Below, piece after piece: positions 1 to 64,000 of a stretch of DNA of 64,000 bases. The stretch comes from Octopus sinensis (taxonomy: Eukaryota): assembly GCF_006345805.1 (NCBI RefSeq), contig NC_043014.1, positions 16,368,001 through 16,432,000 of the forward strand. Reading direction: 5' to 3'. Each line of letters starts with the position of its first letter. Position 1 is the first letter of the stretch. The position numbers and the translations under genes were made by a program. The notes under the pieces were generated by a model. That model saw only the letters and a program-made list of their open reading frames with translations. It ran no database searches and was not told the origin of the DNA.

Positions 1-394
1 AACACTTATGACGTTATATCATATAACGTTTTTTTAAACAATATTAATAGCGTTCTGTCAATCGCTATACAAATCCATCATTTTTTGCTAAAATGTCTTA
101 TTGACGAGTTTCGTTTTTTTCACTTTCCCGAAGAGAAGATTGCATTATTTATACCATTTATTATTTTGAATAGTATCAGTGGAATTTTCGAAACGTATCG
201 AAAGTAAAAATATTTGATTACACCTGCGTTAAACTCCATTTATTTATTCATATATTATTCAAAATATTCAACGTAAACACGAAGTTTCTACCTTTATAAA
301 CAAGGAGTTACAACACCTTTACTTGTGAGACTTTTGCTGCCCTAGTAACTATTTTTTTTTCCGTGTTAATTGTTAACAAGGTAAAAATACACTC

Positions 395-609
<215 letters not shown>

Positions 610-694
610 ATTGGCAGAGCTTGGAGAAATGAGTTTTCAGTCAAGTACATCAGTCTTGGACTCTGATCTATAAACAGAGGCCTTTACATACCCT

Positions 695-830
695 TTAAAT
701 CCACTTTCCATGCTGGCATGGGTTGGATGGGTCATTAGTATCTAAGTCATTTCTTACTGGGAGCTACAACACCCAAAGACCGGTGACTGTATGTGTTATT
801 GGGTTTGGATGCCATTCCTATCACCAACTA
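695..830 (-). mobile_element. Degenerate 3' tail of the RTE LINE family seen at 30.7-34.1 kb
   Basis: tttccatgctggcatgggttgga...ggatgccattcctatcaccaac matches the reverse complement of that element's 3' UTR. Confidence 0.5.
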
Positions 831-1914
831 CTTTACAGAGTGTGCTGGGTACATTTTCTCATGGCAACCTTAATGAAATCTTATCTCACCTTGTAAGATC
901 ACTTTTAGAGGACCTCGTTATAACAAGTAACAGTGTGTGGGCTTTTATATGGTTGCTCAACCTGCTAGCAATAGTGAAATCTCCCATAAATCACACATAA
1001 ATGAGAAGGACATGTTTGCCAGTCTTAAATATACAAAATAATAGGATAGTCATGGTTAGATTGCTTTTGATTATGGGTCTTCTCAACACAGGGCTGAAAT
1101 AGAGCAAAATTACAGTGAAGGAACTTCTATGTGGTTACATTACCTGCTAAAAATAATGACCAAATCTCCCTCAAATCACATCTTTTCATCTTAAAAGAAG
1201 GATACAGTGGATAATGTAATCCTAGATATACATGTGCAAAACAACAACAACAACAAAAAAGACAGATGGTCATGGATGGAATGCCTTTGATCCTAGGCTT
1301 TGTGGATCCAGACTGAAATTTGCACTAAACAAGGACTACGGCAACAAAACAAAAATGAAGTGGGGATGGCGACTGTTATCAGACCAACAGACTGAGCTGA
1401 AATAAATAAAGCCTCTTGCTTAGCACTCTAATACAGTGCATATAGCAACATGTTGAAATCCATTTTTTAAAAACATTTTAGCATTTAATCCAACCATATG
1501 CATCCAATCCAAATATTGTTTTATGTTTAAAACAGCCAGAATCGGCCTCTCACACCTACCCTACAATGTTGTTCTAAAAATAAGTAATTGCATCATTGAA
1601 ATCTTGAAGCTAAGAGATAATTCAGGATTAATTCAAAACAATAGGAATAAATAAGCATTACTTTTGACAAAATGACCAAGAACTACACACATATGTATTG
1701 ATAATGTTGTTGTTTAACCCCGGGTCATGTGATCAACAATATTTCCTGTCATGAACATCATCCCTTTTTGTATATCATGAACAACATTATTCAGTTTTAT
1801 CCTTTCATTAAGGTAATAGACATGACTTTAGAGACAGTGAAGATTTGACTGCTATTTCTAGCAGATCGGACGTCTACACAGAGTCTCTGTATTTATCTCA
1901 TTGTATTGTTTACA

Positions 1915-2302
1915 TCTTTATATATAAAAGTGAAGTTGTGTGTCTGTCTCCTACGATTTAGATTCCTAACTCCTCCCACATTTTGCGGTGCAGTTTAACC
2001 AAAACCGGGTATCTTATAGTCGTGATTCATATCGAGCCCTTCTGGGTATTAGCGCGCGTCTACGATGAGTCTACGATTTTAAAAAAAGATTTACCATCAT
2101 TTTTTCTATTTTAATGCATTTTTTCGCTATTATATAAGGGAAGTAACTCTCTAAAAATATCTACGATGAGTCAATGATTTAAAAAAAAAATTACCATCAT
2201 TTTTTTTCCATTTTTTTTGCTATTTTTTGGCTATAACTCTCTAAAAATGCTTATATAGTTATTTCCCTTACAAACCCGAGCAACGCCGGGCGATACTGCT
2301 AG
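1915..2302 (+). mobile_element. Non-autonomous Helitron-like element
   Basis: A|TC 5' end at 1915, subterminal GC hairpin cccgagcaacgccggg, and CTAG|T 3' end at 2299-2302. Internal ~100-bp direct duplication (ctacgatgagtc at ~2059 and ~2161). Confidence 0.7.
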
Positions 2303-2867
2303 TTTCTTAATAAAACTATTCGTACGTGCGATACAAGTATATATCTCGCATGAGCCAGTCAACTCGTAGGATAAGTCTGGCTAGCGCGGGCGCGCGTCTG
2401 CGCGTGTGCGCAAACCGGGTCCAGTCTACGCTACTAGTACATATTACCGCAAGTGAACTTTACTGGTCCCTTTTTAATAAACCTCCACGTGATCATTATT
2501 TATTTATTCCTCTGTTTTTGTTCCTTTAATTTCTGACTTAAGAATAATCACATTACCGAAGCCGCGCTAAAAAAGCAGATATGTAAGTTCATTTAAAATT
2601 ATTTTTGTTTGTATATCGTTTAAAATTATTTTTGTTTTTATATCATTGACCGCCTCTAAAATTAATGACTTCAGTTTTGAGCAGATCATGAACTATGTAC
2701 TCAGAAACACCTTTTTATTTTCTTTCATTTTTCGGGTATTCCCCTTTATAAACATTTGATATCTTGTCATGCTTCAACACACATTTTTGACATGAAAAGT
2801 AAATAACCTGTACAATAATATGTGGGTAGAAGTAAAAAGTTTTTCTCATTAAATTGTAACCAGTCCT

Positions 2868-3080
2868 GTTTGTGTGTCTGTGTTTGTCCCCCTAGCATTG
2901 CTTGACAACCGATGCTGGTGTGTTTACGTCCCCGTCACATAGCGGTTCGGCAAAACAGAACGATAGAATAAGTACTGGGCTTACAAAGCATAATTCCCGG
3001 GGTCGATTTGCTCATCTAAAGGCGGTGCTCCAGCATGGCCGCAGTCAAATGACTGAAACAACTAAAAGAGTAAAAAGAGT
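2868..3080 (+). mobile_element. 3' half of CORE-type tRNA-derived SINE
   Basis: cttgacaaccgatgctggtgtgtttacg...ggcggtgctccagcatggccgcagtcaaatgactgaaac plus (aaagagt)n tail, shared with many copies in the window. Confidence 0.85.
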
Positions 3081-3961
3081 CCTCAGTATTTAAACACCTC
3101 AGAGAAGCCGCGTCTCAAAATTCTTTCTAGCTGTGGGTTCAGACGAGGAATAAATTTTTAGAATTATTTTTATGATAAAATCTTTCTTTGCCTGACAATA
3201 CAGCTCAAATTAGAAGCAATCTTTTCTAACATTTATTTATTCATAGCCATGATTTAAAATATTCATCTTTTCCCGGCAATTTTCTTGTGAAAGAGAATCC
3301 TTCCTTTATTTTGCCTCCATGAACATGTGGTGTTTGTGTATTTTGTTAATTTTCATATTTCCTTGCTGTAACTCCCTTTTCTATCTGCTGCTTGCCTATC
3401 ATACATCTCTTTCTCCCTACAAAATCACTCTGGACACGTTCTGTATTCATAATGTGTGTGTGTGAAGTAGATCTCCGTCGCTTTCGACGATGAGTATTCT
3501 AGTTTGTGTGATCAACTGAGTTACATTCTCAGTTGAATCAACACTCTTTAAGCAACAGAATATTCCACAGATACTTTTTCTTACCCTTAATCACGTAATC
3601 CTCGAGCAGAGTTCCATACATTATGTAACAGAAAAAGGTCGACGCTTTGAATATTAATCCTGTCGGTTTGACAGATTTTTTTTCACTCATAAATAAGCCT
3701 TGGGTCGATCCGAGGCTATGTTGAAATATTGCCCAAAATACCATGTAGGTTCAAACCCTGACTCAATGACTGTTCTTATCCACTCACCGGCTTTTCTTGC
3801 GTATCTAGACACTATAGTTATATATGTATATATATATATATCATCATCACACACACACAAAAGCATGCTTCAGTGTTTATCGGCAGAGGTTAGCGATTCA
3901 AGGGCTGAGTTTTGTTCATTGTACATATATTGTACTTTTATGTCTGTGTGTGTATATCTCT

Positions 3962-4139
3962 TTTCTCTTTTACTTGTTTCAGTCATTTGACTACGGCCAT
4001 GCTGGAGCTTTTAATCAAGCAACTCGACCCCTGGACTTATTCTTTTGTAAGCCCAGTACTTATTCTATCGGTCTCTTTTGCCGAACCGCTAAGTAACGGG
4101 GACATAAACACACCAGCATCAGTTGTCAAGCAATGCTAG

Positions 4140-4223
<84 letters not shown>

Positions 4224-4392
4224 TACGACAGGCTTCTTTCAGTTTCCGTCTACCAAATCCACTCACAAGGCATTGGTCGGCCCGGGGCTATAGCAGAAGA
4301 CACTTGCCCAAGATGCCACGCAGTGGGACTGAACCCGGAACCATGTGGTTGGTTAGCAAGCTACTTAACACACAGCCACTCCTGCGCCTATA
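3962..4392 (-). mobile_element. Full-length CORE-type tRNA-derived SINE with central (TA)n
   Basis: Reverse complement gives a tRNA-like head (gtggctgtgt..agtagcttgc..ggttccgggttcagtccc), CORE-like ttgggcaagtgtcttct, a central microsatellite and the family tail. Confidence 0.9.
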
Positions 4393-4399
4393 TATATAT

Positions 4400-4723
4400 A
4401 TATCATCATCATCATCATCATTTAGCGTCCGTTTTCCATGCTAGCATGGGTTGGACGGTTCAACTGGGGTCTGGGGAGCCCGAAGGCTGCACCAGGCCAG
4501 TCAGATCTGGCAGTGTTTCTACAGCTGGATGCCCTTCCTAACGCCAACCACTCCGAGAGTGTAGTGGGTGATTTTATGTGCCACCGACACAGGTGCCAGA
4601 CGAGGCTGGCGAACGGCCACGCTCGGATGGTGTTTTTATGTGCCACCGACACAGGTGCCAGACGAGGCTGGCAGACGGCCACGCTCGGATGGTGTTTTTA
4701 TGTGCCACCGACACAGGTGCCAG
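4400..4723 (-). mobile_element. 5'-truncated RTE 3' tail with 62-bp tandem repeat (~2.4 units, 4576-4723)
   Basis: (CAT)n tail; atgtgccaccgacacaggtgccaga recurs at 4576, 4638 and 4700. Confidence 0.85.
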
Positions 4724-4747
4724 ATATATATATATATCTATATCTAT

Positions 4748-4807
<60 letters not shown>

Positions 4808-4810
<3 letters not shown>

Positions 4811-5705
4811 GAGGTCTGATCAATAAGTATCCAGATTGATGACATAGTAACAAAACTAAAGCACACAAAGTGAAGCCACATGGCACAGATTCACCTTGGA
4901 CTCTGCAGTGCATGTGCACTAAGTTTTAATGTTCTAGCTCACTTCGACTGTTTACAGCAGCGCTTGGAAGGAACACGTGTAGCATGTGATCATTGCCTTG
5001 ACAATGACAAGAGAAAGTTGTCATGGTGATACCTGCTCAGAGGCCTACACAAAGTTGCAGAAAGTGTATAGAGAGGAGTGTATGAGACGCACACATGTGT
5101 GTGAGTGTTTCAAATGTTTCCAAGTTGGCCAAAAAAATGTTGATAGCGACGAACAGTTTGGGAGATCCACAACCAGTAGATCTGAGAAGAGCATTGCAGA
5201 TGTGCATGCAACTGTGAGGGGAAACTGTTGAATCACCATCTGTGAGTTATCAGAGGATGTGCAGATTAGTTACAGTTCAGTTCAGTCCATTATCACTGAA
5301 GATTTGGGTATGAGACACATGTCTGCCAAGTTTGTGCCAAATCTGCTTTCAGCTGACCAAAAAGACTCTTGGGTTTCAGTTGCACAAGATCTCTTTGTGT
5401 TGAGAATGATGAGAACTTTTTGAAAACTTTGTGTAGGGCTCTGAGCAGGTATCGCCAAGCTTTTGGCAAAATTTCATGCAGATTCTCTGCTCAACTTTCT
5501 CTGTCATGGTCGATGCAACGACCTCACACTACACATGTTCCTTCCAAGCACTGCTGTTTTAACAGCGGAAGTGAGCTAGAATGTTAAAACTTAGTGTCCA
5601 TGCACAGCAGAGTTCAAGGTCAATCTGTGCCAAGTACCTTCACTCCATGTACTTTAGCTTCGTTACTATGGCAATAGTCTGGATACTTATTGATCAAACC
5701 ACGTA
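4808..5705 (+). mobile_element. Rearranged mariner element with long inverted arms
   Basis: TA-flanked TIRs tacgaggtctgatcaataagtatccaga / tctggatacttattgatcaaaccacgta. Transposase remnants (GDTCSEAYTKLQKVY, LGMRHMSAKFVPNLL, ENDENFLK). The right arm is an inverted copy of the 5' end. Confidence 0.9.
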
Positions 5706-5774
5706 CTTGGTCAAAGAACAGCCAAACAATAGGGTGCTAGGCAACTAACACAGAGGTGTCAACATCACTAAGGA

Positions 5775-6670
5775 GGTTGATTGGCAGAGTTGTTAGAGCA
5801 TCAGACAAATGCTTTGTGGTATTTGTTCTAAGTTCAAATCCCACCAAAGTCAATTTACCTTTCATCCTTTCGAGGTCAATAAAATAAGTACCAGTCAAAT
5901 GCCGAGGTCAAAAAAATATCAACTAGCTCTTATCCCCTGCAAATTTCAGGCCTTGTGCCTATGGTAGAACAGATTATTAGTATGGTGATGAGTTGGCAGA
6001 ATTGTTAACATGCCAAGCAAAATGCTTAGCGGCATTTTAAAGGTGGCAAGTTGGCAGAATCGGTAGCACGCTGGGCGAAATGCTTAGTGGTATTTCGCCT
6101 GCTGTTACATTCTGAGTTCAAATTCTGCCGAGGTCGACTTTGCCTTTCATCCTTTCAGGGTCGATAAATTAAGTACCAGTTACGCACTGGGATCGATGTA
6201 ATCAACTTAATCCCTTTGTCTGTCCTTGTTTGTCCCCTCTATGTTTAGCCTCTTGTGGGCAATAAAAAAATTTTTTTTTTAATGCTTAGCGGCATTTCAT
6301 TTAGCTTTACATTCTGAGTTCAAGGTTTACTTTGACTTTCATCCTTTTGGGGTCAATAAAAATACGTAGCAGTCAAACATTGGGGTTGATGTAATCGACT
6401 TACCTGCTTCCCTGAAATTTGCTGGCTTTGTGCCAAAATTGGAAACCAAAAGCCGCAGGCTGGTAGAATTGTTAGCACACTGGGCAAAATGCTTAGTGGC
6501 ATTTTGTCTTTACATTCTGAGTTCCAATTCCGCTGAGGTTGACTTTGCCTTCCATCCTTTCGAGATCGATGAAATAAGTACCAGTTATTCACTGGGTTGA
6601 TGTAATCGACTACCCCACCCCACCTCTTCCAAAATTTCAAGCCTTGCGTCTATAGCAGAAAGGATTATTA
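5775..6670 (+). mobile_element. Cluster of tRNA-derived SINE copies (second family)
   Basis: Repeated A/B-box heads (tggcagaa..gttagc; gagttcaaatt) followed by ctttgcctttcatcctttcggggtcgataaattaagtaccag. Confidence 0.85.
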
Positions 6671-6776
6671 TTGTTGTCGTTGTTGGTGGTGGTGTTATTA
6701 TAGGCTGAAGGATCGAGAGAATTGTTAGGGAGTTGGACAAAATACCTGGCTGCATTTCTTAACATTCTGAGATCAT

Positions 6777-7625
6777 AGGCATAGGAGTAGCTGTGTGGTA
6801 AGTAGCTTGCTTACCAACCACATAGTTCCGGGTTCAGTCCCACCTTAGATTAATCAGAGTTAAGTGTACAGCTTTGGTGCACAACAGGCATGGCTATGTG
6901 GTAAGAAGCTTGCTTCCCAACCACATAGTTCTAGGTTCAGTCCCAGTGCATGGCAACCTGGGTACGTGTCTTCTACTATGGCCTTGGGCTGACCAAAGCC
7001 GTGTGAGTGGATTTGGTAGACGGAAACTGAAAGAAGCCCATCGTATATGTATGTTTGTATGTTTGTTCCCTAACCATTGCTTGACAACCGATGTTGGTGT
7101 GTTTACATCCCTGTAACTTAGCAGTTTGGCAAAAAGAGACTAGTAAAATAAGTACTAGGCTTGCTGCAAGCACTGTTACATTAAACATCATGGAATTAGA
7201 ACTTAATTTGCAACTATGTACACCTGGGAGCAGAGAGTGCCTGCTACTTCACCTTAGTAGATGATAATTAGCTGAGAGGTTATACCTGTTCAGGTATTCT
7301 TTTACGTGTTTCAATCATTTGACTAGGATTATGCTGAAGCCTTTTAGTCAAAGAAATCAACCCCTGGACTTATTCTTTTAAGCCTGGTACTTATTCTATC
7401 TGTCCGTTCTGCTGAACCGCTAAGTTACAGGAATGTAAACACACCAACATCAGTGGGGGAAGGGGACAGACACAAAGACATAAATATATATAAGATGGGC
7501 TTCTTTCAGTTTCCATCTACCAAATCCACTCACAAGGCTTTGGTCGGCCCAAGGTGCCATGCAATAGGACTGAACCCAGAACCATGTGGTTGGGAAGCAA
7601 GCTTCTCACCACACACCCACGCCAC
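6777..7625. mobile_element. CORE-type SINE fragments in both orientations
   Basis: Head fragments at ~6777 and ~6889 (+); inverted copy at ~7290-7625 (-). Confidence 0.75.
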
Positions 7626-7821
7626 TCGACCCTCAACAGTCAAAAGCAACTCAACTGAATTTTAACTATTTGTCCCGAGATGGTTGCTGTTGCTTGGGCA
7701 CCATGATCAAAGAGGTTTCTCCTACAACCATCCCATTTATATATTCAGTGGTTGATTAACTAGATGCCAGTTGGGTCCAGGTGCCCAATATAAAGGGTTT
7801 TAAAAACAGTTCTCATATCAT

Positions 7822-8307
7822 TCAGAACACCTTACTTCCCTGGGCATGGATACATTGAAACTCCAATGTCTGGCAGCTGACTTGGCAGACACCCATAAAA
7901 TTATTAACCATCTTACTAACAATCACTCTGAGCACCTTTTCAAACTCCACCTGTCTAACACTTGTGGACATGTTTACAAAGTCAAAAAGCAGCACAGCTC
8001 CCAGGACTTTCGGAAACATTTTTTCACGCTAAGTGTTGCTGAAGTATGGAAAAAACTGCCGGCATCAGTTGTTAGTTGCTGGAGCACTGCATCCTTCAAA
8101 ACTTCCATGCTTCCTGAGATTCGCCAACACTACACCTGATTTTCTCTCCTCCATACACACACAAGCATGTATCTGACTCATACACTGTTCGCTGTCCAGG
8201 CATTTGTACATTACTGCATATGCTTTATACACAATTTTGGCAAGTTGTGGTGCACCTGAGCACTGTATACAATAATTTCATTATTATTATTATTATTATT
8301 ATCATTA
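7822..8307 (+). mobile_element. 3' end of CR1/L2-group LINE
   Basis: ORF 7846-8139 (DTLKLQCLAADL..HKI..GHVYK..RKHFF..VW..LP..VV..FK) resembles a CR1-group ORF2 C-terminus and is followed by an (ATT)n tail. Confidence 0.8.
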
Positions 8308-8464
8308 TCTTCTTTCGTGATTTCACTGTGAATTTAGCTCATCAAATTCAACTCATACAGGTGTCTGATAACTTACTTAAGCCTACCCCACCACCTGCCT
8401 CCATATATACACATGCTTACATATGTATTTCTGTGCATACACACACACACATATATATGATAGA

Positions 8465-8840
8465 TGCAAGTGTGGGTATGAGGTAAGAAGCTTGCTTCCC
8501 GACCACATGGTTCCAGGTTCAGTCCCACTCTGTGGCACCTTCGACTAGTGTCTTCTACTATAGCCTCATGCTGATCAAAATCTCGTGAGTGAATTTGGTA
8601 GACAGAAACTGAAAGATCAATATATATATATATATATAATGCATGTGTGTGTATCTGTGTTTGTTCTTTTGCCATCTTTTCACAACTGATGCTGGTGTGT
8701 TTATGCCCTTGTAACTTAGCAGTATGAGAAAAGAAATTGATTGAATAAGTACCCAAAAAATAAGTCCTGGGGTCAATTTCTTTGACTAAAACCCTTTAAG
8801 GCAGCGCTCCAACACGGCTGCAGTCAAATGAATGACTGAA
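8465..8840 (+). mobile_element. CORE-type SINE
   Basis: Head gtggg..aggtaagaagcttgcttcc through tail gcagtcaaatgaatgactgaaacaagtaaaa. Confidence 0.85.
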
Positions 8841-9097
8841 ACAAGTAAAACAATAAAAGAAAGTATATCTATCTGTCTATCTATCTAATATGTATTTCTA
8901 TATATATTATTATTATTATTTTTCTAAATCTCTCAAAGAGAAACATTCAGTAATAGGTCTTTAAAGTAGAGGCTATTTGCCAACATAATGTGGCTGTCCT
9001 GGAAGAGGCGATGTTACTGTTATTTCTAGCTGGCTATACAACACAATATCTGTGTCCTTATATTTTCGAACAGGGAGTTCAGCACTCCCATCCAGTG

Positions 9098-9134
<37 letters not shown>

Positions 9135-9155
<21 letters not shown>

Positions 9156-11130
9156 TGACTGCGTTGAAGATCGTGTGGCACCAGACATCAAGGTTCGCAG
9201 CCAAGTCTGACCAGCATTGGTGGTTAATATGACATGCTGTTAGAGACTTCTTGAGGCAGTCTTTGTAGCGCTTCCTCAGAGCTTCTCTCACACGGTGGCC
9301 GATGGAGAGTTCGCCAAACTGGGCAATCTTAGGAAGGCAATGGTTCTCCATTCTGAAGACATGCCCTGCCCATCGGAGGTGAGACTTCAGTAGCATGGCT
9401 TCAATGCTGGGGATCTCGGCCCGCTCCAAGACTTCAATGTTTGTGACGAAATCACTCCAGTGAATGTTGAGGATGGTGCGGAGACATCGTTGGTGGAAGC
9501 GCTCGAGGAGACGGATGTGACTGCGGTAAGTAATCCAGGTCTCCAAGTCATAGAGAAGAGTGGCGGGAACCACGGCCCTGCTGACACTGATCTTTGTTTT
9601 GTTCTTCAAGTTATCATTGTGCCAAACACGTTTGTACAATCTGCCAAAGGACCTATTTGCCTTAGAGAGTCTATTTTCAATTTCTTTGTCGATCCTTGCA
9701 TCGAATGAGATGATGCAGCCCAGGTATGTAAACTGCTGAGTTGAGTTCAGTTTGGTACCACATATAGTGATGTGGGGTGGGCGGTAATCCTCTTGGGGTG
9801 TAGGTTGGTGAAGTACCTCCGTCTTTTTGAGTCTAACTGCCAGGCCAAAGAGCCGTGAGGCGTCTGCAAGGCAGGACGTGATGGCGACAAGGACAGCGTC
9901 GTCTGTGAAGAGAAGGTCTTGGATCAGCCTCTCCTGGGTCTTGGTGTGGGCTTGGAGGCGCCATAGATTGAAGAGGCTGCTATCCAGACGATACCTAACA
10001 CACCCCATCCTCATCCTCCATTTCTTCAGTTGCATGCTTGATCATGCTGAAGAAGATGCTGAAGAGATTCGGTGCCAGGACACAACCCTGCTTCATGCCG
10101 TTGGAGATGGGGAAGGGCTCCGACAGGTCACCATTGAGTCTTATCTGACCACGCTGATTCTCGTGCAGCTAGATCACCATCTGTAGAAACTTGGTGGGAC
10201 AGCCAAGTCGTTCCAGGATGAGCCATAGTCCTGTCCTGCTCACTGTGTCAAATGCTTTTGTGAGGTCGACTAAAGCAGCATAGAGTCCCCTGTTTTGTTC
10301 TCGACATTTCTTCTGGAGTTGGCGGAGGACGAACACCATATCCGTTGTGCCTCTGTTAGCTCTGAGGCCACACTGGCTCTTGGGGAGGTTTTCTTCAGCA
10401 ATGGTTGGTACTAGCCTATTGAGCAGGATCCTGGCAAGTACTTTGCCGGCGATGGAGAGTAGGGTGATTCCCCGGTAGTTGAAGCTGTCAGACTTTTCAC
10501 CCTTGTTCTTGTACAGGGTTATGATGATGGTGTCGTGAAGATCCTGTGGCAGCTTGCTCTGCTCCCAGCAGCAGACAAGAAAATCATGGAGCATTGGACC
10601 TCCATTCTTCCAGATTTCTGGTGGGATGCCGTCAACTCCTGCTGCTTTGCGACTCTTGAGTTTTCCTATGGCTTCAATCGTTTCTTCGAGGGTGGGTGGT
10701 TTGTTGAGCTCCTCTTTGAGTGGAAGTTGAGGAATGCGAAGGATGGCAGCGTCCTGTATGGTACGGTTACCACTGAAGAGGCTTTGGAAGTGCTCGGACC
10801 AGCGAGCGAGGATGGAGGTGTTATCGGTGAGGTCCTGTCCATCTGAACTGTGCAGGGGACTCTGGACCAGGTAGGTGGGGCCAGACACTGCTTTCAGAGC
10901 CTCATAAAAGCCTCTATAGTCTCTGAGGTTCTCCATGCCAGGTGGTTCCACCACACGTTCTGCATTTCTCTGAGTTTTCGCTGTAGGGTGCTGCATGCGC
11001 GTCGAAAGGTAGTTTTCTTTACAGGACAGGCTGGTTGTGCGAGGTGGGCCTAATGAGCTGCCCTCTTCCTTGCTAGTAATTCCTGGATCTCCTTGTCATT
11101 TTCATCAAACCAGAAGCTGAGGACTACTGA
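9135..11130 (-). mobile_element. Degenerate, truncated RTE-clade (BovB-like) LINE reverse transcriptase
   Basis: ORFs 10996-10169 and 10035-9079 carry KAAGVDGIPPE, NYRGITLLS, QCGLRANRGTTDMVF, DLTKAFD, KQGCVLAP and LLFTDD, with in-frame stops and a frameshift between them. Confidence 0.93.
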
Positions 11131-11239
11131 AGATCTGTATGGGAAACAATTGAGGAAATCAGTGAACAAACTGTATGACTAAAAGAACTCATGCTGGACT
11201 ACTGCCAGCATGTTTAGCAAAAACATTATGAAATAGTTG

Positions 11240-11345
11240 GTGAAATATTGAAAGCTGTTCTTGAAAAAATGGGAAAGAAGAAATCTCCAGATCTAGGCCT
11301 AATAACAAGTTACTGGCTGAAGAATTTTACCTTTTATTGGCAAGA
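11240..11345 (+). mobile_element. Small R4/Dong-like LINE RT fragment
   Basis: KAVLEKMGKKKSPDLGLITSYWLKNF resembles the K.PG.D.I..YWLK region of RLE-type LINEs; short and degenerate. Confidence 0.4.
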
Positions 11346-11974
11346 TCTCATATGCCAAGCTGTTGACATGGTCAATCCCTTCTATGGTTTGTGTTTTACA
11401 TGCCAAGTACCGAAGTTCTTGGGGAAAAATGCATCTTCGTAATTTATACACTACAAATGATCATGTTATACAAATCTTCAAGACCTTAAGGTTTAAAGAT
11501 GATGAACAAAACAAGATACTCTCTTTCACAACCTTGCTACCAAGCAGGTGGCCAGTTTGTCAGGAGTCTGTGAGGGGCTCCACACTAAAAGTGGATGGAA
11601 TTATGAAGAGCTTTATTTAACAAAAGTAAATAAAAGAATAACAATATGTTTTATAAGCTATCCACAGTCCAATACAAATAGTTAGAATTGCTTTTCATTA
11701 ACCTGGGGAATTGATTGTTCCTCTTTCCAAATATTTAGCACTGTCAGGTGCGACATACTAAACTACCCCAAACTTTTTTTAAATATAAAATAGCTGGAGA
11801 TGGGGGCCATATGTTTTTAAAACTGAACATTCAAACCATCTTTGCTATAGTACATTTGTTGAAAAAATTAAGAATAATAATGATAATAGAAATAATACAA
11901 ATGATGTTAATAAATGCATGATGACTTAACACCAGAATACCTGGACAAGTCTTTATGTTACCTTTATTTTTCTG

Positions 11975-12601
11975 TTATTGGAGCCTATTATGAACATTAC
12001 TGATGTTTCTCAGTTTGGAAACTGATTTATATACATCCTGCAGACATGGCACTGCATCTGGTATATTCCAAAAATCACTAATTGTCACAAGGAATGGGTT
12101 TTTCCAATATGACTTCAAAATGGAACCAAAATATTTGGATGCATGAACTCAATGGTTTTGGCAATTTTGTTTGATGCCTAACATTTCTGACAATACACCA
12201 ATCCAAACATCATCTGGCATGAGCATTTTGTTCTTCAATGATGCCAGATAGAGTTTGTTGATTACATTAATATGTGCTATGTAACCAACACCATGACAAT
12301 ATATAGGATAGTCTCCCCTTGATACAACATTTCCTCACTGAGTTCATGGAATTTTTTGTTTTTGTGATGGTCTGATTTTCTTCCAGGAAAGCAATTACAA
12401 AATGCAAAATGATTATCATAATCAACTTGAGACAAATCATAATGAAGAAGTGGCAGAAGTTTGATCTGGTCAACAAAAAGTTCATCATTTAATACCATAA
12501 CATATTCCACATTGGCACAAAACTCCACACTCTACTTCCATGCCATAAGTGTCTTTAAGTAGACATTACCATAAGAATGTTGGAGGGAGTCTAAGAAATG
12601 T
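11975..12601 (-). pseudogene. Beta-1,3-galactosyltransferase-like (GT31/Galactosyl_T) catalytic exon, disrupted
   Basis: Manual translation after acceptor cttacctacag (12602): HFLDSLQHSYGNVYLKTLMAWK*SVEFCANVEYVMVLNDELFVD...YQGE, frameshift at ~12310-12320, then DYPIYCHGVGYIAHINVINKLYLASLKNKMLMPDDVWIGVLSEMLGIK..NH*VHAS...RLQ*. This matches the GT31 motifs NLTLKT..KW...C.....K.DDDVFV and YP.YC.G.GY...EDV..G. Confidence 0.85.
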
Positions 12602-13219
12602 CTGTAGGTAAGACTTTATATGAAGGGTGTATAATTTTTTGGGTGGTGGTAATAATAATAATCATAATACCACCTTGGGGTCCTTTCGATTAGTACTGAG
12701 GAGAGGGGATGAAGGATGAAGACTGATAAGTTTTTTGAGGGGATGGGTAGGGATTCCTTCTATTTTGTTATACAACCTTTTCATCTTTTTTTACAAAATA
12801 TATATGTATGCATATAAAAGAGGGGAAGGGAAACGGGAATGAGCGGGGTTATTCATTTTTCTTTTCTTTCTTTTTTTTTTTTTAATATTTTTAAATATTC
12901 ATTTCAGTTCACAGTTCTCTACAACTAGACCAAAAAACAAAAGTGAAAAATCACTCACACATATTACAGAATGGAGTTGGACAAGTGATGTGTAGTTAGA
13001 AGAATGCTTTTTCTCACCCAGAGTTTTACACCAAATCCAGTTCCATCGAACTAATATTCATAGATCTGCTCTTGCTCCCACCCCTGCATTACATTACCCC
13101 CACCAATGTTAAGGCTTTCTTGTTAATGTCATTGTTGTTGTGGTGTGGTAAATGGTTCAATAGACCCTCTCACCCTAACGTGTTTATGTTAAGATCTTTT
13201 CTTCAAAGATTCTCAAAGT

Positions 13220-14223
13220 TCAGAGTCCGTACTTCAGCCTCCAAGTTTCTCTGTTGGAAACTAACAAAATCTCTGCCCTGCTCCCCACCTCTCCTTTCCA
13301 CTTCTTCCTCCTCCTCATCCTCCTCCACCTCCTCATCGCCATCATCACTCGACGTCTTGCCTTCGAATGATGTGAGAGAACATGGCGTTGGTGGCATGGC
13401 AGAGAGTCGACTTTACCGACGATAGCCTCCAAGTTTCTCTGTTGGAAAGTTACAAAATCTCTGCCCTGCTCCCCACCTCTCCTTTCCACTTCTTCCTCCT
13501 CCTCCTCATCGGCATCATCACTCGACGTGTTGCCTTCGAACGATGTGAGAGAACATGGCGTTGGTGGCATGGCAGAGAGTCGACTTTGCCGACGATGACG
13601 GGCATTGCAACTGCTGCTGTTGTTTCGTGCCTCACCACTTCTACGGCACTGTTTGGCCGACACTACTGCACCTGTATCCAGTGACCCGTCAGATGCTGAT
13701 GATGTCGAAGAGGAAGGAGAAGGGTAACTACTAGTACTCAAGTTTGTTGTTGACACTTCTGTTTCTGAACTTGTTGCCCGACCTTCGTCAAGGCTTGTGT
13801 TTTTCTTCTTGCGGGTTATCCGGTAGTCTTTTGAATCTTTCCCTTCCTTGTGCAGGATCTGAGTTAGCTTTCGACGACGTGCGTTGGTGAACCCATCCTC
13901 AGAGGCAATCACACTTTTTTCTCGGGGTGTTGCTGCTACTGCTGCTGTAGATTTTGCAGAAGGCACTACACGGGAGGCAATGACAGAATTCATCGGATTT
14001 TCAACAACAGGTTGAAGCAGTGAGAGCTTGGCAAAGGGCTTGACCTGCCGAGAAAATGGAGTGCTACAGATCTGATCTGGCAGTAGCAAGGTCTCCTCTT
14101 TTATAGCAACAGACTTCAGTGGTAAGTTCACATGGTGGTGGTCGTGATGTTGGTGATGATGGCTGTTATATGTGGAATATGTTGTTAATGGATCTACACT
14201 GGGCTCTGCTTTGATCTTGGTTA
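13220..14223 (-). CDS. TGIF-like terminal exon copy B: homeodomain deleted, C-terminal region retained (may be a pseudo-exon)
   Basis: Acceptor ttttcag| at 14224, phase 1; open to the stop at 13220. About 97% identical to copy A but reads VIAS-ED-G-FTNARRRK in place of the homeodomain. The C-terminus has MPPTP, an acidic tract and QGRDFV(S/T)FQ, reminiscent of the TGIF C-terminal PPPTPP/QDFSGFQ. Confidence 0.55.
13236..13596. repeat. Tandem duplication within exon B (units 13236-13423, 188 bp; 13424-13596, 173 bp)
   Basis: agcctccaagtttctctgttggaaa...gccgacgat occurs twice, back to back. Confidence 0.95.
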
Positions 14224-14862
14224 CTGAAAAAGAAAAAAGAAAATGAAAAAATATTAATGTGGATCAATACAAAGAAAATAAATTTAAGTAATACTTTATC
14301 AAATAAAGAAAGACGAAAAGCTTAACTTCTTTCATTACCAACCTCCTTGAGTCTGCTCTTTCTTCTGCAATACTATCCTTCTGTTTTATCAAAATTCACA
14401 TTAATTTATGTTCTAAGAACTAACTAGATTCTTTAATAATTTCAAAATTAATTGAACTGAATGCAGTGTATATCAATAGAAATAAGGTAATGAAAGGATT
14501 CAGTCAACACTGGTACGTAACTAAATACCTCTAAGTATAGGTCACATACACTTGTCAAATCAAAGCAAATATGTAAATTAGTTGACCTGTCCTGCATCTA
14601 TGCTATGGGTCATTCAGCATTAACAATGAGAATGTGGGGTTTAAAAACAAAGCTAACAGCTCAGGCTCCAAGTAAAGAAATAATTTCTAACACAGCTTTT
14701 TAAGCTGGAGGAGTCAATTTCTTAGACTAGTCATTATTCTAGTCCCCTCTTAGAAGAATAAAAGCTAAAGTCAACCCTGAGGGAGTTTGAACTCAAAATG
14801 TAAAATGGGTAAGGCACAATTTCTGAAGACCTACCAGGTACCTAACTTCCTTATCATAATAA
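13715..14862. repeat. Segmental duplication copy B (13715-14528 = 15159-16128; 14526-14862 = 21056-21377)
   Basis: Direct sequence identity. The ~4.9-kb segment 16129-21055 is missing from this copy, joined at a 3-bp tac microhomology. Confidence 0.92.
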
Positions 14863-15140
14863 TAGTAATCACAACACCAACCTATTATAGGCACAAGGCC
14901 TGAAAGTTGGTGGGAGGGAATGGTCAATTACACTGATCCTGGCACTTATTTCTATCAACTCAAAGAATGAAAGGCCAAGTCAACCTTGGCAGAATTTGAA
15001 TGCAGAACACAATGATGGATGAAATGCTGCTGAGTATTTTGTTCAAAGTACTAATGATTCTGCCGCTCACAGCCACAATTCCTTAAATAACCCTCTCTAC
15101 TACAGGCACAAGGTGTGAAATACGGAGGTAAGGGGAATAG

Positions 15141-15835
15141 TCAATCATATAAACTGGTAGGAGAAGGGTAACTGCTATTACTCAAGTTTGTTGTTGACAC
15201 TTCTGTTTCTGAACTTGTTGCCCGACCTTTGTCAAGGCTTGTGTTTTTCTTCTTGCGGCTTATCCGGTAGTCTTTTGAATCTTTCCCTTCCTTGTGCAGG
15301 ATCTGAGTTAGCTTTCGATGACGTGCGTTGACGAACCAGGCTGACACCTGTTTCTGCTTTATGTTCAGAATAGTCGCCATCTTCAGTATATCATCCTCAC
15401 TGGGATACGCATGGTAGCGGTTCGACTTGAGCCAATCAGTCATTACACGAACTGCCTTTTTTGGCAGATTTCCTTGATACTGTCGTTTGCACCTGACCTT
15501 AGAGGCAATCACATTTTTATCTCGGGGTGTTGCTGCTACTGCTGCTGTAGATTTTGCAGAAGGCACTACACGGGAGGCAATGACAGAATTCATCGGATTT
15601 TCAACAACAGTTTGAAGTGGTGAGAGCTTGGCAAAGGGCTTGACCTGCCGAGAAAATGGAGGGTCTATTGGAGTGCTACAGATCTGATCTGGAAGTAGCA
15701 AGGTCTCCTCTTTTATAGCAACAGACTTCAGTGGTAAGTTCACATGGTGGTGGTCGTGATGTTGGTGATGATGGCTGTTATATGTGGAATATGTTGTTAA
15801 TGGATCTACACTGGGCTCTGCTTTGATCTTGGTTA
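15141..15835 (-). CDS. TGIF: TGIF-like TALE homeobox terminal exon copy A (homeodomain ~15488-15300; C-terminus truncated)
   Basis: KRQYQGNLPKKAVRVMTDWLKSNRYHAYPSEDDILKMATILNIKQKQVSAWFVNARHRKL has the TALE three-residue extension with the TGIF-type AYP loop and GNLPK/DWL/WF.NAR. Acceptor ttttcag| at 15836. Homology to copy B ends at 15159, where SINE sequence supplies the stop. Orthology to TGIF is not proven. Confidence 0.8.
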
Positions 15836-18224
15836 CTGAAAAAGAAAAAATATTAATGAGGATCAATACAAAGAAAATAAATTTAAGTAATACTTTATCA
15901 AATAAAGAAAGACGAAAAGCTTAACTTCTTTTATTACCAACCTCCTTGAGACTGCTCTTTGTTCTGCAATTACTATCCTTCTGTTTTATCAAAATTCACA
16001 TTAATTTATGTTCTAAAAACTAACTGGATTCTTTATTAATTTCAAAATTAATTGAACTGAATGCAGTGTATATCAAAAGAAATATGGTAATGAAAAGATT
16101 AAGTCAACATTGGTACGTAACTAAATACTTGCAAGACAAATTTCATCCCAACACAATGTAAAAAGTAAGAACCTCTTTTGGTCATGAACGACCATGAGAT
16201 TGTACCTAGAAAGTTCCCCTGCAAGGCACAAATCTAGGCAAAGTTGTTTATGGAAGACCAGCATCCATTCACCGGGCCACCGATGTGCTCCAAGGGAAAG
16301 GCAAAGGTTGATACAGCTTGGCACCAGTAACATCACAACTCATTTCTACAGATGAGTGAACTGGAGAAATGTGAAATAGAGTGTCTGGCTCAAAAACATA
16401 TTCAACCCAGACAGGAAATCGAACTCACAAACTCATGATTGTGAGCCGAATGCTCTAACCACTGGACCATGCAAATTCATAGTAATAATTCCTGATATTA
16501 ACATTCGGGTACCTTCAGCATGAGCGTTCCAATGTCCTCTTTTCCAAGCATGCATGGGTCAAATGGAATTTGTTGACTTTCTACAGATGGCTGCCCATCC
16601 TGTTACTAACCTTCACTTGATTCCAAGCAAGATGTGTCTCACAAGAGAATGGAAATAAATAACACTGCCTGTATGTCAGTGATGCTCACAACCACCACGT
16701 GATGTCAAGAGATGGGCACATACATATATATTGAGCTTCTTTCTGTTTCCAACTACCAAATCAACTCAGAAGGCTTTGGTTGGCCAAGAGACCTGCCCAA
16801 GTACTGCACAGTGGGACTGAACCTTAAACCACACAGCTGGGAAGCTTGATATCTACAAAGCCCAAGTTGTAGAGCAGCATTATATCGTTTGATTAAATTA
16901 ATTCTAGTATATGATTAGTACTCATTTTATTGTCCCCAGAAGAATAAAAATTGAAGTTGATTTCTGTGAGATTTAAACCCAAAACCCTAGGCATTTTTTT
17001 TCATCAAGCCAAGCGAAATTGTAGTCATGGCCAATGCTGGTGTCATGTAAAAGCAGCCATTACACTCTTGGAGTGGTTGGCATTAGGAAGAGCATCCAGT
17101 CATAGAAACCATACCAAGTTAAACCGGAACCTGATGCAGCTCTCAAGCTTATCACTTCTAGTCACACCACCAAACCCATGCTAGCATGGAAAACGAACAT
17201 TAAATGATAATGATGATGACTACAAATTCAGCCATTTCCACAATTATATTAATTATAACATAGGCAGAAGACCACAGATGTAAGGAGAGGAAACTGACAA
17301 ATAGTTATCATCATCACCATTTTAACATCCATTTTGCATGCTTGTACAGGTCAAACAGAATTTGTTGAGGCAGATTTCTATGAACTTTACATTGCAACCC
17401 TCATCTGTTTCCAAGCTAATATTTCCTCAATGGACAAGCATGTTTTCCTAGAAGACTAAAAACAAAAGACACTACTTGTATGAAATGATGCTCAATTCAA
17501 ACTATCACATGATGTCAAGACAAGGAATCACAAACATACACAACCGTACATGTGCACACACACACGACCAGTTGCCATCTACCAAATCCATTCACAAGGC
17601 CTTGTGTGAGCTTGTAGCAGAGGACACTTGGCCAAAAGGAAGGGCTCTGTCAGAGGAGAAAAAAAACAGCGCATGATACTGTTTGGAATTTCTGTAAGTA
17701 GGAAGAGGAGGAAGAGAATTTGCCTTCAGATCAGAAACCTTGCTTACTTGTGACAGAATGGACTCTGCTAAAGGAACTGAAGGGATTAAAGACAAAACTG
17801 ACCTTGGTAGGATTTGAACTCTGAATGTAAAGAACCAGAACAATACCATAAAATATGCTATCTGACACTAATAAGTATGCCGTTTTGCCACCTTGATAAT
17901 AATTGGTTTTGAAGACCAGGAATTTAGAGGGGAGGTGGACTGATTAAATTGACACTTGTACTTGACTGGTACTTTATCGATCCTCGGAGGATAAAATACA
18001 AAGTTGACCATGGCAAAATTTAAACTCAAAAAAAAAAAAAAAAGAAAAAAAAATCCTATAAATACTGCAAGGCATTCTGTCTGATGATCTATCAAATTCT
18101 GCCAATCACTGTTTTTCAAAGCCATTTGATAAAAGTCCATTATTTTCGAAATTTTGAAACAAAAGGCAGCGTCAAAAGGATTTAGCGTGAATCACTATCT
18201 TCAATCACTATTTCATATATATAT

Positions 18225-18620
18225 ACTCTTTTACTTGTTTCAGTCATTTGACTGCGGCCATGCTGGAGCACCGCCTTTAGTCGAGCAAATTGACCCCGGG
18301 TCTTATTCTTTGTAAGCAAAGTACTTATTCTATCGGTCTCTTTTGCCGAACCGCTAGGTGACTGGGATGTAAACACACCAGCATGGGTTGTCAAGCAATG
18401 CTAGGGGGACAAACACAGACACTCAAAAACACACATATACATATATATATACATATATACGACAGGCTTGTTTCAGTTTCCATCTACCAAATCCACTCAC
18501 AAGGCATTGGTCGGCCCGGGGCTATAGCAAAAGACACTTGCCCAAGATGCCATGCAGTGGGACTGAACCCGGAACCATGTGGTGGGTTAGCAAGCTACTT
18601 ACCACACAGCCACTCCTGCG

Positions 18621-18625
<5 letters not shown>
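18225..18625 (-). mobile_element. Full-length CORE-type SINE
   Basis: Same head, CORE and tail as 3962-4392. Confidence 0.9.
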
Positions 18626-18663
<38 letters not shown>

Positions 18664-19781
18664 GGACTCTCTTGTCATTAGACAACGTATGAGTGTTTGG
18701 CAATTTCTTGCTGAAAAACCACACAGATCATTTGTTTGCAGTGATCAAATGTTTGTGTTCACATAACCTCACTCCCTCCATCAGATCAACATTACCTGTA
18801 CAGGTGCACCATGTGTCACATGTCAGATGGCGAAATGATCACAGAGCAACATGAAATGAAGTGCTCTGCTCAAGGAACACAATGCAACGTCCGGTCTTGG
18901 AATCAAAACCACCATCTTGCAATCGTGAGTGCAACACTGTAACCACTAAGTCATGCACCATCACGATATATATATATGTGTGTATATATATATGCACAGG
19001 CATGGTTGGGTGGTTGAGTAGCTTGCTTTCAATCCATGTGGGTTTGGGTTCATGTGGTACTTTGAGCAAGTGTCTTTAAACTACCCACTTGGCATGAACA
19101 ATGTTTGCTTGTCTACATCCCCCCGTAACTTAGCAGTTCAGCAAAAGAGTCAACAGAACAAGTACCAGACTCAGAAAAGAAAAAAAATTGTAATAAATAC
19201 TGGGTTGATTGATCTGTTTGAACTCTTGAAGGCAATACGCCAACACAGCTGCTGCAGTCCAATGAGTGATGTTAGCAAATGTGTGTGTGTGTGTGTATTG
19301 CTGTGAGGGTTTTGCATGTAAACAGATCCAACATATAAAAAGAAAAAAGCAGCCTCTCCATCACTTCACACATGACTGATTAGCACCAGCACCCCCACTA
19401 TACTCTGTAAAGTGGTTGGCATTAACAAGGGTTTCCAGTTGTAGAAACAATGCCAAAAATGTCATTGGAACTTGACATGGCCTTGCAGTTAGCCAATATC
19501 TGTGAAACCATCCTACCCATGCCAGTATGGTAAGTGAACATTAAATGATAATGCTGGACCCGATACTCTGCCTGGTCCAGGAATCAAACCTCTGACCACT
19601 AAATAATTCTACACTAAATAACACATGAATCTAGTGAATGAATGCATGCATGCATATATATATATATGAAAGCATTATTGTTGTTAAAAACAGCAATAAT
19701 GAGGTGGTTAGGAAGACTTCTACCTTAATAGGTGTAATATTAAATATATGAATAAAAGGGTAAAAATACTGCTTGACAAAG

Positions 19782-20123
19782 ATGAAAGCGAAAGCTTCAA
19801 AAACAACCAATCCTACGATTAAATACACACACGAGCAATGCAATGAACAACAGAGTGGGACGTTTAAAGTTCAAAACGCACACGAGTTGACGTAGTTAAT
19901 ATTTTGGAAATAGATGTTGCTATCTCCAACTGAAGATTGCAAAGCATGTTTTCTCATGAACAGCATGAAATCAATTGATATTGGGGTATGTAAACTACCT
20001 TCAAATTCCATCCTGAAGGTAAGCCTATTTTTTAAAGTGTTCATGATGATGATGATGATTCACTGCATTGCTCGTGTGTGTATTTATTGTAGGATTGGTG
20101 GTTTTTGAACCTTTCGCTTTCAT
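19782..20123. repeat. Inverted repeat, arms 19782-19847 and 20059-20123 (~92% identical)
   Basis: ttca(t/c)tgcattgctcgtgtgtgtattta..gtaggattgg..gtttttgaa.ctttcgctttcat occurs on opposite strands. Confidence 0.85.
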
Positions 20124-20198
20124 ATATATATGCTATGTTGGAAAAACATGTGAGCACAATTCAGCACAGGAATGATTGTTAAAAATATCGTCTCATAC

Positions 20199-20408
20199 CT
20201 TCCATAGTGTACTAGCAAATGCCAACCTTCAATTTACTCCCTTAGCAATAATCTGCCCCAGACTGCAAGATCAGGATCAACTGCAACAGTTTTTAGGGAA
20301 ACAGACTTCACACATCACAGACATGGAGTCTTGTCTTGGGAAGCAGTGATTCAGGATAACATTTTGCAAGCAAGACAAATTCTGACAATCAGAAAGCAGG
20401 CATCCGGC
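20199..20408 (-). CDS. Predicted start exon of the TGIF-like gene (5' UTR plus ATG GAA G; CDS 20205-20199)
   Basis: Acceptor ctctttag| at 20409. ATG in acactATGG context with an in-frame TAG 6 nt upstream. Strong donor AAG|GTATGA in phase 1, matching the acceptors at 15835 and 14223 and giving MEVTKIKAEP. Prediction only; a weaker alternative mini-exon (ATG GAA TTT GAA G|gtagtt) lies near 20012-20000. Confidence 0.55.
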
Positions 20409-20505
20409 CTAAAGAGCAGTAGCAGAATACATACTGATACAGTGTAGAGGAGGCGCTTCAGTTTTGCAATAAAAAAAAATAAAACTGAGTCGAATCAAAG
20501 AAAAC

Positions 20506-20544
<39 letters not shown>

Positions 20545-20820
20545 GCTAGCACCCCCTTGACTGGCTTCCATGCCGGTGGCACGTAAAAAGCTCCAACTGA
20601 TTATGGCCGATGCGAGACTCGCCTGGCACCTGTGCCGGTGGCATGTAAAAAGCATCCACTACACTCATGGAGTGGTTGGCGTTAGGAAAGGCATCTAGCT
20701 GTAGAAACACTGCCAGATCAGACTGGAGCCTGGTGCAGCCTCATAGCTTTCCAGACCCTGGTCGAACCGTCCAACCCATGCTAGCACAGAAAACGGACGT
20801 TAAACGATGATGATGATGAT
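20545..20820 (+). mobile_element. 5'-truncated RTE 3' tail
   Basis: gtgccggtggcacgtaaaaag...ggacgttaaacgatgatgatg. Confidence 0.85.
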
Positions 20821-20889
20821 ATATATACATACATACAACATATACAAAATCTGCTGAATCATCATTGTGTTGATGTAAAAATATTCAGT

Positions 20890-21145
20890 TGTCAAATCAA
20901 CAAATATGTAAATCAATTGACCTGACCTAAATCTAAGTGGACACTTGGATTGTCAAACCAATACCAATATATAAATTAGTTTGACCTGACCTACATCTAT
21001 GCTGTGGGTCATTCACAAGTGTCAAACCAACACCAATGTATTAGCTGACTTGGCCTACCTCTAAGTATAGGTCACATACACTTGTCAAATCAAAGCAAAT
21101 ATGTAAATTAGTTGACCTGTCCTGCATCTATGCTATGAGTCATTC
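20890..21145. repeat. Degenerate 4-unit minisatellite (61-69 bp), each unit starting TGTCAAA
   Basis: TGTCAA at 20890, 20951, 21020 and 21083, each followed by aatat.taaat..gttgacctg.cct..atcta-like sequence. Confidence 0.75.
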
Positions 21146-21384
21146 AGCATTAACAATGAGTAAGTGGGGTTTAACAACAAAGCTAACAGCTCAGGTTCCA
21201 AGTAAAGAAATAATTTCTAACACAGCTTATTAAGCTGGAGGAGTCAATTTCTTAGACTAGTCATTATTCTAGTCACCTCATAGAAGAATAAAGGCTAAAG
21301 TTTGAACTCAAAATGTAAAAGGGGTAAGGCACAATTTCTAAAGACCTACCAGGTACCTAACTTCCTTATCATAATAAAGCAAAG

Positions 21385-21900
21385 TCGACCTTGACGAGAC
21401 TTGAACTCAGAATGTAAAAATGGACGAAATATTGCTAAGCATTTTGTCACCTTAATAATAAAAATGATAAAAATTCTTTCTTGTGGAAGCACAAAGCCTC
21501 AAATTTGGAGGAAGGCATTAAGTTGATTACATCGACCCCAGGGCGTAACAGGTACTTATTTAATCGATCCTGAAAGGATGAAAGAAAGATGACTTTGGCG
21601 GAATTTGAACTCAGAAATGTAATGGCAAATGAAATACAGCTAAGCATTTCCTCCAGCACACTAATAATCCTGCCAGCTCACCACTTTAATCTTTTCTACT
21701 ATAGGCACAAGGCCTGAAATTTGGCAGGAAGGGGTTAGTCAATCAGTGCTTGACTGGCACTTGTCTCATCGACCCTGAAAGGATGAAAGGCAAAGTCAAG
21801 CTTGGTGGAATTCGAACTCAGAACACAATGGCAGACGAAATATGGCTACGCATTTCACCCGGCGTGCTAACGATTCTGCCAGCTTGTCATCTTAACGATG
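21385..21900 (-). mobile_element. tRNA-derived SINE cluster (second family)
   Basis: Reverse-complement copies of ggatgaaaggcaaagtc...gaatttgaactcagaa. Confidence 0.8.
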
Positions 21901-23686
21901 ATTTCTAAAATGTGTGCAATTCCATAATTTTCTGGCAGTGATTGCGGGTGGAGTGGTATGCTTGATTAAATCAACCTTGTGTTGTACTCATTTGGTGGGA
22001 CATATTTCCTCGACCTTTTGCCGACTTTGGCGAGAATTGAACCCAAAAATACAATCATTTTTGTTTACCACTTTGCCAATAAGTCAACTATTGGCCCAAT
22101 ATGAATAATGTGATTAATATGAGTAAAATAATAATTTCTTTCATCTTCCACACGGGTGGCGGCAAATAACTACGTAATTATATAATGCACTTCAATTAGT
22201 ATTTTCACGTCCAAAATTAAAGGAAAAAAAAAAACACGTCAGTTGTGCTACTGGGTTATATAATAAACATTATTATTCTATACGTGGGGGGTGGGTTGTC
22301 AGAACCGCTGGAGTGCCAGCCAGACAATATATTCACTATTTAGTTACACCCAGAGTTCAAAAATCCACACACACACACATAAACAGGTGATTCCAACCAG
22401 GGTCTGTGTGCATGAGCGTGTGTGTTGATGGGGGTATGACTGCCGATGGGTGGATTGATGGAATGTAAGGACTCTGCATTACCTTAAAAAAAAATTCCTG
22501 GGATATATAAAATAATTTAAATCGACTAAAAATCTTCCGAAACAGAGCTCCAGTATGGCCAGACGAGGCAACCATAGACAACAGAAGCAGGCGTGGCTGT
22601 GTGGTAAAAGCCTACTTCCAAACCACATGGTTCTGGGTTCGGTCCAACTGCGTGACACACCTTAAGGAAGTGCTTCTGTTAAAGCCCCGCCCGCCGACCA
22701 AAGCCTTGTGTGCGAATTGGTAGCTTGTGTAAATACATATACTCGTTAGTGTGTTTTATTTATATACAGTCACTCAGAAGCTCGGCAAAAAAGGAACTTA
22801 TAGGAAGATACTAGGTTTAGAAATAAGTGCCGGGGTCGATTTGTTCGACTAACCCTTCCAAGGAAGTGCCCCAGCATTTCCGCCAGTCGATTCATCCGTT
22901 CTCGGCAAACATTAAAAAGCATATAAATTTGAAAAACAAAACAAAAAAAAAAAAACACTTAAAAACCAATGCTTCAGAGAGAAAGTCACTAAAATACATG
23001 TGAAAACTTGTACAAATCATTATTAAAACATACAGGCTAAGAATTTTGAAATGCTTTTCGTTTAGGGATCTTTAGCCGCATGTTCTGGAACCAACTGTCG
23101 ATGAAAAGTGAGGCGTGCTCCTGTGTATGTGTAAGGATATATGTGTGCTTGCGTTCCGATGTTGTTTCCTTTACACATGGAAACGAAGCAGATGTGATAG
23201 TATAGTAATACACATCTCTTTGTCTCTTTTAAGTTTCAGTCACGAGATTCTGGTCACGATGAGGTACAACAATTAAAAATTTCACGGATCATAGCAATCC
23301 GAGTACTTATCGTTCCCTATTTGACGAACAGCAAAGTTACGAGACAAGTTAGCAGGTTAGAGAAGTTAGTGTGGGTGTAACCTGATGTCATAAGAATCTC
23401 TAAATTTCCGAAAGAACGTGAAGTCATTTTTGGGAACAGTGGATCTCGAAGCACTTAAGCTATAATCACATGCAAATATTGGGTTGAAAAACCCCCTTCG
23501 ATAGAAAAGGGTTGAAGGCTGCTGCGCTCTGAAATCCACAGTTCCAATATATACATATCCTACACATTTTTTTCCCTCCTCAATCTTTCTGTGTTTGACT
23601 TTACCATTCTTCTCGAGAGTCAAACTAAAACACCTACTTGTTCCCGTCACCTGTCTTCGCTTTTTGTCTTCTGTAAATAGGAACTA

Positions 23687-23819
23687 TAACAGAGTGATTC
23701 AAAAGTCACCATACATAAGAACAATTTTTTTTTTATAAGAAACAGTTTTTTAAAAATTAACTGTTTCTTATAAAAAAAAAAATTTTTCCTATGTATGGTG
23801 ATTTTTCAATCACCCTGTA
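23687..23819. mobile_element. Palindromic Tc1/mariner-type MITE
   Basis: cagagtgattcaaaagtcaccatacata / tatgtatggtgatttttcaatcaccctgta; nearly the whole element folds back, with TA ends. Confidence 0.8.
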
Positions 23820-23840
23820 TATATTTTTTCTCTCTTGTTT

Positions 23841-23876
23841 CTTTCTGTGGAAGAGCGTAGGCTCGAAACATAAAAG
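23841..23876 (+). ncRNA. Degenerate minimal type-I hammerhead-like motif in a Penelope-like repeat end
   Basis: CUUU-CUGUGGA-A-GAGC(GUAG)GCUC-GAA-ACAU-A-AAAG. Stems I and II pair; the core has A6U and stem III is damaged. Confidence 0.5.
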
Positions 23877-23995
23877 ACTTTTTCAATTCCTGAGCGTTAT
23901 ACTAATACATCTGTTTGTTTTCTACACCACCTGTCTTCGCCTTTTGTTTTTTTTCGTGAATTTCCCTATATATATATATGTATATATATATATAT

Positions 23996-24045
<50 letters not shown>

Positions 24046-24230
24046 AGAGAGAGAGAGAGAGAGAGAGACGGAGGGAGGGGAAGGTACAGTGTCCGAATAG
24101 CGACATAAAGAAGGACCTCCAGTGCGAACCAGAAAATAGATGTTTATACATGCGTCCATAATATATAGTTTCAACATACATGGAACAAAAAAAAATTAAC
24201 CATCTTATACAACATGAAATACATATGTAA

Positions 24231-24270
<40 letters not shown>

Positions 24271-24286
24271 GCACGTGTTGTGTGAG

Positions 24287-24337
<51 letters not shown>

Positions 24338-24359
24338 TATAATATATATACATATACTT

Positions 24360-24645
24360 TATTTAAAGCAGCAGAAAATTTAACAAAAACCTGTTACTCT
24401 GAGTTTCCCGTTGCCGTTCATCGGACAGTTTTGCTAGCAAAAACTGTTTCTGCTGCTTTAGATAAAGCATATTACTCTACCACTGGTATTTGAGTACTAC
24501 CGGAGTAAAAAAACACATAATGTGAAACAAGGTGGAAAAAAGAGTACTCAAATACCAGTGGTAGAGTAATATGCTTTAGTTAAAGCAGCAGAAACAGTTT
24601 TGCTAGCAAAAAACTGTCCGATGAACGGCAACGGGAAACTCAGAA
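24360..24645. mobile_element. Penelope-like repeat end in inverted arrangement (arms 24400-24498 / 24543-24643)
   Basis: Near-perfect ~100-bp inverted arms; same family as 53272-53425. Confidence 0.65.
24392..24429 (-). ncRNA. Minimal type-I hammerhead-like motif
   Basis: CUGU-CCGAUGA-ACG(GCAA)CGG-GAA-ACU(CAG)AGU-A-ACAG; one stem II mismatch and a U4C core variant. Confidence 0.55.
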
Positions 24646-24927
24646 AAATATAGCTAGATAATTTGTTTTTTCTTCTTACCCTTATCTGGTGTTTATGTCC
24701 TTGTATCTGGGGGCCGACCGTAAACGGGTACGTAATGTAACTTCCTGCTTATATGTTTGTTGGACGGTGAGAAATTTCAATGTCAGCTGTCTCCTATGAC
24801 TATAACCATGTCCACTCATAATAGCTAAACAAAATTTAACAGAACATTGCTTATTGTTCACATCGCTTGTCTGGTACGAAATCCCAATAAAACACTTTCC
24901 CATCTAAAGGTGAATTTTTGCCTTGTA

Positions 24928-25125
24928 TACGAGGGGTTGCTGAAAAGTTCCTGGCTTTGAGTAAAAGGAAATACAGAAGGATCAGTGGTTATGATTTATA
25001 CAATGTATATTGTATTGTTAACAGTCCTTCAGCTTTTCTAGGCCCTGTACGAGATCTCGGAAGGTTGAGCCTCAAGCCGGCCTTTCGACGACCCTAGAGG
25101 CGGGAATTTTTCAGCATCCCTCGTG
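24928..25125. mobile_element. Mariner-derived MITE
   Basis: TIRs tacgaggggttgctgaaaagtt / aatttttcagcatccctcgtg. Confidence 0.7.
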
Positions 25126-25448
25126 TGTGTGTGTGTTGTGTGTGTGTGTGTGTAACAAAACAGGAGGTATTTTCCACGCAGGAAAAAATTTAGGAAAATT
25201 TGTTGTTGAAAATGCACCTAAATTTGAAAAACTTGTAATTGTTTTAAATAAATATATATACACACATACCAAACTAGTTTCAACGCTATTTTTTGTTTGT
25301 CAAGTGGTAAAAATTTAAATTATGAATTAGGAAAACATGTTTAAAAGTTTCAATAATATCAAATATAATTAAAATATTCATAACATTTAAATAATATAAA
25401 ATGGTGGATCATCTGTTTAAATGCACAAAATTCAATAAAATGGAAGTG

Positions 25449-25479
<31 letters not shown>

Positions 25480-25542
25480 GACGCGGTGTATCGTTGGCGA
25501 TTTTTTTTCCGTTTCCCTTCCTTGGACCTTTCCTTTTCCTAT

Positions 25543-25577
25543 GTTTCTCACGAAGAGCTCCGCTCGACACGTTAAAT
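25543..25577 (+). ncRNA. Decayed minimal hammerhead-like motif in a Penelope-like end (25481-25690)
   Basis: GUUU-CUCACGA-A-GAGC(UCC)GCUC-GAC-ACGU-U-AAAU, with two core substitutions. A related fragment with intact aaacgttaaac lies on the - strand at ~36050-36141. Confidence 0.45.
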
Positions 25578-25832
25578 CCCCCTTCTTTCTTTCCTTTCTT
25601 GAGCGTCCAATAACACTCTACTTGTTCCACGTCCTCGCGTAGTAATGTTTTCTCTTTGTGGTTTCATGTTTGGATTAACTATATATATATATTACGGAGA
25701 TGTACTTGCATAGCGAGTGACTTGATCTGAAATCGTGTGCTGGAACGAAAACAATTGCAGCGTGGAAGGTGTTTATAAGCCATTTAAGAAACACACAAAA
25801 ACCGTTAGATTCACTTCAACATTTAAATTTAA

Positions 25833-25883
25833 TTTGTCAAAATATTTTCGTCGCTTTGAGTCCGCGACCCGTTCAATGACAAA
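25833..25883 (-). ncRNA. Minimal type-I hammerhead-like motif, variant core
   Basis: UUUGUCA-UUGAACG-G-GUCGC(GGACUCAAA)GCGAC-GAA-AAUAUU-U-UGACAAA: 7-bp stem I, 5-bp stem II and a palindromic stem III. Confidence 0.55.
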
Positions 25884-25913
25884 ACTTCGTGCTGCATGTG
25901 TGTGTGTATATAT

Positions 25914-25991
<78 letters not shown>

Positions 25992-26776
25992 AACACAACA
26001 AACACTTATCTGCCGTTTTCTTTCGTTTTCAGGATGATAGGCCTGCAATCAGGTGGGGGTGGTAGGGTAGCAGAATCGTTAATGAAGATGAACAAAAAGA
26101 TTAGCAATATTCTTCCGGTTCTTTCCCTTCTCTGTTCAAATTCCGCCAAGTTAATTTTACCTTTCATCTTTTCGTGCTCGATAAAATAATTATCAGTTGA
26201 GCACTCGGGTTGATGTAATCAACCAACCTCTTTCCAGCAAAAGTACTGACCTTGTGCCAAAATTTGAAGATATTATTACATTTTAGCACATCTGACAAAA
26301 TGATTGATAATATTTTTTTTTTGTTATTTGCGTTTCGATTTCAAATGCCGCTTTCATAGTTTTGGGGCCGATAAATTAGTTCTAGCTGAGCACTGGAGTC
26401 GATGTCATCGACTTCACCCACCTAAAAAATTGCAGGCTTTGAGCCAAAATTAGAAAACAAAATAAAAAATTAGTAAGCTGTAATTTGAAAGACACTAACT
26501 GCAATTTCTGCATACGGAACATTCACATGCATTTTGCCATTAACCCCGTCAGGATTTAGAAATTTATAAAATATCGGTTATATGCTATATTCAGTTCAAA
26601 TGACAACTTCTGGATCTGTTCCAACTTTAGAATTAGTCGAGCACTAATGGAATCGTACTGATAGCTATTTAATTTCACTCACATTCCGAGTTTAAATACT
26701 GACGGCGCTGACATTGACTTTATATTCCTGTATTAGTAAAATGAATACCAGTCATATACTGGATTGATATTGCATA

Positions 26777-27270
26777 TACAGGGTCAGGCAAAATGATCTG
26801 ACACTCTGTAGGTTAAATAAAAGGCAAATGAAGTAAAGAAACAAAAGAGTGTTTTTATCATTGAAAAGTACATATAATGCCATTTGTTTCATTATGTTTT
26901 TAAAAATTAAATCAGTCAAATGGGATCCATTATTGTCCACACCCTGTCGAGGCGTTAACGAAAGTTGTCAATAACTCGGCGGGTCATTTCATGTGGAATG
27001 GCAGTAATTCTTGACGAATTGCATCTTTAAGTGGTTCAATAGGTCGAGGGCGATTAATGTATACCTTTGACTTGAGGTATCCCCAGAGAAAAAATCGCAC
27101 GGATTTAAATAGGTGAACGGGCGGGCCAACCGATGTCACCAGCAATGAGATCAAATGACCAGGGAACATATTCCTCAAAATCCCCATCCCACGTCGAGAA
27201 GTGTGGGCTGTTGCCCCATCCTGTTGAAACCAAACATTGTCCATATCGTGGAGCATATTCAATTTTGTCT
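26777..27270 (-). mobile_element. 3' fragment of a Tc1/mariner DD41D (rosa-type) transposon
   Basis: WFQQDGATAHT...FPGHLISL.GDIGWPARSP.LNPCDFFLWGYLKSKVY gives 41 residues between the 2nd and 3rd catalytic D after repairing two 1-nt deletions. TIR tacagggt at 26777. Confidence 0.85.
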
Positions 27271-27599
27271 GAGAAAAGTCTCTGATTTAAATCCGTGCGA
27301 TTTTTTCTCTGTGTCTTTGCTATAGCCCCGGGCCGACCTATGCCTTGTGAGTGGATTTGGTAGACGGAAACTGAAAGAGCCGTCGTATATATGTATATAT
27401 ATATATGTGTGTGCGTGTATGCTTGTGTGTCTGTGTTAGTCCCCCTAGCATTGTGTGTGTTTACGTTCCCGTTACTTAGCGGTTCGGCAAAAGAGACCGA
27501 TAGAAAAAGTACTGGGCTTACAAAAGAATAGGTCCCGGGGTCGAGTTGCTCGATTAAAGGCGCGGTCAAATGATGAAACGAGTAAAAGAGTAGTGTGTG

Positions 27600-27730
27600 T
27601 GTATATATATAATATATATATGCGTATGGTGTGTGTATGTGTGCGGGTAAAATACATATGTAGTTATGTATGCATGTATGTAGATATTATATACATATAT
27701 AATATTATATATATAGATTATAACATATAT

Positions 27731-27762
<32 letters not shown>

Positions 27763-28074
27763 CATTATATATATATATAACAAATATATATATATTAACA
27801 TATATATATAGATACATAGCATATATATATACCTATATATTATATATATAGATATATATATATATATATATACATATATATACTATATATATTATTATAT
27901 ATTACAATATATATATATATATATATATATATACATTATTTATATTATTACATATTATATATATATACATACCTATATATATATACATATAATATATATA
28001 CTTATATATATATAACATATATATATATATATATATATACAATATATAATACATATATATATTATATACATATA

Positions 28075-28126
<52 letters not shown>

Positions 28127-28230
28127 TATATTAATATATAATTATATGTATATATATATATACATATAATATATACATATATATATACTATATACTATAT
28201 TATATATATATAATATATATATATTATATG

Positions 28231-28267
<37 letters not shown>

Positions 28268-28351
28268 GATACATATATATAATATATATATATAGATATA
28301 TTATATATATATATATCATATATAACATATATTATATATATATATCTATAT

Positions 28352-28405
<54 letters not shown>

Positions 28406-28506
28406 TATATATATATATATATATCTATATTATACATAATATATATCTATATATATATATATTGATATACATATATATATATAATATATATTATATTATA
28501 TATACA

Positions 28507-28537
<31 letters not shown>

Positions 28538-28607
28538 CAATATATATATATATATATATATCTATATATATATATATAGATATATATATATATATAATAT
28601 ACATATA

Positions 28608-28661
<54 letters not shown>

Positions 28662-28677
28662 CATATAGAATATATAC

Positions 28678-28708
<31 letters not shown>

Positions 28709-28830
28709 CATATATATATAATTATATCATATATATATATACTATAATATATATATATATATTATATATATATTACTATACATATATATAATATAGATAT
28801 ATATGTATAGATATATAGATAGATCATGTA
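27600..28830. repeat. Irregular ~1.2-kb (TA)n tract
   Basis: Directly visible; many single-base irregularities. Confidence 0.95.
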
Positions 28831-29169
28831 TGTGTGTATATCTGTGTGTGTATATGTGTGCGTCTATATGGTGTACATAATACATACATACATTATATAC
28901 ATTGAAGCCTAACAGTGTTACCAAAAAAGACATAAGTTTGGAACGGTTCCACAGGACAAAGCTACATCATTCTTGCGCATTTTCCCGGCCATGTTACGAA
29001 TAACAAAACATACCAAACTCACAGCATGAGACATTAAAATCTTACATTAACAGCTTCAAAGAACGCTAGATCTTCGATTGCCTAAGATTTCTGCGTAGGT
29101 GGAATGGCAAGAAGGGACGCGTCCTTTTTATACTCAGAGGGTAGCAATACAAGGATTAACAAAAGTAAT

Positions 29170-29731
29170 TATTCTAAATCTTAAAATTGATTAAATCTCA
29201 AATTATGCATGGAAGTAGAGTAGATCTATAATAAAGCATTACCACTGCGTAACAAAAAACTTTTTTTTGGTGTTAATGGTGGGGGCGCTTGACAGTAAGT
29301 GTTATTTTCCTATTTTCTTTTTTAGAAATCAAGGAAACTTACTACTATTCTTTTCAAACATGCATTTTGTGACATCGACGCAATGTTGAAACTGACCTAT
29401 CTTCCATATATTCAGACAAACTCCGCGCTGAGTAGCCGAACAGAAATATCGTTTTAGCAAAAAACCTACTATTCTAAATCTTTAAAATTGATAAATTCAA
29501 ATTATGCAATAGAAATAGATCTATAATAAAGCATTACACTGCGTAACAAAAACTTTTTTTGGTGTTAATGGTGGGCCTTTGACCAGTAAGTGTTTATTTC
29601 CTATTTTCTTTATCTAGAAATCAAAGGAAACTACTACTATTCTTTTTGAAACTGACCTATCTTCCATTATATTTCATACAAATCAGCGCTGAGTAGCCGA
29701 AGCAGAAATATCGTTTTAGCAAAAACTCTAC
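29170..29731. repeat. Tandem duplication with ~300-bp period (29170-29469 / 29470-29731)
   Basis: attctaaatctt..aaattgat..ctataataaagcatt..gctgagtagccgaa.cagaaatatcgttttagcaaaa is repeated; differences are mostly 1-bp indels plus one ~35-bp gap. Confidence 0.85.
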
Positions 29732-30660
29732 TTGACCTCAGCAACTTGAGCATGTCCCATAGCGGCTGACATTATGTGCTTCTCTGATCATGACCAGGAA
29801 TAGTGGGGGGAACATTATAGCCATGTGTTGAGAGGCATTCTTTGGGGGTAACAAAGAATGTAACAAAAGCAAAGATTTAAGGGAATATTAGCCACTTTTG
29901 AAACTTTCTAGGGGTAAGCTAAGCAAAGAGTAAATGCAGTTGCTATCCAAGGACAAGAATCGTGTTACACAGTGTTATCATACTTAAAGTACATCATACT
30001 TAAATTTTTGTGTAGTTCAAACGCCAGCAGCTGCGGTTTTCGTCCGGGATATTTCCTCAATAAACGTAGTGTTAAAGGACACGCTATACTTCAGCGATTT
30101 CGTTTCGTCAAGCTCTGAAGTAGGTTGTGTTCTTTAATGCAATTACGTCTATAAAGGAATTTTTCCGGACGAAAGCGCAGCTTCTGGAGTTTCAACCACA
30201 CACACACGTTAAAGTATATCGATGTTTTCTGGTGTCCCACTGATGCAGCTGATTGTCGTCCCAGGGAGAGCAAATAACACGTTGGATGCGATTACTTCAA
30301 AAGAGGAAGCTGATAGAATGAAATGTCTAAGGAGAGAAGAAAACTGATATCGAAGATTCATGAACGCTGAACGCAGCTGTACGCCAAATCTCATACCTTC
30401 AACTTTCTTTTCAGGGTTTCTACAATCATTTTAGAACACATAAATCACGACATTGAGAGATGGAAATGATTATGATGATGATAAGTGCAGGCATGGTTGT
30501 GCGGTTTAGAAGTTCGCTTCGCAACATGTAGTTTCGGGTTCATTCTTACTGCCCGAAACTTTGAGCAAGTGTCTTTTGCAATATACCCTGGCCAACCAAT
30601 GCCCTGTGAATGAATTTAGCTGACGGAAACTATGAGAAAGCCTATCATGTATATATATAT

Positions 30661-33600
30661 ATCATCATCATCATCATCATCATCGTTTAACGTCCGCTTT
30701 CCGCGCTAGCACGGGTTGGACGGTTCGACCGGGTCTGGGAAGCCAGGGGCCGCTCCAGGCTCCAGTCTGAATCTGGCAGAGTTTCTACGGCTGGATGCCC
30801 TTCCTAACGCCAACCACTCCGTGAGTGGATTGGGTGCTTTTTACGTGCCACCTGCACAGGGGCCGGAGGGTCCGGCATCGTCACGATCGGTTCGAGCATT
30901 TTAACGTGTCAGCGGCACGGGGGCAACGAGGTCCGGGGTACTTTGGGGATCGGGGTACTTTGGGAATCCAGGGTACTTTGGGGATCCGGGGTACTTAGAA
31001 TGGGTAGGGGTATGTGGAATTGCTGCAGAAAGCAGCCCGGGTCTTTGTAGTCACAGCATATCTCCAGAGATCTCGGTCCTTCGCCATTGCCTCAGTGAGG
31101 CCCAATGCTCTGAGGTCATGCTTGACCACCTCATCCCATGTCTTCCTGGGTCTACCTCTCCCCCTGATACCTTCAACTGTTTGGGAGTGGCACTTCTTCA
31201 CACATCTCTCTTCATCCATCCGCAGCACATGACCATACCATCGCAAGCGTCGCTCTTGCACACCACATCTGATGCTTCTTATATCCAGCATTTCTCTCAG
31301 GATACTTACACTCTGTTTGCGTGCACACTGACACTACACATCCAGCGGATCATGCTAGCTTCATTTCTTTCAAGTCTACGCATGTCTTCTGCAGTCACAG
31401 CCCATGTTTCATTACCGTGAAGCATGGCAGTTCGCACACATGCATCATACAATCTACCTTTTGCTCTGAGGGAGAGACCTTTTGTTGCCAGTAGGGGTAG
31501 GAGCTTTCTGAACTTTGCCCAGGCTATTCGTATTCTAGTGGTGATACTCTCTGTGCATCCACCTCCGCTACTAACTTGGTCACCCAGGTAGCGGAAACTA
31601 TCAACTACTTCTAGTTTCTCTCCCTGGAGTGTGATGGAATCTGTTTTCTGAGTGTCTGTTGTGTCTATTGTCCCTGTGCATCTGCCGCACATGAAAGCTA
31701 TCTTATCTGTTAATTTCCCTTTAATGTTGCTGCACACCTCTTATGTGTCCATAACTTACATTGGGTGCATCTTATGGAGTTTCTACCTGTACCTTTCCTA
31801 CAGGTTGAGCAGGGCCACCTACCCGAGGGGATGTGTGCTGAGTACCTCTTGCTGCTTACTAATACTTTGGTCTTTGCTACATTTATTCTAAGGCCCTTTG
31901 ATTCCAACCCTTGCTTCCACACCCGAAATTTCTCTTCTAGTTCCGGTAGTGATTCTGCTATGAGAGCTAGGTCATCGGCATAGAGGAGCTCCCAGGGGCA
32001 TCCCGTTTTGAATTCCTCTGTTATTGCCTGAAGGACTATGATGAATAAAAGGGGACTGAGGGCTGAGCCCTGGTGCACACCTACTTCTACCCGGAATTCT
32101 TCACTATATTCGTTGCCAATCCTAACCTTGCTGACAGCCTCTCTGTATAGAGCCTGTACAGCCCTTATTAGCCATTCTTCAATCTCCAGTTTCCGCATCG
32201 ACCACCAGATAAGGGAACGGGGAACCCTGTCAAAGGCTTTCTCCAAGTCTACAAAAGCTATGTAGAGGGGTTTATCTTTAGCTAGGTACTTCTCCTGCAG
32301 TTGTCGGACCAGGAATATAGCATCAGTGGTGCTTCTACCTGGTACAAAACCGAACTGCATTTCATCTAAACAAATTCTCTCCCTAATGAGATTGGTTATG
32401 ACCTTCTCTGAGACCTTCATCACCTGGTCCAACAGTTTGATATCTCTGTAGTTATTTCTATCTAGAGCATCACCCTTACCCTTGTAGCAGTTGACTATGG
32501 TGCTGCTGCACCAGTCATTGGGTATGACTCCATTGTGAACTACCTGGTTTACAATGCGGGTGACTATGGCATAGCCCACATAGCCAGCTGTTTTAAGCAT
32601 CTCAGCAGTGATTCCTGATAGGCCAGGGGCTTTGCCTGGTTTCATATCCTTAATTGCCTTATCTACAAGGGAGCTGTCTATTCGGGTAGCTGGTCCCTCT
32701 ACTGGGTCAACATTTGGCAGGCTCTCCTCCTCCCATTCATTCTCCTCATTCAGCAGTCTTTCATAATGGCTTCTCCAAGCCTCTTTCTTTTCACTAGTAG
32801 TAAAAGCAAGTGCCCCATCATCCATGCGGACACATTTCTCTCCTATAACATCGCTATTTTCTCTGACACACTGTCTGGCAATCCGAAATACTTCAGCTCT
32901 TTGATCCTCGCGACGCTGGACATTGGCAAACTTCTTCTTTTCTGCTACATCTTTGGCAATGTAGACCTGCCGCCCAGCCTCCCTTTTGGCTATCTGGTAC
33001 AGTTCCCTGCTGCCCCCATCCTTCCAGGCTTTCCAGGCCCGTCTCTTTTCACAGATGGCTTTATCTACTGCACTATTCCACCACCACGTAATTCTAGGTC
33101 TGGAAGGGACTTTGCACCATCCACAGACTTGGTCTGTGGCACTCAACAAGCTGTCCCGTAGGAATTCCCAGCTACCTTCTATGTCTGACGTCTGAAGCTC
33201 CTCCTCCCTCTCATCAAATTTCTTGATGAGTATGTCCCTAAATTTCTGACCATGCGAAGGGTTCTTTAGCCTCCAAATCCTTCTTTTCTGGATTGGTTTG
33301 TTTCTTGGAGTCCTTCTGGCCTCAAGCTTAAAGTCACTGATGATTAGTCTATGCTGAGGGATACATTCTTCACCCGGGAGGGTCTTTGTATTCAAGAGCA
33401 ACCCTGCATCCCGTTGTCTGGTGAGGATGAAGTCTATTTGGCTAGCGGAGTCTCCTGACTGATAAGTTATAAGGTGGCAGACTGGCTTCTTGAAGTTAGT
33501 GTTGCAGATTGAAAGGTTACATGCATCACAGAATTCCAGCAGTCTAGTTCCCTCATCATTTCTGGTGCCAATACCATAGCCACCATGTACCCCAGTGAAG

Positions 33601-34100
33601 ATACCCGATTCCCGCCCAACATGCCCATTAAAATCTCCACCTACAAAGATGAGGTCCTTATTACTAGTCTTTGAAGTAGCCTGCAGAAGGGTATCATAAA
33701 AGTTGTCCTTCTGATCATTTGGTAGTCCCGCTTGTGGGGCATAGGCTGAGATAATCATAGCTGTGCCACCCTGTAGGACCAACCTGAGCTTAAGCACTCT
33801 ATCACAAACCCTGACAACCTCTATGACCTTATCCACCCATTCCTCCGCAAGGAGAATGCCTACACCCCCTACACCTTCCGCGTTACCTTGCCAGTAGAGT
33901 TTGTACCTAAGTGCCTTGCCCGTGAGGACCCTAGCCGAAGCATCTCTCCATCTTACCTCTTGTATGCAGCATACATCAACCTGTCTTCTCTCTAGCATCT
34001 CTACAATCTCACTAGACTTGCCTGTCAATGTACCAACATTGATAGTGCCAACTCTGAAAACTGGGAAGGAGATGTGGGGAGGACGGGGGGGATTCGGCGC
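30661..34100 (-). mobile_element. Near full-length RTE-clade LINE (APE endonuclease, RT, Cys-rich finger, 3' UTR, (ATG)n tail)
   Basis: 772-aa ORF 34028-31710 carries GT.NVGT, CIQE, SAYAPQ, GGDFNGH, IDFIL, QHRL, KAPG, NYRDIKLL, QFGF, DLEKAFD, GVHQGSALSP, YADD and CSTC..CTQC..HKRC. It continues through two frameshifts (~31735, ~31310) to 30995. Confidence 0.96.
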
Positions 34101-34324
34101 CTGAGAAGAGGAGGGTTGTTGTGGTGGTGATAGTTTTCGTGGTATTTTTCTTTTGATATATATATATATATATATTATTATTATTATATATATATATTAT
34201 TATTATTATTATTATTATTAATAATAATAAGAAGAAGAAGAAGAAGGAGGGGGAGGAGGAGGAGAAGAAGAAGAAGAGAAGAAGAAGAAGAAGAAGAAGA
34301 AGCAGAAGAAGAAGAAGAAGAAGC

Positions 34325-35103
34325 AGCAGCTCAGGACTCAAAGCAGAAACAGAGGGATTTTTAATTGCAGCATAAGACCAAAGCCTCCCCACCAGAAATT
34401 ACCAAAAACATGTAATGAAAAGAAATATTACAAGTAACTGCAGAATATGTGGAGATGGACAAGAAACAATAAATCATATTATCTCTAGCTGCCCAGTCCT
34501 GGCTAAGAAGGAATATATTCACAGACATGACAAAGTTGGAACCTACATACATTGGAAGCTATGCCAACATTATGGAATAACAACAGAAAAAAGATGGTAT
34601 AGGCACACACCAGAAAAGGTCACAGAAAACGAGAAAGCAACCATACTCTGGGATATGCCGATACACACAGATAGAGAAATTAAGGCCAACAGACCAGATA
34701 TAGTTGTCAGAGACCATGAAGAAAAAAAAATGCTTTCTAATTGATGTATCAATACCGGCTGATGACAACGTGTCTCTAAAAGAAATGGAGAAACTCTCAA
34801 AATACAAAGACCTGGAAATAGAGGTAACTAGAATGTGGAATCTGAAAACAGAAACAATTCCTATCATAGTAGGTGCATTAGGCATGATAAAAAAATATTC
34901 AGACAAATACATAACAAAAACACCAGGACTTACAAACACATATAACATACAGAAAATTGCACTACTAGGCACTGCACACATCCTACGCAGAACACTTTCC
35001 ATACAATAACCATCAGAGCATCACAACAAATCACAACACATACCCAAGGCACACAGAGCTGCGCTGGGTAGTGAAGTGAAAGCACGCTATAAAAATAAAA
35101 CTA

Positions 35104-35166
<63 letters not shown>

Positions 35167-35239
35167 TAATAATAATTAATAATAATAATAATTAATAATT
35201 AATAATAATAATAATTAATAATAATAATAATAATAATTT

Positions 35240-35275
<36 letters not shown>
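34325..35275 (+). mobile_element. 5'-truncated R4/Dong-like RLE-type LINE followed by (TAA)n
   Basis: CRICGDGQETINHIISSC zinc knuckle, NRPDIV...IDVS endonuclease motif, KYKDL, IIVGALG and LLGTAHILRR. One stop and one frameshift in an A run; 3' UTR then (AAT)n at 35108-35275. Confidence 0.9.
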
Positions 35276-35277
<2 letters not shown>

Positions 35278-35385
35278 GAGTTAGACCCAGCGGAGAGCTA
35301 CAAGTACCTAGCGGTAATTGAAGGGGACGGAATAAGGCATTCAGTGATGAAGGAAAGGATCAGGAGAGAATGCTTCATACTGATT
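35275..35385 (+). mobile_element. Second Dong-like fragment directly after the (TAA)n tract
   Basis: KELDPAESYKYLAVIEGDGIRHSVMKERIRRECF resembles the post-RT YKYLG region of R4/Dong proteins. Confidence 0.65.
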
Positions 35386-35801
35386 TACAGGCAACATTTT
35401 TCGTCGCCAGTAAAGATTTGGTAAAGAAATCGTTGCTTGTGTACATGAATGGAGCAGTGACGAGCAAGCATTTTTGAACTTGGCATACCAATCAGGAGCG
35501 GTTCTTTCAATTATAGCACCCTCTCCATACACAGCACAAATGTCGTGAGCAGCTTTTGCGGCCTTAGAGCCTTGATTTAAAGCAAAAAGAAGGAGGTGTC
35601 GAAAATGCTCGTTTTTCTTAACTTGACATTCCATTTTAATGATCTGAAAATAAACAAAAATTAACTAAAATTAACTAGAAAAAAAAAACAAAACAAAATA
35701 AATTCCAAAAGGATTCCAAAATAGAATTCTCAAAAACAATAGATTCGCAATAATTACCAAAATTTAAAAAACGGCGGGAACTTAGTTGCCAACCCAATAT
35801 A
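35385..35801 (-). mobile_element. Internally deleted mariner 5' fragment
   Basis: TIR tattgggttggcaactaagtt; MECQVKKNEHFRHLLLF..AAHDICAVYGEGAI.ERT..WYAKFK joined to a TGDEK remnant. Confidence 0.88.
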
Positions 35802-37177
35802 TGAATAAATGTTTAATATATTTCTAAGCATACAACTATGTGTATATGAAGATGAAGTTGCGTACATATATACGTATGTGTGTGGGCATATTTATACATG
35901 TATGTGTATATATGTATGTATGTATGTATATGTATGTATGTATATGTATGTATATGCGTTTGTAAGTGTAGAGCTGTGTATATGAGCATGTAAATGCAAG
36001 TATATGCCTTGTGTGTGTATGGGCATATATATATATAGTTAATCCAAACATGAAAGCACAAAAGAAAAACACAACAACGCGAGGACGTGGAAAAAATGTA
36101 GTATTATTGGACGCTCAGGAAAGAAGGAGGGTTTAACGTTTGTGTGTATGTGTGTGTGTGTGTGTGGTGTTCAAGAAAAGGGATTCAAGGAATCAAAACC
36201 AAAAGAGGTTCCCAATGTATGTGTATATGTGTGTGCACGTATCTTTTCGTTTGTGTTTGTCCCCACTCCATTTCACCGCTCGACCGGCTGGTGTTGTTTT
36301 GTTTACGTCCCCATAACCTAACTGTTCAGTAAAGACAACCCGATTGAAAAAGTAGCAAGCTTTAAAAATGTGTACTGGAGTCACTTTATTCACGTAAACC
36401 CTTCAAAGCGGTGCACCAGCATGGCTACAGTCCCAATGACTGGAAGAAAAAAAGAATATTCGTAAATTCTATTCAATAAATTCTATTCTATTCAATAAAG
36501 TGTTATAACAATACAGAATGCGGCGAGTTTCCAGAATCGTTACTCTGTCGCACAAAATGCTTAGCAGCATTTATTCCGGCTTTCTACGTTCCGAGTTCAA
36601 AGACTTTGCCTTTCATCCTTTCAGGGTCAATAAAAACAGGTACCAGTTGAGCACTGAGGGCCATGTAATCGACTTACTGCCTTCCCCTAAAATCGCTGGT
36701 GTTGAGCCTCTCTCTCTCCGTTATTCAACCCCACGCACCACCACCCCGCCATTGCCGCCGCCGCTGCCACCATCACCACCGCTGCCACCACCACCACCAT
36801 GTCACTGTTTCCCTATTCACACCCATACTTCTTCCATCCACTCTTATCTCTCTCTCTCTCTGTCTCTTTGTTTCTTTCAAGAACACACACACTCTCTCCC
36901 TCCCTCATTGTACCTATGTGTGTGTGTGTGTCTCTCTCTCTCTCTGTGACTGTTTCTTTGTTTCTCTCCTTTCCTCTTCCTCCACCACCATCACCATATA
37001 CCTCTTTCTCCCTCCCTCTCTTTTTCCTTTTCCACCCCTCTCTCTCTCTCTCACACCTTTTCTCTTTCTTTCTCATATCCCAACACACACACACACATAT
37101 ATGTGCACAAAGTGACATACATATATGCACACAAACACATCACATAAGGCCGTTCTCCATCCTCCAACACTGCTTAA

Positions 37178-37215
<38 letters not shown>

Positions 37216-39633
37216 CGCGTGTCTGCCTGTGTGAGTGTGACTCTGGGAGGAGGAGGAGGAGGAAAAGGTGTGGAGGGGAGAGAGAGAGAGAAGTTACTTT
37301 TTACCGAGAAGGGTGAGAGAGAAGGGACCAGCTCTCACACTTAGGACGGTTCGCGCCAGATTTAGACGATCAACATCAAAACTCAACCCCTTTCGGAATT
37401 TAAATCCTTACGAAAATAAAAGACCCTTACTTCTCTTGTATATATATATATATATATTAGTAGTATATATATTATTGCATATTATATATATAATAATATA
37501 CTTTATAGTATAATATATATATATATATATACATACACTGGATTGGAAAAAAACTCATTTCTCTGAAAAAAAAAAATTACCTTTTTGGATAATTTTGCCT
37601 TTTACACTCACGTATGTATATCAATTACTTTTATTATACACTTAATTGAGGATATTAATTAATTTATAACACACACACACACACATAAAGAATCTATCAC
37701 CTTTTCATTGCTGTGTTTTAAAAAATCTGCAGAAAAGTTATATATTTTCTATATGTGTGTGTATATTAATTACAGATATGTAAGTTGATCATATAGACCC
37801 CAGTGTTTCACTGGTACTTAATTTATTGATCCCTGAAAGGATGAAGGGCAAAGTTGACCTCAACGGAATTTGAACTCGGAATGGAACAATGTAAGAAGTA
37901 ACATTAAGCATTTTGTCCAGCGTACTAACGATTCTGCCAGCTCACCTTCTTAATAATAATTATAATGATGATGGTTTCAAATTTTGCCAGAAGGGCAGCA
38001 GTTTTGAGGGAAGTAGTTAATTTATCGACCCCCAAAAGGATGAAAAGCAAAGTCGAGTCAATTGGAATTTGAACTCAGAACATAGTGACTGGCAAAATAC
38101 CGCTAAGCATTTCGTTCAGCCTGCTAAATAATTCTACCAGTTCACCGCCTTCTTATTAATAATAATAATCGTTTTCTACTAAAGGCACAAGGCCTGAAAT
38201 TTGTAGGGAGGGCACGGGTCAATTACATTGACCCCAGTGTATCACTGGTACTGAAAGGCAAAGTCAACCTCAGCAGAGTTTGTAGTTGAAATGAACGAAA
38301 TACCGGGAAGCATTTTGCCTGGCATATTAAGAATTCTGCCAACTCACTGCCTTCTCCAGGTCTACCACGTGATAGAATAATAGTAATGGACTCTTCCCGT
38401 CGAACACCACTTGTGAGCATTCAGCTATTTCGCTGAATGACCTGCACGGATGATTTGTTTCATAGTGATCAAATGTCCTTTGCCACACATTAGTTCTCGT
38501 GCCCTCCATCAAACTAACGCTGCACAATGTACCACACGTTGGGGGTCAAAGTGATTGCAGAGCAAAAAGTTTTGCCCCAGAAAACAACACACCACCCAGT
38601 CTAGGAATTGAAACCACAACCTCATAATTGTGAGTGCAACATCCTAACCACTAAGCCATGGAGTGGAGCACTCAGGTACTTACCAGCACGTTAATTCCAC
38701 GAGCAGGCTGGCTGTTCCGTCGTTGTAACCGGTGGAGTGCCAGCTCGTCGTATATTCGCACCATTGACCCAGGTTATTTGTGATTTGGTCTCATTTTATT
38801 GTTTGTCTCCTTCACTGCCCTTTGCATTTGCTCACTCAAACCCCTGCAGTCCTTTTGCTGCTGCTGACACCCCCAAAATAATCTTATCAGTAAAGGTGCA
38901 AAATTATGATTTTTCAATGAGAACCGATGAGGGATGAGCATGTCCACATGGTGTGTAAGAATTTTCCTGGTGTTTCTTTTGGTTGAGGGATTTTACTGGG
39001 ATCCTTTGTCGTACTTCTGTGCAAAATTTTAATCACACCAAGCACACACACATATATATATTCAAGACAAGGTATAAATAACGGCCATTACCTATTTCTC
39101 TATACTGTAGTAAACCTGACTTGCAGCTGTTTCCAGTAGCAATTATAGGTTCATTATTGGCAGGTTTACAGGCGAGCAGGCAGAAACGTTAGCACGCCAG
39201 GCGAAATGCGTAGCCGTATTTCGTCTGCCGTTACGTTCTGGGTTCAAATTCCGCTGAGGTCGACTTTGCCTTTCATCCTTTCGGGGTCGATAAATTAAGT
39301 ACCAATTACGCACTGGGGTCGATGTAATCGACTTAATCCCTTTGTCTGTTCTTGTTTAGCCCCTTGTGGGTAATAAAGAAACATATTGGCAGGTTTACTC
39401 TGTCGGCTCATCGACCAGTTGGGAAATGTTGAATGACCTAAAATGCTACTTCCATCAGAACCATGATGAACAATAACCTTGGACCCTGCCACAAGAATAT
39501 ACAAAGTTCTTTATCAATCTAAACCACGGTGTTTGCCTGGTTTACAAACAGAAAGCATGAATTGATAATCTCTCACAAATAATCCCTCTCTCTCTCTACA
39601 CACACACATACATGTATACACATAGACCAGCGG

Positions 39634-39680
<47 letters not shown>

Positions 39681-40169
39681 GTAAGTAGAGTTTGCTCCAG
39701 CATGGCCACAGTCAAATGACTGAAACAAGTAAAAGAGTAAAAAAAAAAGTAAAAGATATATATATATATATACACACACACATAATGCATTGCCGAATCT
39801 AGAAATTGAACCTATGATTGCTAGATATGAATGTACCATTCTAACCACTATACCAAACACCTTCACATATATACACATACATATAGAATTTGCATGTATA
39901 GATATATGGATATATATGTGTGTGTGTGTGTCTGATATATTCTTTACTTTGTTTTTCGTCATTTGACGGCGGCCATACTGGAGCACCACATTGAATGGTT
40001 TTTTAGTGGAACAAATCGAACCCCGCCTTCTCGCCGGACTTATTCTGTTGGTCTCTTTTGCTGAACTGCTAAGTTACAGCAATGTAGACACACCAACAAT
40101 GTGAAGCAGTGATGGAGAAACAAACACCAACACAAAGATGCAAATATATGCATAATTATATACATAAAC

Positions 40170-40650
40170 ATGGGATGAGGTGGTGAAGCATGGCTTTCGA
40201 ATGTTGGGCCTCACAGAGGCAAATGACAAGCAACCGAGACCCTTTGGAGATATGCTTGAGAAGACCTGGCAAGCTAAGTGAGATCGTAGCCAAAGCTGAT
40301 GCCAGTGTTGCGTTACCAGCCCATTTAAAAGAGCCCTTCAGTCATTGGGCAGTATGCTGTGCTTGAGAAGACCTATTGAGTGAAGTGAAATCGTAGTTGT
40401 GGCCCAAGCCAGTGCCGCCTGACTGGCTCCTGTGCCAGTGGTACGTAAAAAGCACCATTTGAGTGTGGCTATTGACAGTACCACCTGACTGGCCTCCGTG
40501 CCGGTGGAACATATAGTGGCTGGTGTTAGGACGAGCATTCTGCTGTAGAAACCTGACTGGATCAGATTGGAGCCTTGCTGTCCTCGGTCAAACTGTGCGA
40601 CCCATGCCAGCATGGAAAGCATGTTAAACATTGATGATGATGATGATGAT
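40170..40650 (+). mobile_element. 5'-truncated RTE copy including the ORF end and 3' UTR
   Basis: tgggatgaggtggtgaagcatg..ttgggcctcacagaggca matches the WDEVVKHDLRALGLTEA end of the 31-kb element and runs into the common tail. Confidence 0.75.
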
Positions 40651-41192
40651 ATACGAGTCTTTGGTCGGCTCGAGGCTATAGTAGAAGACACTTGCCCAAG
40701 GTGCCACGCAGTGGGACTGAACCCAGAACCATGTGGTTGAGAAGCAAGCTTCTTACCACACAGCCACGCCTGCACCTATATATATATATTTTATATATAC
40801 ACACACACACATATATATGCTAGCATGTATGTGGACTTTCTGCCTCCCCATTCACTGTATTTAAACAAGTCATCTCATCCAAACAAGTTAGCAGACACTT
40901 AGTCTTCCACACACACGCACACGCAAGATGCTTTCTACTGATATGCACGTGTGTGTATGTGTATACAATGAGAGCGAAAGAGACTAAGAGAAAGCGATTG
41001 TATGACGAGGGAAGTTCTTTTGAAGTTACCGTGCATGGGAGCATTGATGTACATGTGTGTGTGTGTGTGTGTTTGATGGGGTGTGGGAGACAGACAGTAT
41101 GTTGTGTAATCGACGGAAAGGTCTACTAGAGACGAAAGATCACCCATGTATGTATGTGTGTGTGTGTGTCTCTATCTCTATATATATATATA

Positions 41193-41289
<97 letters not shown>

Positions 41290-41290
<1 letters not shown>

Positions 41291-41708
41291 TATTGTTATA
41301 TTTCGGAATGGTCATTTTGCCAGTTTAGCCAATAAAAACACACGCACTATATTTGGTGTTATTTTGCTTCAGTGTTATTTATTTTTTACATTAATCTTAA
41401 TCTTATTTCGGCCAGAGTTCTTTCGTCACACTCCTGTGACCGCATCAGTGGTCCTTTGTTTTCTTCTTTCTTATTCGTGTCTCTCCTTACTAACCGTCAG
41501 CCATTTTGTATTTCTATTTTAAGTCTTCATTTGCGCATGCTTATATCTCTATGTGCGTTTATGTTTATTTAGTGTGTGTATGTGGGGGGATGCCTGTAAT
41601 ATTAATATCTTCTGTTTATATATGTTCATGTAATTTGTATTTTTTGTATTTTGTTTTTGTTGTTTTTGGCTAAACTGGCAAAATGACCATTCCGAAATAT
41701 AACAATAT
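41290..41708. mobile_element. Penelope-like fragment bounded by perfect 43-bp inverted repeats, containing a hammerhead-like motif (41454-41410, -)
   Basis: IR atattgttatatttcggaatggtcattttgccagtttagccaa at 41290-41332 / 41666-41708. Motif GG(A)CCA-CUGAUGC-G-GUCAC(AGGAGU)GUGAC-GAA-AG(AA)CU-C-UGGCC. Confidence 0.55.
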
Positions 41709-41761
41709 CTGTTTCAACACACGACTTCACATAAAAAATCTTGCACAACAAATATTTAAAC

Positions 41762-41822
<61 letters not shown>

Positions 41823-42760
41823 AACACTTAAGTATAAGTGACGTTGAATCATTATATTTTCCCTTACTCAGAGAAAGCCTAAATAAATAATATAACCTAA
41901 GAGAAAGCTTAAGGTAGAATAAACAGAAAACCGCGGCTGATGTAGCAATAGCCATTTTAGCCATTTTGAAATGTGGCGCGAATTGGCAATATGACGTAAT
42001 GTCTTTGCTGAAGGATTATCATTTTAGTTTTATTCCATTGGTTAATATAACTTGCTCATATATATTTCGTCGGGCGAAATGCGTAGCCGTATTTCGTCTG
42101 CCGTTACGTTCTGAGTTCAAATTCTGTCGAGGTCGACTTTGCCTTTTATCCTTTCGGGGTCGATAAATTAAGTACCAGTTACGCACTGGGTCGATGTAAT
42201 CGACTTAATCTGTTTGTCTGTCCTTGTTTGTCCCCTCTGTGTTTAGCCCCTTGTGGGTAGTAAAGAAATATCTATAAAGATTCTAGAAGTTTCGAAAAGA
42301 ATATCTGTCATGAATTTCGATTCTTTTAGAATCTTTATATAAGCAAGTTATATTAACCAATGGAAATAAGAATTAAAAACATGCTTTCTTGCAGCTCCGA
42401 GGGTTTTTAATTCTTATTTCTAGCGATATAGGTGCTACTCGCCCCCCCCTCGGTTACCTGCACTTTGAATGGATATATATATTATATATATATACATACA
42501 TACATATACACACACACACTGGTATGTGTATGTGTACATAGACCTATATAGACACAACCTACCACTTCCCCCTATTAGAACCTGACTGTATTGCTTAATA
42601 CACAGGGGACAGGCACCTGCCCCTCACCCACCACCTCCAACCCCCACCTACTCCACCCACTCTCCTATATATATATATATATATATATATATCTACCTAT
42701 TACATGTTCAGCCTCTTTGTTTTATTAGCATCCGTATGTTGTTAACGTGTTTATATATAT

Positions 42761-43340
42761 TGTGCCGGTGGCACATAAAAAGCACCGTCCGAGCGTGGCC
42801 GATGCCAGCGCTGCCTTGGTTGGCTTCTGTGCCGGTGGCACATAAAAAGCACCATCCGAACGTGGTCGTTGCCAGTGCCGCCTCGACTGGCTTCTGTGCT
42901 GGTGGCACATAAAAAGCACCGTCCGAACGTGGCCGATGCCAGCGCCGCCTTGGCTGGCTTCTGTGCCGGTGGCACATAAAAAGCACCATCCGAACGTGGT
43001 CGTTGCCAGTGCCGCCTCGACTGGCTTCTGTGCCGTTGACACATAAAAAGCACCGTCCGAACATGGCCGATGCCAGCGACCCCTTGGCTGGCTTTGGTGC
43101 TGGTGGCACGTTAAAAGCACCAACTGATCGTGGCCGATTCCAGACTCCCCGGCACCTGTGCCGGTAGCATGTAAAAAGCACCCACTACACTTGCGGAGTG
43201 GTTGGCGTTAGGAAGGGCATCCAGCTGTAGAAACACTGCCAGATCAGACTAGAGGCTGATGCAGCTCCTGGCTTCCCAGACCCTGGTCGAACAGTCCAAC
43301 CCGTGCTAGCGCGGAAAACGGACGTTAAACGATGATGATG
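42761..43340 (+). mobile_element. RTE 3' tail with 67-bp minisatellite in ABABA order
   Basis: Units start at 42761, 42828, 42895, 42962 and 43029, with a degenerate unit at 43096; the standard tail follows. Confidence 0.9.
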
Positions 43341-43537
43341 ATATATATATAGTGTGTGCGTGTATACACACTCATCTTTCTACAGTTTCTACACACCATT
43401 AACCAGCTTCCTTGGCACAGTTCCACACTGGCTTCCATGCCCTTTCACCCTTTCCTATTTGTCTGTCTGTGTGTCCTCCTCCCGATTGTGTGTCTATTTG
43501 CTTCTGTGCGCATGTGTGTGTAACTATGCCCCCACCC

Positions 43538-43654
<117 letters not shown>

Positions 43655-43798
43655 CATATACGCACACACTCACCAACATTGTTCTGGAAGTTGAGGCCAA
43701 ATCTTCTACACCTTAGTTGCATATAAAGTGTATGTATACGTATGTGTGTGTGTGTTGTATATATGTATGTATAAGTATAAGCATACACAAGACGCTTC

Positions 43799-43853
<55 letters not shown>

Positions 43854-43855
<2 letters not shown>

Positions 43856-44610
43856 TCTTTACTCTTTTACTTGTTTCAGTCATTTGACTGCGGCCATGCT
43901 GGAGCACCGCCTTTAGTCGAGCAAATCGACCCTGGGACTTATTCTTTTGTAAGCCCAGTACTTATTCTATCGGTCTCTTTTGCTGAACCGCTAAGTGACG
44001 GGGACGTAAACACACCAGCATCGGTTGTCAAGCAATGCTAGGGGGACAAACACAGACACACAAACATATATACAACAGGCTTCTTTCAGTTTCTGTCTAC
44101 CAAATCCACTCACAAGGTTTTGGTCGGCCCGAGGCTATAGCAGAAGACACTTGCCCAAGATGCCACGCAGTGAGACTGAACCCGGAACCATATGGTTGGT
44201 AAGCAAGCTACTTACCACACAGCCACTCATATATATATATATACACACACATATATAGTGGCTGTGTGGTAAGTAGCTTGCTTCCCAACCACTTGGTTCT
44301 GGGTTCAGTTCCACTGCTGGGCACCTTGAGCAAGAGTCCTCTACTATAGCCTTGGACCGACCAAAGCCTTGTAAGTGGATTTGGTAGACAGAAACTGAAA
44401 GAAGCCTGTTGTATATATATATGTGTGTGTGTGTGTGTGTCGCTTGACAACCAATGTTGGTGTGTTTACGTTGCTGTAACTTAGCGGTTTGGCAAAAGTG
44501 TTTGATAGAATAAGTACTAGGCTTACAAAGAATATGTCCTGGAGTCAATTCGTTTGACTAAAGGCGGTGCTCCAGCATGGCTGCAGTCAGATGATTGAAG
44601 TAAAAGAGTG
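43854..44610. mobile_element. Head-to-head pair of CORE-type SINEs (- 43854-44230; + 44258-44610)
   Basis: gcaagctacttaccacacagccac / gtggctgtgtggtaagtagcttgc separated by ~30 bp. Confidence 0.85.
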
Positions 44611-45903
44611 TGTGTGAGATTATATACACACACACACACACACACGCACACATCATCTTGTCAGTTTTCTATGCTGGCATGAGTTGAATGGTTTGACAGG
44701 ATCCAGCAAGACTGTACTGAGTCCCCCTCCCATTGTGGCCTGGTTTCTATGCTTGGAAGCCCTTCCTAATGACAACCACCTCACACAGTGACACTGGGTG
44801 CTCATTTTTTTTCTCGCACTAGTGAGATGACCCGAGTAAGCTGCAAGATGTGGAAGATAAAGAAGGGTGGAGGGGTGCCTTTGCACCCTGTGCTGGAAGC
44901 CTAAAGGGTGTCAGGGAGGTTGCCCCCAAGGCAGTGAGCTGGCAGAAACGTTAGCAAGCCGGGCGAAATGCGTAGCCGTATTTCGTTTGCCATTACGTTC
45001 TGAATTCAAATTCCGCCGAGGTTGACCTTGCCTTTTATCCATTCGGGGTCGATAAATTAAGTACCAGTTACGCACTGGCGTCGATATAATCGACTTGATC
45101 CATTTGTCCGTCCTTGTTTGTCCCTTCTGTGTTTAGCCCCTTGTGGGTAGTAAAGAAATAGGTATATACATACATACAGTGATATATATATATATATGAT
45201 GGGCTCACAAGTCTTTTGTCAGCCTGAGGCTATAGTAGAAGGTACTTGCCCAAGGTACCATTCAGAGGTACTAAACCCAGAACCATGTGGTTGGGAAGCA
45301 AGCTTCTGACCACACAGCCCCCTTTATGGCACCTTTGGCAAGTGTCTTCTAGTATAGCCTCAGGCCAACCAAGTCCTTGTGAGTGGGTGCAGTAGATGGA
45401 AACTGAGAGAAGCTCACTGTTTCTATATATATATATATGGAGAGAGAGAGAAAAAGTCATCAGAATTTCGTGAAAAAAATGTTTCTATTTCTTCATTATT
45501 ATGACTAGTTTCAAAGTCACTGTTCTTCATCAGTCTGGAATATATATGTATGTATACACATACATATATATATATGTGTGCATGTATGTATGTGTGTATA
45601 AACACACGTACATATGTATATACATATATATATGTAGATTGATATGAACACACAGGCTTTTGTGTTGGAACAAGAATTAAGTTCTCAAAGACTGTTGGAT
45701 TAAAATTCCTGCAAAATGCATCACATACATGTATGTATATATATGCATAGTGTTTTTAAGAGTGTATATATATGTATATACATATACTTATATGTGTATG
45801 TGTATGTACTTGTTTGTGTGTGTATAAATATATATATATGTCTATGCACATATGTATATATATATATATATACACAGGAGTATACATAAATATGTAATAA
45901 TTC

Positions 45904-45948
<45 letters not shown>

Positions 45949-46524
45949 ATGCATATAGTTGTTTAGATTCTGTGTAGATTATGTTATAATGTTGATTACG
46001 GAAAATTGGGCGTTATATATTTGCTATTGGAGAAAGCAACATCTAATTTGAAAATAATGAAAGAATTGTCGATACATACACATGTACATATTACATTCAT
46101 ATTAATGCTTACATGTGTATATATGTATGTATATATCATTATTTAATGTCCTTCCCATGATGGCATTGGTTGGACTGTTTGGCAAGAACAGAGAAGCTGG
46201 AGGGCTGTTTTGGCATGGTGTCTACAGCTGGGTGCCCTTCCAAACATCCTTCCATCCTGAATAGAATGTACTGGGCACTTTCTGCTTGGCCACAGCACTG
46301 GTGTATTCAGTACCTTACCCAGAAGATAACGCCCTTCAACAAAGAAATGTTAAGGACTGGCAGAAGACACAATGAAAGACGGGGATGAGGAGCTGCTGTT
46401 CTAGAATTTTTAGCTTCAAGGATATGTTCTGCTAGTGGTTACCATCTTTCCTTTTAATTCACTTTCAGACACCAGCTAACCACCACGGGCCTTTTGTGGC
46501 ACTTGATCATTATTAATGATAAGC

Positions 46525-47170
46525 ACAGGGGTGGCTCTGTGCTAAGAAGCATTCCCAACCACATGGCTCCAGGTTCAGTCCCACTGCATGGCATCTTGGG
46601 CAAATGTCTCCTACTATAAGCCTCAGACTGACAGGTGGCGAGCTGGCAGAAACGTTAGCGCACCAGGCGAAATGCTTAGCGGTATTTCGTCTGTCATTAC
46701 GTTCTGAGTTCAAATTCCGCCAAGGTCGACTTTGCCTTTCATCCTTTCGGGGTCGATTAAATAAGTACCAGTTTCGCACTGGGGTTAATATAATTGACTT
46801 AATCGCTTTGTCTGTCCTTGTTTGTCCCCTCTGTGTTTAGCCCCTTGTGGGCAGTAAAGAAATATATAAGCCTCAGGCTGACCAAAGCCTTGTGAATGGA
46901 TTTGGTAGACAGAAACTGAAAGAATCCCATCATATATATGTGTATTTATTTATTTATGTGTGTCTTTTTGTCTGTGTTTGTCCCTCACCATCACTTTGAC
47001 AACCAGTGTTGGTGTGTTTACATCCCTATAACTTATCGGTTTGGCAAAAGAGATTGATGGAATAAGTGCCAAGTTTGCAGAGTACAAGTCCTGGGGTTGA
47101 TTTAATTCAAATAAAGATTCTTTGAGGTGGTGCTCCAGCATGGCTGCAGTCAAATGACTGAAACAAGTAA
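46525..47170 (+). mobile_element. CORE-type SINE interrupted by a second-family SINE (46633-46864) with 18-bp TSD
   Basis: tataagcctcag(a/g)ctgac at 46615-46632 and 46865-46882. Confidence 0.88.
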
Positions 47171-47566
47171 AAGAATACATCATTGTCATCATCCAACATT
47201 CCTTTTCCCTTGCCGGCATGGGTTGGACGGTTTGACAAGATCATGTGACTCAGAGGGCTCTGCCAGGTTCTATGTCTACCTTGGCAAGGTCTCTGCAACT
47301 TGTTACCATTCCTATCACTGGACACTCTTCTACATGGTGCACCTGCCCCAGTGAGGTCACCATGTACTGGCAAAATAAGACCAACCACTCTTGTTTTCAT
47401 CATTGTTGAACGTCCCATGTTCCATGCTGGCATGGATGGGGCTAGGGTTTCGCAGAATCAAATGGGTCCCAAGACAGCATTGTCCTCAAGGGTCTGCTTT
47501 TGGGATGCCCTTTATGGTTGGGGTGCCCTTCCTAGTGCCAAACTGTTGGCAGTGTGGCCTGGATGC

Positions 47567-47611
<45 letters not shown>

Positions 47612-48599
47612 GGAGGTTACTTAGAGGGTCAACTGATTAGGGAGAGAGTCAACTTGGACGAGATGCAGTTTGGTTTCGTGCCAGGGAAAAGCCAGTCCAC
47701 TTATGCATTCCTTTCCTTCTTGGGACACAAAACTCTACTCGTGAAGACCTGTTGAGCCAGCGCCGCCCTAACTGGCCTCTCCATGCTGGTTGCACGTAAA
47801 AAGCACCATCCGATTGTGGCTGTTGCCAGCCTCGTCTGGGCTCCGTGCCGGTGGCATGTAAAAAGCACCAACCGATCATGGTCGTTTATTCATGGCTACA
47901 GGATTAGTGAGGCTATCTTGATGTGTATATGTATGTGTATGTTTTTGTGTCATCATCATCGTCATTGTTTAAAGTCTGCTTTCCATGCTGGCATGGGTTG
48001 GACAGCCGGTCTGAGGACTGGCAAGCCAGGAGGCTGCACCAGGCTCCAATTTGATCCAGCAAGGTTTCCACAGCTGGATGCTCTTCCTAACGCCAACCAC
48101 TCCATGAGTGTAGTGGTTGGTATATGTGTGTGTGTGCGTTGTGTTGGTTTGTTTACACCCCTAAACTTAGCAGCTCAACAAAAGTGACCAATAAAAATAA
48201 GCGCAAAGGTCAATGGGTGGGCAGAGGCTGGGGTGCAATTTGTCCAACCAAACATTCCAAAGTAGTGCCCCAGAATGGCCACAGCACAGTCCAACAACTG
48301 AAACAAGCAAAAGATACAAGAATATTATCAATCTATTGCCAATATAGTATCAATCTAGAACTAATCAATAACTAATCAGTGCCTTGACAATATTATTTCA
48401 TGGTTTATTTCTGATGATCGGAAAGATGAAACAACAAGCAATTTCTCTCCATTTTGGCTCTGCTCTTTTCTTTGTTCTGTGGTTTGATCTACACCCTCTA
48501 TTGAATACTTTATGAACTGTTGTTTATTATATACGTCATGCACACGCACACCCCATGTTTACACAATACTCTGTGTTCACTTGTTTGCTGCAAAATACA

Positions 48600-48842
48600 G
48601 CGCATATATATATGCGCTGTATTTTGTATATATATATATATGTATATATATATATGTATGTATGTATATATGTATATATATATGTATATATATATGTATA
48701 TATATATATATATGTATGTATATATATATATGTATATATGTATATATATATATATATATGTACGTATATATATTTGTATGTATATATATATATGTATATA
48801 TGTATATATATATTTATGTATATATGTGTGTATATATATATA

Positions 48843-48891
<49 letters not shown>

Positions 48892-48902
48892 ATATATATA
48901 TG

Positions 48903-48933
<31 letters not shown>

Positions 48934-48978
48934 GTATGTATATATGTGTGTATATATATGTATATATGTATATATGTG

Positions 48979-49017
<39 letters not shown>

Positions 49018-49022
49018 GTGTG

Positions 49023-49062
<40 letters not shown>

Positions 49063-49140
49063 TGTGTATGTATATATATATGTATGTGTATATGTATGTA
49101 TATATATGTGTGTGTATATATATATACACACACACATATT
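48600..49140. repeat. Compound (TA)/(TATG)/(TG) microsatellite
   Basis: Directly visible. Confidence 0.95.
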
Positions 49141-49591
49141 CATATGTTTATGTACACACCTGTGTTTGTATTCATAAACATAGGTGTATAAATATGGCAT
49201 AGCTGTGTGCTAAGAAGCTTGCCTCCCAACCACATGGTCTCATGTTCAGTCCCACTGCATGGCAACTTGGGTTAAGTGTCTTCTACTATAACCTCGGGCA
49301 GACGAAAGCCTTCTGAGTGGATTTGATAGAAGGAAACTGAAAGAAGCCAGTTGTCTGTTAAACTACCTTTCTCTTTATTAATGTCCTGAATATTCCACAC
49401 AGCCTTGGCCTTGTCGTCTCCTTTTATTTCATATATACATTCTCATACAAGAACCGCTTTCGATTCCTCACGCATATTATTATCAAACTGAGAGTTTCAT
49501 TACTGTCCTTACATAGACATACCTGCCACCTTCAATCTTCTGGATACCAATACCTCTTATGTATGTATATGCATTTATATATACATATATT

Positions 49592-49990
49592 CCTCGAGGA
49601 ATGTGAAGGCGCAGGCTGGAAAGCGGAACATTTTCCTATCGAAGTCGGATGTAGAGGGTTTGTTGGACACAGCGTGAGACGACTGTTGTTATCGCTAGGC
49701 CTAACTCATCGTAAAGTCAATACCACCATGACTAATATCCAATCTACAGTAGAGAAGGCTAGCCACTGGATTTGGTTAAAAAGAGACGATGAGCGATGGC
49801 TAGAAGTATATTGAGTTCCTCATAACCAGCTGATCTAGCAAGCGGAGCCTCATATCAGTGAGGGGGGCTGGTGCGCATTGATGCCGTCAAGAGGTCGGCC
49901 CCGAAACAGCGTGCATTCTCTCCTGATGACCCCATACACTTGCTAGCTTCCGGTATACGGAGCTTTTAACTGGTAGCACTTGCATGTGCA
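49592..49990 (+). mobile_element. 3' end of an RLE-type non-LTR element (HERO-like)
   Basis: EECEGAGW....PIEVGCRGFVGHS...LG.....VEKASHWIWLKR resembles the C-terminus of HERO-type proteins; clade assignment needs a search. Confidence 0.65.
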
Positions 49991-50400
49991 AGTTGTTTGC
50001 AAGACATATGTGTGTGTGTGTATGCTGGTGTCACGCAAAAAGCAGCTACTACACTCTCGCTTGGAGTGGTTGGCATTGGGAAGGGCTTCCAGCTGTAGAA
50101 ACTTGCCAGATTGGATTGGAGCCTGGTGCAGCCTTCTGGCTTGCCAGCCCTCAGTCAAACTGTCCGACCCATGCCAGCATGAAAAGCATATGCTAAACAA
50201 CGATGATGATAATATGTGTGTGTGTGTGTGTGTCATAATCATTATTTAACGTCCGCTTTCCATGCTAGCATGGGTTGGACGGTTCAACTGGGGTCTGGGA
50301 AGCCAGAAGGCTGCACCAGGCCCAGTCTGATCTGGCAGTGTTTCTGCAACTGGATGCCCTTCCTAACGCCAACCACTCCATGAGTGTAGTGGGTGCTTTT

Positions 50401-50953
50401 TGTCTACCTTCCTATTTTTTTAAATTTTGTTTTTTGCTAGGTTGACTCTAAGGCCCTTCGATTCTAAACCTTGCTTCCACACCTGAAACTTCTCCAGTTC
50501 TGATAGTGACTCAGCAATTAGAGCAAGGTCATCAGCATAGAGGAGCTCCCAGGGGAATCCTGTCTTGAATTCCTCCGTTATTGCCTGGAGGACTATGAGA
50601 AATAGGAGGGGGCTGAGGACTGAACCTTGGTGGACCCCAACCTCTACCTAGAATTCTTCACTGTACTTGTTGCCAACCCTCACCTGACTAACAGCGTCCC
50701 TGTACATGACTCGTACAGCTCTCACTAACCATTCATCTATCCCTAGTTTCCTCATTGACCACCAGATAAGTGATCGGGGAACCCTGTCAAAGGCTTTCTC
50801 CATGTCAACGAAAGCTAGGTATTTCTCCTGCAGCTGTCTCACCAGAAATATGGCATCAGTGGTGCTTTTCCCTGGCACAAAATCAAACTGCATCTCGTCC
50901 AAGTTGACTCTCTCCCTAATCAGTTGGGCTATGACCCTCTCCGTAACCTCCAT
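50401..50953 (-). mobile_element. Internal RT fragment of the same RTE family as 30.7-34.1 kb
   Basis: LDEMQFDFVPGKSTTDAIFLVRQLQEKYL..DMEKAFDRVPRS; GVHQGSVLSP..YADD in a shifted frame. Confidence 0.9.
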
Positions 50954-50982
50954 GTGTATATATATATGTGTGTGTGTGTATG

Positions 50983-51013
<31 letters not shown>

Positions 51014-51357
51014 ATATATATATGTATGTATATGTGTGTTTATATATGTATGTGTGTATATATATATATATATATCATCATCATCATCGTTTAACGTCCG
51101 TTTTCCACGCTAGCATAGGTTATATATATATATACGCATACATATTTATGCAAGGTGACTGTTTTGAAGAGACAATGTTAAAACTTAGATAAACAAGTTA
51201 TCTTTTATTAATTATAACGAGTCCGAGAACTTTTTGATAGCACCTCGTATGTACATAAATGTGTATGTATCTATGCCTCTGTATATCTTGGAATACACTA
51301 AATGCTTGTATTGTGCCTTTATATATTTCTAAATACTTTTTCTTCTTTCTCTTCCAG

Positions 51358-51829
51358 GTGCCCCACTTACATGCTGCTGCTCCCAGCCACTTCCTCAGCC
51401 ACCCACATGGCCCCACACAGACGCCACTTCCTCTCGCCCCTCTGCCTCTGGATGACACTCATCCTGTGCATTGCACTGCTGATGCAGCCAACCTTTGCAC
51501 TGGAGGCACAGCACCAACAGCAGCAACCCGCTGATGGCATATTCGACATGGAGAGGGACGTCGGGGCCCCACCACCGGCACCCGTGGCAGCCAGCATGCA
51601 GCTGAAACTCAACGACATCCAAAGTTACTTGAAGTCCCTCGACAAAAGCAAAAAGGGAGAGGCAAATCACGCAGCCACCACTACCGCCGCCACTGCATCT
51701 ACCACCGCCGTTCATTGTGACCCCGTGTCATTAATGTGGGGTATTGGAGATACGACAGCCTACGTAGGACGCTTGTTTACCTATCCCTTACCAAATGATG
51801 TGTTCAAAGGAGACATAAAGTCATTCAAG
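51358..51829 (+). CDS. DAG1: Dystroglycan first coding exon (ATG 51371 or 51407; signal peptide and start of the cadherin/Ig-like domain)
   Basis: Acceptor tttctcttccag| at 51357. Hydrophobic leader LCLWMTLILCIALLMQPTFA. WGIGDTTAYVGRLFTYPLPNDVFKGDIKSFK aligns with vertebrate [22 protein letters not shown]..GDIIK. Donor AAG|GTATGT, phase 0. Confidence 0.9.
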
Positions 51830-52029
51830 GTATGTACCCCATCTCTTGCACTTTTCATTTCTCTCGTTTTGCATTGCTTTTATATTGATTTCTGCTCCAT
51901 CCCTTCAACCCCCACTGTTGTCCCTTTTTTTTAACCCTTTCGTATTTGGATTATTCTACCAAATGTGATACTTATTTATTCACATTTTTCTCTCTCTTCT
52001 TTACTCTACAATCCCATTTATGCATGATT

Positions 52030-52305
52030 GTTACCAGCGTCGCCTTACTGGCACCTGTGCCGGTGGCATGTGTAAAAAGATTCGAGCAAGGTAGTTGCCA
52101 GTACCACCTGACTGGCCCCTGTGCCAGTGGCACGTAAAAACACCCACTACACTCTCGGAGTGGTTGGTGTTAGGAAGGGCATCCAGCTGTAGAAACTCTG
52201 CCAAGTCAAGATTGAAGCCTGGTGCAGCCATTTGGTTCACGAGCCCTCAATCAAATCGTCCAACCCATGCCAGCATAGAAAGCGGACGTTAAACGATGAT
52301 GATCC
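52030..52305 (+). mobile_element. 5'-truncated RTE 3' tail
   Basis: gtgccagtggcacgtaaaaacacccactacactctcggagtgg...ggacgttaaacgatgatgat. Confidence 0.85.
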
Positions 52306-53235
52306 CCATTCCTTGCGAGTATCCCCTGGCACTTCACCCTCTCCCGCTCTTGCTACCTCCTACTCCCTTTGGTGGTGTAAGCTTATATCTCCTCCACAGC
52401 AACAAACCAGTTTCTGCCCTCATTCTTGATCACTCTCTCTCCAACCATCGCTTGCCCTTACCTCTGCCTAGGTAGCCATGTACCTCCTTTACAAACAGCA
52501 CACCTATTTCTGCCCTCCTTCTCTCTGGCCAGCTAACCATGTATCTCTTCTATAGCAAGACCTCTCTGTCACACTTTAAACCCAGCGTTTCTCAACCATA
52601 AGACCATGCGTTCTCATTATATATCTTATTTTTTATTGTTTTATGTGTTCCAGTCATTTGACTGTGGCCAAGCTGGAGCACCACCTAGATAGATATGACG
52701 GGCTTTCAGTTTCTGTCTACCAAATCCACTTGCCCAAGGTGCCATGCAATGTGACTGAACCCGTGGAGTGGAGAGGGGTAGGGGAAAGTGAGGTTCATTA
52801 GTAATGTAGCCAGTCCCTCTGTGGAAGTTCCCGCCTCCCCCCAAATCCCTACCCCTGCCCCATGGGAAAGTGCGTGCATGTCTGGATAGGCACAGTCACC
52901 CTTCAGTGACAGGGGCCTGCTATGTTGTACGGTAGATAAGTTTGTGTGTCAGCGTAGCCTTGGGGAACATGTAGGAATAGAAAACTTCCACATGTCTCTT
53001 GTGAGTGTAACATAATAGCTATAGAGAAGTAATAACAATAATAACAATGGCTGGCGCTGCTCTCTCTCATTCCTTAATAATGATATGAAATGGAAAGAAA
53101 CAACAATGTCAGTATGAAAATAAACTAAAAAGATGATGATGATGATGCAATGTTTGTGTTTACATCCACATTTGTGTGTGTATGTGTATTCACATGGAGT
53201 TTCATCCTATGGCCTGGTGTGTATATGTACTTGAT

Positions 53236-53274
<39 letters not shown>

Positions 53275-53376
53275 GGAGTAAACACATAAATGTGAAACAA
53301 GGTGGAAAAAAGAGTACTCAAATACCAGTGGTAGAGTAATATGCTTTATTTAAATCAGCAGAAAATTCAACAAAAC

Positions 53377-53414
53377 CTGTTACTCTGAGTTTCACGTTGC
53401 CGTTCGTCGGACAG
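53377..53414 (-). ncRNA. Minimal type-I hammerhead-like motif with all stems intact (within Penelope-like end 53272-53425)
   Basis: CUGU-CCGACGA-ACG(GCAA)CGU-GAA-ACU(CAG)AGU-A-ACAG; predicted cleavage after GUA; U4C core variant. Confidence 0.62.
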
Positions 53415-53896
53415 TTTTTGCTAGAATAGAACCGATATGTCAATTCTATCCAGACTAGTATAAACGCTACACCTTTAAAAATGGACTTGTTTGATTGGTC
53501 CTTTACAAATAACGGTCAAATTTTCGAGCGATAAACGAAAATGAGCTCAAAAAAAATATATATATATATAAAAATTATGAAATTCGAGGAAAAAACCTTA
53601 CATCAAATCTTTGGTTAAAATACATATTGTCATTAATAAAGGAAATATAATTAATACATGAAAATTGAAAATAAAATGTTAAAATGCATTAAAATATTAC
53701 ACAACAGTACATATTCATATTACACTATACATATATACATCAAAATACACAGATAGATGTGCGCAGACCACATACATATACAGACGTATAAATACAAAGC
53801 TAAAATAAACACACAAATGCATGTACACATATGTATACGCAATCTAGCTCGCATGCAAAATCATTGTATCCATATAGACTATGATGTACACATTAC

Positions 53897-53933
<37 letters not shown>

Positions 53934-54117
53934 ATATATATGTGTATGGTTATACAAGTGTATCTGATACTTTCTGTTAACCGTCGTCAGTCTGGGTATG
54001 AATGCAATTACTCTCTCACCCAAATGCTTGTTTTTTATGTCAGATCGTATCTAAAAACAATTTAATATGAAACTGGAGGATTATTTAGTACTTCAGTTGT
54101 ATGTAATATATATATAT

Positions 54118-54340
54118 AAAGGCGGCGGGTTGGCAGAAGCGTTAGCATGTATTTCGTAGCCGTATTTCGTCTGCTGTTACATTCCGAGTTCCAAATTCCG
54201 CCGAGGTGGACTTTGCCTTTCATCCTTTCGGGATAAAATTAAGTACCAGTTATGCACTGGGGTTCGATGTAATCGACTTAATCCGTTTGTCTGTCCTTGT
54301 TTGTCCCCTCTGTGTATAGCCCCTGGTGGGTAATAAAGAA
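54118..54340 (+). mobile_element. tRNA-derived SINE (second family)
   Basis: ggcggcgggttggcagaagcgttagc...gccttt catcctttcggg...ggtaataaagaaa. Confidence 0.85.
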
Positions 54341-54341
54341 A

Positions 54342-54372
<31 letters not shown>

Positions 54373-55552
54373 CATGCGTGTGTGTGTGTATGTAGTTGTG
54401 TATAAGTATGTATGTGTATATGTATTTGTATGTATTTATGTATGCATATATGTATGTCTATATGTGTGTGTGTGTGTATTCATGTATGTGTATATATATT
54501 TCTCATGCACACAGACTAAGAGGGAATTTAAGATTTTTGGAATATTCATGAAGATATACGGTCTCTTAGTGAATGCATGTGAGTTCTTGAGCAAGGCCCT
54601 TCATTCCACCTTGCTTAAGTTTCTCGCAGCCTGTCAGAGAATCAAAAGGGCATCATCTGCTCCTTACTCAATAAGCACCGTTGTCATCAACATTTAAGTT
54701 CTTCTTTTCCATGCTGGCATGTGTTGGATAGTTTCATAGGAGGAACTTGCAAGGCCAGGGTCCACAGGAGGTTCCATGTCTGCTTTGGTTTTGGTTTCCA
54801 CAGCTGGATACCTCCCCCCTCACACTGGGTGCTTTTTACGTGACACCAGCACTCACACTAATGCTTGTCTTACATGGCACTTTGGTTTTAGGATCTCCAT
54901 TCTGTTGTGGTGGGCAGGTCTTCTTGGGTACAGCAATGTGCCACAAAACCATGGCATTGTTCATTGGTGAAGAAGTTTGCTTCCCTACCACAGTGGTCTC
55001 AGGTTCAATTCCACTGTGTGGCACCTTGGCAACTGTCTTTCCCTATAGCCCTGGGCTGACCACCAAAGCCTTGTGAATGGTGGTGAGTACAACACCGATA
55101 GTAGTAGTAGTGGTGTTGGTGTTTCAAAGGCCTCCATCTGTGTTACTGTGTCACGCCGGTGCTGTGTGAGAATTACATTAGGGTTACACGTGTCCATGGG
55201 ATACTCAGCCACTTCTCGCACTTAATTCGGTCGATTGAACAGCTGATTGATAATGATTGTCCGATTCAACTGACGATCAATATCGTACTTGGTTCCTATC
55301 GTAGTGGTGTGTGTGTGTGTGCACGTGTATAAAGGTGTGAGGGAGTGTGTTTAAATGTGAGTGAGAGGCTTTGATTGTGTGTGTGCGTGTGAGGTTTTAT
55401 GATAAAGTGTGTACGTGTGCAATGAAGATAAAAAGCCTCACTGCCACATTGTTACTCCTCTCTCACACTCAAGTGTCATACTCCACTCCACACACTCACA
55501 CTCACCTCTTTATCCTAACAGCTGACTGACAAAAAAAATCTCTTCTTACCTT

Positions 55553-56050
55553 GTTTAGCTCAAGATCAGTCCTCATCCAGACAGCCTCATGATCAAAGAT
55601 GCTCCAGCTGTGACCATCCTGTCTTCTATTCAGTCACATCTTTTATTCAGGCATAGTGTATCTAGGACTACATTATCCAATGTATAGTATTGTAGTTAGT
55701 ATTAGTGGCTATAGTTCTTGTTTAACCCCAAGTCAGTCCTGATCCAGACAGACCTATGATCAAAGATGTCCCAGCTGTGACCATCCCATCTTTTATTTAG
55801 ACATAGTGTATCTAGGACTACATTATCTAATGTATAGTATAGTAGTTAGTATTAGTGGCTACATTATCCAATGTATAGTATTGTAGTTAGTATTAGTGGC
55901 TATAGTTCTTGTTTAACCCCAAGTCAGTCCTGATCCAGACAGACCTATGATCAAAGATGTTCCAGCTGTGACCATCCCATCTTTTATTCAGACATAGTAT
56001 ATCTAGGACTACATTATCTAATGTATAGTAAAGTAGTTAGTATTAGTGGT
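55553..56050. repeat. Tandem amplification of a repeat tail (191-bp period; cattatc anchors at 55671, 55821, 55862, 56012)
   Basis: gtttaaccccaagtcagtcctgatccagacagacctatgatcaaagatg is repeated; related fragments near 1.0-1.3 kb and 61.0-61.3 kb. Confidence 0.85.
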
Positions 56051-57029
56051 TGTTGTACAGCCTTCAGTTTTACACGACATCATTGTAAGATTCAACAAAG
56101 GTTTAACTGTTATTTCTAGCAAATCTGATAACCCTAACCCTAGTTACTTTCATTGTTCGGTTGACTGATTACTACAATTTCTATTCCAGCCAAATTTATT
56201 ATATAATGTCATACATAATTAATGAGTCCATTAGTTAATCAATTAATCCTAATATTTAATGAAGTTGTACCAAATTTATCTGTCTGACCAATGCATGAAA
56301 CATTGACGGAGGCGGGGGTAGTCACTTGTGTGCTATATAGAGGGAGAGGCTTCCTTGCCACAACATCACTGAACGTCTCGCAGCTTGGAGCAAGGAGGGT
56401 ACATATATGTGGTCACCCACCTTGCTAAAAATAACAGTTTGCTGTTACCTTCACTGCTGTATGTCACATCACTGGTGCCACAGGCTGACTGGATCACAGC
56501 AGGCCTGGATGAAAGCCTCAACTTCTTGTTATTAATTTGTTTCGGATTGCAGTGGTACCTTGTGTTGTTTCTTCCCTCCTGTGAAAGCACGTGGCTTAGT
56601 GCTAGGGTATAGGGTTCACGATTGTAAGGTCAGGAGTTCAAATCCTGGCTTCTCAACCACTATGTTGATTTGGGTTCAACCTTACTGCACACCACCTTGG
56701 ACAAGTGTTTTCTTTTCAAGCCCTGGGCTGACCGTAAGCCTTGTAAGTGGGTTTGGGCATGGGACTCTGGTCATGCTGGGGCACCATTTTCACCCTGGTG
56801 CTTGTTCTATTAGATTTTTTTGCTGAACCTCTAAGTTATGAGGATGTAAATACACCAAGGCTGGTTGCCAAACAGTTGTGTGGGACAAACACACACCTGA
56901 TGGGGTTCTTTCAGTTTCCATCTACCAAATCCACTCAAGACACTTGCCCAAGCTGCCATGCAGTGGGACTGAACCCAGAACCATGTGGTTGGGAAGTAAG
57001 CTTCTTACCACACAGCCACATTACTCTTT

Positions 57030-57303
57030 TAACTCTTTTACTTGTTTCAGTCATTTGACTGCGGCCATGCTGGAGCACCGCCTTTAGTCGAGCAACTTGA
57101 CCCCAGGACTTATTCTTTGTAAGCCCAGTACTTATTCTATCGGTCTCTTTTTGCCGAACCACTAAGTGACAGGGACGTAAAAGAGACCGATAGAATAAGT
57201 ACTGGGCTTACAAAGAATAAGTCCCAGGGTCAATTTGTTCAATTAAAGGTGGTGCTCCAGCATGGCCGCAGTCAAATGACTGAAACAAGTAAAACAGTAA
57301 AAG
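57030..57303. repeat. Fold-back of CORE-SINE tail (arms ~57032-57150 / 57180-57303)
   Basis: cttattctatcggtctcttt / aaagagaccgatagaataag and flanking tail sequence on opposite strands. Confidence 0.8.
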
Positions 57304-57684
57304 AAAAGAAAGAATACACACACACATCCATGTTTAGCCTTTTGAATTTAAGCACTCCCAATATGAACACTGATGTGAATTTAATTTCCAGGCTATGGCC
57401 TCTCTATATATCCGTCTGTCCATCAATCTGCCAAGCTATATATACACACACATATATAGATATATATCTCTAGTGTACCTACGTTCGTTATTGTCGTTGT
57501 CTTTACATTATAATGTATAATGAAGTTGTAATGCAGGAAAGCAGGGAGGGGTTGGAGGGTAGATGGTGGTGGGGAGAGGTGAGAGTAGAGGATGTATGTA
57601 GAAGTTGGTTGATGGGAACTCCATGTAGACAAAACAATATATCTATGGGTGTCTGTATGTATATATATGTATATATATATATAT

Positions 57685-58735
57685 CCTTAAATCCTGAAAA
57701 ATGTTTTAGCCCGAAGGCCACGGCCATGCTGGGGTACCACCGCTGAATGAGCTACACTAATGTGTGAATCCACCTCTGATACGTGGCACTTGATCAACAA
57801 GGGAGTTCAATGCTGCTGCCCGCATCCGTGTCTCCTGTCGTGAGGTAGGTTCATCTAGGACTCCCAACAAGAAGAGATCCAGTTTAGTTTTAAAGAAACC
57901 CACATCCACACCATGTAAGTCTCTCAGGCATTTAGGGAGGATGTTAAAGAGCTGTGGTCCTCTGAAACCCAAGCTGTTGCAGTATCTGGACCTGTATTTT
58001 GATGGTGATGTTGGAATCCTTGGCACCATGCAGTGGCGCCCCGTTCTGCGGTTGGGGTAACTTTGAATGCCAAAATTTGGGACAAGACCCTCCAGGATTT
58101 TCCAGATGTATATCACTGCATATCTCTCCCGCCTCTGCTCTAGGGAGAAGAGGTTTAATATCTTCAGTCTTTCCCAGTAGCTGATATTTTGCATTGAGAC
58201 GATTTTCTTTGTGTAGCTTCTCTGAATTGCTTCGAGTTCTGCTGTTAGTTTTATATTGTGTGGTGACCACAGTTGGGAACAGTAGTCCAAGCGGCAGAGG
58301 ACGAATGTTTTCCATAGGACCATCAGTGTCTCCTTCTCTCTTGTTCTGAAAGTTCGGAGAATCCATCCAGCTAGCCGTCTGCATTTTATCACCAGATTAG
58401 CAATATGCACTTGGAAAGATGCATCATTGCTCATGTCAATGCCCAGGTCACGCACTGATTTTGACTCAGGGATTGCAATTCTTCCTGGGCCAGTGTATCC
58501 AGTCTGCACGTCGTTTACCTTTGTGTGCCAGTAGCGCAGGGCCTGGAACTTACCTGCATTAAACTGCATGTTGTTGTCCTCAGCCCACCTGTATATTGTG
58601 TCCAACTCCTGTTGCAGATGCACAATATTTTCAGTGTTTTGTATTGCGTGGGAGAATTTTGTATCATCTGCATAGCTAGCAAGGGTGGTCATCGTAGCAA
58701 CTGAAGGCATGTCTGAAAGGGCCTCTATGAACATC
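57685..58735 (-). mobile_element. 5'-truncated CR1/L2-group LINE with uninterrupted 325-aa ORF2 end
   Basis: YADDTK, LQQELDTIYRWA..NNMQFN..K, RDLG, RLDYCSQLWSP, LEAIQR..TK and SYWERLK.L.L.SLEQRR. Confidence 0.92.
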
Positions 58736-58773
58736 TATATGTGTGTATATATAGATATATATATATGTGTGTA

Positions 58774-58839
<66 letters not shown>

Positions 58840-58880
58840 TCAATAAATGGTGGGGTTGTGTTGACCGCACGTGGAGAAAT

Positions 58881-59639
58881 GATAAGTAAGGAAAAATTTT
58901 TTTTTAAATGCAGAATGCTCAAATGAAAGAAAATTTTAATAAAATGAGAAATTGATAAAATATATAAATATATATTTATTCAACCAGTTTTCGTCATTGT
59001 ATGACTTGTCAAGAATATTTATGTTTTAAAAAGTTTTTTTAAAAATTAGAAAGGGGAAAAAAAGAAAATTGCATTGTTTTTTGCAAAAGAATAATGATAA
59101 AAATGTACAAAAATTAAAAAATAAGTACTCCGATACATTGTGAGTTCGTTGTGTATCTGGAGTTTTATGATTGTTCATGAAAAAATTACCTTGAGGTATA
59201 AAGATCCAAAGGGATTAAGAGCATGTGTTGTGTGGTTTAATTCAGCATGTTGGCAGGACAGGAAGTAGTAGTAATGCTGAATTAAACCACAGAACACATG
59301 CTCTTAATCCCTTTGGATCTTTATACCTCAAGGTAATTTTTTCATGAACAATCATAAAACTCAAGATACACAACGAACTCACAATGTATCGGAGTACTTA
59401 TTTTTTAATTTTTGTACATTTTTATCATTATTCTTTTGCAAAAAACAATGCAATTTTCTTTTTTTCCCCTTTCTAATTTTTAAAAAAACTTTTTAAAACA
59501 TAAATATTCTTGACAAGTCATACAATGACGAAAACCGGTTGAATAAATATATATTTATATATTTTATCAATTTCTTATTTTATTAAAATTTTCTTCATTT
59601 GAGCATTCTGCATTTTTAAAAAAATTTTTCGTTACTATC
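58881..59639. repeat. Large AT-rich palindrome, ~365-bp arms (~97% identical), 25-bp spacer 59249-59273 (fold-back/MITE-like)
   Basis: The left arm ends ggtttaattcagcat (59248) and the right arm begins atgctgaattaaacc (59274); I counted only a handful of mismatches by eye. Confidence 0.93.
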
Positions 59640-60066
<427 letters not shown>

Positions 60067-60067
60067 A

Positions 60068-60730
60068 AAGGTGGTGACCTGGCAGAAACGTTAGCACGCC
60101 ATGCGAAATGCGTAGCCATATTTCATCCGCCGTTACGTTCTGAGTTCAAATTCTGCCGAGGTCGATTTTTGCCTTTCATCCTTTCGGAGTCGATAAATAA
60201 AGTACCAGTTACACACTGGGGTCGATGTAATCGACTTAATCCGTTTGTCTGTCCTTGTTTGTCCTCTCTGTGTTTAGCCCCTTGTGGTTAGTAAAGAAAT
60301 AGGTACTTCATTTATTGACTCCAAAAGAATGAAAGGCGAAGTCGATCTTGGCGGAATTTGAACTCAGAACATAAAGACAGACAATAACACCACTAATCAG
60401 CATTTCACCCGGCGTGCTAACGTTTCTGCTAGCTTCCTGCCTTGTGTGTGTGTGTGTGTGTTGTCTACCTTGTGTGTCTACATGTATGCGTTTTAAGGCG
60501 GCGAGCTGGCAGAAACGTTAGCACGCAGGGCGAAATGCTTAGCGGTATTTCGTCTGTCGTTACGTTCTGAGTTCAAATTCCGCCAAGGTCGACTTTGCCT
60601 TTCATCCTTTCGGGGTCGATAAATTACATACCAATTATGCACTGGGGTTGATGTAATCGACTTAATCCCTTTGTCTGTCCTTGTTTGTCTCCTCTGTGTC
60701 TTTAGCCCCTTGTGGGCAGTAAAGAAATAT
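60068..60730. mobile_element. Three second-family SINEs (+ 60068-60300, - 60300-60440, + 60495-60730)
   Basis: Family head and central domain present in each. Confidence 0.85.
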
Positions 60731-61599
60731 ATATGTATGTGTTTGTATGTATGTGCGTGTACGTTGCTTATCTGTGTGTGAATATATATATATATATATG
60801 TATGCTGTGTTTGTGTATATGTATATGTGTGTGTGTATGTATGTTGTTTATCTCCTCTGTGTGTGTATGTATGTCTTATGGTTTGTGAGGTTGGTATAGT
60901 GTGTGTGTGTGTGTAAAATTTGTGATGGTGGGGTGTGTGTTTATATGTGATTTTTGATATGTGTGTGATCGTTATATGACTCTGTGTGTGTGTGTGTGTG
61001 TAAGCTTTCAACATATAATTAAAATGATGCCTGTGGTTAAGTGTTGTCATATATAGGCCTGGGTCAGCTCTAAACAAGGAGGCTTTTTATGATCAAAAGC
61101 AATCCAGCTATGACCATCCCATATTTTTCCCACAGCTGGAAAGAGCCAAGACTATATTTGTCTAATGAGAGATACAGTGGTGTGTGATTTGAGGGGAATT
61201 TGGTTGCTTTTTCGAGCATGTGATGTGACCACATAAAAGCTCCATTTGGTATTGTGTGTGTGAGTGGAGATGTTGTTTAGCCCCAGGTCAGTCTTGATGT
61301 TCCAGCTCTGACCATCCCAACTTTTATTCAAGCCCATCCTTGCCAAGTAGTCCATTCCCAGAATGCTCACCATTGAGCACCCTGGGAGCAAACTTGGTGC
61401 AAACTTTTGCACCTTCATGAATAATTCTGTGCACAGGGGCCAATCCCAATCTGTTTGCTTATTGTCTTTATAGACACACAGACGCATGATTGCCAATTTA
61501 CCCCAGCCATCTCTGGTGTTCTCATGTCTCTTTCTCCCACTCATACCTCTCATTGTCTCTCCCCTCCTCTCTGCCAGTCTGGGGCATTTCATAAGGTTT

Positions 61600-62945
61600 C
61601 CATAGCAAGCTTCCAAATTGTCTTCATGTCCTGAACTTCATTCTGCAAACTTGTCAACTGTGACCAGCCGTGCTTAACAGGGTGCGTCCAAATTGCTGTT
61701 ACAACCTTCTTCTTCAATCTGGAGTAACAAAAGTTGGCAGGTCAGCTTATTTTATGTATAATAATAATAATAATAATAATAAAGATATACTGAAATTACA
61801 ATAACATAAGACAGAACAGAAAATTTCATTGCATAGCAAGCCTCTAAATTGTCTTCATTCTGCAAACTGGTCAACCACGACATGTCCAAAACTCCTTCAA
61901 AGTAGGATCCCCTGACTTTAATACATTTGTTGTAAGTGCTTCAGCTACTTCGTGAAGACCCCACGGAAGTCCTCCGAAGTGAAACGGTCCAGAACCATGC
62001 TCTTTGATGTTTCCAAAGTTCTGCTGTGGCCATCTCCTTCAATCTGGAATAACAAAAGTTGGCTTGTTAGGTGTACGATAATAAGACAGAACACAAAATT
62101 TATTCAGCTGTGACATGCAAAAAGAAAAAAAAAAAAAGAGATGTTTAATGGTTTTGCTGTGATTAGCACAAATTGTATTCCATAAAAAGCTTCCAAACCT
62201 CACAGCTACATTCTGCAAACTCAGCAACCAAGACAAGCAGTGTTTATAGCAGGATGTTTCCAAATTGCTGTTACAGCTGCCTTCTTCAATCTGGAACAAC
62301 AAAAGTTGGCAGGTCAGCTTTATTAAATGTACGATAATGAAATTCCAATAATTTAGGACAGTTAGAATGCAAAACTCCATTGTGTGGTGACCTTCCAAAT
62401 TCTCTTCACATCCTGATTTCATTCTACAAACCAGTCAACTGTAACAAACAGTGTTTTGTAGGATGGGTTCAAAGTGCTCTAATAGCTGTCTCCTTTAACC
62501 CTTTCGTTACCAACCCGGCTGAAACCGGCTCTGGCTCTGAGTACAAATTTCTTGTTTCCATAAGTTTTGAATTAAAATCTTCTATCAAACCTCAGTCACA
62601 ATTTATGTTCCTAACAGTAGCTGAATGATAACTAAGTTATTTTGCTAAATTCTTTGTTATATTTAGAATAATTGAAAGAAACACAGAGCATCTCAAAATA
62701 AATACAGTAATGAAAGGGCTAATATGGAACAACAAAAGTTGGCAGGTCAGCTTATTAGATGTATGATAATGAAATACTGAAATTACAATAATTTAGGACA
62801 GTTACAAGCAAGCTTCCTACTTGTCTTCACATCACAATTACATTCTACAGATTGGTTAACTGTAACAAAGTGTTTCAGTTGGGTCTGTCAGAAAGTTGTT
62901 TCAGCCATCTGGAACAACAAAAGTTGGCAGGTCAGCCTATTAGCT
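61600..62945. repeat. Degenerate tandem array of ~5 units (~200-350 bp)
   Basis: tctgga(a/g)(c/t)aacaaaagttggcaggtcagc recurs at ~61717, 62041, 62289, 62722 and 62906, alternating with aagcttccaaattgtcttca..cattctgcaaac motifs. Confidence 0.8.
62499..62718. mobile_element. piggyBac-type MITE
   Basis: TTAA|ccctttcgttac ... gtaatgaaaggg|CTAA; 12-bp TIR with 1 mismatch; inserted into one array unit. Confidence 0.75.
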
Positions 62946-63420
62946 GTGTAGTAAAATGACTAAGGTCAGTTATAAAAGTCCCCAAACTTCTGCAAACTAC
63001 CATGGGCAGGCATTCTACTATACTTTAGACCTCAAGTGGCCTGAACTATTTACATGAACACCACCCTGTACATAACTCCATGTCCCCCTACATGGCCTTG
63101 CTTTTTGCTTTTCGAGCCAAAAAATTAACTAACTAACTAGATCTAATGTATGGTATAGCTGTGATTAATATTACTGGTTATAGTTGTTGTTGTTGTTGTT
63201 GCTGATATCTAGATATTTGAGAACAATAAGCAGTCTTAGGTAAAATGCTTAGAAGTATTTTGCCTGTCTCTACGTTCTAAGTTCAAACTCTGCTGAGGTC
63301 ATCTTTGCCTTTCATCCTTTCAGGTTTGATAAATTTAAGTACCAGTGAAACACTGGGGTCGATGTGATCAATCAGTCCCCTCTCCCAAAATTTCAGGCCT
63401 TGTGCCTACAGTAGAAAGGA

Positions 63421-63803
63421 TTACTCTTTTACTCTTTTACTTGTTTCAGTCATTTGACTGCGGCCATGCTGGAGCACCGCCTTTAGTCGAGCAAATCGAC
63501 CCCGGGACTTATTCTTTGTAAGCCCAGTACTTATTCTATCGGTCTCTTTTGCTGAACCGCGAAGTGACGGCGACGTAAACACACCAGCATCGGTTGTCAA
63601 GCAATGCTAGGGGGACAAACACATAAACGCATATATACGACGGGCTTCTTTCAGTTTCCGTCTACCAAATCCACTCACAAGGCATTGGTCGGCCCGAGGC
63701 TATAGCAGAAGACACTTGCCCAAGATGCCACGCAGTGGGACTGAACCCAGAACCATGTGGTTGGTTAGCAAGCTACTTACCACACAGCCACTCCTGTGCC
63801 TAT
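63421..63803 (-). mobile_element. Full-length CORE-type SINE near the DAG1 acceptor
   Basis: Same family as 3962-4392. Confidence 0.9.
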
Positions 63804-63951
63804 AGTTATTATTATTTTTATTTTTAAGCTGTATCTGCATCTATAGTTTGTTATTGGTGTTTTTTGTTTTAATTTTTGCTTTTAAATGATTTCTTTTTGT
63901 CCTTCATCAGCTAAAATATCTAATCATTCCTCCTTTTTCTATTCTTTCCAG

Positions 63952-64000
63952 GTAATGGAGGCTGGCAAGACGACCCTACCCAAGTGGTTGTATTTCGACG
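63952..64000 (+). CDS. DAG1: Dystroglycan second coding exon (runs off the window)
   Basis: Acceptor tcctttttctattctttccag|; VMEAGKTTLPKWLYFD aligns with vertebrate VSAAGKEALPSWLHWD. Confidence 0.88.

What the first reader, a model, noticed from the sequence alone, without database searches (positions are those of the whole stretch)
13203..21377. A TGIF-like homeobox gene split into two complementary duplicated terminal exons
A DNA-level tandem duplication produced two copies of the main coding exon with identical phase-1 acceptors. Copy A has the intact TALE homeodomain but ends in SINE sequence before the C-terminal region (233 aa with the predicted start exon). Copy B has the C-terminal PPTP/acidic/DF..FQ region but no functional homeodomain (336 aa). 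Copy B also lost the 4.9 kb containing the start exon, so it can only be expressed by splicing from the shared upstream exon. Neither copy encodes the ancestral full protein. If both are used, one locus makes a DNA-binding-only isoform and a putative corepressor-tail-only isoform by alternative last-exon choice. My manual count between copies is ~10 nonsynonymous and ~3 synonymous changes, which does not show purifying selection, so decay of one or both copies is a real alternative.
Basis: partly seen in the sequence, partly recalled or inferred. Interest (0 to 1): 0.85.

Follow-up and report, generated by a model that had tools for sequence, protein, structure and literature searches.

The report
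Decaying partial copies of octopus TGIF gene
The two complementary half-exons are real, but they are young, unstable partial copies of an intact TGIF-type homeobox gene on another chromosome, they evolve as if unconstrained, and existing gene models join them in series, not as alternative ends.

Summary
Observation confirmed; interpretation partly supported. The window is Octopus sinensis chromosome scaffold C18. Copy A (15141-15835, minus strand) keeps a TALE homeodomain and is cut off at 15159, running into an old SINE-like repeat. Copy B (13220-14223, minus strand) lacks the homeodomain and keeps the tail. Both have identical phase-1 acceptors.

Five things change the picture.
- An intact parent gene lies on C8. 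It is conserved to Argonauta, with 31 synonymous and 0 non-synonymous homeodomain differences.
- The C18 locus copies only about 10 kb of the parent: part of intron 1, the main exon and the 3' flank. It lacks the parent's start exon.
- The A/B pair sits in a ~83 kb tandem segmental duplication. O. vulgaris has the same arrangement in at least 5 units, so it is not a mis-assembly.
- RefSeq XP_036366639.1 maps exactly to the window and splices A into B through a donor inside A. That gives one protein, not two alternative last exons.

Across 9 A and 9 B copies, omega is about 0.6-0.9 and not distinguishable from neutral. Several sister copies carry stops or frameshifts, and B's tail is frameshifted by a 188-nt duplication. 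Most likely this is a pseudogene or proto-gene cluster. Transcript evidence could not be tested here.

The parts
12575..13202 (-). 3' flank of copy B. It is homologous to the 3' flank of the C8 parent gene. 12575 is the downstream limit of the C8-derived segment.
   Evidence: blastn to L002 and L030, 94%; 4.3% mismatches.
13203..13235 (-). Ancestral C-terminal codons EVRTLNFENL plus the stop. They are out of frame in B's genomic ORF. The RefSeq model uses them as its last coding piece.
13236..13423 (-). Second copy of the 173-188 nt tandem duplication in B's tail. It shifts the frame. RefSeq treats it as a 188-nt intron, and only a GC-AG placement is possible.
   Evidence: families D7 and D10; shared by all B copies in both species.
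13220..14223 (-). Copy B exon. It has the N-terminal region, the 12-bp IDPP loss, the 156-bp homeodomain loss, the TGIF-type post-homeodomain stretch, the Ser-rich region and the acidic tail. It then continues through about 62 out-of-frame codons to its stop.
14224..14535 (-). Intron remnant ('i300') upstream of B. It is homologous to 15836-16135 and includes the polypyrimidine tract and acceptor AG.
   Evidence: 5.0% mismatches versus A's copy.
14526..14862 (-). Segment P, a duplicate of P' (21056-21377). It is former parent intron-1 DNA.
14863..15155 (-). Segment F, an old SINE-like interspersed repeat that lay in the parent's intron 1. It forms the duplication junction and supplies A's last 5 codons and stop.
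   Evidence: 4 locus-specific copies at 95-100%, and thousands at about 70-79%.
15141..15835 (-). Copy A exon. It has the N-terminal region, the TALE homeodomain (15309-15494) and the post-homeodomain stretch. It is truncated at 15159. Cryptic donors lie inside it, with GT at 15226-15225 and at 15181-15180.
15836..21055 (-). Intron remnant upstream of A, made of i300 plus the 4.9 kb that is absent from B's copy. All of it is homologous to the parent's intron 1.
21056..22888 (-). Segments P' and R. 22888 is the upstream limit of homology to the parent's intron 1. Segment F, which lies between P' and R in O. vulgaris, in U2 and in the parent, is missing here.
26500..26532 (-). Counterpart of the first coding exon used by two O. 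vulgaris models (MHVNVPYARNG). In the window a 1-bp deletion changes the phase, so splicing into A would read TAA at once.

Best explanation
The locus is one unit of a young, tandemly amplified cluster of partial DNA-level copies of an intact octopod TGIF-class gene. The parent gene lies on another chromosome (C8).

Shown:
- About 10 kb of the parent was copied to C18: 8.3 kb of intron 1, the main exon and the 3' flank. The parent's start exon was not copied.
- A ~6.5 kb tandem duplication followed. Its breakpoints lie inside the exon (15159) and just upstream of the SINE-like repeat F, at the F/R boundary. It produced a truncated upstream copy (A) and a full downstream copy (B).
- B then lost 4.9 kb of former intron, 12 bp, and the homeodomain. 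It gained a frameshifting 188-nt tail duplication.
- The whole ~83 kb region was amplified. Recombination between the repeats removed A from units U2 and U3, and multiplied A in O. vulgaris.

Inferred:
- The copies evolve without detectable constraint, so they are most likely pseudogenes, possibly transcribed, or at best a proto-gene.
- If the locus is transcribed, A is spliced into B in series, as the annotated models have it. The two do not act as alternative terminal exons.
For: Parent gene:
- It is intact and constrained. Octopus versus Argonauta gives 31 synonymous and 0 non-synonymous homeodomain differences, with overall omega 0.11.
- Homology between the parent locus and C18 covers L030 28216-38244 only. 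The parent's start exon lies 18 kb beyond that limit and is absent from 224 kb of C18.

Duplication history:
- The O. vulgaris locus is colinear with the window at 97.4% over 4.9 kb, and it keeps F at both positions. This fits a simple tandem duplication.
- All 10 truncated copies share one breakpoint.
- All B copies share the homeodomain loss and the tail duplication.
- U2 and U3 are single recombination products that lack A.

Selection:
- A copies: 20 synonymous and 49 non-synonymous changes, omega 0.74-0.92.
- A homeodomain: 7 synonymous and 15 non-synonymous, including W48C, a stop, and loss of Arg residues in the N-terminal arm.
- B copies: 16 synonymous and 30 non-synonymous, omega 0.58-0.73.
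- None of these differs significantly from neutral.
- Window versus O. vulgaris divergence is 2.8% for the A exon, 1.2% for the B exon and 1.7% for non-coding flanks.

Lesions and starts:
- 2 of 9 A copies and about 5 of 10 B-type copies carry further stops or frameshifts.
- There is no conserved start. Each model uses a different first exon, and the window's version has a 1-bp deletion.
Against: - In the window both ORFs are open (230 and 333 codons). The A-to-B spliced frame is open for 537 codons.
- A post-hoc subset of four B copies gives 12 synonymous and 10 non-synonymous changes, omega about 0.3, P 0.002-0.01.
- All A copies share a C>A change that brings the internal donor closer to consensus (GTACTA to GTAATA).
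- Two annotation pipelines call protein-coding genes here. One of them used Iso-Seq.
- The copies are young (1-5% divergence), so the omega tests have little power. An omega of about 0.5 cannot be excluded.
Confidence: 0.6

Rival explanations
1. Functional composite gene by serial splicing. The transcript enters A at 15835 and leaves through a donor inside A (GT at 15181-15180 or 15226-15225). It then enters B at 14223. One protein carries A's altered TGIF-type homeodomain, a repeated N-terminal segment and B's tail. On this reading the complementary losses in A and B are harmless, because splicing reunites the two halves. O. vulgaris relatives with 2-3 A exons would make multi-homeodomain proteins.
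For: - RefSeq XP_036366639.1 (414 aa) maps 100% to the window with exactly this A>B junction.
- O. vulgaris models P0004, P0005, P0124 and P0125 chain A-type and B-type exons through the same two donors.
- That annotation was built on an independent ONT assembly with Iso-Seq and RNA-seq evidence.
- Both donors are in phase with the acceptor, and the frame is open for 537 codons.
- The GTAATA donor is invariant in all 10 truncated copies.
- B copies show omega of about 0.6, and about 0.3 in a post-hoc subset.
Against: - A copies, including the homeodomain, evolve at omega 0.74-0.92. They carry changes at DNA-contact positions 5, 47, 50 and 54. One copy has lost W48 and another has a stop.
- There is no conserved start exon. 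The window's copy of the O. vulgaris start exon is frameshifted, so RefSeq has to start at an internal Met.
- The ancestral C-terminus is reached only through a weak GC-AG 'intron' that equals one repeat unit. This may be an artefact of homology-guided modelling.
- A was lost from U2 and U3.
- Gene models are predictions, and transcript support was not seen here.
Confidence: 0.27
2. A and B are alternative terminal exons fed by one shared upstream exon. One isoform would be DNA-binding only (233 aa) and the other corepressor-tail only (336 aa).
For: - A and B have identical phase-1 acceptors.
- A's ORF ends in F, and an ATTAAA lies downstream at 14437, before B's acceptor.
- Homeodomain-less isoforms are known for other TALE genes. 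This rests on established knowledge (homothorax/Meis) and was not tested here.
Against: - The proposed shared start exon is not conserved. It reads GTG in U2, in O. vulgaris and in the parent's intron.
- The alternative O. vulgaris-type start exon is out of phase in the window.
- No annotated model in either species ends in A.
- B's tail is frameshifted after NLEA.
- There is no detectable purifying selection.
Confidence: 0.06
3. Assembly artefact. A and B would be haplotypes, or copies from different units, wrongly joined in tandem.
For: - The O. sinensis assembly is fragmented (13,516 scaffolds) and the region is a ~83 kb tandem repeat with an assembly gap nearby.
- O. sinensis shows one A exon, against at least 9 in O. 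vulgaris.
- F is missing between P' and R only in the window.
Against: - The independent ONT-based O. vulgaris assembly has the same T-B-i300-P-F-A arrangement. It is colinear over 4.9 kb at 97.4%.
- O. vulgaris repeats that arrangement in five units.
- A and B differ by 3.4-5.5% and by large indels. That is far above the 1.06% between the two species.
Confidence: 0.02

Closest known systems
TGIF family of TALE homeobox genes (TGIF1/TGIF2), here the octopod parent gene on C8 (RefSeq XP_029640185.1, labelled 'PKNOX1'; O. vulgaris CAI9726559.1; Argonauta hians ortholog)
   Same: - The homeodomain and the stretch that follows it align without gaps to human TGIF1 (PDB 6fqp) at E 8e-25.
- Other TALE families score far lower: PKNOX1 1.6e-12, MEIS 5e-9, PBX 7e-8.
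- A and B derive from this gene's main exon and still carry its acceptor and intron DNA.
   Different: - The window's copies lack the parent's start exon.
- A has substitutions at homeodomain positions 5, 47, 50 and 54 and has no tail.
- B has no homeodomain and its tail is frameshifted.
Lineage-specific TGIF duplicates with fast-evolving homeodomains (mammalian TGIF2LX/TGIF2LY)
   Same: Both are recent extra copies of a TGIF-class gene whose homeodomain changes quickly, while the parent stays constrained. The mammalian side of this comparison rests on my own knowledge and was not tested here.
   Different: The mammalian copies are intronless retrogenes with complete ORFs. The octopus copies are DNA-level duplicates that retain 8.3 kb of intron, are fragmentary, and are amplified inside a segmental duplication.
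Duplicated (non-processed) pseudogenes in segmental duplications
   Same: - The copy is partial and lacks the promoter and first exon.
- Omega is near 1.
- Truncation, deletion, frameshifts and stops are spread across the copies.
- Copy number changes through unequal recombination.
- The surroundings are rich in LINEs and SINEs.
   Different: In the window both ORFs are still open. Two annotation pipelines call spliced coding models that reunite the two halves.
Non-canonical spiralian TALE genes, some with multiple homeodomains (SPILE/TALE-I..XIX; PMC6118893)
   Same: Both involve lineage-specific expansion of TALE genes in a mollusc. O. vulgaris models carry 2-3 homeodomains that arose by tandem exon duplication.
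   Different: The SPILE clades are old, shared across phyla and used in development. This cluster is only about 3.5-5 times older than the 2.5-My O. sinensis/O. vulgaris split, derives from a TGIF-class gene, and shows no constraint.

Membership tests
TGIF family (TALE class) | Homeodomain with the three-residue loop extension (Pfam Homeobox_KN) | tested here: met
   A exon: E 2.7e-12. RefSeq model P0128: E 2.4e-12. Copy B: no hit, so this is met for A and the parent only.
TGIF family (TALE class) | Closer to TGIF than to other TALE families, including the conserved stretch after the homeodomain | tested here: met
   The parent matches TGIF1 at E 8e-25, PKNOX1 at 1.6e-12, MEIS at 5e-9 and PBX at 7e-8. 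The alignment runs through ...LHKEGKDSKDYRITRKK. A scores 74-91 bits against animal TGIFs, while the parent scores 96-107 bits.
TGIF family (TALE class) | Conserved DNA-contact residues (Arg5, Asn47, Ile50, Asn51, Arg54) | tested here: not met
   The parent is identical to TGIF1 at these positions. The window's A exon has R5Q, N47A, I50V and R54H, and only N51, W48 and F49 are kept. B lacks the domain.
TGIF family (TALE class) | Corepressor-binding regions (CtBP motif PLDLS, Sin3/HDAC-binding C-terminal domain) | not tested
   I made no motif or interaction test. By eye there is no PLDLS in the translations. The C-terminal block FVTFQQ.NLEA.VRTL is conserved from Octopus to Argonauta, but its partners are unknown.
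Processed retrocopy (as TGIF2LX/LY) | Intronless copy without flanking intron homology | tested here: not met
   The C18 copies keep the acceptor and 8.3 kb of the parent's intron 1.
Gene with alternative last exons | A conserved shared upstream exon in phase with both acceptors | tested here: not met
The O. vulgaris-type first exon is out of phase in the window.
Gene with alternative last exons | Transcripts that end after the first terminal exon | not testable with these tools
   There is only a single ATTAAA, at 14437. No RNA data were available.
Tandem exon duplication read in series | A donor inside the upstream copy, in phase with the downstream acceptor, giving an open frame | tested here: met
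   Both donors (GT at 15181-15180 and at 15226-15225) are phase 1. The frame stays open for 537 codons through the second, and P0128 maps at 100% through the first. That first donor (GT at 15181-15180; GTAATA) is invariant in 10 copies.
Duplicated pseudogene | Loss of purifying selection relative to the parent | tested here: met
   Parent omega is 0.11, with 0 non-synonymous homeodomain changes. A copies give 0.74-0.92 and B copies 0.58-0.73, neither significantly below 1. Power is low.
Duplicated pseudogene | Disabling lesions | tested here: inconclusive
   In the window, A is truncated, and B has lost the homeodomain and has a frameshifted tail. Neither has an internal stop. Sister copies carry stops and frameshifts.

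The most novel reading that the evidence does not exclude
A gene caught in the act of being born by exon-level complementary degeneration. After a tandem duplication that cut through the exon, the upstream copy kept only the homeodomain and the downstream copy kept only the tail. A cryptic donor, strengthened by an A-specific C>A change, now splices the two together. The result would be a new TGIF-derived regulator with an altered recognition helix. In O. vulgaris, where the A exon has multiplied, the products would carry 2-3 homeodomains. That would be a live example of how multi-homeodomain TALE genes of spiralians arise.
Probability: 0.2. Interest if true: 0.6.

Novelty: new member of a known kind. 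Interest (0 to 1): 0.3.

Why it matters
As found, this corrects an annotation more than it reveals a new mechanism.
- The window's RefSeq model is named 'transcriptional regulator GZF3-like', and the true parent is named 'PKNOX1'. Both are TGIF-class.
- The C18 models are probably built on decaying partial duplicates.

The locus is still a clean, datable case. Its events span roughly 3.5-5 times the 2.5-My O. sinensis/O. vulgaris divergence. In order they are: partial gene duplication, an intra-exon tandem duplication, complementary losses, and rapid copy turnover by unequal recombination.

If transcripts and translation were shown, it would become a useful example of new-gene origin and of how homeodomain number grows in TALE genes.

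Tried and rejected
- The first protein search with the whole parent exon timed out. Restricting the query to residues 60-230 worked.
I read the parent's context from the O. vulgaris ortholog locus L030 instead.
- One alignment used wrong coordinates for unit U2 (third row). That row is meaningless. U2's first exon was read instead.
- The region boundaries put the homeodomain 15 nt off. I therefore quote only whole-exon sums from that call.
- I considered that B's homeodomain loss might be an excised intron. The junction sequence does not fit a GT-AG removal, so I rejected this.
- I considered that the copies are retrocopies. Intron DNA is retained, so I rejected this.
- I considered that P is an independent SINE insertion rather than duplicated DNA. 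P, F and R are contiguous in the parent's intron and in O. vulgaris, so I rejected this.
- The subset test that gave omega about 0.3 for four B copies was chosen after seeing which frames were open. With all nine copies it is not significant.
- The exact look-up of the RefSeq protein in public assemblies found nothing.
- The literature searches found no paper on this locus.
- I built no phylogenetic tree. The shared breakpoints and deletions already fix single origins, and mosaic copies show gene conversion that would blur a tree (A1_Ovul_32, A_Ovul_34a/b, Bp_Ovul_34).


Full report
**What is in the window**

On the minus strand there are two copies of one large coding exon, 1.6 kb apart, with identical polypyrimidine tracts and AG|TA acceptors.

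- Copy A starts at 15835. It has a Pfam Homeobox_KN domain (E 2.7e-12) at 15309-15494. It loses homology to its relatives at 15159 and stops five codons later at 15141-15143, inside segment F (14863-15155).
- F is an old SINE-like interspersed repeat. It has four locus-specific copies at 95-100% identity and thousands of candidates at about 70-79%.
- Copy B starts at 14223. It lacks 12 bp (IDPP) and a net 156 bp that held the homeodomain, and it continues into the Ser-rich and acidic tail.
I find 230 and 333 codons from the acceptors, and 9 non-synonymous and 4 synonymous differences.
It shifts the frame after FQQRNLEA, so the ancestral end EVRTLNFENL (13206-13235) is out of frame.

**Where it comes from**

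The genome has 2,719,151,902 bases in 13,516 scaffolds. This matches the O. sinensis assembly described in PMC10700109. Named RefSeq proteins of O. sinensis also sit on scaffolds of exactly these lengths.

A search of the whole genome with copy A found several relatives:
- An intact relative on C8:50.758 Mb, with a 353-codon open exon holding both homeodomain and tail.
- Three more homeodomain-less copies: C18:16.464 Mb, C18:16.550 Mb and the unplaced scaffold C11067.
- A second, more distant TGIF-class locus at C8:86.52 Mb.

The C8 gene is annotated in O. sinensis as XP_029640185.1, misnamed PKNOX1, and in O. vulgaris. It has an ortholog in Argonauta hians. All three share the start exon MDKDEQSAI..IPCQ, the homeodomain and the C-terminal block.

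Between Octopus and Argonauta the homeodomain has 31 synonymous and 0 non-synonymous differences, and the whole exon gives omega about 0.11. The closest solved structure is human TGIF1 (E 8e-25), far ahead of PKNOX1, MEIS and PBX. The match runs into the TGIF-specific stretch after the homeodomain. So the parent is a constrained TGIF-class gene, and it is not split.

**How the C18 locus was built**

The O. vulgaris parent locus (L030) is homologous to the window only from 22888 down to 12575. That is 8.3 kb of the parent's intron 1, the main exon and 0.6 kb of 3' flank. The parent's start exon lies 18 kb beyond the limit of homology and is not found in 224 kb of C18. Segments R, F, P, the '4.9 kb' and i300 are therefore all former intron 1.

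The O. vulgaris locus L029 is colinear with window 11442-16349 in one block at 97.4%. Upstream it has P'-F'-R. The arrangement there is tail-B-i300-P-F-A-i300-4.9 kb-P'-F'-R. A simple tandem duplication of about 6.5 kb, with one breakpoint in the exon and the other just upstream of F (at the F/R boundary), gives exactly this arrangement, once 4.9 kb is then lost from the downstream copy. The window has additionally lost F' at 21377.

All ten truncated copies in both species share the breakpoint. All B copies share the homeodomain loss and the tail duplication. Each of these events therefore happened once.

**The wider cluster**

The window is unit U1 of a ~83 kb tandem segmental duplication. 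Units U1, U2 and part of U3 are 94-98% identical, and there is an assembly gap in U3.
- U2 has one B-type exon joined to A-type upstream DNA. This is the product of recombination between the two i300 repeats.
- U3 has B-i300-P-F-R. This is the product of recombination between P-F and P'-F'.
- Both events removed A.
- O. vulgaris has at least five units on OX597833.1 (22.80-23.22 Mb), carrying A+B, A+A+B or A+A+A+B'+B. Mosaic copies show gene conversion.

The surroundings are LINE fragments and a galactosyltransferase fragment.

Mismatch-only divergences are as follows:

| Comparison | Divergence |
|---|---|
| O. sinensis vs O. vulgaris, at the parent locus | 1.06% |
| U1 vs U2 | 1.8% |
| Window vs L029, non-coding | 1.7% |
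| C8 vs C18 | 3.6-4.3% |
| A vs B | 3.4-5.5% |

With the 2.5-My species split quoted in PMC10700109, the cluster would be roughly 8-13 My old. That is an inference from a rough clock.

**The proposed start exon**

The ATG is a private G>A change in former intron DNA.

Two O. vulgaris models start with MHVNVPYARNG. The window's counterpart of that exon (26500-26532) has a 1-bp deletion that changes the phase, so splicing into A would read TAA at once. Other O. vulgaris models each use a different first exon, and the RefSeq models start at an internal Met. No conserved start exists for the C18 copies.

**How the exons are joined in existing models**

RefSeq XP_036366639.1 (414 aa, named 'transcriptional regulator GZF3-like') maps at 100% to the window in three pieces:
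- 15593-15182, with donor GT at 15181-15180
- 14223-13424
- 13235-13203

It therefore splices A into B. It also removes one tail repeat as a 188-nt intron, for which only a weak GC-AG placement exists.

O. vulgaris models use the same donor, or a second one (GT at 15226-15225 in the window). These models were built on an independent ONT assembly with Iso-Seq, RNA-seq, protein and ab initio evidence. They chain up to three A exons and a B exon. In the window the A>B frame is open for 537 codons.

All A copies carry GTAATA at the first donor, where the parent and B have GTACTA. None of the models ends in A. I could not inspect reads, so these remain predictions.

**Selection**

I counted each variant once, against the consensus of 9 A copies and of 9 B copies.

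| Set | Synonymous | Non-synonymous | Omega |
|---|---|---|---|
| A copies, whole exon | 20 | 49 | 0.74-0.92 |
| A homeodomain | 7 | 15 (plus two double changes) | about 0.7 |
| B copies | 16 | 30 | 0.58-0.73 |

- None of these is significantly below 1.
- The A homeodomain changes include W48C, a stop, and repeated CpG-type losses of Arg residues in the N-terminal arm.
- Against the parent, the A homeodomain has 8-13 non-synonymous and 0-1 synonymous differences. These include N47A, I50V or I50A, and R54H, shared by all A copies, plus R5Q in the window.
- A subset of four B copies gave omega about 0.3. It was picked after the fact, and the signal fades with all copies.
- Between the window and O. 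vulgaris the A exon (2.8%) does not evolve more slowly than the flanks (1.7%). The B exon is at 1.2%.
- Two of nine A copies and about half of the B-type copies carry extra stops or frameshifts.

The copies are young, so mild constraint cannot be excluded.

**Verdict**

The structure is real. It is not an assembly artefact, and it is older than the split of the two species. It is not a split of the organism's TGIF gene. It is a partial, amplified and unstable duplicate of an intact parent.

The second reading is a young composite gene read in series (0.27). The two-isoform model is unlikely (0.06). Assembly error is very unlikely (0.02).

The decisive test is uniquely mapped transcript and translation evidence, which these tools cannot supply.

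Noticed in passing
window 12149-12334 (-), with 12277-12531 (-): A fragment of a beta-1,3-galactosyltransferase (Pfam Galactosyl_T, E 2.5e-7). It lies just outside the limit of homology to the C8 parent (12575). An O. vulgaris model (P0127, 333 aa) fuses a B-type exon to the equivalent fragment. This may mark the site on C18 where the C8-derived segment landed.
   Followed up: partly
window 31710-34196 (-); also 10169-11095 (-) and 57757-58734 (-): LINE-type ORFs. The first is an 828-codon open frame with endonuclease and reverse-transcriptase domains. The other two are reverse-transcriptase fragments.
   Followed up: partly
window 5697-64000 and beyond, to C18:16.565 Mb (L013-L028): The whole window belongs to a ~83 kb tandem segmental duplication with units 94-98% identical. 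A 100-N assembly gap lies at C18:16558418-16558517, inside the third unit.
   Followed up: yes
window 34174-34922, and L029 237-6942: A ~0.7 kb stretch is single-copy in the window. In the colinear O. vulgaris locus it forms about nine tandem copies with a period of about 750 bp.
   Followed up: no
window 27684-28821: A 1.1 kb (AT)n tract, which also shows up as inverted self-matches.
   Followed up: no
window 42761-43143 and 4567-4724: Tandem arrays of a 67-nt unit (5.7 copies) and a 62-nt unit (2.5 copies). The two consensus units look like reverse complements of each other, so they probably belong to one repeat family.
   Followed up: no
L034 28977-46008 (O. vulgaris OX597833.1, 22.80-22.85 Mb): Three A-type exons lie 6.4 kb apart and still carry the 4.9 kb segment. 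A chimeric homeodomain-less truncated exon and a B exon follow. The annotated protein P0125 (763 aa) has three homeodomains.
   Followed up: partly
G000 C8:86521461-86521757 (L012): A second TGIF-class locus with a 327-codon open frame. It is 38% identical to copy A and shares the post-homeodomain ..DYRITRRR stretch. Its similarity to animal TGIFs is about the same as the parent's.
   Followed up: partly
whole genome versus O. vulgaris loci L029, L031, L032, L034, L035: O. sinensis shows a single A-type exon, while O. vulgaris shows at least nine. Either turnover has been very fast over 2.5 My, or repeats were collapsed in the O. sinensis assembly.
   Followed up: no
RefSeq and ENA names for the proteins: The product names mislead. 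The TGIF-class parent is called 'PKNOX1' in O. sinensis and Argonauta, and 'GZF3-like' in O. vulgaris. The window's model is also called 'GZF3-like'.
   Followed up: yes
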